DNA of 64,000 nt, from positions 11,005 to 75,004 of the forward strand of contig JBLNBA010000004.1 in NCBI GenBank assembly GCA_050259635.1, read 5' to 3'. Shown here piece by piece: positions 1-64,000 of this stretch. Within the stretch, counting starts at the first letter, position 1. Each line of letters starts with the position of its first letter. The notes beneath the pieces are model-generated. The model searched no databases and had not been told where the DNA came from. It saw only the letters and a program-made list of their open reading frames with translations. A program made the position numbers and the translations under genes. The DNA comes from Bacillota bacterium (GTDB taxonomy: Bacteria; Patescibacteriota; Patescibacteriia; Patescibacteriales; UBA12465).

Positions 1-693
1 CTCTTGCCAATGCTGCTGCTGTCTCTCCAGGCTTTCATTCGCCTTGAAGAGGGAGGCGAGCTTCTGTTCTTTAAAAGCCAGGTACGATTCGATCGGTCCC
101 GGATAATGGTAGCAGCCGTTTGGTGATATTTCGATAGTTTCTTTACAGGTTTGCTTAAGGAATTCGCGGTCATGAGAAATGATGAGGAAGCTGCCATGAT
201 AACCGGTTAGATATTTTTGTAGCAGGAGAAGGGTGTTGAGGTCAAGATAATTGCTCGGCTCATCTAAGAGGAAAAGATTTGGTTCTGCAAGCAGCATGGC
301 ACTCAAACGCAAACGCATACGCCATCCTCCGGATAGGGTTGATGCTTCTTGGCTTAGTTTGTCCGGCCCGAGTTCAAACTTGCTTGCCAGCTGGCGCAAA
401 CGCCATTCCGGTTTGCCGCTCAAGCGTCCAAGATAGTCTAAAGCCTTCTCTCCCGGGATCCAATCCTCACTTTGTTTCAGATAGCCCAGCCGTGATTCAT
501 CGTGCAAGATGATATCGCCACTGTCCGCTTGTTCCTCGCCGCAGATTATGCGGAAGAGCGTTGATTTTCCAGCGCCGTTCTTACCGATTACGCCAATTTT
601 CTGTTTTTCCGATATGCTAAAACTGAGGCCGGAAAAAATTTTCCGCCCTCCGTATTCCTTGCTGAGGTTATTTGCTTGCAACAGGATAGGCAT
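1..693 (-). CDS. ABC-F family ATP-binding protein, N-terminal portion (3' end runs off the window)
   Basis: Not in the ORF track because it is open to the window edge. My reverse-strand translation from ATG (complement of 691-693) reads MPILLQANNLSKEYGGRKIFSGLSFSISEKQKIGVIGKNGAGKSTLFRIICGEEQADSGDIILHDESRLGYLKQ...STLSGGWRMRLRLSAMLLAEPNLFLLDEPSNYLD. Walker A, the LSGG signature and Walker B (LLDEP) are present. The frame stays open to nt 1. Confidence 0.85.
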   Translation of the reverse strand, partial: MPILLQANNLSKEYGGRKIFSGLSFSISEKQKIGVIGKNGAGKSTLFRIICGEEQADSGDIILHDESRLGYLKQSEDWIPGEKALDYLGRLSGKPEWRLRQLASKFELGPDKLSQEASTLSGGWRMRLRLSAMLLAEPNLFLLDEPSNYLDLNTLLLLQKYLTGYHGSFLIISHDREFLKQTCKETIEISPNGCYHYPGPIESYLAFKEQKLASLFKANESLERQQQHWQE

Positions 694-694
694 A

Positions 695-1195
695 TTAGGT
701 GCTGATCTTGGTGATGAGGTATTCTTTCCGGCGCCCACCTATTTCCAAAACCGCTGTTTCCCCGACGCGCTTGCCTAAAAGGGCAGCGCCCAGAGGTGAG
801 AGAAGGGAAATAACGCCATGGGCGGGATCTGTTTCTTCTGCGCCGAGAAGACGATAGGTTTTTTCTTTGCCTTCAGAGGAAACGGTTACAAGGTGGCCTG
901 CTTTAATGGAGCTTGTATCTTTATCAGGCATGATGATTTCCGCCTTCTTCAAGAGATCTTCCAATTCTTCAATACGCCGGTTCAGGCCACGCAAACGTCC
1001 CTTGGCAAGCTGGTAACCTGCATTCTCTGAGAAATCACCCATTTCCGCTAAGCGCTTTACCTCTGCGGCTTCGTGCGGATGTTTTATTTTGAGCCTTTTG
1101 AGGCGTTCTTCAAGGGCCCGATATTTCTCCGGGCTGAGATGGTAGTCTCTTGGGCTTTGGGGTATGTTCTCACTTCGTCTTCTTGGTACCTGCAT
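695..1195 (-). CDS. greA: transcription elongation factor GreA
   Basis: 166 aa. N-terminal coiled-coil region followed by GDFSENAGY (GreA acidic tip motif GDxSENAEY) and a C-terminal globular domain (ISLLSPLGAALLGKRVGE). The stop lies 1 nt from the ABC-F start. Confidence 0.85.
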   Translation of the reverse strand: MQVPRRRSENIPQSPRDYHLSPEKYRALEERLKRLKIKHPHEAAEVKRLAEMGDFSENAGYQLAKGRLRGLNRRIEELEDLLKKAEIIMPDKDTSSIKAGHLVTVSSEGKEKTYRLLGAEETDPAHGVISLLSPLGAALLGKRVGETAVLEIGGRRKEYLITKIST

Positions 1196-1256
1196 ATGGA
1201 ATAATGATAATATATGGCTTGGATTAAAGCAATATTGAGGGAGATTTGGCCAACCT

Positions 1257-1286
1257 TTGACTTTTTATCGCCTTTTATGTTATATT
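1257..1286 (+). promoter_or_regulatory. candidate sigma70-type promoter for the helicase gene (TTGACT - 18 nt - TGtTATATT)
   Basis: TTGACT at 1257-1262 and TATATT at 1281-1286, preceded by a TG (extended -10). This puts the TSS downstream of the TTG start used by the ORF track (1285) and supports the ATG at 1354. Confidence 0.4.
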
Positions 1287-1353
1287 GGATACAGAAATTC
1301 GCTTCTCAATATTAATTGTTAATACGGAAGTGGCTATACAGCCGCTTATTTTT

Positions 1354-2904
1354 ATGTCAGATATGAAAGAAAAATCTGTTACCGAGCTTTCTTTTGAGGG
1401 TTTGGGTATCAAAGATAGTATACTTAAAGCTATCTCCGGTTTGGGGTTGAAGAATCCTACGCCGATCCAGCATCAGGCTATTCCTGCTGCTTTGAAGGGC
1501 GAGGACATCGTGGGCATTGCCCGTACCGGTACGGGCAAGACCTATGCCTTTGGCATCCCCATGATCCAACGCTTAGCGGAAGTCAAAGGGCGCGGGCTTA
1601 TTATGTTGCCGACGCGCGAGCTCGCAAACCAGGTGGAAGCCAGCCTCCGGACCCTTGGCGCTTCCTTAGGTCTGCGCACCGTCTCCTTAATCGGGGGCGA
1701 GAATATTAAGCGGCAGCTTGATGGCCTGAGAAAAAGACCGCATGTCATTGTGGCCACTCCCGGACGCCTTATCGATCATCTTAACCGAGGTTCGGTTAAG
1801 CTTACAGATACTTCCGTCCTCGTCTTTGACGAAGCGGATATGATGTTCGATATGGGCTTTGCGCCGCAGATCGAAGAAGTCTTGAAACGGGTCCCGTCAA
1901 AGAGGCAAACTCTGCTGTTTTCCGCCACTATGCCTCCGGCGGTCATGAAGCTTGCGGAAAAGCATCTTCAGGCACCTGTACGCGTAGAAGTCTCACCGGC
2001 CGGTACGACCGCTGATCTTGTCGAACAAGAAATCGTGATCGTATCCCGCGATAGCCGCTGGGACCAGACGCTCCTTTTGCTTAAAGAATATCGGGATTCC
2101 GTCTTGATTTTTGTCCGTACTAAGCATGGGGCCTCCAAGCTGGCTAAGAAACTACAGCAATCCGGATATAAAGCGGCCGAGATCCACTCGAACCTTTCCT
2201 TTCCTCAGAGACAGGCCGCTCTTTCCGGATTTAAGAGCGGGCAGCACCGCATCCTGGTTGCGACCGATGTCGCTGCTAGAGGTCTGGATATTAATGATAT
2301 CCAGCTGGTCTTGAATTTTGATCTCCCGGATAATTCGGAAGATTATGTCCATCGTATCGGAAGGACGGCGAGAGCCGGCAAGAGCGGCAAGGCCGTGTCT
2401 TTCGCTTCGCCGGATCAAGCTCGCGACGTATTAAAAATCGAGCAACTAATCCAAAAGTCTTTACCCAGAAAGAAGGTTGGCGGAACAAATTTCCAGTCCT
2501 TCTCCGAAAAAGATGGAAGACGAAAACGCGGCTTCAGCCGTCCGCGTGAAGATAAAAAGTTTGTGCGCTCCGAGAGCCGCAGACCGGCGCGTCCGGAAAG
2601 GAAAAACTTCAATCGCCCTGAAAAGAAGGAAATGCCCGTCGCCGTGAAAAAGGAAGAGCATTATAGCAGTCTGGGATTCAAGAAGCGCTCAGATAGCGTC
2701 GATATCACTGCCATACCCGATTACTTAGCGCCGTCCCGTCCTTCACGGAGTGGAAGCCGAGATGTACGTTCTGGCCGGAATCGCCGGGATGCGCAGTCTT
2801 CTCCGATGGAGAATCCTACTTTTGATGGCGGCAATCGCTTCGCTTTCCGCCGTAAGATGTATAAGCTTAAGGAAGCGGCGAGGGGAAATTCCCGCTCCCG
2901 TTAA
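1354..2904 (+). CDS. DEAD-box ATP-dependent RNA helicase with a long basic (R/K/S-rich) C-terminal tail
   Basis: Q-motif region TPIQHQAIP, ARTGTGKTYAF (motif I), PTRELA, VFDEADMMFD (DEAD), SAT, HRIGRTARAG (motif VI). The ORF track starts at 1285 (TTG); I prefer ATG 1354 (MSDMKEKS). Confidence 0.9.
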   Translation: MSDMKEKSVTELSFEGLGIKDSILKAISGLGLKNPTPIQHQAIPAALKGEDIVGIARTGTGKTYAFGIPMIQRLAEVKGRGLIMLPTRELANQVEASLRTLGASLGLRTVSLIGGENIKRQLDGLRKRPHVIVATPGRLIDHLNRGSVKLTDTSVLVFDEADMMFDMGFAPQIEEVLKRVPSKRQTLLFSATMPPAVMKLAEKHLQAPVRVEVSPAGTTADLVEQEIVIVSRDSRWDQTLLLLKEYRDSVLIFVRTKHGASKLAKKLQQSGYKAAEIHSNLSFPQRQAALSGFKSGQHRILVATDVAARGLDINDIQLVLNFDLPDNSEDYVHRIGRTARAGKSGKAVSFASPDQARDVLKIEQLIQKSLPRKKVGGTNFQSFSEKDGRRKRGFSRPREDKKFVRSESRRPARPERKNFNRPEKKEMPVAVKKEEHYSSLGFKKRSDSVDITAIPDYLAPSRPSRSGSRDVRSGRNRRDAQSSPMENPTFDGGNRFAFRRKMYKLKEAARGNSRSR

Positions 2905-2907
2905 ACT

Positions 2908-3459
2908 ATGAAGCCAGATCTTATCCATTCTGGCGATATCGCCATCAGCTTGCGCCGCGTCCCTAGGGCGCGGCATTTGCGTTTAAGCGTCGACGGCAGC
3001 GGTTCCGTCTTGCTTACGCGGCCGCTTTGGGTTTCGCGGGAGTCTGCTCTGAGTTTCTTAAAAGAAAAGGAGGCTTGGTTAAGGGTCCGGATTGAGGAAA
3101 TCCGATCAAGACCAGCGTCGATCCTCCATTCCGGAGGCAGGGAGGAGTACCTTCGTTATAAGGAAAAGGCGAGGCTGATTGTGCGGTCCCGTCTCCAATT
3201 TTATAATTCCCATTATGGTTTTAATATTATCCGGATATCCATTCGCGATCAAAAGAGTCGCTGGGGAAGCTGTTCTCATGCTGGAGGCTTGAATTTCAAT
3301 TACCGGCTGGCATTGTTGCCCGCTGATTTGGCGGACTATATCATTGTCCACGAGCTTTGCCATTTAAAGGAAATGAATCACAGCCCGGCTTTCTGGCGCT
3401 TAGTGGGGGAAAAGATTCCTGATTATCAAGAAAAGCGTCGGCGGCTGAGGAAGATCTGA
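2908..3459 (+). CDS. YgjP/DUF45-type (M48-like) zinc metallohydrolase
   Basis: 183 aa with C-terminal HELCHLKEMNHSPAFW (HExxH plus downstream H), characteristic of the DUF45/YgjP family. Confidence 0.75.
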   Translation: MKPDLIHSGDIAISLRRVPRARHLRLSVDGSGSVLLTRPLWVSRESALSFLKEKEAWLRVRIEEIRSRPASILHSGGREEYLRYKEKARLIVRSRLQFYNSHYGFNIIRISIRDQKSRWGSCSHAGGLNFNYRLALLPADLADYIIVHELCHLKEMNHSPAFWRLVGEKIPDYQEKRRRLRKI

Positions 3460-3460
3460 A

Positions 3461-3489
3461 TTGACTCAGGAGTAAATTTATGGCATAAT
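3461..3489 (+). promoter_or_regulatory. candidate sigma70-type promoter of the exporter operon (TTGACT - 17 nt - CATAAT)
   Basis: TTGACT at 3461-3466 and CATAAT at 3484-3489. A second extended -10 (TGgTATAAT, 3514-3522) lies closer to the start codon. Confidence 0.4.
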
Positions 3490-3544
3490 TACTGTTTCCA
3501 CATGCGCATTATTTGGTATAATTGAGATATCTTAATATTTATTT

Positions 3545-5476
3545 ATGACTAAGAAAAAACGACGTATTATAACCTATTCGGCCATCGGTCTGGTAGCGGC
3601 TGTTCTGATCTGGTCTTTTACCAAGGGAGGTCCGAAACCGGTCTATTCTACGGTGACGGTATCGGCTGGCCCTCTTGAACAGACGGTTAGTGAAACTGGG
3701 ACGGTTAAGCCGGTGAAGGAAGTCGCCCTTAATTTCCTTACTTCGGGACGGCTTAAAGAAATCAAGGCTAAGGTCGGAGATAAGGTGACGGCCGGTACTG
3801 AGCTGGCTGCTTTGGATGATAGTGCCCTCTTATCTCGCCGGATGGAAGCGATGGCCGGGCTACGCATCGCAGAAGCGTCTCTTTCTAAAATATTAGCCGG
3901 AGCCAGTAATGAAAATGTGGCTATCGGACGTTCCGGCTTATCTCAGGCGCAGACTGCCGCGGCGTCGGCTAAAGTTGATTTAGAGAAGACTAAGACTAGC
4001 GTTGCTGAAAATATCCGCCAAGCGCAAAAAGGCTTGGCTGATCTTGAATCGACGGATCCCTCCACGCCAACTTCCGCAGAACAGGCAGTTTCTTCTGCCA
4101 GTACGGCGCTGGACAATGCAAAAAAGAACGGCGCTAAGAATATTGAGAATGCCCGTAGCAATGCTTATCTGGCCTTGAGCGACAAGATCCTAATCGCGAA
4201 GGTGGCCCTTGATAATATCAATACCATCCTTGAAGACGATGCGGCTGAAAATGTCCTGAGCGTGAAAAATTCTGTATATCTGACTCGGACCAAAGATACG
4301 CGTTCGGCAGCAATGGCGCTTGTTCCCGGGGCGGAAAAAGCCGTGGCCGATGCTAAGGCGACCGACGACCTATCGGTGATGGATAATGCTGGCGCCAAGG
4401 TGAAAGCCCTACTTCTGGCTACAGACACTTCTTTGGATAACGCCTATTCTATGCTAGAAGCGACTATCACCAGCGTAGATTTTCCTCAGACTCGTCTGGA
4501 TTCCTTCAAGTCTTTGGTCAGTGCCCAGTCTGCCCAGGTGAATGCCGCCAGCAGCGCAGCCGAAGCCGCGGTGCAGGGCTTGCGTAATTCAATTTTGAAT
4601 GAAGAAACCTCGGTATCGGGCGCGGAGGATAATCTCAGGCAGGCGCAGACTGCTTTGGATAATGCAATAATTTCCGCTCGCAACGCTTTGGCCAGTGCAA
4701 GGCTGGGAGGAGACCAACAGATCGCCGCTGCTCAAGCTCGACTCGATAGCGCCAATCAAGGGGTATCGCTGGCGCAGGCCCAGCTCAATAGCACCTTGGC
4801 TCCGGCTCGCGCCCAAGATGTTTCTCTTGCTCAAGCGCAGGTAACACAGGCTCAAGCCAGTTTGGCCGGTATTGACCAGCAATTGGCAGATAGCCGTTTG
4901 CTCGCGCCTCTAGATGGCGTCATTACCCAGGTTAATTATGAAATCGGCGAACAGTTCGGTCCCGGAGGAAAGCCGGCAGTTACCATCCTCGTTAATAATA
5001 GTTTTAATATCGAAGTAGATATCGCGGAATCGAACATTAGCAAGGTCAAGGTGGGTGACGAAGCCGCCATCACTTTTGATGCTTTTCCGGACGATTTCAT
5101 CCTCAAGGGAGTGGTGAGCTTTATCGAGCCGGCGCAAACTCTCATTCAGGACGTAGTGTATTATAAGGTGAAGATCGATTTCGCCGATTTGGCTGAGACG
5201 ATGGCAATGCTGGAAAGCCGCGCCTATGTCTTAAAGGCCGGTATGACCGCTAATGTTGTCATCACCACCGACCGTCGCCAGGAAGTCTTGCAAGTCCCCG
5301 CGAGAGCCATTACCGAGCGGGACGGCCAGCAGTATGTGCGTCTTCTTGCTAACGGCGAACCGCAGGAAGTCTCCGTTACTACCGGCTTGCGCGGCGACGA
5401 GGGGATGGTTGAAATCTTGAGCGGGCTCCAAGCTGGCAACGAGGTAATTACCTTCGTCCAGGACGGGAAGAAATAA
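3545..5476 (+). CDS. HlyD/MacA-family membrane-fusion (periplasmic adaptor) protein, unusually long (643 aa)
   Basis: N-terminal TM helix (IITYSAIGLVAAVLIWSF). Lipoyl-like halves VKAKVGDKVTAGTELAALD and LLAPLDGVITQVN. C-terminal beta-barrel/MP segments. About 360 aa of A/S/Q/L/N-rich helical sequence lies between the lipoyl halves. Confidence 0.85.
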   Translation: MTKKKRRIITYSAIGLVAAVLIWSFTKGGPKPVYSTVTVSAGPLEQTVSETGTVKPVKEVALNFLTSGRLKEIKAKVGDKVTAGTELAALDDSALLSRRMEAMAGLRIAEASLSKILAGASNENVAIGRSGLSQAQTAAASAKVDLEKTKTSVAENIRQAQKGLADLESTDPSTPTSAEQAVSSASTALDNAKKNGAKNIENARSNAYLALSDKILIAKVALDNINTILEDDAAENVLSVKNSVYLTRTKDTRSAAMALVPGAEKAVADAKATDDLSVMDNAGAKVKALLLATDTSLDNAYSMLEATITSVDFPQTRLDSFKSLVSAQSAQVNAASSAAEAAVQGLRNSILNEETSVSGAEDNLRQAQTALDNAIISARNALASARLGGDQQIAAAQARLDSANQGVSLAQAQLNSTLAPARAQDVSLAQAQVTQAQASLAGIDQQLADSRLLAPLDGVITQVNYEIGEQFGPGGKPAVTILVNNSFNIEVDIAESNISKVKVGDEAAITFDAFPDDFILKGVVSFIEPAQTLIQDVVYYKVKIDFADLAETMAMLESRAYVLKAGMTANVVITTDRRQEVLQVPARAITERDGQQYVRLLANGEPQEVSVTTGLRGDEGMVEILSGLQAGNEVITFVQDGKK

Positions 5477-5480
5477 TGAT

Positions 5481-6203
5481 ATGGAAAAGGGATTGATTTC
5501 GCTCAAAGGAATTTCCAAGACTTATCTTAGCGGTGATTTGGAAACGCCGGTTCTAAAAGATATAAACTTCACTGTCGATCAGGGTGAGTTCGTGGCCATC
5601 ATGGGCCCGTCGGGTTCGGGTAAATCCACCTTGATGCATATCCTAGGTCTTTTGGATCGGGCAACAACGGGTTCGTATTCGTTCGCGGGTAAAGAAGTCG
5701 GGGAACTGGATGACGAACAGCTCGCACATTTGCGGAATCAGGAAATCGGTTTCGTCTTTCAGGCCTTCAACCTTTTGGCGCGCACTAGCGTCATTGATAA
5801 TGTTAAACTTCCCCTGATCTATTCGAAAGATAAGCATCACATGGAAGAGAGAGCCAGCAAAGTTTTAGAAAGTGTAGGTTTGGGCCATCGCTTGTCATAT
5901 CATACTAATCAGATATCCGGCGGTGAAAAACAGCGGGTAGCCATCGCGCGTGCCTTGGTTAATGAGCCCTCCGTTATTTTTGCTGACGAACCTACCGGTA
6001 ATTTGGATTCCAAATCAGGCGTGCAGGTCATGCAAATATTGCAAGATCTGAATGACCAAGGCAAGACGATTATCCTGGTTACGCATGAGACCTACACGGC
6101 CGAGCATGCGAAGCGTATCATCCGGGTACATGATGGGCAGATTGTCGGTGATGACCGTGTGGGTAAGCGCCGCTTTGCCGTCGATGGTGAACTTTTGAAG
6201 TGA
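5481..6203 (+). CDS. ABC transporter ATP-binding protein (MacB/LolD-type)
   Basis: [10 protein letters not shown] (Walker A), [16 protein letters not shown] (signature), [11 protein letters not shown] (Walker B), VTHE (H-loop). Confidence 0.92.
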
Positions 6204-7456
6204 TATTTATGCTCGAGAACCTCAAACAATTGTTGCATCTCGCCCTCCGGGCTTTGCTTAGCAATAAGACCCGGAGTTTTTTAACGATGTTGGGGATAAT
6301 TATCGGCGTAGGAGCGGTCGTGTTGATCATGGCTCTTGGGTCGGGAGCGCAGTCTTTGATCTTGGGAGAACTGGAAGGATTCGGCAGTGATCTTATTGGC
6401 ATCCTGCCTGGGCAATCGGACGAGAAGGGACCGCCTGCTTCAGCCTTTGGAGTTAAGATCACTTCGCTTAAAGAGTCCGACGCCGAGGCCTTGAGTGATA
6501 CCAAGAATGTGCCTCACGCTAAATATGTCGCCGCCTATTATGATGCGAGCGTATCCTTGTCTTGGCGGGACCAGAGCCACGATACCAGCCTCCAGGGAGG
6601 TTCGGGGGATTATCTCGAGATTGATGGCGGTGAAATCGAGCGCGGACGCTTTTTCAGCAAAGAAGAAATGAATACTAATTTGCGCTTGGCTGTAATCGGC
6701 AAGACGGTGGCTGACGAGCTTTTTGGCAATACCGATCCTGTTGGCCAACGTTTCAAAATCAAGAATCAGATGGTTACGGTTATTGGCGTGATGAAAGAAC
6801 GGGGGCAGGTCGGTTTCCAGGACAGCGACGATCGGGTGATTACCCCTTTGCTCTTTGCTCAAAAAGAGATTGGCGGCGTGAATTATCTGAGCCAGATCGC
6901 CCTGAAAGTTGATGACCCAGCCAATATAGATGAGAGTATGGAGATGATCCGGCAGACCCTGCGCGACCGCCACGGGATCGATAGTCCTGAGGATGACGAT
7001 TTCTCAGTTCGGAGCTTCCGGGACGCCCTCGATCTGGTGACTAATATCACGGATGCTCTGCGGTATTTTTTGGCTGCCATGGCCGCTCTTTCGCTGTTAG
7101 TCGGAGGTATTGGAATTATGAATATCATGTTAGTGGGCGTAACGGAACGTACGCGTGAGATTGGATTAAGGAAGGCGATCGGGGCTACGAGCCGCCAGGT
7201 TCTTACCCAGTTTTTACTTGAGGCGGTAGTCTTAACGCTCTTTGGCGGTGTCGTGGGCTTAATCGGCGGCGCTGGCGTGGCCTATCTTGTTTCCATAATC
7301 GTAAATTCCCTTGGTTACCGCTGGGATTTTGTCATTTCGGTATTCTCTATACTTATCGCGGTGGGCTTGTCTACCTTGATCGGCGTCGTTTTCGGATATT
7401 ATCCGGCTTGGCGCGCTAGCCGTTTGAGCCCGATAGAAGCTTTGCGTTATGAATGA
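6200..7456 (+). CDS. ABC transporter permease, FtsX/MacB-type (TM1, large extracytoplasmic domain, 3 TM)
   Basis: 418 aa. N-terminal NKTRSFLTMLGIIIGVGAVV, about 220-aa soluble insert, C-terminal FtsX domain with ERTREIGLRKAIGA. Overlaps the ATPase stop by 4 nt. Confidence 0.88.
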   Translation: MIFMLENLKQLLHLALRALLSNKTRSFLTMLGIIIGVGAVVLIMALGSGAQSLILGELEGFGSDLIGILPGQSDEKGPPASAFGVKITSLKESDAEALSDTKNVPHAKYVAAYYDASVSLSWRDQSHDTSLQGGSGDYLEIDGGEIERGRFFSKEEMNTNLRLAVIGKTVADELFGNTDPVGQRFKIKNQMVTVIGVMKERGQVGFQDSDDRVITPLLFAQKEIGGVNYLSQIALKVDDPANIDESMEMIRQTLRDRHGIDSPEDDDFSVRSFRDALDLVTNITDALRYFLAAMAALSLLVGGIGIMNIMLVGVTERTREIGLRKAIGATSRQVLTQFLLEAVVLTLFGGVVGLIGGAGVAYLVSIIVNSLGYRWDFVISVFSILIAVGLSTLIGVVFGYYPAWRASRLSPIEALRYE

Positions 7457-8690
7457 TACTATTGAGCGGCTTAAAGTCGCCGGACAATTAGCTCTCCGTT
7501 CTCTCCGTTTGAACTTTGTCAGGACCAGTCTCACTGTTTTAGGTGTGGTGATTGGCGTTGCTGCAATTATTGTCGTTTTTGCCGCCGGAGATGGAATTAG
7601 CCGCCTTATTTCCGGAGAGCTTGAATCATATGGTACCAATGTCATTCAGACGGAGACAAAGGTCCCGGGGAAAGAGGCGATGTCTGCCGCCGAAATAACT
7701 ACGCTTAAATTATCCGATCTGGAGGCGATAAACCGCTTGGATAATATCGAAATGAGTTATGCGGCTTCCCTTGGCCAGCAGAAGGTTAGTTACGGAGCGG
7801 AGAGCAAAAAGATTTTTGTCTTTGGCGTCAGTGCTCCTTATGCGGAAATCGATGCGAAGACAAAGATAGCGGACGGAGAGTTCTTCACGGAAGAGCAGGA
7901 CCGGGGACAGGCGATGGTTGCCGTTTTGGGGGCTTCGCTCAAAGAATATCTTTTCGGAGACCAGGAAGCGGTGGGGCGTTCGATTAAGCTGGGTACGCAG
8001 AAGTTCCAAGTCATTGGCGTTTTAGAAGAGCAAGGCGGAGCCGCTAGTTTTTTGGATTTCGATAATCTTGTATACATTCCGATTAATACTTTGCATAAAA
8101 GGATTTTAGGCATCGATTATGCAATGTATTTCATGCACCAGTTAAAGGATGTCGAGCGCGCCAACGAGACTGTCGGCGAGATCCAGGCCCTCTTAAGGGA
8201 GCGGCATGAAATTAGCGATCCGGCCAAGGATGATTTCCGTGTCTCTACCATGGATGAGATGCTCAAAACTCTCGGCGTCGTGACCGGAGCCGTCACCTAC
8301 CTGCTATTAATGATCGTCCTGATATCCTTATTGGTCGGAGGGGTGGGAATCATGAATATCATGTATGTAACCGTGACTGAACGTACGCCGGAGATCGGTT
8401 TGCGTAAGGCCATGGGTGCAACCAGCCGGGACGTAACCTATCAGTTTTTAATTGAATCGTTGCTCATAACTTTTTGGGGGTGGTTCCTGGGGGCGGCAAT
8501 TGGCGTCGGGGCTGCTTATTTATTGAGTGCCGTGGCTCGCAACTTCGGGTTTAATTGGGAGATGTCTTTTCCCTGGAAGGGGGTTGGCGTTTCGCTGATG
8601 TTCTCTCTGCTCTGCGGCTTATTATTCGGATATCGTCCGGCTAAACAAGCATCTCGCTTGGACCCAGTCGAGGCCTTGAGAGTCGAATAA
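7449..8690 (+). CDS. second ABC transporter permease, FtsX/MacB-type (paralog of the preceding gene)
   Basis: 413 aa with the same topology. ERTPEIGLRKAMGA and a C-terminal PAKQASRLDPVEALR that mirrors PAWRASRLSPIEALR of the upstream paralog. 8-nt overlap with it. Confidence 0.88.
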   Translation: MNDTIERLKVAGQLALRSLRLNFVRTSLTVLGVVIGVAAIIVVFAAGDGISRLISGELESYGTNVIQTETKVPGKEAMSAAEITTLKLSDLEAINRLDNIEMSYAASLGQQKVSYGAESKKIFVFGVSAPYAEIDAKTKIADGEFFTEEQDRGQAMVAVLGASLKEYLFGDQEAVGRSIKLGTQKFQVIGVLEEQGGAASFLDFDNLVYIPINTLHKRILGIDYAMYFMHQLKDVERANETVGEIQALLRERHEISDPAKDDFRVSTMDEMLKTLGVVTGAVTYLLLMIVLISLLVGGVGIMNIMYVTVTERTPEIGLRKAMGATSRDVTYQFLIESLLITFWGWFLGAAIGVGAAYLLSAVARNFGFNWEMSFPWKGVGVSLMFSLLCGLLFGYRPAKQASRLDPVEALRVE

Positions 8691-8708
8691 GATAGAGAGT
8701 CTAAATAA

Positions 8709-8731
8709 GGCGCCCGTTCCGGGCGTTTTTT
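8709..8731 (+). terminator. Rho-independent terminator after the exporter operon
   Basis: GC stem CGCCCG/CGGGCG followed by TTTTTT, 19 nt after the stop codon. Confidence 0.7.
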
Positions 8732-8866
8732 AATGCAAGAAATCCGGTGCCCACCCGTAGTATAGTCATAAGGATTAATTGGCCGGCGATTAATTCGATA
8801 TAACTAAAGCGATTTTGGGGAAACAGGCAGCCTGCGCTTCCTTGCCCGAAAATCAGCCAATAATCT

Positions 8867-9391
8867 ATGAAGAAAAAGAATGTTTTCATCGCCAGTGTCT
8901 TTAGCTTGGCGGCTGTCATTATGGCGGGCGGCTACGCTTTGAGCGCTCGGGCGTTTGATAACAATCGGTCTTCAGATCGCGCTCCTTTCGGGAAATTTGA
9001 GAACAGCTCTTGGTATCAAGGACTGACAAACGACCAGAAAGCGCTCTTGGAAACGATTAAGACGGATCAGGAGAAGCAAATGCAATCCCAACGCACAGCG
9101 ATGGACAATGCTATCGCCAGCGGTAATTATGAGACTTGGGCGGCGGCCGTACGCCAATATATGGGCGATAATGCGCCGATCCTGACTCAAGTAACAGCTG
9201 CAAGCTTCGCCACTTATGCGGACGGCTATCGTTTGGAACAGCAGTCCCAAGATTTGATGAAACAGGCGCAGGATAAATTCTCTTCCATCGGCCTTCACGA
9301 CATGGGTTTCGGGATGGGTATGATGAGGCGGGGCAGAGGAATGGGGCACTTTGATATGGACGCCTTTATGGCGACTAGTACGCCTCAGTAA
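8867..9391 (+). CDS. secreted helical protein with one LTxxQ motif and a Met/Gly/His-rich tail (possible Spy/CpxP/ZraP-like periplasmic protein)
   Basis: Signal-like N-terminus MKKKNVFIASVFSLAAVIMAGGYALSARA. LTNDQ (LTxxQ). C-terminal HDMGFGMGMMRRGRGMGHFDMD. The family assignment is tentative. Confidence 0.45.
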   Translation: MKKKNVFIASVFSLAAVIMAGGYALSARAFDNNRSSDRAPFGKFENSSWYQGLTNDQKALLETIKTDQEKQMQSQRTAMDNAIASGNYETWAAAVRQYMGDNAPILTQVTAASFATYADGYRLEQQSQDLMKQAQDKFSSIGLHDMGFGMGMMRRGRGMGHFDMDAFMATSTPQ

Positions 9392-9434
9392 TTTTGTTCC
9401 CTTAACCGGTTTCATGAACGCATGGGCGTTTTAC

Positions 9435-9462
9435 AAAAGACCCTCCACTCGGGGGTCTTTTG
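9435..9462 (+). terminator. Rho-independent terminator
   Basis: AAAAGACCC...GGGTCTTTT stem-loop with a trailing T-run. Confidence 0.65.
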
Positions 9463-9533
9463 CGTATTATAGAGCTTCCTGGATAGGGCATAAAATGGTA
9501 TAATGAGATGATTAAAATCGATATTTTGCACTT

Positions 9534-11039
9534 ATGACCAATTTATCCTTACCCAAGATCGCCTTCGCCAAACGGCGTCGCCAGCTTCGCCGTTCTTCCG
9601 GCCACCCTTTAGAATCCCAGGAAAAAATCCTTCGTTTTTTGGTTGCTAAAGGTTCCCAGACGGAATTTGGGAAAAAATATCTCCTTTCTTCGGTGCGCAG
9701 CCATGATGATTTCCGCCGTCAGGTGCCGGTAAGCCGTTATGAGGACCTACAACCCTATATAGAAAGGATGCTGGCGGGCGAAGAAAATGTCCTTTGGCCG
9801 GAAGCAATTGATTATTTTTCCAAATCATCGGGAACCACCGGGAGCAAGAGCAAATATATTCCCGTGAGCGCCCGGGCCTTGTCTGGCTGTCATTATAAAG
9901 CAGGTCGCAGTCTGTTTGCCGAGTATTTCCATCAGAATCCCGCCTCTAACCTCCTGTTAGGACAAAATTTCGCTTTGGGAGGGAGCCGGCAGGACGCGGA
10001 GATCGGATCTGGTAAATATATCGCCGATGTTTCGGTTATCCTGATGAAGAATCTTCCTTGGTGGGCGCGCTTGCGACGGAGCCCTCGCTTTAGTGTTGCT
10101 TCGATGTCTGAGTGGGAGAGCAAGCTGGAGAAGATTGCCGGTATCATTTCCAAGCAGAATATCGTCAGTATTTCCGGCGTGCCCTCTTGGAATTTGGCTC
10201 TTGCCCGGAAAGTCTTGGAGATGACCGGAAAGAACAATCTTAAAGAGGTGTGGCCTAAGCTTGAGCTTTTTGTGCATGGAGGCACCAGTATGGCACCGTA
10301 TCGGGAACAGTTCCGGGAATTAATTCCCGGAAAGATGAACTATCTTGAAGTCTATAATGCCTCGGAGGGCTTTTTCGCTTTTCAGGATGATCTTACGAAG
10401 AATGATCTGCTGCTTTTTGTGGATGGAGGCGTCTACTATGAATTCATTCCTCTTGAGGAGTTAGAAAAACCAAAGCCGGAAGCGATTCCCTTGGCTCAAG
10501 TAGAGGTAGGGAAGAACTATGCCATGTTGATATCGACTAACGCCGGCCTTTGGCGATATTTTATCGGTGACACGGTAAAGTTTACTTCAGCCGACCCATA
10601 TCGGCTGGTAATTACCGGCAGGACGAAGAGCTTTATCAATGCTTGCGGCGAAGAACTTATGGTGGAAAATGCAGAATCTGCAATCAAGGAAGCCTGTAAC
10701 CGTAGTGGCGCCATCATGAAGGAATATACGGCGGCCCCTCTATTCGGAGGGACGAGCATTGCGCGACATCAATGGGCGATGGAATTTGAGCGGCAGCCGG
10801 AAGACCTCCAAGTGTTCAAGCAATATTTGGATGAGGCGCTGATGAACCGGAATTCGGATTACGAAGCCAAGAGGCATAAGGATCTTAACCTTGCACCCCC
10901 GGAAATCATCATTGTCCGTTCCGGTATATTTTATGACTGGCTAAAATCCCGCAATCGTCTCGGAGGCCAGGCAAAGATACCGCGGTTGGCTAATGACCGA
11001 TATATTATCGAGGAAATACTGGCTCTTAATCGAAATTAA
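9534..11039 (+). CDS. GH3 family (auxin-responsive-promoter-type) acyl-acid amido synthetase homolog
   Basis: 501 aa. FSKSSGTTGSKSKYIPVS (adenylate-forming P-loop typical of GH3), VPVSRYEDLQPYIERMLAGEENVLWP, YNASEGFFAFQD. Confidence 0.8.
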   Translation: MTNLSLPKIAFAKRRRQLRRSSGHPLESQEKILRFLVAKGSQTEFGKKYLLSSVRSHDDFRRQVPVSRYEDLQPYIERMLAGEENVLWPEAIDYFSKSSGTTGSKSKYIPVSARALSGCHYKAGRSLFAEYFHQNPASNLLLGQNFALGGSRQDAEIGSGKYIADVSVILMKNLPWWARLRRSPRFSVASMSEWESKLEKIAGIISKQNIVSISGVPSWNLALARKVLEMTGKNNLKEVWPKLELFVHGGTSMAPYREQFRELIPGKMNYLEVYNASEGFFAFQDDLTKNDLLLFVDGGVYYEFIPLEELEKPKPEAIPLAQVEVGKNYAMLISTNAGLWRYFIGDTVKFTSADPYRLVITGRTKSFINACGEELMVENAESAIKEACNRSGAIMKEYTAAPLFGGTSIARHQWAMEFERQPEDLQVFKQYLDEALMNRNSDYEAKRHKDLNLAPPEIIIVRSGIFYDWLKSRNRLGGQAKIPRLANDRYIIEEILALNRN

Positions 11040-11086
11040 GAAGAAAACCACGGTAGAAGCGTATATACTTTTATAAGCGCCAAATA

Positions 11087-11665
11087 ATGCAAGCCATTAA
11101 TCCCGAATTGGAAGATGCGGAATTGGTCAAGCTCAGCCTGGCTCAACCTGAGTGCTTTTCTTATATTATCGGAAGATATAAGGATAAGCTGCAGCGCTAC
11201 ATAAGAAGACTTGGCGCTTTTAACCTTGAAGATTCGGAAGATATCCTTCAGGAAGTATTTCTCAAAGTTTATAAAAATCTGAACGGATACGAACCGGAAC
11301 TGAAATTCTCATCTTGGATTTATCGTATTGCCCATAATGAGGCGATTAGCCATTTCCGTAAGCGCAAAGCCCGTCCGGAGGGCTACTCTATCTCCATTGA
11401 TTCTCCCGGTTTACAGCTTTTGGCTTCGGACCTTTCCCTGGAAAACCGCGTTGATGGTTTGATGAGGGATGAGGCGGTGACCGCCGCTCTCCTTACCCTG
11501 GATGAGCGTTATCGCGACATCCTTATCCTCAAGTTTTTTGAAGAGAAAAGCTATAATGAGATTTCCGATATCATCAAGAAACCGCTCGGTACGGTCGCTT
11601 CTTTGATTAGCCGGGCAAAGAAGGATCTCAAAGAAGCATTGCCTGAGCAATGGAGGGAAACATGA
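11087..11665 (+). CDS. ECF-type RNA polymerase sigma-70 family factor
   Basis: Region 2 (DILQEVFLKVY...WIYRIAHNEAISHFRK) and region 4 HTH (SYNEISDIIKKPLGTVASLISRAKKDL). Confidence 0.88.
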   Translation: MQAINPELEDAELVKLSLAQPECFSYIIGRYKDKLQRYIRRLGAFNLEDSEDILQEVFLKVYKNLNGYEPELKFSSWIYRIAHNEAISHFRKRKARPEGYSISIDSPGLQLLASDLSLENRVDGLMRDEAVTAALLTLDERYRDILILKFFEEKSYNEISDIIKKPLGTVASLISRAKKDLKEALPEQWRET

Positions 11666-12381
11666 AATATATGGAAAGAGGACTGGAAAACAAAATTATG
11701 GAGGCAATCAAGGAGCAGGGAGTATCACCAAGGCCACGCTGGCGTTTCTTGGCTAAAGAATGGCTGGTTTGGGCTTCCGGGATCTTGTCTTTATTGGTAG
11801 GCGCGGCAGCCGTGTCGGTTATCCGTTATCTATCCGAAAATAGCGCCTCGATGGAAAGCGGCAAAAGCTTCGGCGCATGGCTGCTTCTTTCTCTGCCTTA
11901 TTTTTGGATGGTGCTCTTGGCGCTTTTCCTTTGGGTTTTCTATTACAATTTGAAACATACCAAGCGGGGCTATCGTTATCCGATGTATCAGGTAGCCGGT
12001 GCCGCATTTCTTTTGAGCATACTTCTTGGCTTAGCCTTCTATTCCGTGGGGATCGGGCAGGCGATCGACGTCGTATTGGGTAGGGCACCCCTTTATGACC
12101 GGATTATTAATCCTCACGTAAGCTTCTGGTCTCGCCCGGAGGACGGCCGTCTTTCAGGATTGATTATCTTTAAGGAACCTTCGGGCGATAGCCTTATCCT
12201 GGTGGATCGACGCCGCAGCCGTTGGTCCGTGCATTATTTACCCGAAGACGAATACCTGGCTATTCCCGGCCAGCCGGTGAGGGCACTGGGTGAGATTAGC
12301 GGACCCGGAGTGTTTAAGGCGGAGCGTCTTATGCGGTTCCAGCCAGCGGGCAGGGAATTCTTTGATCGGCTTTACCCCTGA
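11662..12381 (+). CDS. polytopic membrane protein translationally coupled to the ECF sigma gene (candidate anti-sigma/sensor, no known motif)
   Basis: ATGA start/stop overlap at 11662-11665, preceded by GGAGGG. The ORF track begins 12 nt earlier (11650). At least 4 hydrophobic helices plus a C-terminal soluble segment. No HxxxCxxC zinc anti-sigma motif. Confidence 0.55.
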   Translation: MKYMERGLENKIMEAIKEQGVSPRPRWRFLAKEWLVWASGILSLLVGAAAVSVIRYLSENSASMESGKSFGAWLLLSLPYFWMVLLALFLWVFYYNLKHTKRGYRYPMYQVAGAAFLLSILLGLAFYSVGIGQAIDVVLGRAPLYDRIINPHVSFWSRPEDGRLSGLIIFKEPSGDSLILVDRRRSRWSVHYLPEDEYLAIPGQPVRALGEISGPGVFKAERLMRFQPAGREFFDRLYP

Positions 12382-12411
12382 TTATGATATAATGGAGGAG
12401 TAATCTTCTAT

Positions 12412-13185
12412 ATGGATCTTCTCTGGTTTCTTCCGGCCTTCATTCTCTTATACATGAGCGGCTGGTACATAATATCGCTTGTTTTCAAGCGTTATGACAT
12501 TGTCGATGTCGCTTGGGGACCAGGCTTTATTTTTTTAGTCTGGATATCTTATTTATTTCGCGCTCTACCCCTGGACTATCGCTCTGTCTGGATGTTGATG
12601 CTGGTCAGCATTTGGGGTTTGAGGCTTTTTCTCCATACTTCGGGGAGGAATTTAAGGAAAGAGGAGGACTGGCGATATCATCGCTGGCATAGCGGAGATG
12701 GTTGGCGCTTTTTGTTGAATTCATATATACGCGTTTTCCTCTTCCAAGGGTCCTTAATGATGATAACCGCCCTTCCGGCGGTTTATGGTCTGAGTATCAT
12801 AAACCTACCATTGTTTGCCGTTAACCGTTTTGGTATCTTCTTGATGATCTTTGGAATAGTCTTCGAGGCGATTGCCGATCGGCAGCGGCTGTCATTTCTA
12901 AATAGAGCAGAGAATAATGATCGGCTAATTACCTCTGGCTTATGGCGATATAGCCGCCATCCGAATTACTTCGGGGAACTTCTATTCTGGTGGGGATCAT
13001 TCTTCCTCGTGATCGGCGCTCCTAAATCCTGGATGCTGGCGGTTTCACCCTTAATCCAGACATATGTGATCATATTTGTTTCCGGTCTGCCGATGGAAGA
13101 AAAATATAAAGGGCGGGCCGATTTCGATGATTATCGGCGCCGCACTTCAGCTCTTTTTCCCTGGTTTACAAAAAAGGCTCGCTAA
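12412..13185 (+). CDS. DUF1295 family membrane protein (steroid 5-alpha-reductase/ICMT-like fold)
   Basis: 257 aa, polytopic. C-terminal GLWRYSRHPNYFGELLFWWG, characteristic of DUF1295. Confidence 0.75.
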   Translation: MDLLWFLPAFILLYMSGWYIISLVFKRYDIVDVAWGPGFIFLVWISYLFRALPLDYRSVWMLMLVSIWGLRLFLHTSGRNLRKEEDWRYHRWHSGDGWRFLLNSYIRVFLFQGSLMMITALPAVYGLSIINLPLFAVNRFGIFLMIFGIVFEAIADRQRLSFLNRAENNDRLITSGLWRYSRHPNYFGELLFWWGSFFLVIGAPKSWMLAVSPLIQTYVIIFVSGLPMEEKYKGRADFDDYRRRTSALFPWFTKKAR

Positions 13186-13198
13186 CGGCGAGCCTTTT
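13170..13198. terminator. bidirectional stem-loop terminator between DUF1295 (+) and copA (-)
   Basis: AAAAAA-GGCTCGC-taacg-GCGAGCC-TTTT. An A-run is on one side and a T-run on the other. The TAA stop of the plus gene sits in the loop. Confidence 0.7.
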
Positions 13199-13221
13199 AT
13201 ATTGAGAATCTTGGGATAATA

Positions 13222-15465
13222 TTATAGCCTTTTTGAGCGCAAGCGCAAAGAATTAGCGACAACAGAAACGCTGCTCATGGCCATGGCCGCCCCGGCAAAG
13301 GCCGGATTCAGGACGAAGCCGAAGAGCGGGAAGAATAAGCCGGCCGCCAAAGGAATGCCGATAAGATTATAGATGAATGCCCAGAATAGATTTTGCTTAA
13401 TTGTACGATAGGTGAGGCGCGAAAGATGGAAGGCGCGGACGGCCTTTCCTAGGTCTCCGCCAATTACCGTTATACCGGCAGTGGCCATGGCAGTGTCCGT
13501 ACCGGTGGCCATGGCGATGCCGCTATCCGCCTGAGCTAGACTGGGAGCATCGTTTATTCCGTCGCCAAGCATCGCGACGCGATGGCCACGGGCTTGTAGC
13601 TCTTTGATGACGGCGGCCTTGCCTTCTGGCAGCATGTTCGCCCTGACTTCCTCGATGCCGGCAAGCTTGGCAATCCGGGCGGCGCTGGCCGCGTGGTCAC
13701 CGGTGAGCATCATTACCCTTATTTTCTGCCGTTTGAGTTGGGCTACCGCTTCGGCCGCTTCCGGCTTGATTACGTCGCCACAAGCAATCTGGCCGATGAG
13801 CTTATCCGAAGAGCGGACATCGATGATGGTTTCTCCGGAATCGTTGCGTGAAAGCGCCCAGGGTCCGAGGCTTTCTCCGGCTTTGCCTAAGGTGATATTA
13901 TCGTCGTTGACTCGGCCGCTTACCCCATGGCCGCTTGTCGCTTTGAAACCAGCAACGAGCTGGCTGCGGAAGGGAAGTCCGGCTTCTTTCGCCTTGGCGA
14001 CAATCGCATCGGCAAGAGGATGTTCTGAGTATTGCTCAAGAGCGGCGGCAGTGAGAAGGATGTCAGTCTCACTTTTACCAATGGCATTAATTCCGGTCAC
14101 CGTTATTTTGCCGCTGGTGATAGTGCCGGTTTTATCGACGATCACGATATTCGTTTGGCGGAGCTTTTCCAATGCCTCGGCATTTTTGATTAAGATGCCT
14201 TCTTTAGCACCGCGACCGATTGCGGCCATAAGCGCAGTGGGAGTCGCTAAACCCAAAGCGCAGGGACAGGCGATTACCAGAACGCCTACAAGGGCGGAGA
14301 TAGCGCCGCTTATCGCTCCTTCCCAACCGATTGCTCCGGGTCCGAACAGCAGCCAAAGGAAGAAGGAGAGCAGGGAGATGCCGAGCACGATGGGAACAAA
14401 AACTGAGGAAATGCGGTCGCTTAAATTTTGGAGAGGAGAACGGCTGTTCTGGGCTTCGCGTACGAGGCTGATGATATGGGCGAGAACGGTATCTGCACCG
14501 ATCTTTTCGGCCTTGATAATGAGGAGTCCCTGGCGATTCAGCGAACCGCCGATTACCTTATCTCCCGGCTTCTTATCCACTGGCAGCGCTTCGCCGCTGA
14601 TCATGGATTCATCTACGCTGGATGAACCGTCTACGACTTCACCGTCGGCCGGGATCTTCATTCCGGGTTTTACTATAAGGCGGTCGCCGATGCGGATTTC
14701 GGACGCGGCAATTTCTTCCGTTTCCTCATTTTTTTGCAAGATCGCCCGATCGGGCCGAAGCGACATCAGGGCGCGGATAGCTGCCCCGCTTTTGGCTTTA
14801 GCATTTTTTTCCAGACGTTTTCCGAGGATGATGAAGCCGATGACCACAATGGCGGCGTCAAAAAAATAATGGGTTTGCAAGCCGAGATTATTAGTAATCT
14901 CTGGAAAGAGAAAAATTATCAGGGAATAAAAATAAGCCGTGCCGGTACCGAGACCCACAAGAGTATCCATGTTTGCTGCTCCGTAGCGGAAGAAACGTAA
15001 GAGGGAGCTAAGAAAGCGCCTCCCTGGACCGAAGATGACGGCGCTCGCCGAGAGTAGCAGGAAGACATCCATTATCTTCATCGGTAAAGGAATGAGCGGA
15101 AGGCCCAGGTTTTCACTTAAGAGTTGGTATATCATCAAGAGAAACACAAAGACCGCCAAGGGGACGGCAAAATGGGCCCCTTCGTTGTCCTTTATTTCTT
15201 CCAAGTCAGCTTCTTCTTCCGCAGCGGTATTGTTAACGGATTGCGTAGCGGGTTGTTCTTGCACTAAGGCATACCCGAATTTTTGCAGTTCGGCGTTCAT
15301 ACTCTCTAAACCGATTTTGGCCGGATCATAACTCACGGAAGCTTCTTCGGTGCCATAATTCACTTTAGCCTTATCTACGCCCGGGAGCCTTTCTAGCCGT
15401 GATTTAACGATCTGGGCGCAACTTGCGCAATGCAGGCCACGGACAGGGAATATTTGATTTTGCAT
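13222..15465 (-). CDS. copA: copper-translocating P1B-type ATPase
   Basis: 747 aa. N-terminal HMA domain (GLHCASC), CPCALGLATP (CPC), DKTGTIT phosphorylation site, GDGINDAP hinge. The actuator reads SGEA rather than the usual TGES. Confidence 0.92.
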   Translation of the reverse strand: MQNQIFPVRGLHCASCAQIVKSRLERLPGVDKAKVNYGTEEASVSYDPAKIGLESMNAELQKFGYALVQEQPATQSVNNTAAEEEADLEEIKDNEGAHFAVPLAVFVFLLMIYQLLSENLGLPLIPLPMKIMDVFLLLSASAVIFGPGRRFLSSLLRFFRYGAANMDTLVGLGTGTAYFYSLIIFLFPEITNNLGLQTHYFFDAAIVVIGFIILGKRLEKNAKAKSGAAIRALMSLRPDRAILQKNEETEEIAASEIRIGDRLIVKPGMKIPADGEVVDGSSSVDESMISGEALPVDKKPGDKVIGGSLNRQGLLIIKAEKIGADTVLAHIISLVREAQNSRSPLQNLSDRISSVFVPIVLGISLLSFFLWLLFGPGAIGWEGAISGAISALVGVLVIACPCALGLATPTALMAAIGRGAKEGILIKNAEALEKLRQTNIVIVDKTGTITSGKITVTGINAIGKSETDILLTAAALEQYSEHPLADAIVAKAKEAGLPFRSQLVAGFKATSGHGVSGRVNDDNITLGKAGESLGPWALSRNDSGETIIDVRSSDKLIGQIACGDVIKPEAAEAVAQLKRQKIRVMMLTGDHAASAARIAKLAGIEEVRANMLPEGKAAVIKELQARGHRVAMLGDGINDAPSLAQADSGIAMATGTDTAMATAGITVIGGDLGKAVRAFHLSRLTYRTIKQNLFWAFIYNLIGIPLAAGLFFPLFGFVLNPAFAGAAMAMSSVSVVANSLRLRSKRL

Positions 15466-15469
15466 ATGG

Positions 15470-16027
15470 TCAGATTTTATACCAGTCTAAGCGCCATGCT
15501 CTTAAACGTTCAAGGCTGGCGGTCAGGGCTTGGGTTACCGCATCGGCGTCATCGATGATTTCGGCGCGGCTAGATTTCTGTTTTACTTCCTTAGCCATGG
15601 CAATTCCTTCTTCATGATGGGCGATCAGGGCGTTAAGGAAGCGCAGATCGAAGGTATCTCCGGCGGGTCCCAGGTCCTGGAATTTTGGGGATGGCGCCGG
15701 CCGGCGATCCCTATATATATCGCGTTTGTAACCATACAGTCGGTTAATGAGCTGGGGCTCGTCGTTTTGGATGGCTTTAGCAAGATTCTTGATCTCTTCA
15801 TGAGAGCCATTAGCTTCTGCTTGTTTGGCGAGAGCGATGGCTGCCTCGTGGTGGCTGATCATGGAATCGATATATCGGCGGTCAAGGAAATAATCCGGGG
15901 TACCTAGGCCGGTCATGGTAGTGCTCATGGCACGATAGTCCGGGGTGAAGGAATAACCAATAGCAATACCGGCCATCATTGAAATCGCTATCAGGCTGAG
16001 AGATAAATAGAGTGAAATCTTTTTCAT
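15470..16027 (-). CDS. DUF305 domain protein (membrane-anchored or secreted)
   Basis: 185 aa. N-terminal hydrophobic segment and a duplicated HHEAAIALAK / HHEEGIAMAK motif typical of DUF305. Lies inside the copper cluster. Confidence 0.75.
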   Translation of the reverse strand: MKKISLYLSLSLIAISMMAGIAIGYSFTPDYRAMSTTMTGLGTPDYFLDRRYIDSMISHHEAAIALAKQAEANGSHEEIKNLAKAIQNDEPQLINRLYGYKRDIYRDRRPAPSPKFQDLGPAGDTFDLRFLNALIAHHEEGIAMAKEVKQKSSRAEIIDDADAVTQALTASLERLRAWRLDWYKI

Positions 16028-16033
16028 ATATGT

Positions 16034-17383
16034 TTATTTAGAGGCAATGACATCAATATAACCGCGGTACATACCCATGGAACAGCTAAAGCCGATCTTT
16101 CCGGGCTTATCCGCCGTGAACTCGATGACGTTTTCACCTTTTTTCAAGTGTTGGCTGATATCCAGGGCTGGCACTATCAGACTGCTGGCGCAGGAGAAAG
16201 GAGAGGTACTGTTTATTATCCAACGTACCGGGCGCCCGGCCTCGACTTCTAAATGGGTAGGCGTATAGCCCCGTCCGTTTTGCTCCATGCGGATGACTTG
16301 TACTTGCTCTTTTCGGGCGGCAGGGCTCTCTGTCTGGATTGTAGAGGCCGCTGAAGTCTGGAGGCTAATGAGCTTATACCCGTTGTTGATGTTGAAAAGC
16401 CCGAAAATGATAATGACTAGGCCGGCAGTTTTGAGCATCAGACTCTTGCGTCTTCCTTTGATTGCCGACATCAAGCCGGCGATACCCAATAATCCAGGCG
16501 CCGTTCCTAGCGCGAAAACGGACATGATCGAAGCACCGGCGATAAAGCTGCCGCTGCTTAGTGCCAGGATTTGCATGGATTGCGTGAAACCGCAAGGAAG
16601 AAAAAAGCTCAGGGCGCCGCTAATTAAGGCGGCCGCCGGTCGACCGTCCTCTTTCTTGCTTTTGACTGCCGCGCCCAAGCGTTTAGGCAGGGTAAGGCTG
16701 AAGCGGTTAAGGGCAGGGAAAATATCGAGCACTTGCAGGCCGATAAAAGCGATGAGGAAGCCGATAAGCAGGGTAAGCCAAGCACTGAAACTGATAGAAA
16801 TCTTAAAAGCTAATCCTAGGGCACCCAATAGACCGCCGAGGATGAAAAAGCCGGCGATCCGTCCGGCGTTGAAATACAGGTGGGGCAAGAATTTCTGGCC
16901 AGCGCTCGCTTGAGGATGGCGCTTCGAATAATCAGCCGAAATGGCCATGACTATGCCGCCAACGAGCGCCATGCAGGTAGATATTCCTGCTACTAAACCA
17001 ACTACTACGATCCCCGCGAAACTAAGGTTGCCAGGGTTGCTTGTTCCCTGTAGGCCGGATAGTCCCGAGAGCCTGATCGCGATAAATATTACGGTGGCGA
17101 TTAGGGCGGCCAAACCCATATCTTTCCACTTCTTGTTTTTTCCTTCTGGTGGCGTCTCATGGCCGCTGTCTTCGTCGAGGTCGTATCCCGCCGAGCGCAG
17201 CGCTTGCCGCACAGCCTCTATATTAGGCTGTTTATCACCGAAATCGATCGTTGCCTCCCGGTGAAGATGGCTTACTTTGGCAGATTTGACCTCCGGAATC
17301 TGCATAAGCTTCTCCTCGCTTAATATCTCGCAAGAGCGGCAGTGAAGTCCGCTCACTTTTACCTTTAGAATATTTCCTCCCAT
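16034..17383 (-). CDS. three-module fusion: HMA metal-binding domain + TauE/SafE-like (DsbD_2-like) polytopic membrane domain + C-terminal cupredoxin-like domain
   Basis: 449 aa. N-terminal VSGLHCRSC...ATIDF (ferredoxin-like HMA), 6-8 hydrophobic helices with FFLPCGFTQSM, and a C-terminal beta-rich segment with FSCASS and GFSCSMGMYRG. Confidence 0.7.
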   Translation of the reverse strand: MGGNILKVKVSGLHCRSCEILSEEKLMQIPEVKSAKVSHLHREATIDFGDKQPNIEAVRQALRSAGYDLDEDSGHETPPEGKNKKWKDMGLAALIATVIFIAIRLSGLSGLQGTSNPGNLSFAGIVVVGLVAGISTCMALVGGIVMAISADYSKRHPQASAGQKFLPHLYFNAGRIAGFFILGGLLGALGLAFKISISFSAWLTLLIGFLIAFIGLQVLDIFPALNRFSLTLPKRLGAAVKSKKEDGRPAAALISGALSFFLPCGFTQSMQILALSSGSFIAGASIMSVFALGTAPGLLGIAGLMSAIKGRRKSLMLKTAGLVIIIFGLFNINNGYKLISLQTSAASTIQTESPAARKEQVQVIRMEQNGRGYTPTHLEVEAGRPVRWIINSTSPFSCASSLIVPALDISQHLKKGENVIEFTADKPGKIGFSCSMGMYRGYIDVIASK

Positions 17384-17395
17384 AAAATGTATAAA

Positions 17396-17668
17396 TTATT
17401 TGTTCGCTAATTTATTGACTTTGAGGATCTCAAGAATCATCTTCTGCTGCAATTGTTCATTGCCTGTAGCCATGGCTCGCTTGAAGCAAGTGTCCAGATG
17501 ATTGGCGAGCAGCATTTGGTGAGCGGATTTCAATAGGCCGACGGCCGCTAAATTCTGTTGCATAACGTCGATGCAATACTCTCCGGATTCAACCATCTTG
17601 ATCAGCTTGTCGCTCAGGCTCCGCACCTTCTTGAGATTGATGAGGATATTCTGTCTTTCTTTGGTCAT
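17396..17668 (-). CDS. csoR: CsoR/RcnR-family metal-sensing transcriptional repressor
   Basis: 90 aa. LINLKKVRSLSDKLIKMVESGEYCIDVMQQNLAAVGLLKSAHQMLLANHLDTC, giving the C...H...C ligand pattern of Cu(I)-sensing CsoR. Confidence 0.85.
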   Translation of the reverse strand: MTKERQNILINLKKVRSLSDKLIKMVESGEYCIDVMQQNLAAVGLLKSAHQMLLANHLDTCFKRAMATGNEQLQQKMILEILKVNKLANK

Positions 17669-17691
17669 AATTATATATATTAGCCTGCCTC

Positions 17692-17712
17692 CATACCTGG
17701 GGGGTAGGTATG
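17692..17712 (-). promoter_or_regulatory. candidate CsoR operator: 7-bp inverted repeat flanking a G/C tract (CATACCT-GGGGGGT-AGGTATG)
   Basis: Perfect 7+7+7 arrangement read directly from the sequence, 24 nt upstream of the csoR start and immediately downstream of the predicted -10. It resembles the GC-tract pseudo-palindromes bound by CsoR proteins. Confidence 0.65.
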
Positions 17713-17715
17713 AAT

Positions 17716-17744
17716 ATTGTAGCAGACAATAGGATGGGGGGCAA
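17716..17744 (-). promoter_or_regulatory. candidate promoter of the csoR-copper operon (minus strand TTGCCC - 17 nt - TACAAT)
   Basis: Reverse complement of 17739-17744 is TTGCCC and of 17716-17721 is TACAAT, with a 17-nt spacer. The operator begins 4 nt downstream of the -10. Confidence 0.5.
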
Positions 17745-17751
17745 GGATATG

Positions 17752-17780
17752 AAAAAGCCCGTCATCTTTAGACAACGGGC
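17752..17780 (-). terminator. Rho-independent terminator of the upstream minus-strand membrane-protein gene
   Basis: GCCCGT...ACGGGC stem. The A-run on the plus strand (17752-17756) becomes the U-run on the minus transcript. It insulates the cop promoter. Confidence 0.6.
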
Positions 17781-17791
17781 GAGGCCGGGGA

Positions 17792-18196
17792 TTACGCATT
17801 AGCGACATTTTTTCTAAAACTTTTTTTTCCGACTGCATGACGGACATCATTGTCTAACAGCAGCAGCGCGTAAAAAATGGAGGCAAACGAAACTATGAAG
17901 GCGTTTAGACCGAAAATTTTCGACCAAAAGCCGATGAATACCGGCTGGCCAATGAGCCAACCGATGAAGGATAAGAGGGCGAAAAGCATCGTGATGCATC
18001 CCGCTCCTACGGGGAGATAAAAGAACCAAGAGTTTTGTTTTTTCTGGTAGCAAAAGAAATTAACTACCATGGAGATGAGTACGAAAGCGTAGAATTTTTG
18101 GACCGGACCGCCGGATACTGCAAGTATCAGGATGAGTCCAGCTAGGCATATCATGGTCAGAATGCCCGTAAGTCTTGATCGGCTTTTTGTTTTCAC
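17792..18196 (-). CDS. small hypothetical membrane protein (about 4 TM)
   Basis: 134 aa, four hydrophobic helices, no recognisable motif. Confidence 0.5.
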   Translation of the reverse strand: MKTKSRSRLTGILTMICLAGLILILAVSGGPVQKFYAFVLISMVVNFFCYQKKQNSWFFYLPVGAGCITMLFALLSFIGWLIGQPVFIGFWSKIFGLNAFIVSFASIFYALLLLDNDVRHAVGKKSFRKNVANA

Positions 18197-18301
18197 TTTC
18201 TTTTTTGTTGGTTAATGAATGAACTAAGCTAATTACACTACTTTTTTTAGCCATTGTCAAGAATAGATATTAAAGGGGGAAGAGTATAAAATGTATATAT
18301 T

Positions 18302-19492
18302 ATGATAAATGGCATGCCTTTGGCCGCTTTTCTGAGGCCAAAAAAGATCGAAGACTTGGTGGGGCAGGAACATCTGCTTTCTCAAGATGGCTGGCTCTTG
18401 CAAGCGATCAAAAATGACCGCGTGCCTTCCCTTATCTTCTGGGGCCCTCCCGGGACCGGCAAGACGACTATCGCTCAGTTGATTGCCAGCGAAACTAAGG
18501 CGGATTTCGTCCAGCTTTCGGCAACGGAAAGCGGGGTAAAGGATTTGAAGAAGATCATAGAACAGGCTCGTTCCGGCAAGCGTCTAGGGGTAAAGACAAT
18601 CCTTTTTATTGACGAGATCCATCGCTGGAATAAAGCGCAGCAAGATGCGCTTCTCCCCCAGGTAGAGAATGGTACGGTTATTCTTATCGGAGCGACCACC
18701 GAGAATCCGAGTTTTGCTGTTAATGGCGCTTTGCTGTCTAGAGTGAAAGTGGTCGTTCTCGAGGCCTTAAGCGAGACCCACCTGGCCGAGATAGTCAAAC
18801 GAGCGGCTAAAGCCCTGAAAGCTAAAGTAAAGCCGGATGCAGTTAGATTGGCGGCCAGGCTGGCTAACGGTGACGCCAGGCGGGCGATAAACCTCATCGA
18901 GTCGGCGGCGGAGCACTCTCCGCAGATCGGCCTTGATATTCTTAAGCAGATTATAAATAAGCCCAATCTTCTATACGATAAGACCGGGGAAGAACATTAT
19001 AATCTCATTTCTGCGCTTCATAAGTCGATGCGTGGCAATGACGCTGATGCTTCATTGTATTATTTAGCGCGCATGCTCGAAGCTGGTGAAGATCCGCTAT
19101 ATATTGCCCGGCGGATGGTGCGTTTTGCTAGTGAGGATATTGGTCTCGCTAATAACAGCGCCTTGCTCCTGGCAACCGCAGCCTTTGATGCCTGTAAGAA
19201 TATCGGGATGCCCGAATGCGGAGTGCATCTTGCTCACGCCGCCGCTTATCTCGCCAAGTCGCCAAAGAATATCGATGTCTATTTCGCCTATGAAGCGGCG
19301 GTGGCCGAAGTGAGAGCTAGCGGGAATCTGCCCGTTCCTTTGTATCTGCGCAATGCTCCAACAAAGCTGATGAAGGAGTTGGATTATGGCAAAGGCTATA
19401 AATACACTCCGCTTGAAGATGATTCCAGCCAGCAGTATCTGCCGGAAGCGATCAAAGGGAAGCGTTTCCTGAAGCCCAAGGGAAGGAAGTAA
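18302..19492 (+). CDS. rarA: replication-associated recombination protein A (AAA+ ATPase RarA/MgsA)
   Basis: GPPGTGKTT (Walker A), [18 protein letters not shown] (Walker B/sensor), and the C-terminal MgsA domain [27 protein letters not shown]. Confidence 0.9.
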   Translation: [396 protein letters not shown]

Positions 19493-20191
19493 TTAGTAGC
19501 GGCTTAGGGAAAAACGGTATCCGCGTCCGGGGATGGTATGGATAAAGTCTCTTTCGCCATGGATATTGAGTTTTTTCCGGAGACTCATGATATGGGCTTC
19601 GATCGTATTGGAAAAAGGATCGGCATTGGATTCCCAGACGCTATCCATGATTTGGCTGCGTGATAAGACTTCATCCTGACGGCGGAAGAAGAGCTCCAGA
19701 AGACAGTATTCTTTGCTGGTGAGATATATTCGACGGCCATTCCTAAGTGCTAGTTGGCTCTTGGTATCGAGAGCGAGCGGGCCGAGGCGCCAAGTCTTGT
19801 GGCTAATGAGAGCGGGGCGCCGCAGGAGGGCCTCTACCCGCCAGATGAACTCTTCGAAGAGAAAAGGCTTGGTAAGATAGTCGTCGGCCCCTTCTTGGAA
19901 CATAGCCTTTTTCTTATCAGGGTCGCCATGCACGGTTAGGGTTAATACCGGGGTGCGCAGTCCTTCCGCCCGGATATCCTTCAGGACGGAGAGGCCGTCC
20001 AGCTTGGGCAAATTGTAGTCCAGGACAACCAGGTCATAGGCGGAATTCTTCGCTAAGAGTGAACCGCGTTCACCGTCGCCGGCGGTATCAACGGAGTAAC
20101 CTCGGGACCTTAGGCCTTTAGCCAAGAAGGTAACGATGCCCTCTTCATCGTCAATAATGAGGATTTTCATAGATGATTCGCTTATGCTCAC
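19493..20191 (-). CDS. OmpR/PhoB-family response regulator (no adjacent histidine kinase)
   Basis: Receiver domain (ILIIDDE, DLVVLDYNLPKLDG, conserved K in LTKPF) and winged HTH (IHTIPGRGYRF). Confidence 0.88.
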   Translation of the reverse strand: MSISESSMKILIIDDEEGIVTFLAKGLRSRGYSVDTAGDGERGSLLAKNSAYDLVVLDYNLPKLDGLSVLKDIRAEGLRTPVLTLTVHGDPDKKKAMFQEGADDYLTKPFLFEEFIWRVEALLRRPALISHKTWRLGPLALDTKSQLALRNGRRIYLTSKEYCLLELFFRRQDEVLSRSQIMDSVWESNADPFSNTIEAHIMSLRKKLNIHGERDFIHTIPGRGYRFSLSRY

Positions 20192-20309
20192 TAGATTGGA
20201 GCTCTAGTATGATCATATACCTCCGACCATAACATCTCTTTAAACGATGTCTGAACGATTAGACAAGGCCCTGTTTTCTCCTCTATAATAAAAAGAACTT
20301 ATTATCTAT

Positions 20310-21584
20310 ATGGAAAAGACCAAACTTAGCAATCAGGAACCCAAAGGCACTAATGACTGGCTGCCCCGGGAGTTTGAAACGAGGAAATTTATTTTCGATA
20401 CCTGGCGCCGTGTCTGCCGTAGCTATGGCTTTGAAGAGTACCTCACGCCGATCGTCGAATCGGCGGATATTTATCGGGCGAAATCAGGAGAAGATATCGG
20501 CGGCAAGGAACTTGTCACTTTTACAGATCTCGGTGGGCGTGAACTTTCCATTCGTCCGGAGATGACGCCCTCGGTGACCCGCATGGTCTCAAAGATTTAT
20601 GCTTCTTCGCCTAAGCCGCTCAAGCTTTTCTCGATCGCCAATTTCATGAGGCAAGAGAAGCCCCAACGGGGGCGTAACCGGGAGTTCTGGCAGCTTAACT
20701 GCGACATTTTTGGCAGCGCTTCCTTAGGGGCGGATTTAGAAATCATCCAGCTATCGCTCGACATCATGAAGGCTTTCGGAGCACCGGAAGGATCTTTTGC
20801 ACTTTGTCTCAATAGCCGCCGTCTGTTAGATGCTATCTTGCCCGCGTTGGGAGTGAAGGATGTGAACACCACTGACGTTTTCCGTTTGCTCGATAAGTAC
20901 CAGAAGATTTCCGGGGAGGAATTCGTTTCTCGGCTCGCCGCTTTAGGAGTGGAGAAAGAAGCTTGCTCTTCCATCAAAGATTTCATGGATGGAAAGTCTG
21001 ATTTTGATTCTTTAGCGGGAAAGAACCAGGGCGTGAAGGAGGCGAAGCAGGAAATAGATTTTGTCCTATCCCAGCTGGCCGCTTTGGGATACACGCAAGC
21101 GAGATTCGACCCCACTGTTATCCGGGGATTCGATTACTATGATGGTTTGGTTTTCGAGGTGTTCGATAATCATCCGGATAACCGCCGGGCGCTTTTCGGT
21201 GGCGGGCGTTATAATGGCTTGGCGGAACTTTTCGGGGCGGAAAGCTTCCCATCGGTGGGAGTTGCGCCTGGCGATGAACCGATGAAGCTCTTTTTGGAGA
21301 GCTGGGATCTTTTGCCGAAAGCCGATGACCAGCGGTATTATCTTCCTTTACTAGATGCAGCTTTATTGGGCGAGACGCAAAAGCTAGCCGCCGCTTTGCG
21401 GAAAGAGGGAAAAGAGGTATTGTTTGCCTTTGAGCCGCAGCGTCCGGGAAAGGCTTTGGAATATGCCAATAAACAAGGGATAAAGAAAGTGGCAATTTTC
21501 GGTAGTGAAGAGAAGGCAGCAGGCATCTATAAGCTTAAAGATATGGAGATCGGGAGCGAGGAATCCATACCGCTGCCAGTTTGA
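20310..21584 (+). CDS. hisS: histidine--tRNA ligase
   Basis: Class II aaRS motifs: PKGTNDWLP, RPEMTPSVTR, FRQEKPQRGRNREFWQ, GGGRYNGL. C-terminal anticodon-binding domain. Confidence 0.92.
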   Translation: MEKTKLSNQEPKGTNDWLPREFETRKFIFDTWRRVCRSYGFEEYLTPIVESADIYRAKSGEDIGGKELVTFTDLGGRELSIRPEMTPSVTRMVSKIYASSPKPLKLFSIANFMRQEKPQRGRNREFWQLNCDIFGSASLGADLEIIQLSLDIMKAFGAPEGSFALCLNSRRLLDAILPALGVKDVNTTDVFRLLDKYQKISGEEFVSRLAALGVEKEACSSIKDFMDGKSDFDSLAGKNQGVKEAKQEIDFVLSQLAALGYTQARFDPTVIRGFDYYDGLVFEVFDNHPDNRRALFGGGRYNGLAELFGAESFPSVGVAPGDEPMKLFLESWDLLPKADDQRYYLPLLDAALLGETQKLAAALRKEGKEVLFAFEPQRPGKALEYANKQGIKKVAIFGSEEKAAGIYKLKDMEIGSEESIPLPV

Positions 21585-21612
21585 CAAATAACCCATAAGA
21601 TTCTAGTATATG

Positions 21613-21639
21613 AAAGCTGTCCTAAGGGCAGCTTTTGTT
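21613..21639 (+). terminator. Rho-independent terminator after hisS
   Basis: AAAGCTGTCC-taa-GGGCAGCTTT stem (one G-U pair) followed by a T-rich tail. Confidence 0.6.
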
Positions 21640-21671
21640 CACTTCAAACAACCAACACTAAAACCCAAGCA

Positions 21672-22337
21672 ATGGTAATCAAAGAAGTAATTCTGGACGC
21701 TGACGGACCGATAATCCTCAGTCCCGCCACTGACATCGGAAATTTTCAAATCGCCGCTGAGATGAACCAACTGCAGCGGCCTACCTCTTCCTTCCTAAAG
21801 AAGATTTGGGGGCGAGATTTGGAAGCGGAGATCTTGCCTGAACTTAGATTCCGCATGCTCTGGTCCGAGAGGCAAGCCGAGACTGTTTTAAAAACTTATC
21901 AACGACTAAGCGATGAAGCGGTTTATCCCATTCTCAGCGGCTTGAGAAAGACCCTGGAGACCCTTTCGTGCTCATGCAGTTTGGGCTTAATTAGTGGGCG
22001 AGATCTCGACTCTCTAGAAAGAAGGATGGTTGAAGCCGGACTTAATCTAAAGATTTTCCGGCACGTCGAATTAATGGAGAAGAAAATTTGCCACAAGCCT
22101 GATCCCCAGGTCCTTACCGGCTTCTGGAGGGATGGGTTTGATCCGATCCACACTGTTTATGTTGGCGACTCGGTCGATTATGATTATCGAGTGGCGATCG
22201 CTAATGAACCCCGTCTACCATTCATTGCGGTGAGGACCGGTCTTTCCGATTTTAGCGATTTCTGCCTGGCCGGTATCGAACTTAAGCATATCCTCAAAAA
22301 AACGACGGAATTACCGTCGGTTATTGGTCGGCTTTGA
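21672..22337 (+). CDS. HAD-superfamily hydrolase
   Basis: Motif I LDADGP. Late motif YVGDSVDYDY. 221 aa. Confidence 0.65.
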   Translation: MVIKEVILDADGPIILSPATDIGNFQIAAEMNQLQRPTSSFLKKIWGRDLEAEILPELRFRMLWSERQAETVLKTYQRLSDEAVYPILSGLRKTLETLSCSCSLGLISGRDLDSLERRMVEAGLNLKIFRHVELMEKKICHKPDPQVLTGFWRDGFDPIHTVYVGDSVDYDYRVAIANEPRLPFIAVRTGLSDFSDFCLAGIELKHILKKTTELPSVIGRL

Positions 22338-22351
22338 AAAATCAGAGCGCT

Positions 22352-22984
22352 TTAAACGGCGCTCTTTTCTTTTGGCCGGAAGGGGGCGAAACTCAAACGA
22401 TGCAGAGGGCAGGGGCCAAACTCTCGGATCTTCTCCAAATGCCTGGGGGTGCCATATCCTTTATGCTTGCCGAACTCATATTCAGGATATAGTTTGTCCG
22501 CTTCTGCCATGAGCCAGTCCCGACTTACTTTGGCGATTATGGAAGCAGCAGCGATGGCAAATACCTTAGCATCACCGTCAATAATGGCTTTCTGGGGAAT
22601 TTCCAAGCCAGGAATTTTTAGGTTGCCATCGACGAGAATAAAGTCGGGTTTTATCGTGAGCTTAGCAACCGCCTGTCGCATCGCCGAGAAGGTACTTTGC
22701 AGGATATTGATCCGATCAATGGCATGGTTGTTGATCGCGCTAATCTGGACGGCTGCCGCTTTCTGCTTGATGACATTGAAAAGCTTCTCTCGGCATTTAG
22801 CGGTGAGTTTTTTAGAATCGGCTACGAGTTCCAACTCAGGGCAATCGATGCGAAAATTCGCTGGCAAGACGACGCAGGCGGCAACTACCGGTCCGGCTAA
22901 AGGTCCGCGACCCGCTTCGTCGATTCCGCCCACCAGATTATAGCCGTCGGCAAAGAGTGATTGTTCTAAGGATAAATCAAGCAT
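22352..22984 (-). CDS. rnhB: ribonuclease HII
   Basis: GIDEAGRGPLAGPVV catalytic motif, DSKKLT, ASIIAKVSRD. Confidence 0.92.
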   Translation of the reverse strand: MLDLSLEQSLFADGYNLVGGIDEAGRGPLAGPVVAACVVLPANFRIDCPELELVADSKKLTAKCREKLFNVIKQKAAAVQISAINNHAIDRINILQSTFSAMRQAVAKLTIKPDFILVDGNLKIPGLEIPQKAIIDGDAKVFAIAAASIIAKVSRDWLMAEADKLYPEYEFGKHKGYGTPRHLEKIREFGPCPLHRLSFAPFRPKEKSAV

Positions 22985-23066
22985 GAGTTAATTATAGCAC
23001 TATTTATTGTCGTTTTTACCAGTCTTTACAAACCCGTCTGCCTGTGGCAATCTATAGGAAGCATAT

Positions 23067-23150
23067 GCCCGGATGGCGGAATTGGTAGACGCGCTAGCTT
23101 CAGGTGCTAGTCTTCGCAAGAGGGTGGGGGTTCGAGTCCCCCTTCGGGCA
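23067..23150 (+). tRNA. tRNA-Leu (anticodon CAG), class II with long variable arm, no encoded CCA
   Basis: Acceptor GCCCGGA/TTCGGGC (one G-U pair). Anticodon stem CTAGC/GCTAG with loop TTCAGGT. Variable arm TCTTCGCAAGAGGG. T-arm GGGGG-TTCGAGT-CCCCC. Discriminator A followed by CGT. Confidence 0.9.
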
Positions 23151-23158
23151 CGTATTTG

Positions 23159-23184
23159 ACGCTTTCAGGAGAGAGCGTTTTTTG
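23159..23184 (+). terminator. Rho-independent terminator after tRNA-Leu
   Basis: ACGCTTTC-agga-GAGAGCGT stem followed by TTTTTT. Confidence 0.65.
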
Positions 23185-23219
23185 TTGCCTTAATGCGAGC
23201 AGGATAATAGAATGATCTT

Positions 23220-25046
23220 ATGGAAAAGAAAGATAAACTAGCTATCGGCCTGGAACTGCTGTCCCCGGCGAAAAATTTCGCTTCCGGCAAGCTCGCTTTG
23301 GATAACGGAGCAGATGCCGTCTATATGGGGGCGCCGAAATTTGGAGCGCGCCAGGCCGTCGGTAACTCTTGGGAGGATATCAAGCGCCTGGCGGACTATG
23401 CGCATTTTTTTGGTGCCCGTGTCTATGTAGCCTTGAATACGATATTCTTCGAGGAAGAAATGGCGGCTATGCAGTCGGCTTTGGCTGAAGCCGGTAATGC
23501 CGGGATTGACGCTCTTATTATCCAGGATCCGGGGATCTTCGAGTTAAAGCTGCCTGCCATTCCGATTTTCTTGAGCACCCAGGCTAATAATATCGAGGCG
23601 GACCATATCTCCTTTTGGGAGGGTCTTGGCTGCAGCCGCGTGATCTTGGGAAGGGAATTATCCTTGGCCGAGATAAAGGGTATTAAGAATAAGACTAGTA
23701 TAAACTTAGAGTCTTTTGTCCATGGATCCTTATGCGCAAGCTATAGCGGTCGCTGTTATATCAGCCAGGCGATGTGCGGCCGAAGCGCTAATCGCGGCGC
23801 CTGCATCCAGGCCTGTCGCATGCAATATTCCTTGGAGGACGGGCAGGGGAGGGAGATAGGGAAGGAGAAGGCTTGGCTTTGCCTCAAGGATCTCAATCTA
23901 TCGAAAAGATTGGGGGAATTGGCTGCGGCAGGGATCACTTCTTTCAAGATTGAGGGGAGACTGAAAGATGAAGCCTACGCCGCTAATACCGCAGCCTCTT
24001 ACCGGGAAGAATTGGATAAGCTCATCTCGTGCTCAAATGGAAAATACCGTCGCGTTTCATACGGAAGAATCACGAGAAGTTTCATGCCTAACCTGGAAAA
24101 AAGTTTTAATCGCGGATTTACAGAATATAATCTGGACGCTCGGCCACGAGACTGGCTGGCCGTCTCGCCAGCGTCAAGAGGCGAGTATATAGGGAAGGTG
24201 GAAGGGGGTAATTCCAGGGCTTGGAAAATATCTGAATCTACTTCACTTAAGCCAGGGGATGGCTTGGTCTTCTTTCGGGACGGAGAGATGCTTGGCGGGG
24301 CGTTTGTAAATAGAGCGGACCGCTCGAGTGTCGCTTTTAATAAGGAGGTGGAATTGGAGCCTGGTGATATTGTGTGCCGGAACGAAGACCCTGCATACGA
24401 TCGGGCAGCCTCTTCTGAGGCCCAAAGGGAATTAGCCCTAGCTTTGGAATTATCTTTTTCTGGGGCAGGGCTTCATATCCAAGCTGATTGCGAAAATGGC
24501 TGTAATTTTTCCTGGGACTTGGAAATAGAGGGTGAGGTTCCAAAGGACCCGATAAAGGCGGCGGATAATGTTACTAAACAATTTCAGAAAACTGGTGGCA
24601 CCGGCTTTTATATATCATCCTTAGAGATAAATGGAGAGGTACCTTTTTTGCCGCTTTCGAAATTGAATGATCTGCGCCGGCAATTATTGGATAAAGCGCG
24701 CGTTGAAGTGGTAGCGGCCTATAAGGGCTTGCCGATGAAGTCGATTTCAAACGGAAGCCAGCCCTATCCGGAAAAGACGGTCGGCTTTGAACATAATGTC
24801 GCTAACCCATCCACCCGAGCTTTCTATGAGCGTCATGGCTGCCAAGTAGAAGAAATGGCGATGGAAGCGGACCATATAACCGAGGGCCGTCCCTTGATGG
24901 TTTTGAAACACTGCTTAAGGAGGGAAACCGGGCACTGCCTCAAAGATGGAGGATCCGCATCTCCCTTATATCTTGTTCGGGAAGGGAGACGCTATAGGCT
25001 GGAATTCGATTGCCTCCATTGCCAGATGAAGGTTTTTCTGGATTAG
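23220..25046 (+). CDS. U32-family protein (peptidase U32 / O2-independent RNA- or quinone-hydroxylase family) with C-terminal extension
   Basis: 608 aa. N-terminal TIM-like U32 core and the Cys cluster SLCASYSGRCYISQAMCGRSANRGACIQACR, typical of Fe-S-binding U32 proteins. Confidence 0.8.
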   Translation: MEKKDKLAIGLELLSPAKNFASGKLALDNGADAVYMGAPKFGARQAVGNSWEDIKRLADYAHFFGARVYVALNTIFFEEEMAAMQSALAEAGNAGIDALIIQDPGIFELKLPAIPIFLSTQANNIEADHISFWEGLGCSRVILGRELSLAEIKGIKNKTSINLESFVHGSLCASYSGRCYISQAMCGRSANRGACIQACRMQYSLEDGQGREIGKEKAWLCLKDLNLSKRLGELAAAGITSFKIEGRLKDEAYAANTAASYREELDKLISCSNGKYRRVSYGRITRSFMPNLEKSFNRGFTEYNLDARPRDWLAVSPASRGEYIGKVEGGNSRAWKISESTSLKPGDGLVFFRDGEMLGGAFVNRADRSSVAFNKEVELEPGDIVCRNEDPAYDRAASSEAQRELALALELSFSGAGLHIQADCENGCNFSWDLEIEGEVPKDPIKAADNVTKQFQKTGGTGFYISSLEINGEVPFLPLSKLNDLRRQLLDKARVEVVAAYKGLPMKSISNGSQPYPEKTVGFEHNVANPSTRAFYERHGCQVEEMAMEADHITEGRPLMVLKHCLRRETGHCLKDGGSASPLYLVREGRRYRLEFDCLHCQMKVFLD

Positions 25047-25096
25047 TTACGACCTTCCTGCTGCTTCGTTGTATTAGATATAATACGATAATTCAT

Positions 25097-25735
25097 ATGA
25101 AAAAACTCTTCGCTTTGTTCGTCCTAATTTTTCTTTCCGGCCTGGCCGGCAATGCCTCGGCGGGTGAAAGGGTGTGTAATCTCATGTACGCTCCGGTCTG
25201 CGGAGCGGATGGGGTAACTTATGGGAACCGCTGCCAGGCGGGCGAGGTGGTTGTGGCCCATGAAGGCGAATGCGAGGTTTTTAAGCAGTCTCTGGATTGC
25301 GATATTCGCTGCTTGAGGTATGATCCAGTTTGCGGAGACGATGGCCGGACCTTTGCTTGCGGACAGGCTGAGGCGGATTGCAAGGGGGTGATAGTGGTGA
25401 GGGAGGGCGAATGCGGAAAGGCAGTTGATAAAAAGAAGATGCTATCTTGCGGATTTACGGATAATGTCAAGCAGCATCGTTGTTTGATGCTGAAAGAGAA
25501 ACAGCTGTTCGAAAACTATCTACGGGTAGAAATTTCTTCCTTATCTCCAAGGAAACCGGTTTTGGGAGGGAAGTTCCAGGTAACCAAAATATCCTGGAAA
25601 GCTGATCGCCGAGCAATCGTGGAATTTGAGGACGGCCATATATCCCTTCAAGCGGAGACGCAAATAAGGCCGATTCGTAAAGGCAAGGATGTGGTTGGCG
25701 GGCAAGCTAGATATTTTAAGCTGAATGTAAAATAA
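25097..25735 (+). CDS. secreted protein with two Kazal-like domains plus an uncharacterised C-terminal domain
   Basis: Signal peptide MKKLFALFVLIFLSGLAGNASA. Domain 1 is CNLMYAPVCGADGVTYGNRCQAGEVVVAHEGEC (nt 25175-25273). Domain 2 is CDIRCLRYDPVCGDDGRTFACGQAEADCKGVIVVREGEC (nt 25298-25414). The PVCGxDGxTY core is the Kazal signature. The ORF track starts at 25010, inside the U32 gene; I use ATG 25097. Confidence 0.75.
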   Translation: MKKLFALFVLIFLSGLAGNASAGERVCNLMYAPVCGADGVTYGNRCQAGEVVVAHEGECEVFKQSLDCDIRCLRYDPVCGDDGRTFACGQAEADCKGVIVVREGECGKAVDKKKMLSCGFTDNVKQHRCLMLKEKQLFENYLRVEISSLSPRKPVLGGKFQVTKISWKADRRAIVEFEDGHISLQAETQIRPIRKGKDVVGGQARYFKLNVK

Positions 25736-25789
25736 GCGCTTCTTGATAAATACTACGGGATGTGATAAATAGATAAATAAATCATGTCT

Positions 25790-25863
25790 GGTCGTTTAGC
25801 TCAGCTGGTTAGAGCGCTGCATTCACATTGCAGAGGTCAGTGGTTCGAGTCCACTAACGACCA
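25790..25863 (+). tRNA. tRNA-Val (anticodon CAC), no encoded CCA
   Basis: Acceptor GGTCGTT/AACGACC. D-arm TAGCTCAGCTGGTTAGAGC. Anticodon stem CTGCA/TGCAG with loop TTCACAT. T-arm AGTGG-TTCGAGT-CCACT. Discriminator A followed by CTA. Confidence 0.9.
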
Positions 25864-25894
25864 CTACTTAGGAGGGAAGAGATAAAGCATCATC

Positions 25895-25917
25895 AAATCC
25901 GGTTAACCGGATTTTTT
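25895..25917 (+). terminator. Rho-independent terminator after tRNA-Val
   Basis: AAATCCGG-ttaa-CCGGATTT perfect stem followed by a T-run. Confidence 0.7.
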
Positions 25918-26137
25918 GTATATAAAAAAGGGCGTGTATATAATTAATATACGCGCCCTCAAAAGCGGCAATAAAAGCAGCAAATTGCCGCTCATCCCTT
26001 CCTTAAATGAACTGAAAGACATTTTACAATAAATGCTTTAGTCCGTCAAGATATTAAAATCGGGCCTGCTTTGTTGCTTATATTAGATTTTTCTCGACTG
26101 TATGGTAAAATGATAGATATTCAACAATTTTAACCAT

Positions 26138-26698
26138 ATGACAAAGAAACTGCTTTTATTAGTAGTTGTCGTCCTCGTCCTTTTGGCGGTGGCGGCTGTT
26201 TTACGCCTGGGAGAAAGGAGCGGACGGGATGTGACCGGTGATTGGTCGGTGGAAAATGAGCTGAAAGCTCTTTCAGCCCTGTTCGGTCGCCAGATACCGG
26301 AGAATCCTTTGCCCGAACCGGCAGATACCGAGGAGCCGGTTATTCCGACTACAACTCCCACGGAACCTTCTAAATCCGTCTCAGAAGTGGAGTTGCTTGA
26401 TCCTTTGCCTGGCGGATCTATTTCCAGCCCTTATCTTATCAAGGGGCGCGCCCGAGGATCATGGTTCTTTGAAGCCGTACTTCCGGTCGAGCTTATAGAC
26501 GAGAATGGTAATTCTTTAGTAAAGGCTCAGGGAAGGGCGATCGGCGATTGGATGACCGCGGGCTGGGTAAATTTTGAGTCACGCTTGGAATTTAATCCTG
26601 GCACCGCTCAAAGGGGTGAGATTATTATTAAAAAGGATAATCCTTCCGGTTTGCCAGAAAATGATGCGCGTGTCTCCTATCCCGTTTTATTCCGCTGA
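26138..26698 (+). CDS. membrane-anchored Gmad2 immunoglobulin-like domain protein
   Basis: N-terminal TM (LLLLVVVVLVLLAVAAVL), Pro/Thr/Glu linker, then SSPYLIKGRARGSWFFEAVLPVELIDENGNSL...GDWMTAGWVNFESRLEF, which matches my recollection of the Gmad2 domain. Confidence 0.65.
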   Translation: MTKKLLLLVVVVLVLLAVAAVLRLGERSGRDVTGDWSVENELKALSALFGRQIPENPLPEPADTEEPVIPTTTPTEPSKSVSEVELLDPLPGGSISSPYLIKGRARGSWFFEAVLPVELIDENGNSLVKAQGRAIGDWMTAGWVNFESRLEFNPGTAQRGEIIIKKDNPSGLPENDARVSYPVLFR

Positions 26699-26699
26699 T

Positions 26700-27503
26700 A
26701 TGGGGATAGAATACTTACCGGGGATACATCCCGGGATGAAGATCGAACTTAAGGATGATCCACGGGTGCGACGCGAGCAATTCAATCGGCGTTTCCGGGA
26801 AGGGCTGAAACTGGGGGCTGATAAAGCGAATGCCGCTTTTGGAAAGGACTGGTTGGATGCAGATGGATCCATTAAGATGTATGAACATCCGGATCGTGAA
26901 TCGGATCAGCGAATGATCGCGATGAAGGAAGAACAATGGGCGAGAGAAGAGGGTAAGAATAGGGAGAGCTGGCGAGCGGGAAGGGACAAGAAGGAATCGA
27001 TCTTGGCGGAGATGGCCCTTACCTTATTTTTGCAGCGGTCTCTTCCTCCCCGATACTTGGCTATCCGCAGCTCCACGTATGACGACTATGAAAATGGCGT
27101 TGATCATCTCATTTTGGATGGTGAAACCGGCAGCGTGGTCGGAGCGATAGATGAGGTGGTGGGGTTGAATGGGGCGGGCAATAAGAAGGAGGAAAAGGTG
27201 AGACGGAAGATGCACAAAGGCGCACGAATAAAGTATGGTGCGCGAGTCATTGAAGGTGAGCTGATCCTGGGAAGCATATCCCACGTGCCTGTATTCTATA
27301 TATCATTAGATAAGGCGGATCTTGCCAAACTGGGAGATTCCTTGATGGAGGACGAGCTAGGCTCATATGAACAGGACCTTTTCCGTCGCTTATGCGCATC
27401 GTTTGAAGAGCAGGCAGAAAGTTACAGAGGCATGTCTATGCCTGACGAGCTAAGGGAGGAACTGGAACATTTTAAGGAATCGCTTAATACTTGGAATGAA
27501 TAA
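26700..27503 (+). CDS. hypothetical cytoplasmic protein (267 aa), no recognisable family
   Basis: ATG at 26700 directly follows the upstream stop. The ORF-track start 26574 would overlap the Gmad2 gene by 125 nt. Charged and helical; no motif recognised. Confidence 0.5.
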   Translation: MGIEYLPGIHPGMKIELKDDPRVRREQFNRRFREGLKLGADKANAAFGKDWLDADGSIKMYEHPDRESDQRMIAMKEEQWAREEGKNRESWRAGRDKKESILAEMALTLFLQRSLPPRYLAIRSSTYDDYENGVDHLILDGETGSVVGAIDEVVGLNGAGNKKEEKVRRKMHKGARIKYGARVIEGELILGSISHVPVFYISLDKADLAKLGDSLMEDELGSYEQDLFRRLCASFEEQAESYRGMSMPDELREELEHFKESLNTWNE

Positions 27504-28911
27504 TATGGAAATATACTTATACAACACATTGAGCCAGAAAAAGGAATTATATCAACCGATCATCCCCAGGCAGGCGGGTATCTATACCTGCGGTCCTACG
27601 GTTTATAATTACGCCCATCTTGGCAATCTCCGCACTTTTCTTTTCCAAGATTTCCTAGTGCGCACCCTATCTTATGCCGGTTATAAGGTGAAACGCGTAA
27701 TGAACATTACGGATGTGGGTCATTTAAGTGGCGATATGGATATGGGGGAAGACAAGATGGAGAAGGGCTCGGCTCGAGAGGGAAGGAGCGCCTGGGAGAT
27801 TGCTTCCTACTACACTGAAGCTTTTAAAGAAGATCTCCGGGCTTTGAATATGGTCGAACCGGACATCTATTGCCGGGCAACCGACAATATACCAGAGCAG
27901 ATTTCTCTGGTGAACACCCTGGAAGAAAAGGGATTTACCTATAAGACCTCAGACGGGGTGTATTTCGATACCTCAAAATTCCCGGGTTATAACCGCTTGA
28001 GCCATCTTCCTTTGGAAGAGCTTAAAGAGGGGGCGCGCGTAGAGAAGAATCCCGAAAAGAAGAATCCGACGGATTTTGCTCTTTGGAAATTTTCCCCGGC
28101 CGGAAGCAAACGCCAGATGGAGTGGGATTCTCCTTGGGGGGTAGGATTCCCGGGATGGCATTTAGAGTGTTCCGCTATGAGCATGAAGTTTTTGGGTGGC
28201 CAGCGCGATATCCATTGCGGAGGAATAGACCATATAAATATCCATCATACCAACGAGATGGCTCAGAGCGAGGCGGCGACCGGTGAGGAATATTTCCGTT
28301 ATTGGCTCCATGGCGCTTTTCTCAATATCGCCGGCGGCAAGAAGATGGCGAAAAGCGAAAATAATTATCTTACCCTGCAGAACGCCCTGGTGAATAAGGG
28401 TATAGATCCTTTGGCGTTCCGTTTTGCCGCGTTGCAGGTCCACTACCGTAAGCCCATGGATTATAGCGAGAATAGCCTCCGCCAGGCCGAGCAAGGCTTA
28501 AAGAGTCTATATCGGCAGGTTGCCGCTTTGGGAAGTATGGCTGGTGAACCGGGAAATGGCGCTAAGGAAGAATTTGCCAAAGCTCTGGCTGATGACTTGA
28601 ATCTACCTCAGGCTCTGGCAGTGCTGTTTACGGTGTTGAAATCCGAGATGCCGCTTGAAGCCAAACTGGGGGCGGCTTTAGACTTTGACCGAGTCCTTGG
28701 CCTCGATCTTTTCCGCGCTGTCCAGAAAGAACAAGAAAAACCGTTGCTGGTGGAATTGCCTGAGGAAGTGAAGAGTCTCTTGGCCGCCAGGCAAAAGGCA
28801 AGGAATGAAAAGGATTGGGAGAAAGCCGATGCCTTGAGGAAGGAAATCGGACAAAAGGGATATTTAGTAACGGATGGACCGGAAGGGCAGCAGGTCGTCC
28901 CCTCAAAATGA
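27496..28911 (+). CDS. cysS: cysteine--tRNA ligase
   Basis: Class I motifs YAHLGNLRT (HIGH variant) and KMAKS (KMSKS), plus CGGIDHINIHHTNE. The start may be the internal ATG at 27505. Confidence 0.92.
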   Translation: MNNMEIYLYNTLSQKKELYQPIIPRQAGIYTCGPTVYNYAHLGNLRTFLFQDFLVRTLSYAGYKVKRVMNITDVGHLSGDMDMGEDKMEKGSAREGRSAWEIASYYTEAFKEDLRALNMVEPDIYCRATDNIPEQISLVNTLEEKGFTYKTSDGVYFDTSKFPGYNRLSHLPLEELKEGARVEKNPEKKNPTDFALWKFSPAGSKRQMEWDSPWGVGFPGWHLECSAMSMKFLGGQRDIHCGGIDHINIHHTNEMAQSEAATGEEYFRYWLHGAFLNIAGGKKMAKSENNYLTLQNALVNKGIDPLAFRFAALQVHYRKPMDYSENSLRQAEQGLKSLYRQVAALGSMAGEPGNGAKEEFAKALADDLNLPQALAVLFTVLKSEMPLEAKLGAALDFDRVLGLDLFRAVQKEQEKPLLVELPEEVKSLLAARQKARNEKDWEKADALRKEIGQKGYLVTDGPEGQQVVPSK

Positions 28912-29864
28912 AAGAGAATTTTTGGCTACAACTGAAAGATAAAAAGCGGCCAATAATGGCCTTGGCGCCGATGGCCGGCTTTACGGATGCGCCCTTTAGA
29001 CAAATCTGCTCCTCATTCGGAGCAGATGTTGTCTATAGCGAGATGGCTTCCGCGGCCGCTCTATATTTCCGCGGTCCGGGGACAACCGAAACTATGAAGC
29101 TTTTGTCGTGGGATCCGACTAAGGAAAGCCGTTTCGTCGTGCAATTATTCGGGTCGGAGGCTTCACATTTTGCGGTCGCCGCCAAGATTATAAGCGAAAA
29201 TATTCGGCCTCACGGGGTTGATATAAATTTCGGTTGTCCGGCGGGGAAGGTGTTAAAGCAGGGGGCAGGAGCGGACCTGATGAAAAATCTGGTAAAATCC
29301 AAGGAGATCGTTGAGGCGGTCTGCGCAAATACGGACTTGCCGGTTTCGGTGAAATTGAGACTACAGTCAGGTGAGGTGTCCGCTGCCCGCTTCTTGGACA
29401 ATCTTTCCGATTTGCCGGTATCTGCGGCAATGGTGCACGGGAGAACCCTGTCTCAGGGTTTTGCCGGCGAGGCAGACTATGTCTCGGTCGGAAAGCTCAG
29501 GGAAGTCTTCCCGGGGATCTTGATCGTAAATGGCGGGATCAATACCCGCGCCGAAGCCGAAAGAGCTTTAAGGGAAAGCAGAGCTGACGGCTTAGGGTTG
29601 GGGAGAGGAGCGCTGGGAAGACCCTGGTTGTTCCAGGAGATAAAGGAAGGACGTGACCTTGACTTGGGGAAGAAAGAAATTTTGCAGCTTCTTTTCCGGC
29701 ACGCTCAACTCTGCGTTAAACTAAAAGGCGAGGAGGCATTGATCGAATGGCGCAAGCAGGCATGTTGGTATGTGCAATCTTTGCCGGGTGCAAGCCGCTT
29801 ACGTCAAAGTTTGGTTCAAGTTTCTTCTTTGGAACAAGTGGAAAATTTAATTAAGAATATATGA
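28908..29864 (+). CDS. tRNA-dihydrouridine synthase
   Basis: LAPMAGFTDAPFRQIC, VDINFGCPAGKV, HGRT. The ATGA overlap with the cysS stop supports the start at 28908 rather than the ORF-track 28815. Confidence 0.88.
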   Translation: MKENFWLQLKDKKRPIMALAPMAGFTDAPFRQICSSFGADVVYSEMASAAALYFRGPGTTETMKLLSWDPTKESRFVVQLFGSEASHFAVAAKIISENIRPHGVDINFGCPAGKVLKQGAGADLMKNLVKSKEIVEAVCANTDLPVSVKLRLQSGEVSAARFLDNLSDLPVSAAMVHGRTLSQGFAGEADYVSVGKLREVFPGILIVNGGINTRAEAERALRESRADGLGLGRGALGRPWLFQEIKEGRDLDLGKKEILQLLFRHAQLCVKLKGEEALIEWRKQACWYVQSLPGASRLRQSLVQVSSLEQVENLIKNI

Positions 29865-30238
29865 CTCTATATATCGATACTGGCGTTGATCCCTATTTAG
29901 AAATCGGGATTGAGAGGGACGGAAAATTTGTCAAAAAGAGAATCAAGGCGGAAAGGAAGCAGGCCGAAAAACTATTACCAGCAATCCTGTCTTTGCTGGC
30001 TCGGGAGAAGTTAACCTGGAAAGACGTTAAAGGGATCAAGGTGAATAATGAGGGTGGTAGTTTCACTTCTTTACGTATTGGCATCCTGACCGCCAATGCT
30101 TTGGCGTACGCCCTGGAAATACCTATCTCTTCTTTTTCCGGTAAGGATGTTTTCCGCTTCAAGGGGGGTAAGGCAGTGAAGCCTCGTTATAATGGTGAAC
30201 CAAATATTGGTAAGAGCCGCAAGCCAACCTGGGGATAA
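29861..30238 (+). CDS. tsaB: short TsaB-like protein (N-terminal half of the t6A dimerisation subunit only)
   Basis: 125 aa. GGSFTSLRIGILTANALAYALEIPI matches the TsaB/YeaZ N-terminal ASKHA subdomain. Canonical TsaB is about 230 aa (from memory). ATGA overlap with the dus stop. Confidence 0.65.
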   Translation: MTLYIDTGVDPYLEIGIERDGKFVKKRIKAERKQAEKLLPAILSLLAREKLTWKDVKGIKVNNEGGSFTSLRIGILTANALAYALEIPISSFSGKDVFRFKGGKAVKPRYNGEPNIGKSRKPTWG

Positions 30239-30261
30239 CTTTAAGCTAAAAAAGATAAAAA

Positions 30262-30293
30262 AGGATGCCGCTTTGAAAAATGCGGCTTTTTTT
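30262..30293 (+). terminator. Rho-independent terminator after tsaB
   Basis: GCCGC...GCGGC stem followed by TTTTTTT. Confidence 0.6.
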
Positions 30294-30327
30294 GCATTTT
30301 TCCCAGTATTATTAGGCATTTACAATG

Positions 30328-30356
30328 TTGACCCTAGGGCCTTTGTGGTGTATAAT
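30328..30356 (+). promoter_or_regulatory. candidate dcw (mraZ) promoter TTGACC - 17 nt - TATAAT
   Basis: TTGACC at 30328-30333 and a perfect TATAAT at 30351-30356. Confidence 0.6.
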
Positions 30357-30365
30357 TAAACCATT

Positions 30366-30395
30366 GAGGTGGATAGTGGGGAACAGAGGGGAATT
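30366..30395 (+). promoter_or_regulatory. candidate MraZ operator: three 10-bp-phased direct repeats (GAGGTGGATA / GTGGGGAACA / GAGGGGAATT)
   Basis: Three consecutive G(A/T)GG(T/G)G-containing decamers begin 10 nt after the -10 box. Spaced GTGGG-type direct repeats at the dcw promoter are the known MraZ binding architecture. Confidence 0.6.
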
Positions 30396-30427
30396 CACTT
30401 TTAGACATCTTATCCACCGATACGCCT

Positions 30428-30859
30428 ATGTTTATCGGCGAATACAATCATAATCTTGATGACAAAGGTCGGGTAGCTATCCCGGCTAAATTTCGTGCGG
30501 TGTTAAAGAAGGGAGCAGTTGTAACCAAAGGATTGGACAACTGCTTATTTTTATACGGAAAAGAACAATTTGAAAAGATCGCTCAGAAGTTTGCTGCTTT
30601 GCCAATCAGCCAAGCCAAGGCACGTGCCTTTTCTCGGCATATGCTTGCCGGAGCCATGGATGTTGATTTTGATAACCAGGGCCGTGTTACCTTGCCTGAC
30701 TACCTGCGTAAATTTTCCGGCTTAAAGAAGGGGGTCATTATCGCTGGCTTGTACAATCATCTCGAAATCTGGGATGAAGAAGCTTGGAATAGCTATAAGC
30801 AGGCGGCTGAGCAAAATAGCAATAGTATCGCCGAAGAGATGGGCGATCTCGGAATTTAA
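30428..30859 (+). CDS. mraZ: division/cell wall cluster transcriptional regulator MraZ
   Basis: Duplicated SpoVT-AbrB modules with DDKGRVAIPAKFR and DNQGRVTLPDYLR. Confidence 0.92.
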   Translation: MFIGEYNHNLDDKGRVAIPAKFRAVLKKGAVVTKGLDNCLFLYGKEQFEKIAQKFAALPISQAKARAFSRHMLAGAMDVDFDNQGRVTLPDYLRKFSGLKKGVIIAGLYNHLEIWDEEAWNSYKQAAEQNSNSIAEEMGDLGI

Positions 30860-30860
30860 T

Positions 30861-31796
30861 ATGCCTTATGAGCATATTCCGGTAATGATTCAGGAAGTGT
30901 TGGCAGCCCTGGGACTGAAGAAGGGCGGAACGTATATCGATTGCACGCTTGGCGGCGCCGGATACACGAGAAGGATTTCCCTGGCGGCTGGTAATTCAGG
31001 GAAGGTACTATCCATTGACGCCGACGAACTCGCCCTTGCCAATGCCACGGAAATAATCAAACGAGATAGTTTAGATAATATAGTTCTTGTACACGACAAT
31101 TTCCGCAATTTATCGAAAATTTCCGCTGAGTATCTGCCTCAAGGGGCTGATGGCATCGTGTTTGACCTGGGGCTATCGTCTGCTCAATTAGAAGATGAAA
31201 GCCGAGGTTTCTCCTTTCAGGGCGACCGGCCATTAGACATGGCTTTTGGAGAAGGAGAGGCAAGGACGACCGCAAGTATCCTGAGTTTTTCATCGCTATC
31301 GGAACTAACCAGAATATTCAGAGAATATGGCGAAGAACCGAAAGCTTATCAGCTAGCTAAAGCGATAATTGCCGCTCGCCGCGAAAAGCCCTTCCGCAGC
31401 ACGAAGGATCTGGTCGATGTCGTCGAGAAGACGATTAAGCGCCGGCCTGGAGGAATACACCCGGCCACGAAGGCTTTCCAAGCTTTACGGATGGCCACGA
31501 ACGATGAATTCCAAGCACTGGAAGAAGCTTTGGCGGCCGTTCCTCTCATCTTGAAAAAAGGCGGAAGAGTCGCCATCGTTTCTTTTCATAGCGGTGAAGA
31601 CCGGATTGTGAAGCAATGGCTTAAGCGAGAGAGCACCGGATGCATCTGTCCGCCGCAAGCGCCAGTATGTGTCTGCGGGCATGAGGCTATTATGAAGCCG
31701 CTCACAAAGAAACCGCTTATTCCGAGCGAGGAGGAGATTGCGGACAATTCTCGAGCTAGAAGTGCCAAGCTTCGAGCGGCGGAAAAAATTGGATAA
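30861..31796 (+). CDS. rsmH: 16S rRNA (cytosine1402-N4)-methyltransferase RsmH
   Basis: HIPVMIQEVL, DCTLGGAGYT, FDLGLSSAQLE, SFHSGEDRIVK. Start ATG 30861 is 2 nt after the mraZ stop (ORF track 30774 overlaps mraZ). Confidence 0.92.
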   Translation: MPYEHIPVMIQEVLAALGLKKGGTYIDCTLGGAGYTRRISLAAGNSGKVLSIDADELALANATEIIKRDSLDNIVLVHDNFRNLSKISAEYLPQGADGIVFDLGLSSAQLEDESRGFSFQGDRPLDMAFGEGEARTTASILSFSSLSELTRIFREYGEEPKAYQLAKAIIAARREKPFRSTKDLVDVVEKTIKRRPGGIHPATKAFQALRMATNDEFQALEEALAAVPLILKKGGRVAIVSFHSGEDRIVKQWLKRESTGCICPPQAPVCVCGHEAIMKPLTKKPLIPSEEEIADNSRARSAKLRAAEKIG

Positions 31797-31840
31797 TTTT
31801 CAAAATGAAATAGCCCCTTTCATGGGGTAAGAGAACCAAT

Positions 31841-32176
31841 ATGATGATCAGGCAAATAACAAGCAATAAAGATCGACGCCCTGCCAAAACGGGAAGCCCC
31901 TGGAAAAGGGCGACCGCCACTTTGTGCGCAATTTCCGTCGCGCTTGGGATCTTTTACCTGGTCGGCATGAATGATCTGATCGTGAAAGGTTTCGCCTTAA
32001 AGGACTTAAAAAGCCAAGCCAGTCTCCTAGCACAGGAGAACCAAGATCTGCAGGCTAAGGCTCTAACCTTGCAGTCTTATGCTGTAATGTCTCCACGGCT
32101 TCAGGGATTGAATATGGTGCAAGTGGAAGATGTGGCATATTTTAATCCGCAAGCACCGATAGTAGCTAAGAAATAA
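31841..32176 (+). CDS. ftsL: FtsL-like bitopic cell-division protein
   Basis: 111 aa. One TM helix followed by a short coiled coil (LKSQASLLAQENQDLQAKALTLQ). The position between rsmH and ftsI is conserved in dcw clusters. Confidence 0.6.
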   Translation: MMIRQITSNKDRRPAKTGSPWKRATATLCAISVALGIFYLVGMNDLIVKGFALKDLKSQASLLAQENQDLQAKALTLQSYAVMSPRLQGLNMVQVEDVAYFNPQAPIVAKK

Positions 32177-32190
32177 CCCGGCTGAGGAAT

Positions 32191-34266
32191 ATGTGGAAAG
32201 AAAAACGGCAGCATAATCCGAATGCCAGGCATGCCAACCCAAGATTGCGCCTTTTTACGGCGCTCGTTTTTTTATTAATGGGCTCGATTATTTACCGTCT
32301 GTATTTCCTTCAAGTGGCTCAGGGTGATTGGTTTACGGAACTCGCCTCCAGCCAGCACCAAATATCGAGCAAGCTTCAACCTCAACGAGGGAAGATCTTG
32401 CTGCATGAAAGGAGTAATAGCCAGGATCAGCTATATCCCCTAGCCACAAATAAGGAATTTTCTTTCTTGTATGCGGTTCCCAAGGATATTACCGACCCGC
32501 GGGCTTTGGCGGAAAAATTATTTACTTTTTTCGATCAGCCGCAAATTGAGAATAATCTAAAAGCAGATTTAAAGGACGTGGATGAACAGCGTCTGCAAAC
32601 TGAGATTGAGGCGATTAGAGCCTCGGATTATAGTGATGGAGATAAGACGGCTAGGATCAAAGCGGCTGAGGGTCTCGCTCAAGCCAAGCGTGGGCTTCCG
32701 GAATGGTCGCAGTTGGAAACTGAAGCTTTGGAGAATCTGCTTGTGCAAAAGAAGGAGAGTCGGATACAAGATTACTTAAAAAAATTAGATAAGCCTGGGG
32801 ATCCTTATGAGCCTTTGCAGGAGAAGATGAGTGACGAGGACTTGGTGTCTTTATATGCCAGCCTGCTCAGCACTCCGGAAAAGACGGTGCAAGCAGCCGA
32901 GCTGGAGAGGCGGATGGATAAGGTCGTATTTCGTACGGATGGCAGCGACGCTAAGGTGCCCGGCATCGGATTCAACCTCAAGAGCTATCGTTTCTATCCC
33001 GAAAAAGATATTGCTTCGAATATTGTGGGTTTCGTGAGCTATGCGGATGAGGAAGAAAAAGGAAAATATGGTCTGGAGGAATTCTTTAATGAAGAGCTTT
33101 CTGGACAGCCAGGATATATAAAGGCAGAACGAGGGGTGAGTAATACGATCATCGTTAATGATCGCGAATACGTCCGTCCTTTGGCGGGGAGCGATCTGGT
33201 TCTCACAATGGATCGCGGGGCGCAATTCCAGGCTTGTGAAGCGCTCGAAGAAGCCGTGCGCAAGCATGGGGCTGAAGGAGGGTCGGTGATTGCCGTAAAT
33301 GCCAAGACGGGCGCGATCTTGGCTATGTGTTCTGTTCCTACTTTCGATCCGAATGAATACAAGCAGGTAAAAGATTTGAAAAAATTCAATAATCCGGCGA
33401 TTCTCTATCAATACGAGCCGGGCTCGGTGTTCAAGGTGATTACCATGGCAGCGGCGATTGATCAAGGGAAAGTCGGCCCGGACACAACCTATAAAGATGA
33501 GGGACAAATAATGATTAATGGGTGGCCCAAGCCGATTAGCAATTCAGATTTCAGTAGCTTTGGAGCTCATGGCGTCGTTGACATGAATGCCGTCCTAGAA
33601 AATTCATTAAACACCGGGGCTATTTTTGCGATGAAACAGATAGGACCGAAAGCCTTTTCCGAATACGTCAAAAACTTCGGTTTCGGAGAGAAGACCGGCG
33701 TTGAACTGGGTTCGGAAAGCCAAGGTAATATCGGTAATCTTCTTAAATCCAAGGTTAGGGAAATAGACGCTGCAACCGCTTCTTTCGGCCAAGGTTTGGC
33801 GGTTACCCCCTTACAGATGGTGATGTCATATCAGGCGCTGGCAAATGGCGGCACCTTGATGAAACCATATATCGTGCAGGAGATTCGGTATGAGGACGGG
33901 CGTCTTGAAACCTTTAAGCCTCAGCCTGTAAGGCAAGTCGTTTCTTCTCAGACGGCCAATACGATGCTTGCCATGATGGTGAATGTCGTGGAAAGCGGCC
34001 ATGCCAAGGGGGCTCAGATACCCGGATATTACATCGGCGGCAAGACGGGAACCGCTCAGGTGGCCACTTCCGGCGGCTATAGCGAAGATAAATACATCCA
34101 TACCTTCATCGGCGTTGTGCCAGTTGACAATCCGCAGATTGTGATGTTGACTAAGATCGACTCTCCTAAAGGAGTGCGGTTTGCAGAAAGCACCGCTGTG
34201 CCGCTCTGGCATGATATCGCCGATTTCCTTTTGAAATATTATCAGATTCCCAAGACGCGAAATTAA
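32191..34266 (+). CDS. ftsI: class B penicillin-binding protein (FtsI/PBP2-type transpeptidase) with an enlarged N-terminal module
   Basis: N-terminal TM. SVFK (SxxK), SNS (SxN), KTGT. 691 aa, with an extra charged segment of about 150 aa in the pedestal region. Confidence 0.88.
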   Translation: MWKEKRQHNPNARHANPRLRLFTALVFLLMGSIIYRLYFLQVAQGDWFTELASSQHQISSKLQPQRGKILLHERSNSQDQLYPLATNKEFSFLYAVPKDITDPRALAEKLFTFFDQPQIENNLKADLKDVDEQRLQTEIEAIRASDYSDGDKTARIKAAEGLAQAKRGLPEWSQLETEALENLLVQKKESRIQDYLKKLDKPGDPYEPLQEKMSDEDLVSLYASLLSTPEKTVQAAELERRMDKVVFRTDGSDAKVPGIGFNLKSYRFYPEKDIASNIVGFVSYADEEEKGKYGLEEFFNEELSGQPGYIKAERGVSNTIIVNDREYVRPLAGSDLVLTMDRGAQFQACEALEEAVRKHGAEGGSVIAVNAKTGAILAMCSVPTFDPNEYKQVKDLKKFNNPAILYQYEPGSVFKVITMAAAIDQGKVGPDTTYKDEGQIMINGWPKPISNSDFSSFGAHGVVDMNAVLENSLNTGAIFAMKQIGPKAFSEYVKNFGFGEKTGVELGSESQGNIGNLLKSKVREIDAATASFGQGLAVTPLQMVMSYQALANGGTLMKPYIVQEIRYEDGRLETFKPQPVRQVVSSQTANTMLAMMVNVVESGHAKGAQIPGYYIGGKTGTAQVATSGGYSEDKYIHTFIGVVPVDNPQIVMLTKIDSPKGVRFAESTAVPLWHDIADFLLKYYQIPKTRN

Positions 34267-34270
34267 CGTT

Positions 34271-35557
34271 ATGAAAAAGATTCTCGAAATTCTGTTAAAA
34301 ATCCTGTCAGGGCTAATTATCAGGAAATATTCCCCGCAAATCGTCGCAATAAGCGGCTCTATCGGTAAAACCAGCGCCAAAGAGGCGATTTTTGCGGTAT
34401 TATCGACTAGACTGAAAGCAAGGACCAGCCTTAAGAATTATAACAATGAGATTGGTGTTCCCCTTACTGTCATCGGAGCAGAATCTGGAGGTTCATCTTT
34501 AGTAGGATGGACAAGGGTATTCACCAAGGCTCTCCAGCTGCTGATTGTGAAAGACCGGGATTATCCCGATTATCTAATATTAGAAATGGGGGTCGATCGT
34601 CCAGGGGATATGGATTACCTTACCCGTTTAGCTCCGCCCACGGTGGGGGTGATGACGGGGATAAGCTATTCCCATCTGGAGTACTTTGGTAGCTTGCAGA
34701 ATATCAAAAAAGAAAAGCAGGTTTTGATCGAGCGTGTTAGCCGGAAGGGCTTGAGTATCCTTAATTACGATAACGAAGCCGCTCGGTCAATGTCTGAAGT
34801 GAGTCCGGCGCGAGCTTTTACCTATGGCCTTTTGCCGGGGGCTGATTTGCAGGCTCAAGATTTAAAATTTAGGGCAGGCGAGCAAGAATATGAGATTGCC
34901 GGGGCTAGTTTTAAGTTAAGTTATGAGGGTAATCTTGTGCCGGTGTTGATGCCGAATGCTTTGAGTGAAGCGGCAATATACGCCGCGCTGGTTGCCGCTT
35001 CTGTCGCTTTGCATTTCGGTTATAATTTGATGGAAATAGCAGCAATCCTTCCTGCAGTACGCCTGCCGGCCGGAAGAATGCAGCTTTTGCCGGGTATAAA
35101 GCGGACTTTTATTATCGATGATACCTATAATTCCTCTCCGGAATCCTGTCGGTCGGCAGTTAAAGTCCTCGGCTCTCTTAAGCTGGATGCAGCCGCTAGT
35201 AAATATGCTGTAATCGGTGATATGCTGGAAATCGGATCGTATAGCATTGAGGGCCATCGGATGATCGGGAGAGAGGTATTCGAGCAGGGAATCGATTATC
35301 TGGTTACCGTCGGTGAACGCTCCCGAGACACGGATCGCGGCGCCATCGAAGCGGGAATGAGTCTGGATTTCATATTCCATTTTGATGACCCGAACTCTGC
35401 TGGAAAATTCTTACAAGAAAGGATTAAAGAAGGTGATATTCTCTTAGTCAAAGGATCCCAAGGTATTAGGCTTGAAAAAACGGTTAAGGAGTTAATGGCT
35501 GAACCCGAACGAGCGGAAGAGCTTTTAGTCAGACAGGGAAAAGACTGGCAGAATTAA
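34271..35557 (+). CDS. murF: UDP-N-acetylmuramoyl-tripeptide--D-alanyl-D-alanine ligase
   Basis: Mur ligase P-loop ISGSIGKTSAKEAI, central and C-terminal Mur ligase domains (DDTYNSSPES), dcw position. Confidence 0.85.
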   Translation: MKKILEILLKILSGLIIRKYSPQIVAISGSIGKTSAKEAIFAVLSTRLKARTSLKNYNNEIGVPLTVIGAESGGSSLVGWTRVFTKALQLLIVKDRDYPDYLILEMGVDRPGDMDYLTRLAPPTVGVMTGISYSHLEYFGSLQNIKKEKQVLIERVSRKGLSILNYDNEAARSMSEVSPARAFTYGLLPGADLQAQDLKFRAGEQEYEIAGASFKLSYEGNLVPVLMPNALSEAAIYAALVAASVALHFGYNLMEIAAILPAVRLPAGRMQLLPGIKRTFIIDDTYNSSPESCRSAVKVLGSLKLDAAASKYAVIGDMLEIGSYSIEGHRMIGREVFEQGIDYLVTVGERSRDTDRGAIEAGMSLDFIFHFDDPNSAGKFLQERIKEGDILLVKGSQGIRLEKTVKELMAEPERAEELLVRQGKDWQN

Positions 35558-35577
35558 GGTCTTAACAATTTAATCCT

Positions 35578-35602
35578 TTAAAGACGCCGAATGGCGTTTT
35601 TT
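35578..35602 (+). terminator. Rho-independent terminator after murF
   Basis: ACGCC-gaat-GGCGT followed by TTTTTT. Confidence 0.65.
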
Positions 35603-35641
35603 GCTTGATTTTTCGTCTTGTTGGGTTATACTGAGGTTATT

Positions 35642-36514
35642 ATGCCAATACTAATACTCGGATCCGCCGGTAATCTTGGCGGGCAATTGTTAAAGGTTTT
35701 TGCTAAGAACGATGTTATTGGTTGGGACCGGGATGATGTCGATTTACTAGATTCGAGCGAGCTAAAACGCCGCTTGGATGCTCTGGCTCCGGAGGTAATC
35801 ATTAACGCCGCTGCTTATAACGCCGTTGACCGCTGCGAGAGCGAGGAAATCGAAAAGGATCTCGCCTTCCTTCTAAATAGCAGTCTGCCCGCCTGCTTGG
35901 CTGATTACTGCCTAGCGGCCGGTGCTTTGCTGATACATTATTCCACGGATTATGTATTTGGCGGTGATAGCAGATTCTCACCAGCCTATCAAGAAACTGA
36001 CCGTCCCGATCCGCTTAATACCTATGGTGCCAGTAAAGCGGCCGGGGAACAGGAGGTTGCCCGCCGGGCTCTCCTTGGCCTTAACTATTATTTAATCCGC
36101 ACTTCCAAATTATTTGGTCCGAAAGGAAATAATCCCCTGGCCAAACCTAGCTTTTTTGATATCATGCTCGAAGCTGCGGGAAAGAACACTGAGTTGAAAG
36201 CGGTAGACGCGGAAATGAGCTGTTTTACTTATACGCCTGATTTGGCAGAGGCAACTCATGCCCTGTGGGAAGAAAAAGCGCCGAGGGGCATATATCATCT
36301 AACTAATTCCGGGGCCGCAACGTGGTATCAGGGAGCCCAGGAGCTATTCCGCCTTTCCGGCTCTAGCGTATTGGTGTCTCCAGTGGGACCGGATGAATGG
36401 CCTCGGCCGGCCAAGCGCCCGGCTTTTTCCGTTTTAGCCAATACCAGGCGTAAACCACTTCGTTCCTGGCAGGAAGCCTTAGCCGAATATTTGGAAAATA
36501 GGAATAAATTATAA
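35642..36514 (+). CDS. rfbD: dTDP-4-dehydrorhamnose reductase
   Basis: ILILGSAGNLGGQL (Rossmann), YSTDYVF, YGASKAAGE (YxxxK). The ORF track starts at 35618 (TTG); ATG 35642 is preferred. Confidence 0.85.
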   Translation: MPILILGSAGNLGGQLLKVFAKNDVIGWDRDDVDLLDSSELKRRLDALAPEVIINAAAYNAVDRCESEEIEKDLAFLLNSSLPACLADYCLAAGALLIHYSTDYVFGGDSRFSPAYQETDRPDPLNTYGASKAAGEQEVARRALLGLNYYLIRTSKLFGPKGNNPLAKPSFFDIMLEAAGKNTELKAVDAEMSCFTYTPDLAEATHALWEEKAPRGIYHLTNSGAATWYQGAQELFRLSGSSVLVSPVGPDEWPRPAKRPAFSVLANTRRKPLRSWQEALAEYLENRNKL

Positions 36515-36519
36515 AAAAT

Positions 36520-37245
36520 ATGCGTGGAATCATCCTTTCAGGCGGAAGCGGCACGCGCTTGCGCCCCTTAACTAAGATCACAAGCAAGCAACTTTTACCG
36601 ATTTATAACCGTCCCATGATCTACTATCCTCTAGATACTTTGATCAAGGCCGGGATAAAAGAAATATTGATCATCATTTCGCCGGAGCGTGCGGGAGACT
36701 ATTTGAACCTTCTCGGTAGCGGCCGGCAATTCGGGGTAAAGTTTACCTATGAGATCCAGGATAAGCCGGAGGGACTGGCGCAGGCTTTCCTTATCGGAGA
36801 AAAATTTATAAATGACGAAGACGTGGCCATGATCCTGGGCGACAATATTTTCGAAGATGATTTTAGCGCGGATATCGCGAGTTTTAAAGGCGGCGCAAAA
36901 GTTTTTGCGAAAAAAGTGAGCGATCCTGAGCGGTTTGGAGTAGTAAAATTCAATTCGTCGATGAAGGCGGAAAAGATCGTTGAGAAGCCCAGGGAATATT
37001 TGAGCGATTATGCGGTTACGGGCCTTTACGTTTACGACCATAACGTCGTGCAGATCGCTAAGAACCTCAAGCCTAGCGAACGAGGCGAGCTTGAGATTAC
37101 CGATGTAAATAACTGGTATCTCGAACAGGGGCAGCTTGAAGTCGCGATGGTAAATGGAGAATGGCTGGATGCGGGTACTTTCGATAGCCTTCTTAGGGCT
37201 CAGAACTTTGCCAAGGAGAAGCTTGACGGCCGGATGATCATATAA
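36520..37245 (+). CDS. rfbA: glucose-1-phosphate thymidylyltransferase-like sugar nucleotidyltransferase (short form)
   Basis: MRGIILSGGSGTRLRPLTKITSKQLLPIYNRPMIYYPL and GLAQAF. 241 aa. Confidence 0.75.
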   Translation: MRGIILSGGSGTRLRPLTKITSKQLLPIYNRPMIYYPLDTLIKAGIKEILIIISPERAGDYLNLLGSGRQFGVKFTYEIQDKPEGLAQAFLIGEKFINDEDVAMILGDNIFEDDFSADIASFKGGAKVFAKKVSDPERFGVVKFNSSMKAEKIVEKPREYLSDYAVTGLYVYDHNVVQIAKNLKPSERGELEITDVNNWYLEQGQLEVAMVNGEWLDAGTFDSLLRAQNFAKEKLDGRMII

Positions 37246-37268
37246 AAAAACCGGACATTGATTGTCCG
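37246..37268 (-). terminator. stem-loop terminator oriented for the minus-strand orphan gene
   Basis: AAAAAAA-CCGGACA-ttgat-TGTCCGG. The A-run on the plus strand gives a U-run only on the minus-strand transcript. Confidence 0.6.
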
Positions 37269-37291
37269 GTGCACGGTTGAATAAGGGGGCG

Positions 37292-37591
37292 TCATCCACC
37301 GTGGTATTTTTCCCTCGAAGGGTACTCTTTATCCCTTTCCGTATGGTGAAGGTGGGTTTGTATGGGAATATCGCTTCCCGTCCCATTCTTTCGTGAAAGG
37401 GTGATTAGACATTTCCCGTATTTGTTCTTTTCTTCGATTTTGAAGCGGTAGAACTCATACAAGGGTTTGATTTGAGGATCGCTCGCCATGGTTTTCCTGG
37501 CGTCGCTGATCTCGGTGTACTTCGAAAAGATTTCTTTGATTCTGTTGATGATGATTTCATCCAGTTCAAAGACTGATTCTTTTGTTTGCAT
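37292..37591 (-). CDS. hypothetical 99-aa protein, no recognisable family
   Basis: Isolated minus-strand ORF with its own terminator. K/E-rich with a His-rich C-terminus (THLHHTERDKEYPSREKYHGG). Visibly more AT-rich than its neighbours. Confidence 0.4.
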   Translation of the reverse strand: MQTKESVFELDEIIINRIKEIFSKYTEISDARKTMASDPQIKPLYEFYRFKIEEKNKYGKCLITLSRKNGTGSDIPIQTHLHHTERDKEYPSREKYHGG

Positions 37592-37654
37592 TTAATGTAC
37601 GTGGTTGGTTAGATGTCGCTACTATAAAATCATAAAATCAATTTGTCAAGCCAT

Positions 37655-38605
37655 ATGAAGGTAGCAGTCGCTTTTCTTTGTTATAACGAGAGTTCCTCCC
37701 GTTATCTAGACGATTTCTTGCCCAGCCTAGAGAAGGCTGTGTCTCAGGTGAATTCGCCTGTCTTCATATATGCCGGAGATAACAGTGACGACGGCAGGCA
37801 TGAAAATCAGAAGCATATTGCTAAGTATAACGAAATTGCCCATTTTCCTGTTATCTGGCTGCCCAATGAATACAATTTAGGCTTCGCCGCCGGTTTTAAC
37901 CGCCTTATTTATCAGGCGGAGGCAGATGGTTGCGAAGCTTTTTTGATGCTTAATCCTGATATCTTAGTCGATAGCGGGATGGTCCAACATCTCTTAAGTC
38001 GGCTGGAAGGCAACGAAGAGTTGGCTTGCACTTTTCCCTTATTATATCGGTGGGACTTTGGATCTAAGGAGAAAACATCGGTCATTGATACGTGCGGTAT
38101 CGGGCTGAAGCCGGGTTTGAGGTTTTTCGATATCGGGCAGGGGGGAACTCAATTCCCACAAAATGTCGCGGCGATCGGTCCTTCCGGAGCGGCGGCAATG
38201 TTCCGCTTATCGTCCTTAAATAAGGTCAAAGAAGGGCAGGGGTTTTTTGATGAACGATTTTTCATGTATAAAGAAGATTGCGATTTAGCATATCGCCTTT
38301 ACCAAAAAGGGCTAGAATCCGCCCTTGTTCCGGAAGCGATTGCCTACCATGATCGCAGCGCTACTTCAAAAAGAGGGTTACTCGCGACCTTCACTGATTG
38401 GCGCCAGCGGGGGAGAAGAACACGAACTTGGTCTTTTGTTAACCAACACCTGATTTTTATAAAACATTTCCGCTCGGAGCCAATTTTTTCCCAGCTCCTG
38501 GTATTGGTTTACATCTTATTATATGGTATTTTTTCTTTATTTTTAGCACAATTTTTAATAAAATCCTACCCCTTAATATACCGACACTACCGACATCTTG
38601 ACTAA
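37655..38605 (+). CDS. family 2 glycosyltransferase (GT-A fold) with C-terminal membrane helices
   Basis: VAVAFLCYNES, GDNSDD, NLGFAAGFN, MYKEDCDLAYR (ED motif). The ORF track begins at TTG 37643; ATG 37655 is preferred. Confidence 0.8.
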   Translation: MKVAVAFLCYNESSSRYLDDFLPSLEKAVSQVNSPVFIYAGDNSDDGRHENQKHIAKYNEIAHFPVIWLPNEYNLGFAAGFNRLIYQAEADGCEAFLMLNPDILVDSGMVQHLLSRLEGNEELACTFPLLYRWDFGSKEKTSVIDTCGIGLKPGLRFFDIGQGGTQFPQNVAAIGPSGAAAMFRLSSLNKVKEGQGFFDERFFMYKEDCDLAYRLYQKGLESALVPEAIAYHDRSATSKRGLLATFTDWRQRGRRTRTWSFVNQHLIFIKHFRSEPIFSQLLVLVYILLYGIFSLFLAQFLIKSYPLIYRHYRHLD

Positions 38606-38679
38606 TATAAATTATTATGATAGATTAACTTATATTCGTAAAATCTTAGATATAGCTGAGGCTATATCCTCTTATTAAT

Positions 38680-39720
38680 ATGGATAATCTGCTGGAAACG
38701 ATCGCGCGCGAAAAGCGCCGCGAAGAACTTGCTAAACTTAATGCTATCCAGATCGTGAATTCGCTCTTCAATGACTTAATGGAGCGAGAGCGCGATATTT
38801 TGACTCGCCGTTTCGGTTTGAATGGAGACCGGCAAGAGACTCTTGAGCGCATTGGCCAATTGCATAAGCTGACCCGCGAACGCGTTCGTCAGATCGAAAA
38901 TGCGAGTATCAAGAAGATTAAGCGTTTAGAAAACGTCGGAGATTCTTTATGTATCCTTCGCGATGTGGTTTCCGGGCTCCTTAAAGAGCACGGCGGTCTT
39001 CTCCGTCGCGATTTCCTCCTTGATATCTTGACTGTCATCAGTCTCGAGCTTTCTAATGAATCCGAGGTGGGAAGTGAGGAATATGAAAAGAACAGGCTGG
39101 TTTACCGTAATCGCTACGACTTCCTTCTCTCCAAGTTATTGAATGAAGATTTCGAGCTGCTTGCCGAAAATGAAAAGTTTAACTCTTCCATCAAACTGAA
39201 GGATGAGCCGGTAGAGTATTTCGAGTCTCTCACCGACGACCTGATTGCCAAGGTAGAATCTTCACAGAAGACCTTTACGACCGAAGAAGTGATCGCTCTC
39301 TTGAAGACCCTTGAAAGCTATCAGCGTAATCAGGAGAAAATTGAAGGCGATGGCTCGGATATCACCGAAATCTTCCGCAGCCAGGTTTTTCCTGATAAGG
39401 CGGAAATCATCAACCAGAATAAGACCCTCTATTCACTCATGCAGGCGGTCAAAAATCTTGAACGGAACAAGTTCGGATATTGGGGCAAGGCTGATTGGCA
39501 AGAGATCAAGCCAAAAACTATCAATGATAAAATCTATTTGGTTCTAAAGAATGCCAGCAAGCCTTTGCATTTCACGGAAATCGCCGCCAAGATCAATGAA
39601 ATCCGGTTTGACCATAAAAATGCTAATCCCGCCACCGTTCATAATGAGCTCATCCTGGACGATCGCTATGTCTTGACAGGTCGGGGAATGTACGGCCTTA
39701 AAGAGTGGCAAGATAAGTAA
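38680..39720 (+). CDS. two-ended transcription-type protein: N-terminal sigma-70 region 4 HTH, about 200-aa helical middle, C-terminal HARE-HTH domain
   Basis: N-terminus ERERDILTRRFGLNGDRQETLERIGQLHKLTRERVRQIENASIKKIKRL is sigma70 region 4.2-like. C-terminus KIYLVLKNASKPLHFTEIAAKINE...ATVHNELILDDRYVLTGRGMYGLKEW matches the HARE-HTH pattern of RNAP delta (RpoE). Sigma regions 1-3 are absent. Confidence 0.7.
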   Translation: MDNLLETIAREKRREELAKLNAIQIVNSLFNDLMERERDILTRRFGLNGDRQETLERIGQLHKLTRERVRQIENASIKKIKRLENVGDSLCILRDVVSGLLKEHGGLLRRDFLLDILTVISLELSNESEVGSEEYEKNRLVYRNRYDFLLSKLLNEDFELLAENEKFNSSIKLKDEPVEYFESLTDDLIAKVESSQKTFTTEEVIALLKTLESYQRNQEKIEGDGSDITEIFRSQVFPDKAEIINQNKTLYSLMQAVKNLERNKFGYWGKADWQEIKPKTINDKIYLVLKNASKPLHFTEIAAKINEIRFDHKNANPATVHNELILDDRYVLTGRGMYGLKEWQDK

Positions 39721-39799
39721 AATATTACCTAACATAACATAACCGTTCACCTAAAGGTGGACGGTTTTTGTTTTCCCCGATGTGTGATAAAATATAGTC

Positions 39800-41239
39800 A
39801 TGGAAATTACAATCGACATATCGCGGTTGACGGATTTTTTTAATCTGCCTATCGATCAGATGTTCTGGGTTTTTTTCCTTAATATCGGCTGGATAATCAT
39901 AGCCGCCGTTTTGTTGTACGGGATCCTTATCGTTTATCAAGTCAGGCTTAAGACCAATTGGGGCAAAAATAATTTGAAGTATGTTCTTTTGGCTATAGAT
40001 ATACCTCGTGGCAACGAACAATCCCCGAAAGCTGTAGAAAACATGTTTACCTACCTCGGTGGCGCGCATGGCTCGATTAATTTTTTTGAGGATTGGTTCG
40101 AGGGAAAATTCCAGCAATCATTTAGTTATGAAATCGTAAGTTTGGAGGGGTATACCCAGTTCCTGATACGAACACCGGTTGAATTCCGTAATTTGATCGA
40201 GACTTCAGTATATTCGCAATATCCTGATGCAGAAATTTCCGAAGTGGAAGATTATGTCGATACGGTCCCTCATCGTTTTCCGGACGAGGAATATGATGTC
40301 TGGGGTTCTGAATTCATGCAGGCGAGGGACTGGTCATTCCCGATCAAGATGTATCGGGAGTTCGAGCATGTTTTCGGTCCCAGCGAGACGCAGTTCAAGG
40401 ACCCGATGGCCTCATTAATGGATCTTTGCGGCTCTTTGCGTGAAGGTGAGCAGCTTTGGTTCCAGATCATCGTCATCCCTACCGGCTTTGATTGGGTTGC
40501 TCAGACGGACAAAGCGGTCGATAAGATCTTGGGGAAGAAAAAAATCGTTAAAAGCGGATTTTCCAAATTCGTGGAATGGATGGGCGACGCATCGGAAGCG
40601 ATATTTTCTATCTGGGGCGATATCGAATCGAAAAGCGAGGATGGGAAAGGCGTTTCGGTCGTCGAACTCAATCCCAAGGAAAGGAAGCAGGTGGAAGCTA
40701 TCCAAGCGAAGTCTGGCAAGCTGGCTTTTGAGGCAAAGATCCGTGTCGTTTATGTGGCCCGGAAGGATGTGATGAAGAAGAGCAAGGTGGTAAACGGGCT
40801 TGTCGGATACATCAAGCAGTTTGCGTCGCTTGACCTTAATAACCTGAAACCGGATACCAACACGACGATGACCAAGACTACTTATTTTAATAAGGAGAAA
40901 CGGCTGATCCGGAAGAAGAATGCTATTATGGCGAATTATGTCGCTCGCGACGGAGCGTCTGGGCGTACGCCCGGCTTGTATGATATTGAAGAGCTCGCAA
41001 CCTTGTGGCACTTTCCGATTGAAGCCAACGTCAAATCGCCGATGGTTCAAAAGGCTCCCGGACGCAAAGCTGATGCTCCGGCCGCCCTCCCGGTTGTTAA
41101 CGACTTTATTTCTAATGCTCCGGAGATGTTCACTTCAGAGATCCTGCAGGGCAAGAAGCCGGAGGAAGAGCAGGGGCCCACGGACAATTCCGAAGAGAAA
41201 GAGTCCGATTCAATTCCGGATAATCTGCCATTCGCTTAA
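39800..41239 (+). CDS. hypothetical membrane-anchored protein (479 aa) with acidic disordered tail
   Basis: One N-terminal TM (FWVFFLNIGWIIIAAVLLYGILIV), then LLAIDIPRGNEQSPKAVENMFTYLGG...FSYEIVSLEGYTQFLIRTPVEFRNLIETSVYSQYPDAEI. No Walker A motif. 3-nt gap to the downstream GT4 gene. Confidence 0.6.
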   Translation: MEITIDISRLTDFFNLPIDQMFWVFFLNIGWIIIAAVLLYGILIVYQVRLKTNWGKNNLKYVLLAIDIPRGNEQSPKAVENMFTYLGGAHGSINFFEDWFEGKFQQSFSYEIVSLEGYTQFLIRTPVEFRNLIETSVYSQYPDAEISEVEDYVDTVPHRFPDEEYDVWGSEFMQARDWSFPIKMYREFEHVFGPSETQFKDPMASLMDLCGSLREGEQLWFQIIVIPTGFDWVAQTDKAVDKILGKKKIVKSGFSKFVEWMGDASEAIFSIWGDIESKSEDGKGVSVVELNPKERKQVEAIQAKSGKLAFEAKIRVVYVARKDVMKKSKVVNGLVGYIKQFASLDLNNLKPDTNTTMTKTTYFNKEKRLIRKKNAIMANYVARDGASGRTPGLYDIEELATLWHFPIEANVKSPMVQKAPGRKADAPAALPVVNDFISNAPEMFTSEILQGKKPEEEQGPTDNSEEKESDSIPDNLPFA

Positions 41240-41242
41240 GAT

Positions 41243-42400
41243 ATGGAATCAAAGATCAAAAAAAGAATCGGCATCGATGCACGTTTTTACGGTCCTGTCG
41301 GCAAGGGATTAGGGCGTTATGTGCAAGAAGTCGCCGATCGGGTCATCGCCGGAGGGAAGGACGAATTCGAATTCGTCGTTTTCTTAAGCCAGGATAATTT
41401 CGAAAGTTTTTCTTGTCCGCCGAATGCGGTAAAGAGGCTCGTGCGCCTTCGCTGGTATTCTTGGCGGGAACAAGTTTTTTTTCCACGCCTTATCGCCCGG
41501 GAAAAATTAGATTTAATCCACTTTCCTCATTTTAATGTTCCGCTTTTTACGCCCGTGCCGTTCATTGTCACTATCCATGATTTGATTCTGACTCGTTTTC
41601 CAAGCCGGCGGGCGTCGATGCTTCCTCCGGTTATCTATTGGTTGAAACAGATTGCCTATCGGGTTGTAGTCCGTTCGGCCATACAACGCGCGCGCGAAGT
41701 GATAACGGTATCGGAATTCACCAAGAATGATATTATTGAGAGATTTAAAGCCGATCCGGATAAGATAAGGATCACCTACGAAGGCGTAGCCGATTTATCC
41801 GGGGAGCAAGAAACGGATTCTGCTTCGGTGTTGCTGAAATATGGGATCAGCCGTCCTTTCTTGCTTTATGTCGGGAATGCCTATCCGCATAAAAACCTGG
41901 ATAGGCTGTTAGAAGCCTATTCGGCTCTCAGGAAGAACCGTCCGGAATTTTCCTTGGTGATGGTCGGTAAACATGATTATTTCTATCGCCGGATTATTGA
42001 GCAGGCTGAGACTTTGGGTCTTAATGCGTCCATGCAGGGGAAAGCCGTATTCCCGGGTTTTGTTCCCGATGCGGATTTATCTTCCTTATATAAAGAAGCA
42101 TCTCTATATATTTTCCCCTCATTATACGAGGGTTTTGGTCTTCCTCCCTTGGAAGCGATGTCCCATTCATGTCCGGTGGTGTCATCTGATCAGGGAAGCT
42201 TGCCGGAAATCCTTTCTGACGCGGCCGAATATTTTAATCCATATGAAGCAGGAAATATCGCCGCCGCCATTGAACGCGTCCTGGCAGACAACCGTCGTCA
42301 GCAAGAATTGGTGACTCGCGGCCGGGAGCATATTTCTAAATACAGCTGGCAAGATTGCGCCCGGAAAACATTAGACTCGTATCGCCAAGCGCTTAGGTAA
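41243..42400 (+). CDS. family 4 (GT-B fold) glycosyltransferase
   Basis: C-terminal EGFGLPPLEAMSHSCPVVSSDQGSLPEI (EX7E-type GT4 motif). 385 aa. Confidence 0.85.
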   Translation: MESKIKKRIGIDARFYGPVGKGLGRYVQEVADRVIAGGKDEFEFVVFLSQDNFESFSCPPNAVKRLVRLRWYSWREQVFFPRLIAREKLDLIHFPHFNVPLFTPVPFIVTIHDLILTRFPSRRASMLPPVIYWLKQIAYRVVVRSAIQRAREVITVSEFTKNDIIERFKADPDKIRITYEGVADLSGEQETDSASVLLKYGISRPFLLYVGNAYPHKNLDRLLEAYSALRKNRPEFSLVMVGKHDYFYRRIIEQAETLGLNASMQGKAVFPGFVPDADLSSLYKEASLYIFPSLYEGFGLPPLEAMSHSCPVVSSDQGSLPEILSDAAEYFNPYEAGNIAAAIERVLADNRRQQELVTRGREHISKYSWQDCARKTLDSYRQALR

Positions 42401-42408
42401 GATTATCA

Positions 42409-44886
42409 ATGAATACTTTTAACCAAAAGAATAATTTATTAAGGGGAACCGGACAGACGGATTCTTTTGTCATTGATTTGCGGCCGTCGGCGAAAAAAGA
42501 TTCTGGCCGTCTTGAGGTCAGGTGTCCGGAGAAAAGAAGCCTGTTCAAATCGTCATTGCCTAAGGCACCTTCCATCTCCTTGGTGCAAGAGCCTATCAAG
42601 GCAGCTATGGAGAAATTATCTCCTGTCCGTCGCTCTCGGAAAGGGATCTTCTCTTGGCAGAAAAGATACCGCTGGAGATTGGCAAGCGTGCTAAAAAAAC
42701 AGCAGCCTAGGGATTTGCGCTATCTGCTTGCTACTCGCCGTCTTCTTAACAGGCAAGTTTCTGTTGTTTGGAAGGAGTTAGCGAAGAAAGCAAAAAAAAT
42801 AAATCAGCATAGAAAGTCACGGAAAGAAGAAGCGGAAAAGACGGTGAGACTGGTTACTTGGTATCGTTCGCTATTTGCTTTTATCGGCGCCCTGATCTTT
42901 ATCATCCTGCCGATAAAGCTCTTGGCCTACTTTAAAGTGCTGGATCTAGGAGGCCTGAAAGATAGCGTCATCTCTTTGTCTTATTCAGCTTTTGATAATC
43001 TGGCCTCGGCTTCGGAAGAAGCGGCTAAAATGGACTTGCCTTCGGCCGGTACCAGCTTTGGACAGGCCGCAGCCGATTTTGAGTCAGCCCAAGCAGAGCT
43101 CGCCCGGATAGATTCCTGGATGCTTTCTTTGGCCGCATTTTCTCATGATCCTAAAATTAGATTAGCGGCTAATGGACAAAAATTCCTGGCTGCCGGCAAA
43201 GCAGCAGCGGCTTTAGGTGGGCATCTCAGCCGAGCGGCCGATGTCTTTATGTTATCGGAGTCTGAACGGAGTTGGGATAAGCTCATTGAGGCTTTCGTTA
43301 CGCACGGTACTCCCGCTTTGGAACGAGCGAAGGAGGTGGAAACGGTGCTTTCCGGCATAGATAGCGATAGCTTGCCGGAAGAATACCGGGATCAGTTCGT
43401 CGTTTTTCGGAATCAGGCTTCGCTCGCGGTGCAATCTCTCTCGACTTTATTAGATTCCGCCCAAGAGATTAAGGGATTTCTTGGTGTTAGCCAGGATAAG
43501 CGATATCTGTTGGTATTCCAGAATAATTCGGAAATGAGAGGGGCGGGAGGATTTTTCGGAAGCTATGCCTTAGTGGATATTCGCGAAGGCAAGATCCGCC
43601 GTTTGGAGGTACCGGCGGGCGGGCCATACGATAGCCAGGGAGGCATGACGGCCTTTGTACGCTCGCCCAAGCCGCTGCAACTAGTCAATCCGCGTTGGTT
43701 TCTCTGGGATGCTAATTGGTGGCCGGATTGGCCGATGAGCGCCCGTTCCTTGATGTGGTTCTATGAGAAGAGCGGGGGCTCTTCCGTAGACGGAGTGATT
43801 AGCTTTACACCCGACGTGCTCGAAGATTTACTGAGGATTAGCGGCCCGATCGATCTGCGCCCCGAGTATGATATGACCGTCTCGGCTGATGATTTTTGGC
43901 AATTAATACAGACCACGGTCGAGAAGGATAATTTAGCTAAAAGCCATCCTTTGGAGGTGGCTAACGTGCCCGAAAGTCCTGAAAATCAGCCTAAGAAGAT
44001 TATCGGTGATCTGATGGCTAAGCTAATGGAACGATTGCCCTCGGTTTTGACTGCAGAAAATGCGGCTTCTTTAGCTAGTGCCTTAGAGGAGAATTTGAGC
44101 GAAAAGAATATCATGCTATATTTCGCCGATCCTGATTTGCAAGCCAAGGCGGCTCGCTATCATTTGGACGGGGCGATGGTTAATGCCCCTCTAGATTATT
44201 TAATGATTGCCCATACTAATATCGCCGGGCAAAAAAGTGACCGTAAAATGGAAGAAGAAATAAAGCATGCGGTAACTATCAGAGAGGATGGCAGTATCGT
44301 TGACACCTTGACTATTAAACGCACCCACACTGGCATTAAGCGGGAAATTCTGACCGGAGTGCGCAACGTCGATTGGTTGAGAGTCTATGTACCGGAGGGC
44401 AGCACTTTGATTTCGGCAAGCGGTTTTTCCGCTCCTGATCAAGTATATTTTGATGAACCTGAGGCTTCCTGGGAATCGTATCCTGAAGTGGAGTCATCTG
44501 AGAGCCGGGAAACCATAGACTCCAAAAGTGGAACCAGGGTTTATCCTGAAAATGGCAAAACGGTTTTTGCGAACTGGGTCATGACAGACCCCGGGGAAAC
44601 GAGCGTGGTAACGCTTAGCTATCGTTTGCCTTTCCATTTGGAGGGAGCTATCCAAGAACAGAGTTGGCTGTCGTTGGTTGATGGGTTTTTAAATGGCCAA
44701 TCAACCGAGCGCCAAAGATATTCCTTGGTGTGGCAAAAACAGCCGGGAGCTAAGCCGGCAACGATCACTTCCTCTTTATCTATGCCTAGGGGTTGGAAGG
44801 TTATTTGGTCTTACCCGGAAAGTTCTTGGGATAAGGGAGAGGTGCTTGACCATGATCGCGTTAAAGCGGTACTGATGGAAAAATAA
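42409..44886 (+). CDS. DUF4012 domain membrane-anchored extracytoplasmic protein
   Basis: 825 aa. Basic N-terminal tail, one TM (LFAFIGALIFIILPIKLLAYF), helical region, then DKRYLLVFQNNSEMRGAGGFFGSYALVDIREGKI, which matches my recollection of DUF4012. Confidence 0.65.
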   Translation: MNTFNQKNNLLRGTGQTDSFVIDLRPSAKKDSGRLEVRCPEKRSLFKSSLPKAPSISLVQEPIKAAMEKLSPVRRSRKGIFSWQKRYRWRLASVLKKQQPRDLRYLLATRRLLNRQVSVVWKELAKKAKKINQHRKSRKEEAEKTVRLVTWYRSLFAFIGALIFIILPIKLLAYFKVLDLGGLKDSVISLSYSAFDNLASASEEAAKMDLPSAGTSFGQAAADFESAQAELARIDSWMLSLAAFSHDPKIRLAANGQKFLAAGKAAAALGGHLSRAADVFMLSESERSWDKLIEAFVTHGTPALERAKEVETVLSGIDSDSLPEEYRDQFVVFRNQASLAVQSLSTLLDSAQEIKGFLGVSQDKRYLLVFQNNSEMRGAGGFFGSYALVDIREGKIRRLEVPAGGPYDSQGGMTAFVRSPKPLQLVNPRWFLWDANWWPDWPMSARSLMWFYEKSGGSSVDGVISFTPDVLEDLLRISGPIDLRPEYDMTVSADDFWQLIQTTVEKDNLAKSHPLEVANVPESPENQPKKIIGDLMAKLMERLPSVLTAENAASLASALEENLSEKNIMLYFADPDLQAKAARYHLDGAMVNAPLDYLMIAHTNIAGQKSDRKMEEEIKHAVTIREDGSIVDTLTIKRTHTGIKREILTGVRNVDWLRVYVPEGSTLISASGFSAPDQVYFDEPEASWESYPEVESSESRETIDSKSGTRVYPENGKTVFANWVMTDPGETSVVTLSYRLPFHLEGAIQEQSWLSLVDGFLNGQSTERQRYSLVWQKQPGAKPATITSSLSMPRGWKVIWSYPESSWDKGEVLDHDRVKAVLMEK

Positions 44887-44900
44887 TATGGCTGCCGCCT

Positions 44901-46889
44901 ATGCGGCGCCGGTTAAATATGCCTGAAACTAAAACCAGAACAAGTAAGAAGAAGGCCGGTGTTTCGACCGCGCCTTTCCTGGAGCGCCCTTTACCGGACC
45001 CTTCCGAGGTATCGCTTTTTGAAGAAGCGGTCAATAAGGAAGCACGTGAAGGGGAAGTCGATGCTAATCTTTCACTTATCTACAATGACGGGGAGGGAAA
45101 TATTGCGGATGTTAGCAAGGTAAAACGGCGTCGCCGTTTGAAAATCGTCGTGCTTTTCAAGCAGTTAATCGTCCTCACTATCTTGGCTTGCGGTTTTTAT
45201 GGCGCCTATTATTACTATTTCCAGCGCTCTGCTGGCGATGATCTGATCGGGGTGGCGGTTGTCGCCCCGGAAAAGGCTTTGGCCGGGGGAGATATCGAAT
45301 ACCGCCTGGATTATCGGAATAGCAGCGGTATGGCGCTCTCCGATGTCCGGATAGAGGCTGTCTTGCCGCCTTCATTCGTGTTGTTGTCGAGTGACCGTGA
45401 ACCGAGCGGGGTAAACTCTTGGCAGATAGGGAGATTGGAGGCTGGCTCAGCCGGCTCAATCACAATAACAGGGCAGTTGTTCGGCTCCCAAGACTCTCCT
45501 AATATAGTAACAGCACGGATTTCTTATGTGCCGGAAAATTTTTCCAGCGCTTTCAAGAAAGAGGCCTCGGCCAACACGGTAATTTCCCGTCTAGGATTCG
45601 ATGTCTTAGCCGAATACCAAAATCGTGCTTTAGTGGGCGAGGATAACAATATTGGCCTCAGGCTTAATGCGTTTCGAGAAAATCGGATAAGCGATTTTTA
45701 TCTGGAAGTTGATTCGTCGGATAATCTGGTTGTCGCCAGTATTAAAAAAGCCGGTGAAACCCCTGGTGGGGATGCCGGCGTTAAGGTCGAAGAGGCAGGC
45801 GAGGGCCGATGGTTGGTGAGCGGGTTACCGACTGATTCTGAGGACGAGACTGATGTTACCATTATTTTTCGCATAAAAGAAAAACAGGCGGATAAAGAGG
45901 AACTGAAAATTCGTTTTGTGAAGAAAGAAGCTGATGGTAGTGAGCGGTCATTTTGGGAAAAAAGCCTTTCGCTGGAAGTGTTGAAGAGCGATCTCAATCT
46001 TTCGCTATCCGTTAACGGCGATAAGACGGATAAACCGGCAGATTTCGGCACTCCCTTGGAGTACGAACTGTCTTATTCTAACAACGGCGAGTCCGCGCTT
46101 TCCGATTTGGTACTGATGGCGGTGATAAAAGGGGAATCAATCGATTGGGCGAGTTTCAAAAGCGAAAAGGGCGGGACAAGAGCTAAGGATGCGATCGTTT
46201 GGACTAAAGAAGAGATCCCGGCTTTAGCGGAAGTAGCGCCGGGTGATTCCGGGAAAATTGCTTTCACCCTTAAGCTCGTTCCTTTTTCTGTTTCTGATAT
46301 GGGACGGGATCAGTCGGTCACGAGCTATGCGCAATATGGCCTAGATTCCTCACATAGCGCGGAAAGTGATAATCGCAGCAATACGATCGTGACACGCTTG
46401 AACTCGGACTTCCTCTTTTCTGAAAAAATATTGTATTTCGATGAGGATAACATTCCCGTCGGCACTGGACCCTTGCCGCCCAAGGTGGGTGAGAAGACTA
46501 CTCTTCACGTTTTTTGGACGATTAAGAATAATCTTCATGACCTTAAGGAGACGGCCGCGACGATGGTTCTTCCCGCTGGCATTGACTGGGCGGGAGCCGG
46601 TAATGCTAATGCCGGTTCCGTGACTTATGATGATGCCACCAGGACCGTTAAGTGGCAGCTTGGTTATCTGCCGCTTAGCGTCTATCGGGCGGATGCCGAA
46701 TTCCAGATCAGCCTTACTCCTAATCAAGCTGATGCAAATAAGATCTTAGTAATTTCCGGCGGCAGCCAGGCAGGGGCCGTAGATGCCGATACCTCCTCTT
46801 CTCTCATCCGGAAGTTGAACCCTAAAACGACTAAGCTCGAGGATGATGAAATTGCCGGTTTGTCTAATAACGGCCGCGTGTCTGAATAA
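44901..46889 (+). CDS. membrane-anchored surface protein with DUF11/CARDB-like Ig-fold repeats
   Basis: 662 aa. Cytoplasmic basic N-terminus and one TM (LIVLTILACGFYGAYYYYF). Repeated beta-rich modules: IEYRLDYRNSSGMALSDVRIEAVLP and LEYELSYSNNGESALSDLVLMAVI. The start could be ATG 44919. Confidence 0.55.
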   Translation: MRRRLNMPETKTRTSKKKAGVSTAPFLERPLPDPSEVSLFEEAVNKEAREGEVDANLSLIYNDGEGNIADVSKVKRRRRLKIVVLFKQLIVLTILACGFYGAYYYYFQRSAGDDLIGVAVVAPEKALAGGDIEYRLDYRNSSGMALSDVRIEAVLPPSFVLLSSDREPSGVNSWQIGRLEAGSAGSITITGQLFGSQDSPNIVTARISYVPENFSSAFKKEASANTVISRLGFDVLAEYQNRALVGEDNNIGLRLNAFRENRISDFYLEVDSSDNLVVASIKKAGETPGGDAGVKVEEAGEGRWLVSGLPTDSEDETDVTIIFRIKEKQADKEELKIRFVKKEADGSERSFWEKSLSLEVLKSDLNLSLSVNGDKTDKPADFGTPLEYELSYSNNGESALSDLVLMAVIKGESIDWASFKSEKGGTRAKDAIVWTKEEIPALAEVAPGDSGKIAFTLKLVPFSVSDMGRDQSVTSYAQYGLDSSHSAESDNRSNTIVTRLNSDFLFSEKILYFDEDNIPVGTGPLPPKVGEKTTLHVFWTIKNNLHDLKETAATMVLPAGIDWAGAGNANAGSVTYDDATRTVKWQLGYLPLSVYRADAEFQISLTPNQADANKILVISGGSQAGAVDADTSSSLIRKLNPKTTKLEDDEIAGLSNNGRVSE

Positions 46890-46892
46890 TTT

Positions 46893-48047
46893 ATGCCTAG
46901 ATCAAACTGGAATAAGAACTCTCTCCTCCGGAAAGGGCTAGTGAACACTTCGCATGGAAAGATCGTTACGCCTTTTTTCATGCCCGACGCCACTCGGGCA
47001 TTCGTGAAGGGTAATACGAGCGATGACGCTAAGCGTGCCGGTACGGAAGCGATGGTTATTAATACCTTCCATTTGTATTTGCAGCCAGGTTCAGATCTGG
47101 TACGCCGGGCCGGCGGCACGCATCTCTTTATGGATTGGGACCGCCCTTTGCTTTCTGATTCCGGCGGTTTCCAGGTTTTTTCTCTCATCCATCGTTCACA
47201 GGGGATGGGGAAGATCGATGATGAGAAGGTTAGTTTCCGATCTCCCCTTGACGGTTCAAAGCACGAGCTTACGCCTGAGCGTTCCATCCAGATCCAGTTT
47301 GAATTGGGTGCGGATATGATCGTCTGCCTGGATGATTGCCCTCCTAATGATTGGCCGCGAGAAAAGCTGGTAAAATCGGTGGAGCGGAGTATCGCCTGGG
47401 CGAAGAGATGCAAGCAAGAATATCTTCGGCAAGTTTCGCGGCGCAAGCTCAACGAGCAGACCCGCCCTCTGCTTTTCGCGGTTGTGCAAGGAGGCGACTT
47501 TGAAGATCTAAGGAAGCATTGCGCTGACGAACTAGTCGCTGTCGGTTTTGACGGATATGGGTTCGGCGCTCGGCCGGTCGACAAGGACGGGAAATTCCTT
47601 GCCAAAACATTGTTCAAGACCGCTTCTTTTCTGCCTAATGATTCTCTCCGCTTTGCCCTCGGGATCGGAACGCCGGAAGATATATATCGTTGTTATCTTA
47701 TGGGCTGGGATATGTTTGATTGCGTAATCCCTACTCGAGAGGGGAGGCATGGTCGCCTTTTTTCTTTCAAGAAGGGTTTCAAGGGATTTAAGGAACCCAA
47801 GAAGATAAAGGGGCCGGTCAGCAAGTTTCCGTCATTTTATGAGACGGTAAATATCGCGAATGCTCGTTTTGCAAGAGATTTTTCGCCAATCAACCCGGAA
47901 TCGAAGATCAAGGAACTAAGAACCTATTCCCGCGCTTATCTCCATCATCTTTTCCGCTTAAACGAACCTTTAGGCCTAAAATTAGCCAGTCTCAATAATC
48001 TTGAGTTTTATAACAAACTTATGGCGGGGTTGCGTCATATTGGCTAA
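46893..48047 (+). CDS. tgt: tRNA-guanine transglycosylase homolog lacking the zinc site
   Basis: TPFFMPDAT, NTFHLYLQPG, DSGGFQVFSL, LDDCPP, GIGTPED, DMFDCVIPTREGRHG, SRAYLHHLF all align to bacterial Tgt. The CxCxxC...H zinc ligands and the GGLAVGE pocket are not conserved (see findings). Confidence 0.85.
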   Translation: MPRSNWNKNSLLRKGLVNTSHGKIVTPFFMPDATRAFVKGNTSDDAKRAGTEAMVINTFHLYLQPGSDLVRRAGGTHLFMDWDRPLLSDSGGFQVFSLIHRSQGMGKIDDEKVSFRSPLDGSKHELTPERSIQIQFELGADMIVCLDDCPPNDWPREKLVKSVERSIAWAKRCKQEYLRQVSRRKLNEQTRPLLFAVVQGGDFEDLRKHCADELVAVGFDGYGFGARPVDKDGKFLAKTLFKTASFLPNDSLRFALGIGTPEDIYRCYLMGWDMFDCVIPTREGRHGRLFSFKKGFKGFKEPKKIKGPVSKFPSFYETVNIANARFARDFSPINPESKIKELRTYSRAYLHHLFRLNEPLGLKLASLNNLEFYNKLMAGLRHIG

Positions 48048-48160
48048 TGGTGTGGGCCTTTATTTATTTTCGGGATTGTTCTATAATATTCCAGTAAAAA
48101 ATTAATCAGAATAAGCAAATTTAGCGCCTGTTCAGGCCGTTTTTATTTTGCTCAGTTATT

Positions 48161-49192
48161 ATGACAACTAAGATAATCGCCACCATCGGTCCGAAAAGCG
48201 AGACCCCGGAAATGCTGGAAGCCTTATTTCAGGCGGGAGTAGATATCGTGAGGATAAATTTTTCTCATGCTACCTATGATCAATACAAGCGTATTAAGCA
48301 AACTATCGATAGCTATAACTTGAAGTCGGGTAAGAAGATTGCCTTGATGCTCGATCTTCAAGGGCCCAGGATTCGTGTAGGGCAGATGCCGGAAGAAGGG
48401 ATCATGATGAAGGAAGGTGAAACGTATAATTTTTCTTTTCTCGGCAAGCCATACAAGAAGAAAGGCGACATTATACCGATAGATAGCGAGGATTTATACA
48501 AGGATATGAAAAAGGGGGAATGCCTTTTCCTTTGTAACGGCGCAATCGAACTGAAAGTCACGGGCGTCAAAGGAAAGACGATCAGCGCTAAGGTCTTAAA
48601 TGGCGGAGTCTTGAGCTCAAGGAAGGGAATTAACGTTCCTGATACGAATATCAAAAAAGGCGGCATGACTGCCAAGGACGTCAAGGATGCAAAATTCGGA
48701 GTAAAAGCAGGGATGGACTACATTGCCTTGTCTTTCGTCCAAACCGAAGAAGATGTGAAGCGCTTAAGGACTTTGCTGGGCAAAGGCAGTAAGGTTAAGG
48801 TTATTTCCAAGATCGAACGTGGAATCGCCTTGAAAAATATTGATCGCATCATTTCCGCTTCGGATGCCATTATGGTTGCCCGAGGAGATCTGGGCATAGA
48901 AGTGCCGATTGAGGATCTGCCGATCATCCAGAAAAATTTAGTCCGCCATGCCCATTGGCACGACCGTCCTGCGATAATCGCCACACAGGTTATGACCTCG
49001 ATGATCAAGAATCCGCATCCTACTCGGGCAGAAATCTCAGATATTGCCAACGCTGTATTCGATGGAGCGGATATGGTGATGCTTTCGGACGAGACGACGG
49101 TCGGAGCCTATCCCTTGGAAGCGGTGAGTTTGCTTAAGAAGGTGATCGAACGCACCGAGCGTAATATTTACAAAGGGAATATCAATAACTAA
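48161..49192 (+). CDS. pyk: pyruvate kinase, short form lacking the C-terminal (allosteric) domain
   Basis: TKIIATIGP, RINFSHA, MVARGDLGIEVP, ATQVMTSM, MLSDETTVGAYP. 343 aa, ending right after the A-domain. Confidence 0.88.
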   Translation: MTTKIIATIGPKSETPEMLEALFQAGVDIVRINFSHATYDQYKRIKQTIDSYNLKSGKKIALMLDLQGPRIRVGQMPEEGIMMKEGETYNFSFLGKPYKKKGDIIPIDSEDLYKDMKKGECLFLCNGAIELKVTGVKGKTISAKVLNGGVLSSRKGINVPDTNIKKGGMTAKDVKDAKFGVKAGMDYIALSFVQTEEDVKRLRTLLGKGSKVKVISKIERGIALKNIDRIISASDAIMVARGDLGIEVPIEDLPIIQKNLVRHAHWHDRPAIIATQVMTSMIKNPHPTRAEISDIANAVFDGADMVMLSDETTVGAYPLEAVSLLKKVIERTERNIYKGNINN

Positions 49193-49198
49193 GCATAT

Positions 49199-50488
49199 AT
49201 GAAAATCAAAGGCATAAAAGCATTGGAAATCCTTGATTCTCGCGGGAATCCTACCGTTCTCGCTCGGGTCGAGCTTGATGATGGATCCGTCGGCAAGGCA
49301 GCCGTCCCTTCTGGCGCCTCGACTGGCAGCTACGAGGCGGTAGAACTCCGGGATGGAGACCTGGGCCGCTTCCATGGTGCCGGTGTCTTACAGGCGGTGA
49401 AAAACGTTGAAGAAATAATCGCGCCGGCTCTCATCGGTTTAGATGCCGCTAAGCAGCAGGACATAGATAAGATTATGATCGCCCTGGACGGGACGGAGAA
49501 CAAGTCCAAACTTGGCGCTAATGCCATGCTTGCCGTTTCCATGGCAGTATCCCGCGCGGCCGCGCAATCATTCGGTCTGCCACTTTATAAGTATTTGGCG
49601 AAGTTGAATCCGAGTTTCGAGGGCCGCTATCTATTACCGATGCCGATGATGAATGTTTTGAACGGAGGAAAGCACGCTGATTGGGCGACTGATATTCAGG
49701 AATATATGATTATCCCGGTCGGAGCTAAAAACTTTGCCGAAGCCGTCCGTATCTGTGCCGAGTTATACCAGTCTCTCAAGAAGATCCTTAAGAAGAAATC
49801 ATATGCCATCAGCGTTGGCGACGAAGGAGGTTTTGCCCCGGCTTTCAAGAATAATGAAGAGCCCTTCCAGGTGTTGGCCGAAGCCGCCGTAGAATCCGGG
49901 TATACGCTGGGTGAGGATGTGGTTTTTGGGATTGATGCGGCCGCGACGGAATTCTACCAAGAGGGAACCTATGAACTAAAGAAAGAAGGCAAGTCTCTCT
50001 CAAGTAGCGAATTGATTTCATTCTACCAGGAGCTGGCTGCCCGGCACCCGCTTGTTTCTTTCGAGGACGTCTTAGCTGAAGATGATTGGGATGGGTTTGC
50101 TGCCTTTACCGCCGCCTTTGCCCCCTTATGTCAGATCGTTGGCGATGATTTGTATGTGACTAACGTAAAGAGGCTGGAAAGAGGAATTTCCGGCCATAAT
50201 TCTAACTCCATCCTGATTAAGCTTAATCAGATAGGCACTTTAAGCGAAACGATCGATGCTATTGAATTAGCCAGAAAGAATGGCATGACCGCCGTTATCT
50301 CTCATCGCAGCGGAGAGACGGAAGATACCTTTATTGCGGATTTTGTCGTCGCCATGGGAACGGGACAAATCAAAACGGGAGCGCCCTGCCGCAGTGAGAG
50401 AACGGCCAAATATAATCGTTTGATCGAAATCGCCGATGAACTTGGTTCCGAGGCTGAGTTAGCCGCTTTTCCTTTTGCGGGAAGATAA
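49199..50488 (+). CDS. eno: enolase (phosphopyruvate hydratase)
   Basis: [39 protein letters not shown]. Confidence 0.95.
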
Positions 50489-50492
50489 CAGC

Positions 50493-50519
50493 GAAGCGCC
50501 TGACGGCGCTTCTTTGCTT
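50493..50519 (+). terminator. stem-loop after eno (weak terminator/attenuator)
   Basis: GAAGCGCC-tgac-GGCGCTTC perfect 8-bp stem followed by TTTGCTT. It abuts the next start codon. Confidence 0.45.
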
Positions 50520-51626
50520 ATGAAATACATCTTTTTCGCCCTTAATATTTTCTGCGTCCTTCTGGCCCACTTGTTGTTGTTTCTCATCTGGCGGGATTTT
50601 TTTGGCATTGATAGCCGCTATGTTCAGGTGGCAGTGAGTTATCTCCTGTTAGGCAGCGTGAGCCTGTTGGCTATCGCGCCCTTATTGATGCATTGGCGAG
50701 ACAGCGTATTCAGCCGGTCTTTGTATCTGGTCCTATCTCTTTGGATGGGGGTGATGCTGAATACCGCCCTTATCGCCCTGGTCATGTTGATCGCGGACTG
50801 GTTTGCGAAGAGCTTTGGTATCGAGGTCTCATCCAGCCTTCGTCCTTATGCGATCGGAATCTTGCCTATATTAATACTTTTGCCTGAGGCTTGGGCGGCT
50901 CAATCTTTCCGGATCAAGCGGAGGACGGTCTATATTAACGGCTTACCGCCGATATGGGAAGGGAAGGATATCGTCCATATCTCCGATATCCATCTTGGAC
51001 CGATCTGGCGCCAACGCCATTTTGATCGGCTGGTTGCAGCGGTTAACGGCTTGCAGCCTGATGCGACCTTTATCACCGGCGATCTCTTCGATGGGATGGA
51101 TACGGATTTCCACTGGTTCCATCCTCGTCAATTTCAGGCGGAAAAGGGAGTGTATTATTCCATCGGCAATCATGATCTGAATCTAGGCACTCAGAGGATA
51201 AAGGATTTGCTTTCCAATTCCGGCATTGAAATTATGGATAATCGCCTTTTAGCTGTCGACGGTTTGCAGATCCTGGGCCTTACTTGTCATTATGAGGGGA
51301 AACTGGATGTGAAGAGCGAGATTTTATCCCAGATCGGTTACGAACGGGCATTGCCAAGTATTCTCATGTATCATGAGCCAAAGGATATTCCGGCCGCTAG
51401 GTCGGCGGGAATCAATCTCCAGCTCTCCGGCCATACCCATGCGGGGCAGATGTTCCCTTTGAATCTGCTGGCGATGTTGTTGTTCAAGGGCTTTTCGTAT
51501 GGGTTATTTCGATTGAAGGAATATACTATCTCCGTTACGGCCGGTGCCGGAACCTGGGGTCCGCCATTGCGCTTGGGAAGCCGTTCGGAAATAGTGGTGT
51601 TACGGCTCAAAACAGCAAATAAATAA
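50520..51626 (+). CDS. membrane-anchored metallophosphoesterase
   Basis: Four or five N-terminal TM helices, then calcineurin-like motifs HISDIHLG, GDLFD, GNHD, GHTHAG. Start ATG 50520 lies after the eno hairpin (ORF track 50475 overlaps eno). Confidence 0.85.
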   Translation: MKYIFFALNIFCVLLAHLLLFLIWRDFFGIDSRYVQVAVSYLLLGSVSLLAIAPLLMHWRDSVFSRSLYLVLSLWMGVMLNTALIALVMLIADWFAKSFGIEVSSSLRPYAIGILPILILLPEAWAAQSFRIKRRTVYINGLPPIWEGKDIVHISDIHLGPIWRQRHFDRLVAAVNGLQPDATFITGDLFDGMDTDFHWFHPRQFQAEKGVYYSIGNHDLNLGTQRIKDLLSNSGIEIMDNRLLAVDGLQILGLTCHYEGKLDVKSEILSQIGYERALPSILMYHEPKDIPAARSAGINLQLSGHTHAGQMFPLNLLAMLLFKGFSYGLFRLKEYTISVTAGAGTWGPPLRLGSRSEIVVLRLKTANK

Positions 51627-51634
51627 AATTTTTT

Positions 51635-52633
51635 ATGGATATTTCTAGATTATCTTCAATATTACAGGGCGAAGCACGCTATCGTTTTAAACAAGCATAT
51701 ACGGCGCTTTATCGCGATCTCATTTCCAGCTGGTCTGAGGTCAGTGTCCTGCCTATTGCTCTGCGAGAACGCTTGGATGAAGAGTGCCCCCTTCTGATTG
51801 AGAGTTCTCTTTCTGGCGGAAAAAAGACTCAGAAGGCGCTGATTACATTTTCGGATGGGGCAGCGGTTGAAACCGTCCTTATCCGCCACCGAGACGGGAG
51901 AAATACGGTTTGTTTATCATCCCAGGCTGGCTGTCCGCTGAATTGCGCTTTCTGCGCCACGGGCGCTAACGGATTCTTGCGCAATTTAAGTTCCGGAGAG
52001 ATCGTGGAGCAGTTCTTCTTTTGGGCTCGCCATTTGAAAACTGAAGGAGGGAAGATAGATAATGTCGTGTTTATGGGCATGGGCGAGCCCTTCTTGAACT
52101 ATGACCAGTTTATCAAAGCGGCCAAGGATTTGAATGACCCCGAGAAATTCAGTTTTGCCTCCCGGCGCCTTTCTGTGTCTACCGCCGGCATTATCGAAGG
52201 GATAAGGAAGCTTTCGCGCGAGAAGATGCAAATGAATCTTGCTATTTCGCTCCACGCCGCTAATGATTCTCTGCGCCAGCAACTGATGCCTATAGCTCAG
52301 CGTTATCCCTTGGACTCTTTAATGAGGGCGGTGGATGAATATATCCGTCTCACCAGCCGCCGAGTCATGTTCGAGTACCTTATGCTTAAGAATATCAATG
52401 ATAGCGAGGATGACGCCCAAGAGCTAGCTCTCTTGATGAAAAAGCCGCTCCACCTCGTCAACCTCATTCCCTATAATCCGACCGGTCGGTTCCAGCCCTC
52501 AAGTCCTCAGCGGATAAAGGCCTTTAAGGAAAAATTAGAATCAGCGGGCATCGCCGTCACTTCGCGCCACAGCCTCGGGAATGAAATCGAAGGAGCTTGC
52601 GGCCAGCTCGCTGGAAAAAAACGAAGCAAGTAA
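51635..52633 (+). CDS. rlmN: 23S rRNA/tRNA adenine-C2 methyltransferase RlmN (radical SAM)
   Basis: CPLNCAFCATG radical-SAM cluster, GMGEPFLNY, C-terminal catalytic Cys (GACGQL). Confidence 0.9.
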   Translation: MDISRLSSILQGEARYRFKQAYTALYRDLISSWSEVSVLPIALRERLDEECPLLIESSLSGGKKTQKALITFSDGAAVETVLIRHRDGRNTVCLSSQAGCPLNCAFCATGANGFLRNLSSGEIVEQFFFWARHLKTEGGKIDNVVFMGMGEPFLNYDQFIKAAKDLNDPEKFSFASRRLSVSTAGIIEGIRKLSREKMQMNLAISLHAANDSLRQQLMPIAQRYPLDSLMRAVDEYIRLTSRRVMFEYLMLKNINDSEDDAQELALLMKKPLHLVNLIPYNPTGRFQPSSPQRIKAFKEKLESAGIAVTSRHSLGNEIEGACGQLAGKKRSK

Positions 52634-52667
52634 AGAAAAAAACCGCCTCTATTAATGGGCGGTTTTA
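52634..52667. terminator. bidirectional terminator between rlmN (+) and the minus-strand orphan gene
   Basis: AAAAAAAA-CCGCC...GGCGG-TTTT. The long A-run makes it stronger for the minus strand. Confidence 0.6.
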
Positions 52668-53543
52668 GGTAGTAATTTCAATTATCTTGCTTTTAAGCAA
52701 TTTAGTCACCTGACGGTGGCTTCCTTCAATCAGCAGTTCATTCTTGCCTTGGCACGGCAGATCAAAGAACAATTCAAGGTCTAGCACGGAATTTGTGCCT
52801 ATCCAAGTAAGCTCCCGATCCTTTTTCCGATACTGGAGAATGCAAAGATAGGGAAATGACTTTTGCGCTTGCAATTTAAGTACAGGCAGATCGAGCCAAG
52901 GAGAAATATTAGAGAGGTAACCGTAGGCTACCGGCCGGCCAGGAATATTGAATAAATCCTGGTTGGTGTTAATTTTCTCAAAGGCCGCTTCAGTCGCCAT
53001 ATCGACCCGCTGGCAAAAGTTAGCCAGCAGATCAATATCGGAGTAGCTACTTCCAGAGGCTATTTCCCTGGCAATACTCTCAAGCGTCCGAGTGTAAAAC
53101 CCTTCATCTTCCGTATTAGCCGCTTTGATTCTAGCGGCTTTAAGGGCAAAATAGTATCGCATCATTTCTGGTTCTGACGGGGGAACATCGGCTTTTATGG
53201 CCGTCACGTTCTTGGTCAAAGAGCCATCGGTGAAGATGATTTTTCTCAGTTTAATGGCCAGAGGATTGTTCTGGTTGGAATACTCTTGGCTATACAGCCT
53301 ATGCAGGCTGGTTTTGAGCTCGATTTTCCATGCATTGGCACAGATAAATATCTCCAGATCAGGAAAATTTTTTTCCTTGCCATCGAAATCGAGGAGACAT
53401 ATCTTCCGTGCTTCTATGCCCCACAAATCCCTCATTCTCCAGGCAGGATGCAGGCAGTACCCAGCTTTAAGGAAGGCGGCAAGGGCGAAAATCATTGATG
53501 TATCGCCCGGGAAATATGCAACTACATTTGTCTTCATGGGCAA
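52665..53543 (-). CDS. hypothetical 292-aa protein (possible degenerate DHH/DHHA1-like fold, very tentative)
   Basis: No confident motif. N-terminus VVAYFPGDTSMIFALAAFLKAG loosely resembles DHH motif I/II (PDGDAIGS). The position expected for DHH reads ANA. Lower GC than its neighbours. Confidence 0.45.
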   Translation of the reverse strand: MPMKTNVVAYFPGDTSMIFALAAFLKAGYCLHPAWRMRDLWGIEARKICLLDFDGKEKNFPDLEIFICANAWKIELKTSLHRLYSQEYSNQNNPLAIKLRKIIFTDGSLTKNVTAIKADVPPSEPEMMRYYFALKAARIKAANTEDEGFYTRTLESIAREIASGSSYSDIDLLANFCQRVDMATEAAFEKINTNQDLFNIPGRPVAYGYLSNISPWLDLPVLKLQAQKSFPYLCILQYRKKDRELTWIGTNSVLDLELFFDLPCQGKNELLIEGSHRQVTKLLKSKIIEITT

Positions 53544-53679
53544 TATTTTTTTAATGTTCGTGGCAGTTATTATAACATATTTGCTTCTTGGCGTAAAGCC
53601 TAAGATGAGGTTGGGGTTCAGTAGCCAAAAAGCGCTAAATCTGCTATAATTACTTGGCCTTTTAAATAATAATAATTAT

Positions 53680-54273
53680 ATGTTCACTTTAAAACCATTA
53701 CCTTACGCTTCGGATTCTTTGGCTCCTCATATTTCTAAGAAGACGATGGAATTGCATCATGATAAGCATCATAAGACCTACATCGATAATTTAAATGCCT
53801 TGATCAAGGACACTCCAATGGCTGATATGATCCTTGAAGAAATAATCCGGCAGAGTGCCAATGACGAAACGCGGGTATCGCTCTTTAATAATGCCGGTCA
53901 AACCTATAACCATTATTTTTTTTGGGACAGTTTGCGACCGGCCGGAGGAAGTCCTATGCCCGAAAGCCTATTGAAACTTGTGGAAAGGGATTTTGGCGGC
54001 TTTGACAAGATGGTTGAAGAGTATAAAGCGACGGCTCTTGGCCAGTTCGGAAGCGGTTGGGCCTGGCTTGTTTTGGATAACGGGAAGTTAAGGGTGATGA
54101 AGACCTCTAATGGCGAGCCGGTCTTCCTTCGTGAAGTCACTCCTTTGCTCGCGCTCGATGTTTGGGAACATTCATATTATTTAGATTATGAAAATCGCCG
54201 GGCCGATTACTTGGAAGCCGTCTTAAAAAACCTAATGAATTGGGATTTTGCGGCTAAGAATGCAAATCTCTAA
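53680..54273 (+). CDS. sodA: Fe/Mn superoxide dismutase
   Basis: LPYASDSLAPHISKKTMELHHDKHH, WAWLV, DVWEHSYYLDYENRR. Metal specificity was not determined. Confidence 0.9.
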   Translation: MFTLKPLPYASDSLAPHISKKTMELHHDKHHKTYIDNLNALIKDTPMADMILEEIIRQSANDETRVSLFNNAGQTYNHYFFWDSLRPAGGSPMPESLLKLVERDFGGFDKMVEEYKATALGQFGSGWAWLVLDNGKLRVMKTSNGEPVFLREVTPLLALDVWEHSYYLDYENRRADYLEAVLKNLMNWDFAAKNANL

Positions 54274-54276
54274 TTT

Positions 54277-55722
54277 ATGATTAAAAAATTGTTGATTGCA
54301 GGTTGGGCGGCGCTTGCCGCCTTATCTGCTTATACCAGTGTCCAAGCAGCAACAATCCCCGAACGCTTGTCTGGCCGGATCCTATTGCAAGTCCAGAGCA
54401 AGGGGGAGGCTTGGTATGTTAATCCGACGGACGGCTTGCGCTATTACCTTGGGCGTCCGCAAGACGCTTTTAGGCTGATGCGCAGCCAGGGCTTGGGAAT
54501 AAGCGAACAAGATTTCCGGCAATTTAGCGATAAGGGCGCAATCAGGCTTAAAGGCCGGATATTGATTAGAGCGCAGGCGTCCGGTGAGGCTTATTATGTA
54601 AATTCCTCGACCGCCCGCCTCGAGTATCTCGGGCGCCCGGAAGATGCCTTTTCGCTCATGCGGCGGCTGGGCCTGGGGATCAGCGATAGCGATCTCGCCC
54701 GCATACCCGCGGCGACATCCAGTTCCGCGATAACGGAAGGTCGCGCCTTCGAATGGCGTTTTGATAATAAGGAAGATAGCATGCAATATCAGCTGGATGG
54801 TCGGATATTTTCCGCTTATGCAGATGCCCCTAAAGTTCTTTCTTATTATGTCGGGCAAGAGCCGGAAGACCCGCGTGATTCATTCTATGGCATGTTCCTG
54901 AAGTTGCGGGCAGATGATTCTGATACTCTGGGCGTATTGGCGCAGTTGAAACGTAAGGCGGCCGCAGCCGGATATGATTCCGATAAGACGGCGGCTTATG
55001 CGATGTCATTCATCCAATACCTCCCTTATGACCGAGCCAAACTTGAGCCGGATAAAAATATTCCGTATTATCCATATGAGACCTTATATCTCGGCCGAGG
55101 CGTATGCTCGGATAAGACTTTTCTGGCCGTCCTTTGGCTGCGAAGCTTGGGATATGGAGCGGCAATCCTGGATTTTCCGGAGAGCAACCACTCGGCCGCC
55201 GGTATCGCTTGTCCCAAGGAAGATTCGATTGCCGGAAGCGGATACTGTTACATTGAAACTACCAATTATTTTCCGGTAGGCATCGTCCCGCCCTCGATCG
55301 CTGAAGGGCAGGCGGTAAACTCCGAGCCGGCCTTTGACCAGTTGTTCGATGCCTCGAGGCTCGGAAAGATGGAAATCAAACAGGCTACTGCCGGGAAGCT
55401 ATATCAAGGAGTTGCCGCAGTAAAAGAGGAGGCGACCGCTTTAAAGAACGTGAAGAGCTCTTTGGCGGATAAAAAGGCGGCGCTTGAGGCCTCTCAATCC
55501 GAGCTTGATCGACAGTACCAGGAATTGGAGTCGAAGCAGGTGGAGATTAACGCTTATCGCTCAGAGGGTAATATACCGGCATATAACGAGGCGGTACTAG
55601 CCTATAATGCTTCGGTTGCCTCATATCAGGAGAAAGCCAAGTCGTATAGTGTCCAGGTGGGTGCTTATAATCAGGAAGCCTCCGGTTTTAATGAAAGATA
55701 TCGCCGTTTTTATCAGATGTAA
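54277..55722 (+). CDS. secreted protein: tandem ~51-aa repeat module, transglutaminase-like Cys-His core, C-terminal coiled coil
   Basis: Signal peptide (LLIAGWAALAALSAYTSVQA). Two GRILxxxQxxGEAxYVN...YLGRPxDAFxLMRxxGLGIS repeats. GRGVCSDKTFLAVLWLRSLGYGAAILDFPESNHSAAGI has the Cys/His spacing of transglutaminase-like proteases. A/Q/E/S-rich coiled coil at the end. Confidence 0.65.
   Translation: MIKKLLIAGWAALAALSAYTSVQAATIPERLSGRILLQVQSKGEAWYVNPTDGLRYYLGRPQDAFRLMRSQGLGISEQDFRQFSDKGAIRLKGRILIRAQASGEAYYVNSSTARLEYLGRPEDAFSLMRRLGLGISDSDLARIPAATSSSAITEGRAFEWRFDNKEDSMQYQLDGRIFSAYADAPKVLSYYVGQEPEDPRDSFYGMFLKLRADDSDTLGVLAQLKRKAAAAGYDSDKTAAYAMSFIQYLPYDRAKLEPDKNIPYYPYETLYLGRGVCSDKTFLAVLWLRSLGYGAAILDFPESNHSAAGIACPKEDSIAGSGYCYIETTNYFPVGIVPPSIAEGQAVNSEPAFDQLFDASRLGKMEIKQATAGKLYQGVAAVKEEATALKNVKSSLADKKAALEASQSELDRQYQELESKQVEINAYRSEGNIPAYNEAVLAYNASVASYQEKAKSYSVQVGAYNQEASGFNERYRRFYQM
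54373..54705 (+). repeat. tandem coding repeat (2 x ~51 aa, 60-aa period) inside the secreted protein gene
   Basis: aa 33-83 versus aa 93-143. By eye about 28 of 51 positions are identical (GRIL, GEA, YVN, YLGRP, DAF, LMR, GLGIS). Confidence 0.8.
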
Positions 55723-55759
55723 TTACCTAATATTGGGATAAATTTTCTCAATCCTGCCC

Positions 55760-55788
55760 TTGACAGCCCTGTTATATTGCGATATATT
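55760..55788 (+). promoter_or_regulatory. candidate rpsB-tsf promoter TTGACA - 17 nt - TATATT
   Basis: Consensus -35 TTGACA at 55760-55765 and TATATT at 55783-55788. This implies a 5' leader of about 140 nt. Confidence 0.6.
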
Positions 55789-55876
55789 TAGGGGGTTGAG
55801 GATTTTCCCTCCGGATTAGCCTCTTTTTATTAAACATTTAATTAACTAACGCGTCACATCCGTAAAATTTCTTGGT

Positions 55877-55922
55877 CCGCTTAAGCGGGCTCAAGCGGAT
55901 GGAAGCTCCGCAGTAGCGGAGG
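55877..55922 (+). promoter_or_regulatory. structured rpsB 5' leader with alternative GCGG/CCGC pairings; the last hairpin sequesters the GGAGG
   Basis: CCGCTTAAGCGG palindrome (55877-55888), a second AAGCGG (55893-55898), and hairpin CTCCGC-agta-GCGGAG (55906-55921) whose 3' arm overlaps GGAGG (55918-55922). Confidence 0.4.
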
Positions 55923-55934
55923 ACAAAGAAAACT

Positions 55935-56630
55935 ATGCCAAAACTCCCGACTCTTGAAGAGATGTTGAAAGCGGGCATGCATTTCGGGCACAGGACTAAT
56001 CGCTGGCACCCGAAAATGAAGCCCTACATTTTTGCCGCTAAGAACGGTATCTATGTGATCGATTTGGAAAAGAGTAGCCAAATGTTGGAAAACGCCCTTA
56101 ATTTCATGAGCCAGCTAGTGAAAGAAGGGAAGTCTATTCTGTTTGTCGGTACAAAGAGCCAGGTTAAGGCTCCGATGAAGAAAATGGCGGAGATGACCGG
56201 CCAGCCGTATATTGTCGGTAAATGGCTCGGTGGCTATCTGACCAATTTCCCGGTGGTGAAGAAATCCGTGAAGAAGTACCAAGATTTGACGGAGAAACGC
56301 GAAGCCGGCAAACTCGATAAATATACTAAAAAAGAACGGCTCGATTTTGATCGCGAGATTAAGCGTCTCGGCGAACGCGTAGGCGGACTCACTTCACTCA
56401 CAAAGATGCCGGACGCGATTTTTGTCTGGGACATCAAGGAAGAAGAAACGGCTGTCGCGGAAGCTCGCAAGAAAAATATCCCGGTAATTGCCGTCTGCGA
56501 TACTAACGTCAACCCGGAGCTTGCTACCTATCCGATCCCGGCGAATGATGATGCGACTAAGACGGTTAAGCTCATTCTCGAAACGATCCAATCGGCGATC
56601 ATCGAGGCGAAGAAAGATCTCAAAAATTAA
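55935..56630 (+). CDS. rpsB: 30S ribosomal protein S2
   Basis: MLKAGMHFGHRTNRWHPKM, ILFVGTK, PVIAVCDTN. Confidence 0.95.
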   Translation: MPKLPTLEEMLKAGMHFGHRTNRWHPKMKPYIFAAKNGIYVIDLEKSSQMLENALNFMSQLVKEGKSILFVGTKSQVKAPMKKMAEMTGQPYIVGKWLGGYLTNFPVVKKSVKKYQDLTEKREAGKLDKYTKKERLDFDREIKRLGERVGGLTSLTKMPDAIFVWDIKEEETAVAEARKKNIPVIAVCDTNVNPELATYPIPANDDATKTVKLILETIQSAIIEAKKDLKN

Positions 56631-56638
56631 GGAGGGAA

Positions 56639-56674
56639 GCGCGCGCTCTCTAAAAGGGCGCGCGCGCCTATTTT
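56639..56674 (+). terminator. intercistronic (GC)4 stem-loop between rpsB and tsf (attenuator-like)
   Basis: GCGCGCGC (56639-56646) pairs with GCGCGCGC (56660-56667), followed by CTATTTT. Confidence 0.45.
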
Positions 56675-56680
56675 AAAAAT

Positions 56681-57469
56681 ATGGAGTTAATCAAGCAATT
56701 AAGAGAAATGACCGGCGCGGGCATGGTCGACTGCAAGAAGGCTCTTGATGAAGCCGGCGGTGACCTGACAAAGGCGGTTGAGATTTTGCGCAAGAAAGGA
56801 ATTGCTAAAGCAGCCAAGCGCGGAGACCGGGAAACCAATGAAGGGGTGGTGAAGATTGCGGTTGAGGGCAACGAAGGCTTCATTTTTGACCTTACTTCCG
56901 AAACGGATTTCGTCTCCCGCAATGAGAAGTTCCAGAACTTCGCCGACAAGGCCATGGCTTTAGCCTTGGCTTCCAAACCTGCCGATCTTGAATCATTCCT
57001 GTCTCTTCCGGTGGAAGACGGCAGCTTGAAGGAGTCTCTTGATATGCTCAGCGGGACTATCGGTGAGAAGATGGAGATCCGCCGTTTCGGACGCATAACC
57101 GGCCAGAGCCTTGCGGCATATTCCCATTTAGGAGGTAAACTCGGCGTTCTTATCGCCCTTGATACTCCTGGTAAGGAAGATCTCGCGATGGAATTGGCGA
57201 TGCAGATTGCAGCTGCTAATCCGAAATATGTCGATTCCTCCCAGGTTGATCCTTCTGAGTTAGCCAAGGAAAAAGAGATTTATCGCGAACAGCTGATCAA
57301 AGAAGGCAAGCCGGAAGCTATGGTCGATAAGATCCTCGAAGGCAAGGTCAATAAGTATTATGGAGAAGTCTGCCTGATTGAGCAGGAATATATCAAAGAC
57401 GATAAGAAAAAAGTTAAAGATCTCCTTGGCAGTGCCAAGGTGCTCGGATTTTTCCGTTTCGGCCTCTAA
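56681..57469 (+). CDS. tsf: translation elongation factor Ts
   Basis: N-terminal UBA-like LIKQLREMTGAGMVDCKKALDEAGGDLTKAVEILRKKG. Position after rpsB. Confidence 0.93.
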   Translation: MELIKQLREMTGAGMVDCKKALDEAGGDLTKAVEILRKKGIAKAAKRGDRETNEGVVKIAVEGNEGFIFDLTSETDFVSRNEKFQNFADKAMALALASKPADLESFLSLPVEDGSLKESLDMLSGTIGEKMEIRRFGRITGQSLAAYSHLGGKLGVLIALDTPGKEDLAMELAMQIAAANPKYVDSSQVDPSELAKEKEIYREQLIKEGKPEAMVDKILEGKVNKYYGEVCLIEQEYIKDDKKKVKDLLGSAKVLGFFRFGL

Positions 57470-57490
57470 AATAGAGATAAGCCAGCCCCT

Positions 57491-58375
57491 ATGAAGATCG
57501 CCCAGGTACAATTTTCGCCTTGGGATAAAATATACTGTTTTTCATTACCCGACGACCTTCAGGCCGGTGCGGGAGACTTCGTGATTGTCGATACCGAGTT
57601 GGGACGGGAATTAGGTAAAGTCGTTGGCTTTACTAACGACGCCCCGGCTGACCAAGAATTGAAACCCATCTTGCGGCTCGCTACTTTAGAAGACGCGCGC
57701 TCGGTCTATGACGAGGAGCGTCGTGAGCGGGCAATGGCTGTCTGCCAGGAGCTCATCGAGCGCCATGACCGAGGGATGAAGCTTATAGATGCCCGCTTTT
57801 CGTTTGCCGGCAATCGCCTGACATTTGCCTTTGTTGCCGAGGGCAGAGTGGATTTCCGCGACTTGGTTAAGGACCTTAATTCTGTTTTCAACCTAAATAT
57901 CCGCCTTTTGCAGATAGGTTCTCGCGATGAAGCCCGTTGCACCGGAGACTGCGGTCCCTGCGGCTTGAATCTCTGTTGCCGGAGCTTCGTCCGCGATTTT
58001 TCCTCTATTACCTCTGAAATGGCTGAAGCTCAGCAAGTAGTCCATCGGGGAAGCGATCGTATATCCGGGATGTGTGGACGTTTAATGTGTTGTCTCAGTT
58101 TTGAATATGAGGGATATAAGCAGTTAGCAGGAGAGCTGCCGCCGCTTGGCACCAGGATCAGGGTGGAGAACCGTACCGGCGTTGTCGTCGGACATCATTT
58201 GCTCAAGCAGACCGTGGATGTCCGCTTTGCCTCGGAAAACGAAGGTGAACGGGATTTAATCATCCAGGTGGACCCAAAGAAGCAGAGCCAGAGTAATAAG
58301 GAATCTGAAGCGAAGAAGGAAAAAACTGAATTTATCAATGAGCGTCCACGCCGGTCGCACAGACGCCAAAGATAA
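57491..58375 (+). CDS. PSP1 domain protein (RicT/YaaT-like)
   Basis: PSP1 C-terminal domain with Cys clusters CTGDCGPCGLNLCCRSF and MCGRLMCCLSFE. Confidence 0.8.
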   Translation: MKIAQVQFSPWDKIYCFSLPDDLQAGAGDFVIVDTELGRELGKVVGFTNDAPADQELKPILRLATLEDARSVYDEERRERAMAVCQELIERHDRGMKLIDARFSFAGNRLTFAFVAEGRVDFRDLVKDLNSVFNLNIRLLQIGSRDEARCTGDCGPCGLNLCCRSFVRDFSSITSEMAEAQQVVHRGSDRISGMCGRLMCCLSFEYEGYKQLAGELPPLGTRIRVENRTGVVVGHHLLKQTVDVRFASENEGERDLIIQVDPKKQSQSNKESEAKKEKTEFINERPRRSHRRQR

Positions 58376-58380
58376 TTAAG

Positions 58381-58404
58381 AAAGCCCCGATAGGGGCTTT
58401 TTTC
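58381..58404 (+). terminator. Rho-independent terminator
   Basis: AAGCCCC-gata-GGGGCTT followed by TTTT. Confidence 0.7.
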
Positions 58405-58473
58405 GCCTATATAAGATGTGGTATAATAAATAGATAGGTTAGCATTTATTCAAATATATTTAAGGTTAAAATT

Positions 58474-59481
58474 ATGCCAGCAAATGTCGCTATCAACGGT
58501 TTTGGCCGGATTGGCCGTGCAGTATTCAAAGCTATTTTGGATAAGCACCCGGAGCTTAAAATCGTCGCCATTAATGATCTCACGGATAATGAGACTTTAG
58601 CTCATCTTTTACAGAACGATTCCTGCTATGGCCGCTATCCAAAGACGGTTAAGGCGGATGCCAAGGGGCTGGTTGTGGCGGGGAAGAGATATGCGGTCTA
58701 TTCGGAGAAAGAGCCGGCTAATTTGCCCTGGAAGACGCTCGCTGTCGATATTGTTTTGGAGTGCACCGGTCGTTTCCGTGACGAAGCAGGGGTCTCCGGA
58801 CATCTGCAGGCAGGTGCAAAAAAAGTCGTAATCTCCGCTCCGGCGAAGGGAAAGATCAAGACTATCGTCTTGGGCGTGAATGACAAGGATTTGAAGGCTT
58901 CGGATAAGATCATATCAAACGCTTCTTGCACGACTAATTGCCTCGCGCCAGCCATGGCTGTGCTGAAAGAAAAGTTTGGCGTGAAGAAAGCGCTCATGAC
59001 TACGGTGCACTCATATACGGCGGACCAGAACTTGGTTGATGGACCGCATAAGGATCTTCGACGGGCTCGGGCTGCCGCTTTAAACATGGTTCCGACCACC
59101 ACCGGTGCGGCAGTGGCCGTAACGGAGACTATCCCTTCCTTGCGGGATCGTTTTGATGGCCTCGCGGTGAGAGTCCCTACTCCGGTCGGCTCGCTCTGCG
59201 ATATAGTGCTCGTTACCGCTAAGCCGGTGACGGCGGAGAAAGTAAATGCCGCCTTTCAAGAAGCGGCTAAAGGGAAACTAAAAGGTATCCTTGAGGCGTC
59301 CGATGAGGAGCTGGTATCGACCGACATCGTAGGCAATCCTCATAGCTCCATCATCGATCTGAAAAGCACGAAGGTGGTTGACGGCGATCTCTTAAAGGTC
59401 GTGGCCTGGTATGATAATGAGTGGGCCTATTCCTGCCGCCTGGCTGATCTCGCCGCTAAGATGTCTAAGCTGAGCAAATAG
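58474..59481 (+). CDS. gap: type I glyceraldehyde-3-phosphate dehydrogenase
   Basis: INGFGRIGR, SNASCTTNCLAP (catalytic Cys), WYDNEWAYS. Confidence 0.95.
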   Translation: MPANVAINGFGRIGRAVFKAILDKHPELKIVAINDLTDNETLAHLLQNDSCYGRYPKTVKADAKGLVVAGKRYAVYSEKEPANLPWKTLAVDIVLECTGRFRDEAGVSGHLQAGAKKVVISAPAKGKIKTIVLGVNDKDLKASDKIISNASCTTNCLAPAMAVLKEKFGVKKALMTTVHSYTADQNLVDGPHKDLRRARAAALNMVPTTTGAAVAVTETIPSLRDRFDGLAVRVPTPVGSLCDIVLVTAKPVTAEKVNAAFQEAAKGKLKGILEASDEELVSTDIVGNPHSSIIDLKSTKVVDGDLLKVVAWYDNEWAYSCRLADLAAKMSKLSK

Positions 59482-59502
59482 ACTATTAACCAATTTAACA
59501 AT

Positions 59503-60231
59503 ATGCCAACAACAACCAGGAAGGTTGCCAAACTGACTCCTTCCTTTGATCTTATCGGGGAATCCTGGAGGATTTATCGCCAAGGCTTCTTCGGTTTTAT
59601 TGGAATGTATCTTTGGGGATTAGCCGGTCTCATTCCTTTAGCGGCGGTAGCGATCCTTGCGGCCGTCCTTTATGCTTGGACAGGATGGAAAGACGCCAGT
59701 TTTTACGTCTTGTTCGGTGTCTTAGGTTTGGCGGGACTGGCCTGGGCCATTTATTACAGCGTCCGGGCGAAGATCGGCTGGCTCATCCTTATCAGGGATG
59801 GGTTTAAGGATGTGAAGGGGTCCTTTATGAAGGCGAAAGATTATTTCTGGCGATATTTTTGGGCATCATTGGTTGTGGGGCTGATCGTTTTTGCGCTCGT
59901 GTTTTTCCTTTTGGTGCCAGCTATAATTGCCGGCATATATTATGCCTTTGCTTTGATAGTAATCATCTTTGAGGAAAAACGTACTTTTTCTTCGATCGAA
60001 AGAAGCTATGATCTGGTTAAGGGATATTGGTGGCCGGTGTTTGGGCGCTTTCTCCTCGTGGCCCTGATCGCTTTATTGGTGTCTTTTTTCCTCAATCTTC
60101 CCGAGCCATATATTACCGGCTGGGTGCATAGCGCTTATGTCGCCCTCATAAATGTATTTTGGGCTCTGGCCGGACCCTTCTTTCTTGTATATTCTTATAG
60201 GCTTTATAACGACGTGAAAGAGATGAGATAG
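59503..60231 (+). CDS. hypothetical polytopic membrane protein
   Basis: 242 aa, 5-6 hydrophobic helices, aromatic-rich. No motif recognised. Confidence 0.55.
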   Translation: MPTTTRKVAKLTPSFDLIGESWRIYRQGFFGFIGMYLWGLAGLIPLAAVAILAAVLYAWTGWKDASFYVLFGVLGLAGLAWAIYYSVRAKIGWLILIRDGFKDVKGSFMKAKDYFWRYFWASLVVGLIVFALVFFLLVPAIIAGIYYAFALIVIIFEEKRTFSSIERSYDLVKGYWWPVFGRFLLVALIALLVSFFLNLPEPYITGWVHSAYVALINVFWALAGPFFLVYSYRLYNDVKEMR

Positions 60232-60240
60232 CTATATATT

Positions 60241-61707
60241 ATGCAGATTCCCGGATTCATAACGGATATTTTGTCGCGCCTGCAAGCCGCCGGTTACACC
60301 TCAGAACTGGTCGGTGGCTGCGTTCGCGATCTTTTAATGGGCAAGGAACCAAAGGATTGGGATCTGGCCTGTTCGGCGCGTCCTGAAGAAATTTTACAGG
60401 TTTTCCCGGAAGGGAAGTACGAGAATGACTTTGGAACGGTTATCATCCCGTGTCGCAATGAAAAACATGAGCTTTTAGCAGCCGTAGAGGTGACGACATA
60501 CCGCAGCGAGAAGGGATATTCGGATGCCCGGCATCCGGATGAGGTCCGGTTTGAGAAAGATCTGGAAAAAGATTTAGAAAGACGGGATTTTACCGTTAAT
60601 GCCATGGCTTTCCGTTTGGTTCCTGAGGGGCAATATGTGTTTGGCGACCAGGCTTTTTCGCTCGTGGATCTGTTCGGGGGGCTTAAAGATATCAGGAAAA
60701 AGGTTATCAGAGCAGTAGGTGAACCGGCCGATCGTTTCAAGGAAGACGCCTTGAGGATGATGAGGGCGATAAGGTTTTGCGCCCAATTGGGTTTTGAGCT
60801 AGAACCCAAGACGCAGCGAGCTATAGTCAAGCTAGCTGGCAGTCTTAAGTTCGTGGCGAAGGAAAGGATCCGCGACGAGTTCGTTAAGATCCTTTCGGCG
60901 GAAAAACCTGACGAAGGGATCTTAGCACTCCATGAAGCAAAGCTTTTGCAGTACATCATGCCGGAATTGGAACAAGGAGTCGGAGTGCGCCAGAATCACC
61001 ACCATATATATCCGGTCTTTAAGCACAATATTCTTTCACTGAGACATTGCCCGAGCCAGGAATGGCAGGTTCGCTTGGCTGCGCTCCTGCATGACGTAGG
61101 CAAGCCGAAAGCGCGTAAGCTTATTAGCGGCAAAGTGACTTTCTATAACCACGAATATATCGGGGCTAAGATGACGGACAAGATCATGTTCCGCTTGCGC
61201 TTCAAGACCGAGGATAGGGAACGGGTGGTTAACCTTGTGCGCAATCACATGTTCTATTATAATGTGGGCGAGGTGACAGCCGCCTCTGTCCGCCGCTTGA
61301 TCAGCAAAGTGGGTCGGGAGAATCTAAAAGATCTCATCGAGCTGCGTGTCGCGGATCGTTTAGGCTCCGGCACGCCCAAGGCGATGCCGTATAAGCTCAG
61401 ACACCTCCAATACATGATGGAAAAGGTCCAGCATGATCCGGTCTCGGTGAAAATGCTGGCTATAAACGGCCATGATCTCATGGATAATGTCGGTTTGGCG
61501 CCCAGTCCTAAAATCGGGGCCATCCTTGACGTGCTTCTGGGCGAAGTACTGGAAGACCCCGAGAGAAATAATAAAGATTATCTCTTGAGCCGTTCCCAGT
61601 CTTTGAAAGATTGTGACCTTGAAGACTTACGCGCCCAGGCAAGGCGGTCTATCGAAGAGAAAAGGGAGGAAGAGGACCAGGACATACAAAAAAAATTCAA
61701 GGTATAA
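60241..61707 (+). CDS. cca: CCA tRNA nucleotidyltransferase (class II, with HD domain)
   Basis: LVGGCVRDLLMGKEPKDWDL, RDFTVNAM, LLHDVGKP (HD). The two tRNA genes in the window lack an encoded CCA. Confidence 0.85.
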   Translation: MQIPGFITDILSRLQAAGYTSELVGGCVRDLLMGKEPKDWDLACSARPEEILQVFPEGKYENDFGTVIIPCRNEKHELLAAVEVTTYRSEKGYSDARHPDEVRFEKDLEKDLERRDFTVNAMAFRLVPEGQYVFGDQAFSLVDLFGGLKDIRKKVIRAVGEPADRFKEDALRMMRAIRFCAQLGFELEPKTQRAIVKLAGSLKFVAKERIRDEFVKILSAEKPDEGILALHEAKLLQYIMPELEQGVGVRQNHHHIYPVFKHNILSLRHCPSQEWQVRLAALLHDVGKPKARKLISGKVTFYNHEYIGAKMTDKIMFRLRFKTEDRERVVNLVRNHMFYYNVGEVTAASVRRLISKVGRENLKDLIELRVADRLGSGTPKAMPYKLRHLQYMMEKVQHDPVSVKMLAINGHDLMDNVGLAPSPKIGAILDVLLGEVLEDPERNNKDYLLSRSQSLKDCDLEDLRAQARRSIEEKREEEDQDIQKKFKV

Positions 61708-61723
61708 TTAATTAAGAAAAAAT

Positions 61724-62509
61724 ATGCTAAAAACAAAAAGATTCCTTATTCCGGCCGGTCTGTTGGCGCTTGCCTTGGCGCTCACCGCTTGCGGAACGGG
61801 AACCCCTAACGTCAACGATAATATGGATATCTTAGAAGATGAATCATCCGTTACGCCTACGGATTCAGACGCAGGCAAAGAGCCGCAAGAAGAAAAAAAA
61901 TTAGATCTTGGGGAATTCAATGCCCAGGCCAATCCCGCCGGCAGCAATGCAACTTTACAGGCGGAAATGGAAGAAGCGCTTTCGAGCAAAGTATTGGCTC
62001 CGGGGAAGCAAGCCGATCTTACCTCCAAGTACAGCCGCGCCTTAATCAAGACCAATCAAGGGAATATCACCGTGAAATTTTATAATGAAGAATCGCCGGT
62101 GACGGTTAATAACTTCATGCATTTGGCCCAGGCCGGTTTTTTCAACGGCACCAAATTCCATCGCGTCATCAAGGATTTCATGATCCAGGGCGGCGACCCG
62201 AACAGCAAGGATGACGACTGGAGCAATGACGGTTTCGGCGGTCCGGGGTATCAGTTCCAGGATGAGTTTAACAGCCATAAGCTGGTCGCCGGCTCCCTAG
62301 CGATGGCCAATAGCGGTCCGGGGACCAACGGCTCCCAGTTCTTCATCGTTACAGCTGCGTCCACGCCTTGGTTGGATGGCGCCCATACCAATTTCGGGCA
62401 AGTGGTGGAAGGGCTGGATATCGTGAGGAAAATCGAAGCCACCGAGGTAAATACCAACGATCATCCGACAAGCGATATGACGATCCTCAGCATCGAACTG
62501 CAAAAATAA
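61724..62509 (+). CDS. cyclophilin-type peptidyl-prolyl isomerase lipoprotein
   Basis: Lipobox LALALTACG, acidic linker, FHRVIKDFMIQGGDP, SLAMANSGPGTNGSQFFI. Confidence 0.9.
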   Translation: MLKTKRFLIPAGLLALALALTACGTGTPNVNDNMDILEDESSVTPTDSDAGKEPQEEKKLDLGEFNAQANPAGSNATLQAEMEEALSSKVLAPGKQADLTSKYSRALIKTNQGNITVKFYNEESPVTVNNFMHLAQAGFFNGTKFHRVIKDFMIQGGDPNSKDDDWSNDGFGGPGYQFQDEFNSHKLVAGSLAMANSGPGTNGSQFFIVTAASTPWLDGAHTNFGQVVEGLDIVRKIEATEVNTNDHPTSDMTILSIELQK

Positions 62510-62514
62510 TTCGT

Positions 62515-62547
62515 GAAAAAAAAACGGCTTGTGAAAAGCCGTTTTTT
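62515..62547 (+). terminator. Rho-independent terminator after the PPIase gene
   Basis: AAAAAAAAA-CGGCTT-gtgaa-AAGCCG-TTTTTT. Confidence 0.75.
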
Positions 62548-62571
62548 ATATAGGAAAAAGATGCGGATAAT

Positions 62572-62596
62572 AAAAACCGAGTCTTTTTGGCTCGGT
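62572..62596 (-). terminator. terminator for the minus-strand membrane-protein gene
   Basis: ACCGAG...CTCGGT stem with a plus-strand A-run (62572-62576), which is a U-run on the minus transcript. Confidence 0.55.
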
Positions 62597-62605
62597 TCTG
62601 TCTTA

Positions 62606-63760
62606 CTATTCTTTTGGTTTGCGGCTGGTTATCATTAACGGATCCTGGTAGCAATATCTCTTGTTGTCTTCTCCGATCATCTCTGCTTCCTGTTCGGTGG
62701 ATAATTTGCACCATTTATTCTTGATCCTGCTATTTAAGAGGACGGCAGGGAGGATCGAGAGAGGTATGAGCGGTAACAGGTAAGAAAAATCATACATTTC
62801 CCACAAGATTGCTACCTGAGCTAGGGCAAGAAAAGCAAGCCCGTACCAGCGCCCTAGTTTTAAAAGAGCGGAACTTATTACGGCAAAAATCAAGATAAAG
62901 ATCATCATCAGCAATAACAAGCAGATAATCGACAGGAAGATTAATTCGAACTTTCCATAACCATGGAAAGAGATTGTCGGCATTTGGGAAACGATGAATA
63001 AAGCTATGGAAGCATAGAGAGGGGTACTTCCATAATCTATTTTCCGGTGGCTTTCATGGGCATGGATATCATCGAGATAATCCTTTCTATTCTTCCAGAG
63101 ATGGTAAACTTTATTTGCCTTGATGGTAGTTAGGCAAATGATTATCATCGACAATATAATTTCCCAGGGCACGATCTGTTTCTCTGTCACTTCCCGTTTT
63201 ATGGAGAAGGCATTATCCGCGAAAGATACCGTTGTATGGGACTTAGTCTTCAAAGACTGGAAGCCTTGATAGCGGTAGCCGATCAGTTTTTGGAATGATG
63301 ATTCTTTAGTCGGCGAAAGTACGGCGCTGGTAAAGGCCTCTGTCCTTTGGGAAAAGGGCAGATAGTATACTGCATTACCGGTGAAATCAATCGTGTCGAT
63401 GAGGGTTGCCAGCAGGGCATAAGTTCCTATCTTGTACTTCTCAATATTCAGTTCCTTTGCCGGCAGAAGGATTTCTTTTTTTGGAAATGAAATCCTGACC
63501 CAGCGGGAACTTTGTTTGAGGTCGCAGATGACCCTATTGTTTAGCCGGCTAATGATGACAGAATCGATGGTCACTGTTTCCTGCGTACCCGTTGTGGGTA
63601 TGTAGAAGCTTAGCGTATCACCGTCGCGATGGAGGTATAAATCTTGCGATACGCAGAAGAAGGAAGCCAGGCTTAAAGCGAGGCAGAAAAGGATTTTCTT
63701 GGACATGGCTGATGGGTTTTGTTGGCTAATTGTTAATGATCTAGAGTCAGATATTACCAT
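62606..63760 (-). CDS. hypothetical protein: signal peptide, ~190-aa extracytoplasmic beta-rich domain, 5-6 TM helices
   Basis: AAGGA-ttgg-ATG favours the 63760 start; an alternative ATG lies at 63706 (MSKKILFCLALSLASFFCV). No motif recognised. Noticeably AT-richer than the rest of the window. Confidence 0.55.
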   Translation of the reverse strand: MVISDSRSLTISQQNPSAMSKKILFCLALSLASFFCVSQDLYLHRDGDTLSFYIPTTGTQETVTIDSVIISRLNNRVICDLKQSSRWVRISFPKKEILLPAKELNIEKYKIGTYALLATLIDTIDFTGNAVYYLPFSQRTEAFTSAVLSPTKESSFQKLIGYRYQGFQSLKTKSHTTVSFADNAFSIKREVTEKQIVPWEIILSMIIICLTTIKANKVYHLWKNRKDYLDDIHAHESHRKIDYGSTPLYASIALFIVSQMPTISFHGYGKFELIFLSIICLLLLMMIFILIFAVISSALLKLGRWYGLAFLALAQVAILWEMYDFSYLLPLIPLSILPAVLLNSRIKNKWCKLSTEQEAEMIGEDNKRYCYQDPLMITSRKPKE

Positions 63761-63884
63761 CCAATCCTTATAATGTCAATATGAGTATTTTTCTTTGTAT
63801 GGAATTATTTGTTTAATATAAAAGAAAATACTACGTATTGAATTTATTGCTGTTTCTGGTTATAATATTTTTAAATAGTTTTAC

Positions 63885-64000
63885 ATGAAATCCTATCTAG
63901 ATAATTCGGCAACAACCGCCTTAGATCCGCGTGTCTTAAAAAAGATGCTTCCGTATCTCAAAGATCGGTTCGCCAACGCCTCCTCAATCCACCATCCTGG
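63885..64000 (+). CDS. cysteine desulfurase (NifS/IscS family), N-terminal fragment at the window edge
   Basis: MKSYLDNSATTALDPRVLKKMLPYLKDRFANASSIHHPG matches the class V aminotransferase/NifS N-terminus (YLDNxATT...NPSSxH). Confidence 0.8.
   Translation, partial: MKSYLDNSATTALDPRVLKKMLPYLKDRFANASSIHHP

Follow-up and report, generated by a model that had tools for sequence, protein, structure and literature searches.

A probable tRNA-guanine transglycosylase in a divergent Patescibacteria form, lacking the zinc ligands and carrying a remodelled base pocket

In the stretch of DNA analysed here (64,000 nucleotides, hereafter the window), an ORF encoding a 384-aa protein most likely represents bacterial tRNA-guanine(34) transglycosylase (Tgt) in this organism, as an orthologue of a divergent kind that occurs in Patescibacteria. 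The catalytic residues are retained, while the four zinc ligands are replaced and the loop of the base pocket is rebuilt. Across 120 homologues, both the catalytic and the newly acquired residues show little or no variation. The protein is probably a working enzyme, which inserts preQ1 as a homodimer, with a remodelled pocket and without zinc. Such a form has apparently not been described before. A literature search on zinc-free Tgts, on the pocket of CPR Tgts and on clusters of TGT and rRNA-methyltransferase genes returned nothing relevant, and the accessible part of a survey of tgt-only taxa, contained in two supplementary files of a Bartonella paper, does not name Patescibacteria, Falkowbacteria or Moranbacteria.

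Results

The gene lies on the forward strand, immediately downstream of a gene of the DUF11 type:

44901..46889, + strand: DUF11-like gene (Pfam DUF11), 662 aa, separated from tgt by 3 nt
46893..48047, + strand: tgt homologue, 384 aa from ATG to stop, a 'type D' Tgt (Arg-type pocket, zinc-free)

The product, hereafter the query, matches the Pfam TGT family (PF01702) with E = 3e-104 over residues 13-382, and its alignment to the Z. mobilis Tgt is unambiguous (phmmer, E = 4e-79). Against the NCBIfam Tgt equivalog TIGR00430 it scores 342.1 bits, only just above the cutoff of 306.75; with the same model, canonical-pocket CPR Tgts reach about 466 bits, and a sister of the W-type, characterized by a GGWPxD loop, stays below the cutoff at 299.7. 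All counts of residue conservation given below refer to the 120 best homologues of the query, which are 62-100% identical to it and come from Patescibacteria (Falkowbacteria-like).

Three motifs carry the catalytic residues:

47157..47177, + strand: DSGGFQV motif; D89 corresponds to Z. mobilis D102, the general acid/base
47328..47345, + strand: LDDCPP motif; D147 corresponds to D156, the base-binding Asp, and C149 to C158
47709..47723, + strand: DMFDC motif; D276 corresponds to D280, the catalytic nucleophile

Retention of the catalytic aspartates, already claimed in a preliminary description of this DNA, was found again in the alignment. The three residues and Q203 (query Q199) are invariant in all 120 homologues, as are the D, S, G, G and Q of DSGGFQV; such invariance, within a set whose mean column identity is 72%, indicates strong purifying selection. 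Roles in the homodimer have been assigned to F92, Y330, H333 and E339, and a contact with U35 to K52 (bioRxiv 10.1101/2020.09.01.277731). K52 is kept in all homologues of the query, F92 in 117, H333 in 119 and E339 in 112, while position 330 is occupied by Y in 76 and by F in 44; in the query, the dimer-interface residues include Y349 (Y330), H352 (H333) and E358 (E339), all three located inside the former zinc segment described below. R286 and R289, which we take to be anticodon-loop contacts of Tgt, are likewise invariant (120/120).

A different picture emerges at the C-terminal subdomain:

47901..47996, + strand: former zinc site, with S337, I339, L342 and N368 for C318, C320, C323 and H349

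To our knowledge, the Zn(Cys3His) site has been regarded as a feature common to the entire TGT superfamily, present in bacterial Tgt, QTRT1/2, ArcTGT and DpdA alike. The earlier claim that all four ligands are gone is borne out by the alignment to Z. mobilis Tgt. A shift of the cysteines is ruled out, since no Cys of the query lies beyond residue 277; the whole C-terminal part is Cys-free in 108 of the 120 family members. C318S and C323L are found in every homologue and H349N in 103, the remaining 17 having His. Being fixed across the 120 best homologues, these changes are not attributable to chance or sequencing error, and conservation of the four replacement residues themselves points to a stable alternative packing, not to decay. 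To judge from these residues, the query Tgt would be metal-free. The same zinc-free C-terminal pattern, S-[FLI]-L-N, also occurs in many CPR Tgts with a fully canonical pocket (GGLAVGE/GGLSVGE), so that zinc loss alone is no sign of a new function.

Structure prediction, which had been suggested along with the first claims, was carried out with AlphaFold2: the model (pLDDT 87.4) superposes on Z. mobilis Tgt structures with a TM-score of 0.84, its best structural matches are all bacterial Tgts, and the C-terminal subdomain, devoid of zinc ligands, is confidently modelled, with pLDDT > 90 throughout. A second feature of this region precedes the subdomain:

47766..47837, + strand: basic insertion FKKGFKGFKEPKKIKGPVSKFPS at the junction between barrel and C-terminal subdomain, in a stretch left unaligned to Z. 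mobilis Tgt between residues 292 and 318

A Lys-rich insertion of about 20 aa had been described here. It does exist, as 23 extra residues (about 292-315), basic as a segment, which come after the final barrel strand and form an ordered loop in the model (pLDDT 82-93), but it is neither constant nor specific to zinc loss: the segment varies between 15 and 44 residues in the family (K+R 23%), compared with 10 residues in Z. mobilis, and comparable insertions are present in CPR Tgts retaining the zinc site.

Changes in the base pocket include:

47565..47585, + strand: remodelled pocket loop GARPVDK, G225-K231, for GGLAVGE (Z. mobilis 229-235)
47652..47660, + strand: F-A-L for Y258-L-M260, the base-stacking wall of the pocket, by alignment

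MAFFT aligns the loop with one residue fewer than GGLAVGE, so that D230 falls on E235 or beside it. Replacement of GGLAVGE had been noticed from the start, and the Arg-Pro loop proves to be fixed family-wide, in the form G-A-R-P-[VI]-D: G230A, A232P and G234D occur in all 120 homologues and L231R in 117. Y258F and M260L are equally constant (120/120), and further systematic differences near the active site include V45D, L68V, T115G, A227G and Q237G. Near-active-site substitutions of the query type are common to the GGWPxD sister clade, and related loops, G[GA]RH[IV]D and GGWP[LI]D, are found in sister clades. An Arg-type pocket combined with an intact zinc site is seen in Moranbacteria Tgts: the two features combine freely among CPR Tgts, and their earlier presentation as one syndrome has to be abandoned.

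Neighbour-joining unites the Arg-type clade (R) with the GGWPxD clade (W) at 100% bootstrap, also with the pocket and zinc columns left out, and the two have signature substitutions in common; function may have shifted at the root of this joint clade, judging from the residues involved. W-type genes are found in operons with 16S rRNA helix-44 methyltransferase genes.

Genomic localization was compared among relatives. DUF11-like genes of one cluster, c0, lie directly upstream of tgt (one gene removed in three loci) at 36 CPR loci, which cover all four Tgt types, including the one with canonical pocket and intact zinc site. The position of the query gene is thus the one also taken by canonical CPR Tgts, whose positional orthologue it is.

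In three lineages, a Tgt of the query type (GARPVD / F,L / S-[IL]-L-N) is encoded in a queA-(queH)-tgt operon. Locus L015 features QueA (417..1445), QueH (1449..2012) and Tgt (2032..3192), its QueA passing the respective NCBIfam equivalog cutoff with 358 versus 324 bits; in L091 and its near-twin L170 the order is QueA, QueH, IVP, Tgt, the Tgt being 59% identical to the query; in L171, QueA (847..1905) is followed by Tgt (1917..3083). These queA-linked relatives are a subset of lineages, 59-62% identical to the query as measured in L015 and L091, and within 10 kb que genes are found at only one (L015) of the 16 GTDB-genome loci with the query Tgt type. QueA acts on preQ1-tRNA and needs the aminomethyl group of preQ1; its presence in operons with query-type Tgts therefore makes preQ1 the most likely base. 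In the query's own genome preQ1 would, by analogy, be the base as well. A tRNA scan revealed no GUN-anticodon tRNAs nearby in 19 loci with the query Tgt type.

Around the query, the gene order is GT4, DUF4012, DUF11-like, tgt, pyruvate kinase, enolase, phosphoesterase, RlmN, and is syntenic in close relatives; the immediate neighbours are housekeeping genes, uninformative as to function. A radical-SAM gene (51635..52633), considered as a candidate QueE, was identified as RlmN. Queuosine-precursor genes had been reported as absent from the window and, in the parts scanned by profiles, Pfam and Rfam, neither a que biosynthesis gene nor a Q-precursor transporter was indeed found: local profiles detected no QueA or QueH in the 64 kb, and Pfam, applied to 20 more genes of the window, detected no QueT, QPTR or other que gene. 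For some 20 larger genes within 1..38 kb, and for the one at 60241..61707, the search used the QueA, QueH, RsmI, RsmH and Rmt-like profiles only. The Rfam scan of the window gave no preQ1 riboswitch and two tRNAs alone, Leu-CAG and Val-CAC, and a promoter/terminator scan around tgt gave nothing beyond shuffled expectation.

Discussion

Taken as a preQ1-inserting enzyme, the homodimer would exchange G34 for preQ1 in tRNAs with GUN anticodons (Asp, Asn, His, Tyr) by the usual covalent mechanism, with D276 acting as nucleophile and D89 as acid/base, while D147 and Q199 would read the Watson-Crick edge of the base; preQ1 would probably be supplied by salvage. At the former zinc positions, side-chain hydrophobic packing of Ser, Ile, Leu and Asn, instead of a metal, may hold the same fold, as the model suggests. 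In the canonical pocket, the Leu231/Ala232 peptide switch uses a backbone NH, together with E235, and the conformation accepting the preQ1 aminomethyl group is that in which the carbonyl of residue 231 faces the pocket. Pro at 232 would eliminate the backbone NH of this switch, so that the residue-231 carbonyl alone could face the pocket, and D230 probably replaces E235 in function.

Since the pocket is both remodelled and conserved in this form, a shifted base preference might apply, especially in genomes perhaps carrying tgt alone. There is a minor, though appreciable, chance that the query is a tRNA-G34 transglycosylase inserting salvaged queuine, preQ0 or another 7-deazaguanine, above all in lineages with tgt but without queA and queH, possibly including its own. 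Throughout the family a different loop stands where the 7-substituent is discriminated, accompanied by Y258F, M260L and further changes on the pocket side; loop-driven shifts of specificity are on record for other bacteria, GG[LS][AS]G being the loop of Tgts that salvage queuine (PMC11570991); no que genes were found in the window; and at one locus of the sister clade Tgt is paired with the precursor transporter QueT. The GARPVDK loop bears no resemblance, however, to the queuine-type motif known so far, Patescibacteria commonly have QueA, and the operons with QueA, with or without QueH, argue for preQ1 in three lineages of the query type. Of the options initially advanced (another base, another nucleic-acid substrate, non-canonical salvage), salvage is plausible, given that no que genes were found in the scanned parts of the window.

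A broader proposal appears doubtful, namely that Arg-type and GGWPxD Tgts make up a distinct, unrecognised TGT subfamily with a rebuilt active site, which, where no queA is seen, would use a base other than preQ1 or also an RNA target other than tRNA position 34, the sister operons hinting at 16S helix 44.

That the query itself modifies another RNA, such as ribosomal RNA, is very unlikely. It is allied to the W clade by the bootstrap value and signature substitutions reported above, and W-type genes, whose context is not that of queA, lie next to, or are fused with, Rmt/FmrO-like, RsmI and RsmH genes. An rRNA role of the W clade is, however, a guess from gene context alone, and neither an Rmt-like nor an RsmI gene lies beside the query or any R-type gene, the sole RsmH of the window being 15 kb from tgt, within the dcw cluster. 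Conservation of K52, the U35 contact, and of R286 and R289 also speaks against it, as do positional orthology with canonical CPR Tgts and the queA/queH operons among relatives. More generally, a different nucleic-acid substrate is unsupported, in view of the genomic slot, of K52 and the dimer residues, of the scores against DpdA and ArcTGT models given below and of the queA-(queH) operons.

We consider it highly improbable that the query is a catalytically dead or accessory subunit, similar to eukaryotic QTRT2, or the product of a decaying gene. Loss of all four zinc ligands would suggest as much, mutation of zinc ligands reportedly abolishing the activity of E. coli Tgt. Against this, the catalytic aspartates and Q203 are invariant in the 120 homologues, the ORF is intact, the C-terminal subdomain is confidently modelled and the four replacement residues are conserved. 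A QTRT2-like subunit was rejected because the nucleophile is kept and similarity is stronger to QTRT1 (E = 4e-60) than to QTRT2 (E = 5e-14).

A DpdA-like DNA-guanine transglycosylase, or a TGT of the archaeosine type acting on position 15, might be invoked for a superfamily member with a pocket unlike the preQ1 type, but can practically be dismissed: the NCBIfam DpdA model gives no match at E <= 0.01, the ArcTGT model (TIGR00432) gives 71.5 bits against a cutoff of 350, C-terminal PUA-type domains are missing, the protein ending at residue 384 in the barrel-associated subdomain, the best structural matches are all bacterial Tgts, and the genes around tgt are housekeeping ones, with no dpdB/dpdC-like, restriction or phage genes among them.

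Relation to known enzymes

Bacterial Tgt (EC 2.4.2.29; Z. mobilis, E. coli; TIGR00430, PF01702) is 37-38% identical to the query over the full length, and shares with it the barrel and the C-terminal subdomain, D102/D156/D280, Q203, C158, the dimer hot-spot residues and, in some relatives of the query, the queA/queH neighbours. The query differs in the absence of the Zn(Cys3His) site, in Y258F, M260L, V45D and L68V, in the longer basic segment preceding the C-terminal subdomain and in the GARPVD loop, which, being one residue shorter than GGLAVGE, lacks the E235 peptide-switch arrangement. This loop would offer a natural alternative for recognition of the preQ1 7-substituent, based on Arg-Pro and without the E235 switch, which would help to explain and engineer TGT specificity, to design inhibitors and to predict the queuosine status of CPR genomes; proteins of the query family are now annotated there as plain Tgt.

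Canonical-pocket Patescibacteria Tgts, such as those of L039, L054 and L055, which occur with or without the zinc site, share with the query the slot behind the DUF11-like gene and the kind of insertion; zinc-free ones have the same C-terminal S-x-[FLI]-x2-L ... N, followed by 'LNNLEFY'. Their pocket, unlike that of the query, has GGLAVGE/GGLSVGE together with Y258 and M260, and with TIGR00430 they reach about 466 bits. The barrel of the query is closest to the Moranbacteria G[GA]RH[IV]D type, whose zinc site is kept. Barrel and C-terminal subdomain seem to form a mosaic, which suggests domain-level exchange among CPR lineages.

Queuine-salvaging Tgts of the Chlamydia trachomatis type, found in genomes without queA, queG or queH, feature a GG[LS][AS]G loop and keep the zinc site (PMC11570991). 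They resemble the query in principle, being bacterial Tgts with a diverged pocket loop in organisms that rely on salvage; the loop of the query family is, however, unrelated, and some of its members are operonic with queA/queH.

If the proposed function holds, a whole bacterial radiation runs a Tgt without the zinc site, the metal would be dispensable for the fold, and Tgt would join QueD2 and FolE1B among zinc-sparing steps connected with queuosine. QueD2 and FolE1B/FolE2 are zinc-sparing paralogues of the queuosine/folate pathways (PMC11672702), and provide a precedent for queuosine steps with no strict requirement for zinc. They are separate paralogues, often Zur-regulated, and their metal sites are catalytic; the query, in contrast, has lost a structural zinc site within the apparent orthologue itself.

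Results

Identity and altered sites of the Tgt homologue

The ORF at 46893..48047 (+), intact and encoding 384 aa, matches the Pfam TGT family over residues 13-382 (E = 3e-104), and scores above the cutoff of the NCBI equivalog model for tRNA guanosine(34) transglycosylase (342 vs 306.75 bits). Aligning the query to Z. mobilis Tgt with phmmer (E = 4e-79) set the residue correspondence; Z. mobilis numbering is used unless the query is named, and motif coordinates were verified by translation. In this alignment D102, D156, D280 and Q203 are kept as query D89, D147, D276 and Q199, so that the catalytic aspartates are indeed retained, as a preliminary description of the sequence had claimed. The same description reported the loss of all four zinc ligands, the replacement of the GGLAVGE loop and a Lys-rich insertion ahead of the former zinc subdomain, and is right in all particulars. 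The ligands are substituted (C318 by S337, C320 by I339, C323 by L342, H349 by N368), the pocket loop G229-GLAVG-E235 is replaced by G225-ARPVD-K231, and about 23 additional, Lys-rich residues separate the last barrel strand from the C-terminal subdomain. Shifted cysteines, the alternative raised at that stage, were looked for: the query contains no Cys beyond residue 277, hence the zinc site is not merely displaced.

A search of 5.8 billion proteins returned thousands of relatives, the best 120 of which are 62-100% identical to the query and derive from Patescibacteria MAGs, many labelled Falkowbacteria. Within these 120 the catalytic residues are invariant, as are R286 and R289 (120/120), and the C-terminal part is wholly Cys-free in 108. 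Mean column identity in a 30-sequence family alignment is 72%. Since catalytic and changed residues alike are conserved family-wide, the altered form is under purifying selection. The table includes dimer residues and K52; the roles of the homodimer hot-spots, and the packing of K52 on tRNA U35, have been described (bioRxiv 10.1101/2020.09.01.277731).

Table. Key positions in the best 120 relatives of the query
G230A, A232P, G234D, Y258F, M260L: 120/120 each
L231R: 117/120
C318S, C323L: 120/120 each
Position 320 hydrophobic (I, L, F or M): 117/120
H349N: 103/120, the remaining 17 being His
K52: 120/120
F92: 117/120
H333: 119/120
E339: 112/120
Y330: Y in 76, F in 44

The AlphaFold2 model built from the 30-sequence alignment has a mean pLDDT of 87.4 and a pTM of 0.88, with pLDDT above 90 throughout the former zinc subdomain and the insertion modelled as an ordered loop (pLDDT 82-93). 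Top Foldseek matches in the PDB are solely bacterial Tgt structures (TM-score 0.84, 37-38% identity).

Tgt types in CPR

Key positions were tabulated in two sets, 150 representatives obtained by searching 1.84 billion cluster representatives exhaustively with HMMER, and 80 loci of GTDB species genomes. Zinc loss and pocket change are separable features among CPR Tgts, which can be sorted into four types.

Table. Types of CPR Tgt
Type A: pocket canonical; zinc site CCCH; for example Saccharibacteria, Portnoybacteria, Doudnabacteria
Type B: pocket canonical (GGLAVGE/GGLSVGE); zinc site lost, usually S-[FLI]-L-[NH]; for example Kuenen-, Buchanan- and Jacksonbacteria and one Falkowbacteria genome
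Type C: pocket G[GA]RH[IV]D; zinc site CCCH; for example Moranbacteria
Type D (the query's): pocket GARP[VI]D; zinc site lost

Type B loss of the ligands is seen in loci L036, L037, L039, L040, L042-L044, L046 and L047, and further in L051, L054, L056, L066, L068 and L070. With so many canonical-pocket proteins devoid of zinc ligands, zinc-free Tgt is thus widespread in Patescibacteria, beyond the query's family; among canonical Tgts outside CPR such loss is sporadic.

Phylogeny was assessed by neighbour-joining (200 bootstrap replicates, one alignment), excluding the pocket-loop and zinc-ligand columns and positions 258/260. Types C and D group as an R-type (98%). The W-type, a clade from outside CPR that has the loop GGWP[LI]D and retains its zinc site, is recovered at 99.5%. 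R and W are joined in 100% of replicates, and both with CPR types A/B in 72%. Signature substitutions near the active site are common to R and W: V45D, L68V, T115G, A227G, G234D and Q237G.

The two parts of the type D protein differ in their nearest neighbours, as seen by comparing window 47901..48047 with type B (L036-L070) and type C (L022-L033) loci. For the barrel (252 columns), type C is nearest to D in 200/200 bootstraps; for the C-terminal subdomain, compared over 59 columns from which those of the ligands had been taken out, the zinc-free, canonical-pocket type B is nearest to D in 189/200, and zinc-containing type A to C in 184/200. Gene order matches the C-terminal signal: D and the type B loci L037, L040 and L044 share glycosyltransferase, DUF4012, DUF11-like gene and tgt, while the type C order, IleRS, RecO, DUF11-like gene, tgt, is common to A- and B-type loci. 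Two histories could give this mosaic: transfer of the barrel or the subdomain from one CPR lineage to another, or strong convergence of the subdomains once zinc had been lost. Exchange is tentatively favoured, at the limited resolution of 59 columns and neighbour-joining.

Gene neighbourhood

Around tgt the order is GT4 glycosyltransferase, DUF4012, DUF11-like gene, tgt, pyruvate kinase, enolase, phosphoesterase and RlmN, syntenic in close relatives, for whose loci our own ORF calls were used. In the window, the genes closest to tgt are thus of the housekeeping kind. Selected genes of the window are listed with their coordinates.

25010..25735, +, 241-aa ORF, match to Kazal-type domains of serine protease inhibitors (Kazal_1 E = 2e-9), unusual in bacteria
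30774..31796, +, RsmH, head of a dcw-like cluster, not adjacent to tgt
44901..46889, +, DUF11-like gene, 662 aa, stop 3 nt ahead of tgt
48161..49192, +, pyruvate kinase, only 343 aa
51635..52633, +, RlmN, four genes downstream of tgt, not adjacent

In 36 CPR loci spanning all four Tgt types, tgt is preceded by the DUF11-like gene (cluster c0), which is its direct upstream neighbour except in three loci, where one gene intervenes. Given this conserved partner, the query gene occupies the orthologous slot of an ordinary CPR Tgt and, by position, is not an extra paralogue placed elsewhere. The upstream DUF11-like proteins measure about 640-660 aa in Falkowbacteria, Moranbacteria and other CPR classes (e.g. 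L006 8088..9998).

The Pfam match of the pyruvate kinase covers the barrel alone (residues 2-322), without the C-terminal domain, a form conserved in relatives L001 and L003. A protein identical to the query is deposited in NCBI under a MAG named "Bacillota bacterium", on a 352-kb contig. This label is probably mistaken, and the true affiliation Patescibacteria (Falkowbacteria-like), because close relatives, gene content (DUF4012, barrel-only pyruvate kinase) and synteny all point there. Several TPA MAGs with a query-type gene are likewise labelled "uncultured Gammaproteobacteria".

Coupling to the queuosine pathway

No que gene, QueT or QPTR transporter, or preQ1 riboswitch was found in the scanned parts of the 64-kb window, consistent with the earlier claim that queuosine-precursor genes are absent from it. 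Among relatives, three lineages have Tgts of precisely the query's type in operons with the enzymes that follow in the pathway.

L015 (Falkowbacteria RIFOXYC2_FULL_47_12): QueA 417..1445, QueH 1449..2012, Tgt 2032..3192
L091 and the nearly identical L170: QueA, QueH, 23S-IVP gene, Tgt, in this order
L171 (GCA_030698385.1): QueA 847..1905, Tgt 1917..3083, reading GARPVDG/FL/SILN

In L015, QueA scores 358 bits (cutoff 324) and QueH 216 bits in Pfam; the Tgt of the L091/L170 lineage shares 59% identity with the query. Searches found QueA to be widespread among Patescibacteria. QueA converts preQ1-tRNA to epoxyqueuosine-tRNA, which QueH then reduces to Q; a Tgt whose gene adjoins theirs thus has to supply preQ1 at position 34. 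The gene between queH and tgt (L091 4787..5173, L170 7758..8144) encodes a 23S-rRNA-intervening-sequence protein (PF05635). In L170 two ORFs stand in place of a single tgt, owing either to a frameshift in the assembly or to a true break in the gene.

The W-type sister clade

W-type genes are hosted by Clostridia/Eubacteriales, Anaerolineae and Latescibacterota MAGs, and score 299.7 bits against the Tgt equivalog model, under its cutoff. Their tightly packed operons also encode RsmH, RsmI and an Rmt/FmrO-like G1405-N7 methyltransferase homologue (247.7 bits, just below the cutoff of 250), which adjoins or is fused to tgt in 12 of 14 W-type loci.

L074: rsmH 4377..5342, tgt-like 5388..6449, rmt-like 6451..7191, rsmI 7192..8055
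L005 9280..11887: TGT-FmrO fusion
L008 633..3552: RsmI-TGT fusion
L009 7490..9528: QueT transporter directly upstream of W-type tgt
Further W-type loci: L060 1599..5806; L069; L075; L073; L035; L053; L064; L061

RsmH (m4C1402) and RsmI (Cm1402), like Rmt/FmrO (G1405-N7), are 16S rRNA helix-44 methyltransferase families. Gene context thus gives a hint that TGTs of this clade may have an uncharacterised role connected with the decoding centre; a literature search outside subscription journals found nothing on the association.

Discussion

The query is most likely a functional homodimeric tRNA-guanine(34) transglycosylase, predicted to use the standard covalent mechanism. The zinc of Tgt is structural; here Ser, Ile, Leu and Asn would occupy its place, and the model predicts an unchanged fold for the subdomain. 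As for the pocket, structural work by Klebe and Reuter reportedly found that the Leu231/Ala232 peptide of canonical Tgt flips between two states under control of E235, offering either its NH to guanine N7 (or the preQ0 nitrile) or its C=O to the aminomethyl substituent of preQ1. Proline at 232 has no NH, so that only the carbonyl-out state would be available; judging from the loop residues, Pro232 may restrict the pocket to this preQ1-accepting state, and query D230 in the shortened loop may stand in for E235. Since type C carries His at 232, such a lock does not extend to the whole R clade. The preQ1 is likely acquired by salvage, as would be expected of a CPR organism.

A shifted base preference is suggested by the replacement of the discriminating loop and by the lack of que genes within 10 kb of most query-type loci; set against the QueA- and QueH-linked Tgts, which must deliver preQ1, we consider it unlikely. 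A different RNA target, for which kinship with the W clade is the sole argument, is highly improbable. Pseudoenzyme, DpdA-like and ArcTGT-like readings were rejected on conservation, model scores and context.

Among known systems, queuine-salvaging Tgts have the pocket variant GG[LS][AS]G (PMC11570991), which differs from the GARPVDK of the query; the two supplementary files searched from that survey, one of them in part, name no Patescibacteria, Falkowbacteria or Moranbacteria. Zinc-sparing enzymes, QueD2 and FolE1B, are known in the queuosine pathway (PMC11672702). No report of a zinc-free Tgt, an Arg-type pocket or the W-type cluster was found in the literature outside subscription journals. 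Compared with bacterial Tgt, the query is predicted to work alike and is its positional orthologue, but neither the zinc site nor the GGLAVGE/E235 pocket is present; with these two usual hallmarks missing, it is classed as a divergent variant of Tgt rather than a plain member of the family.
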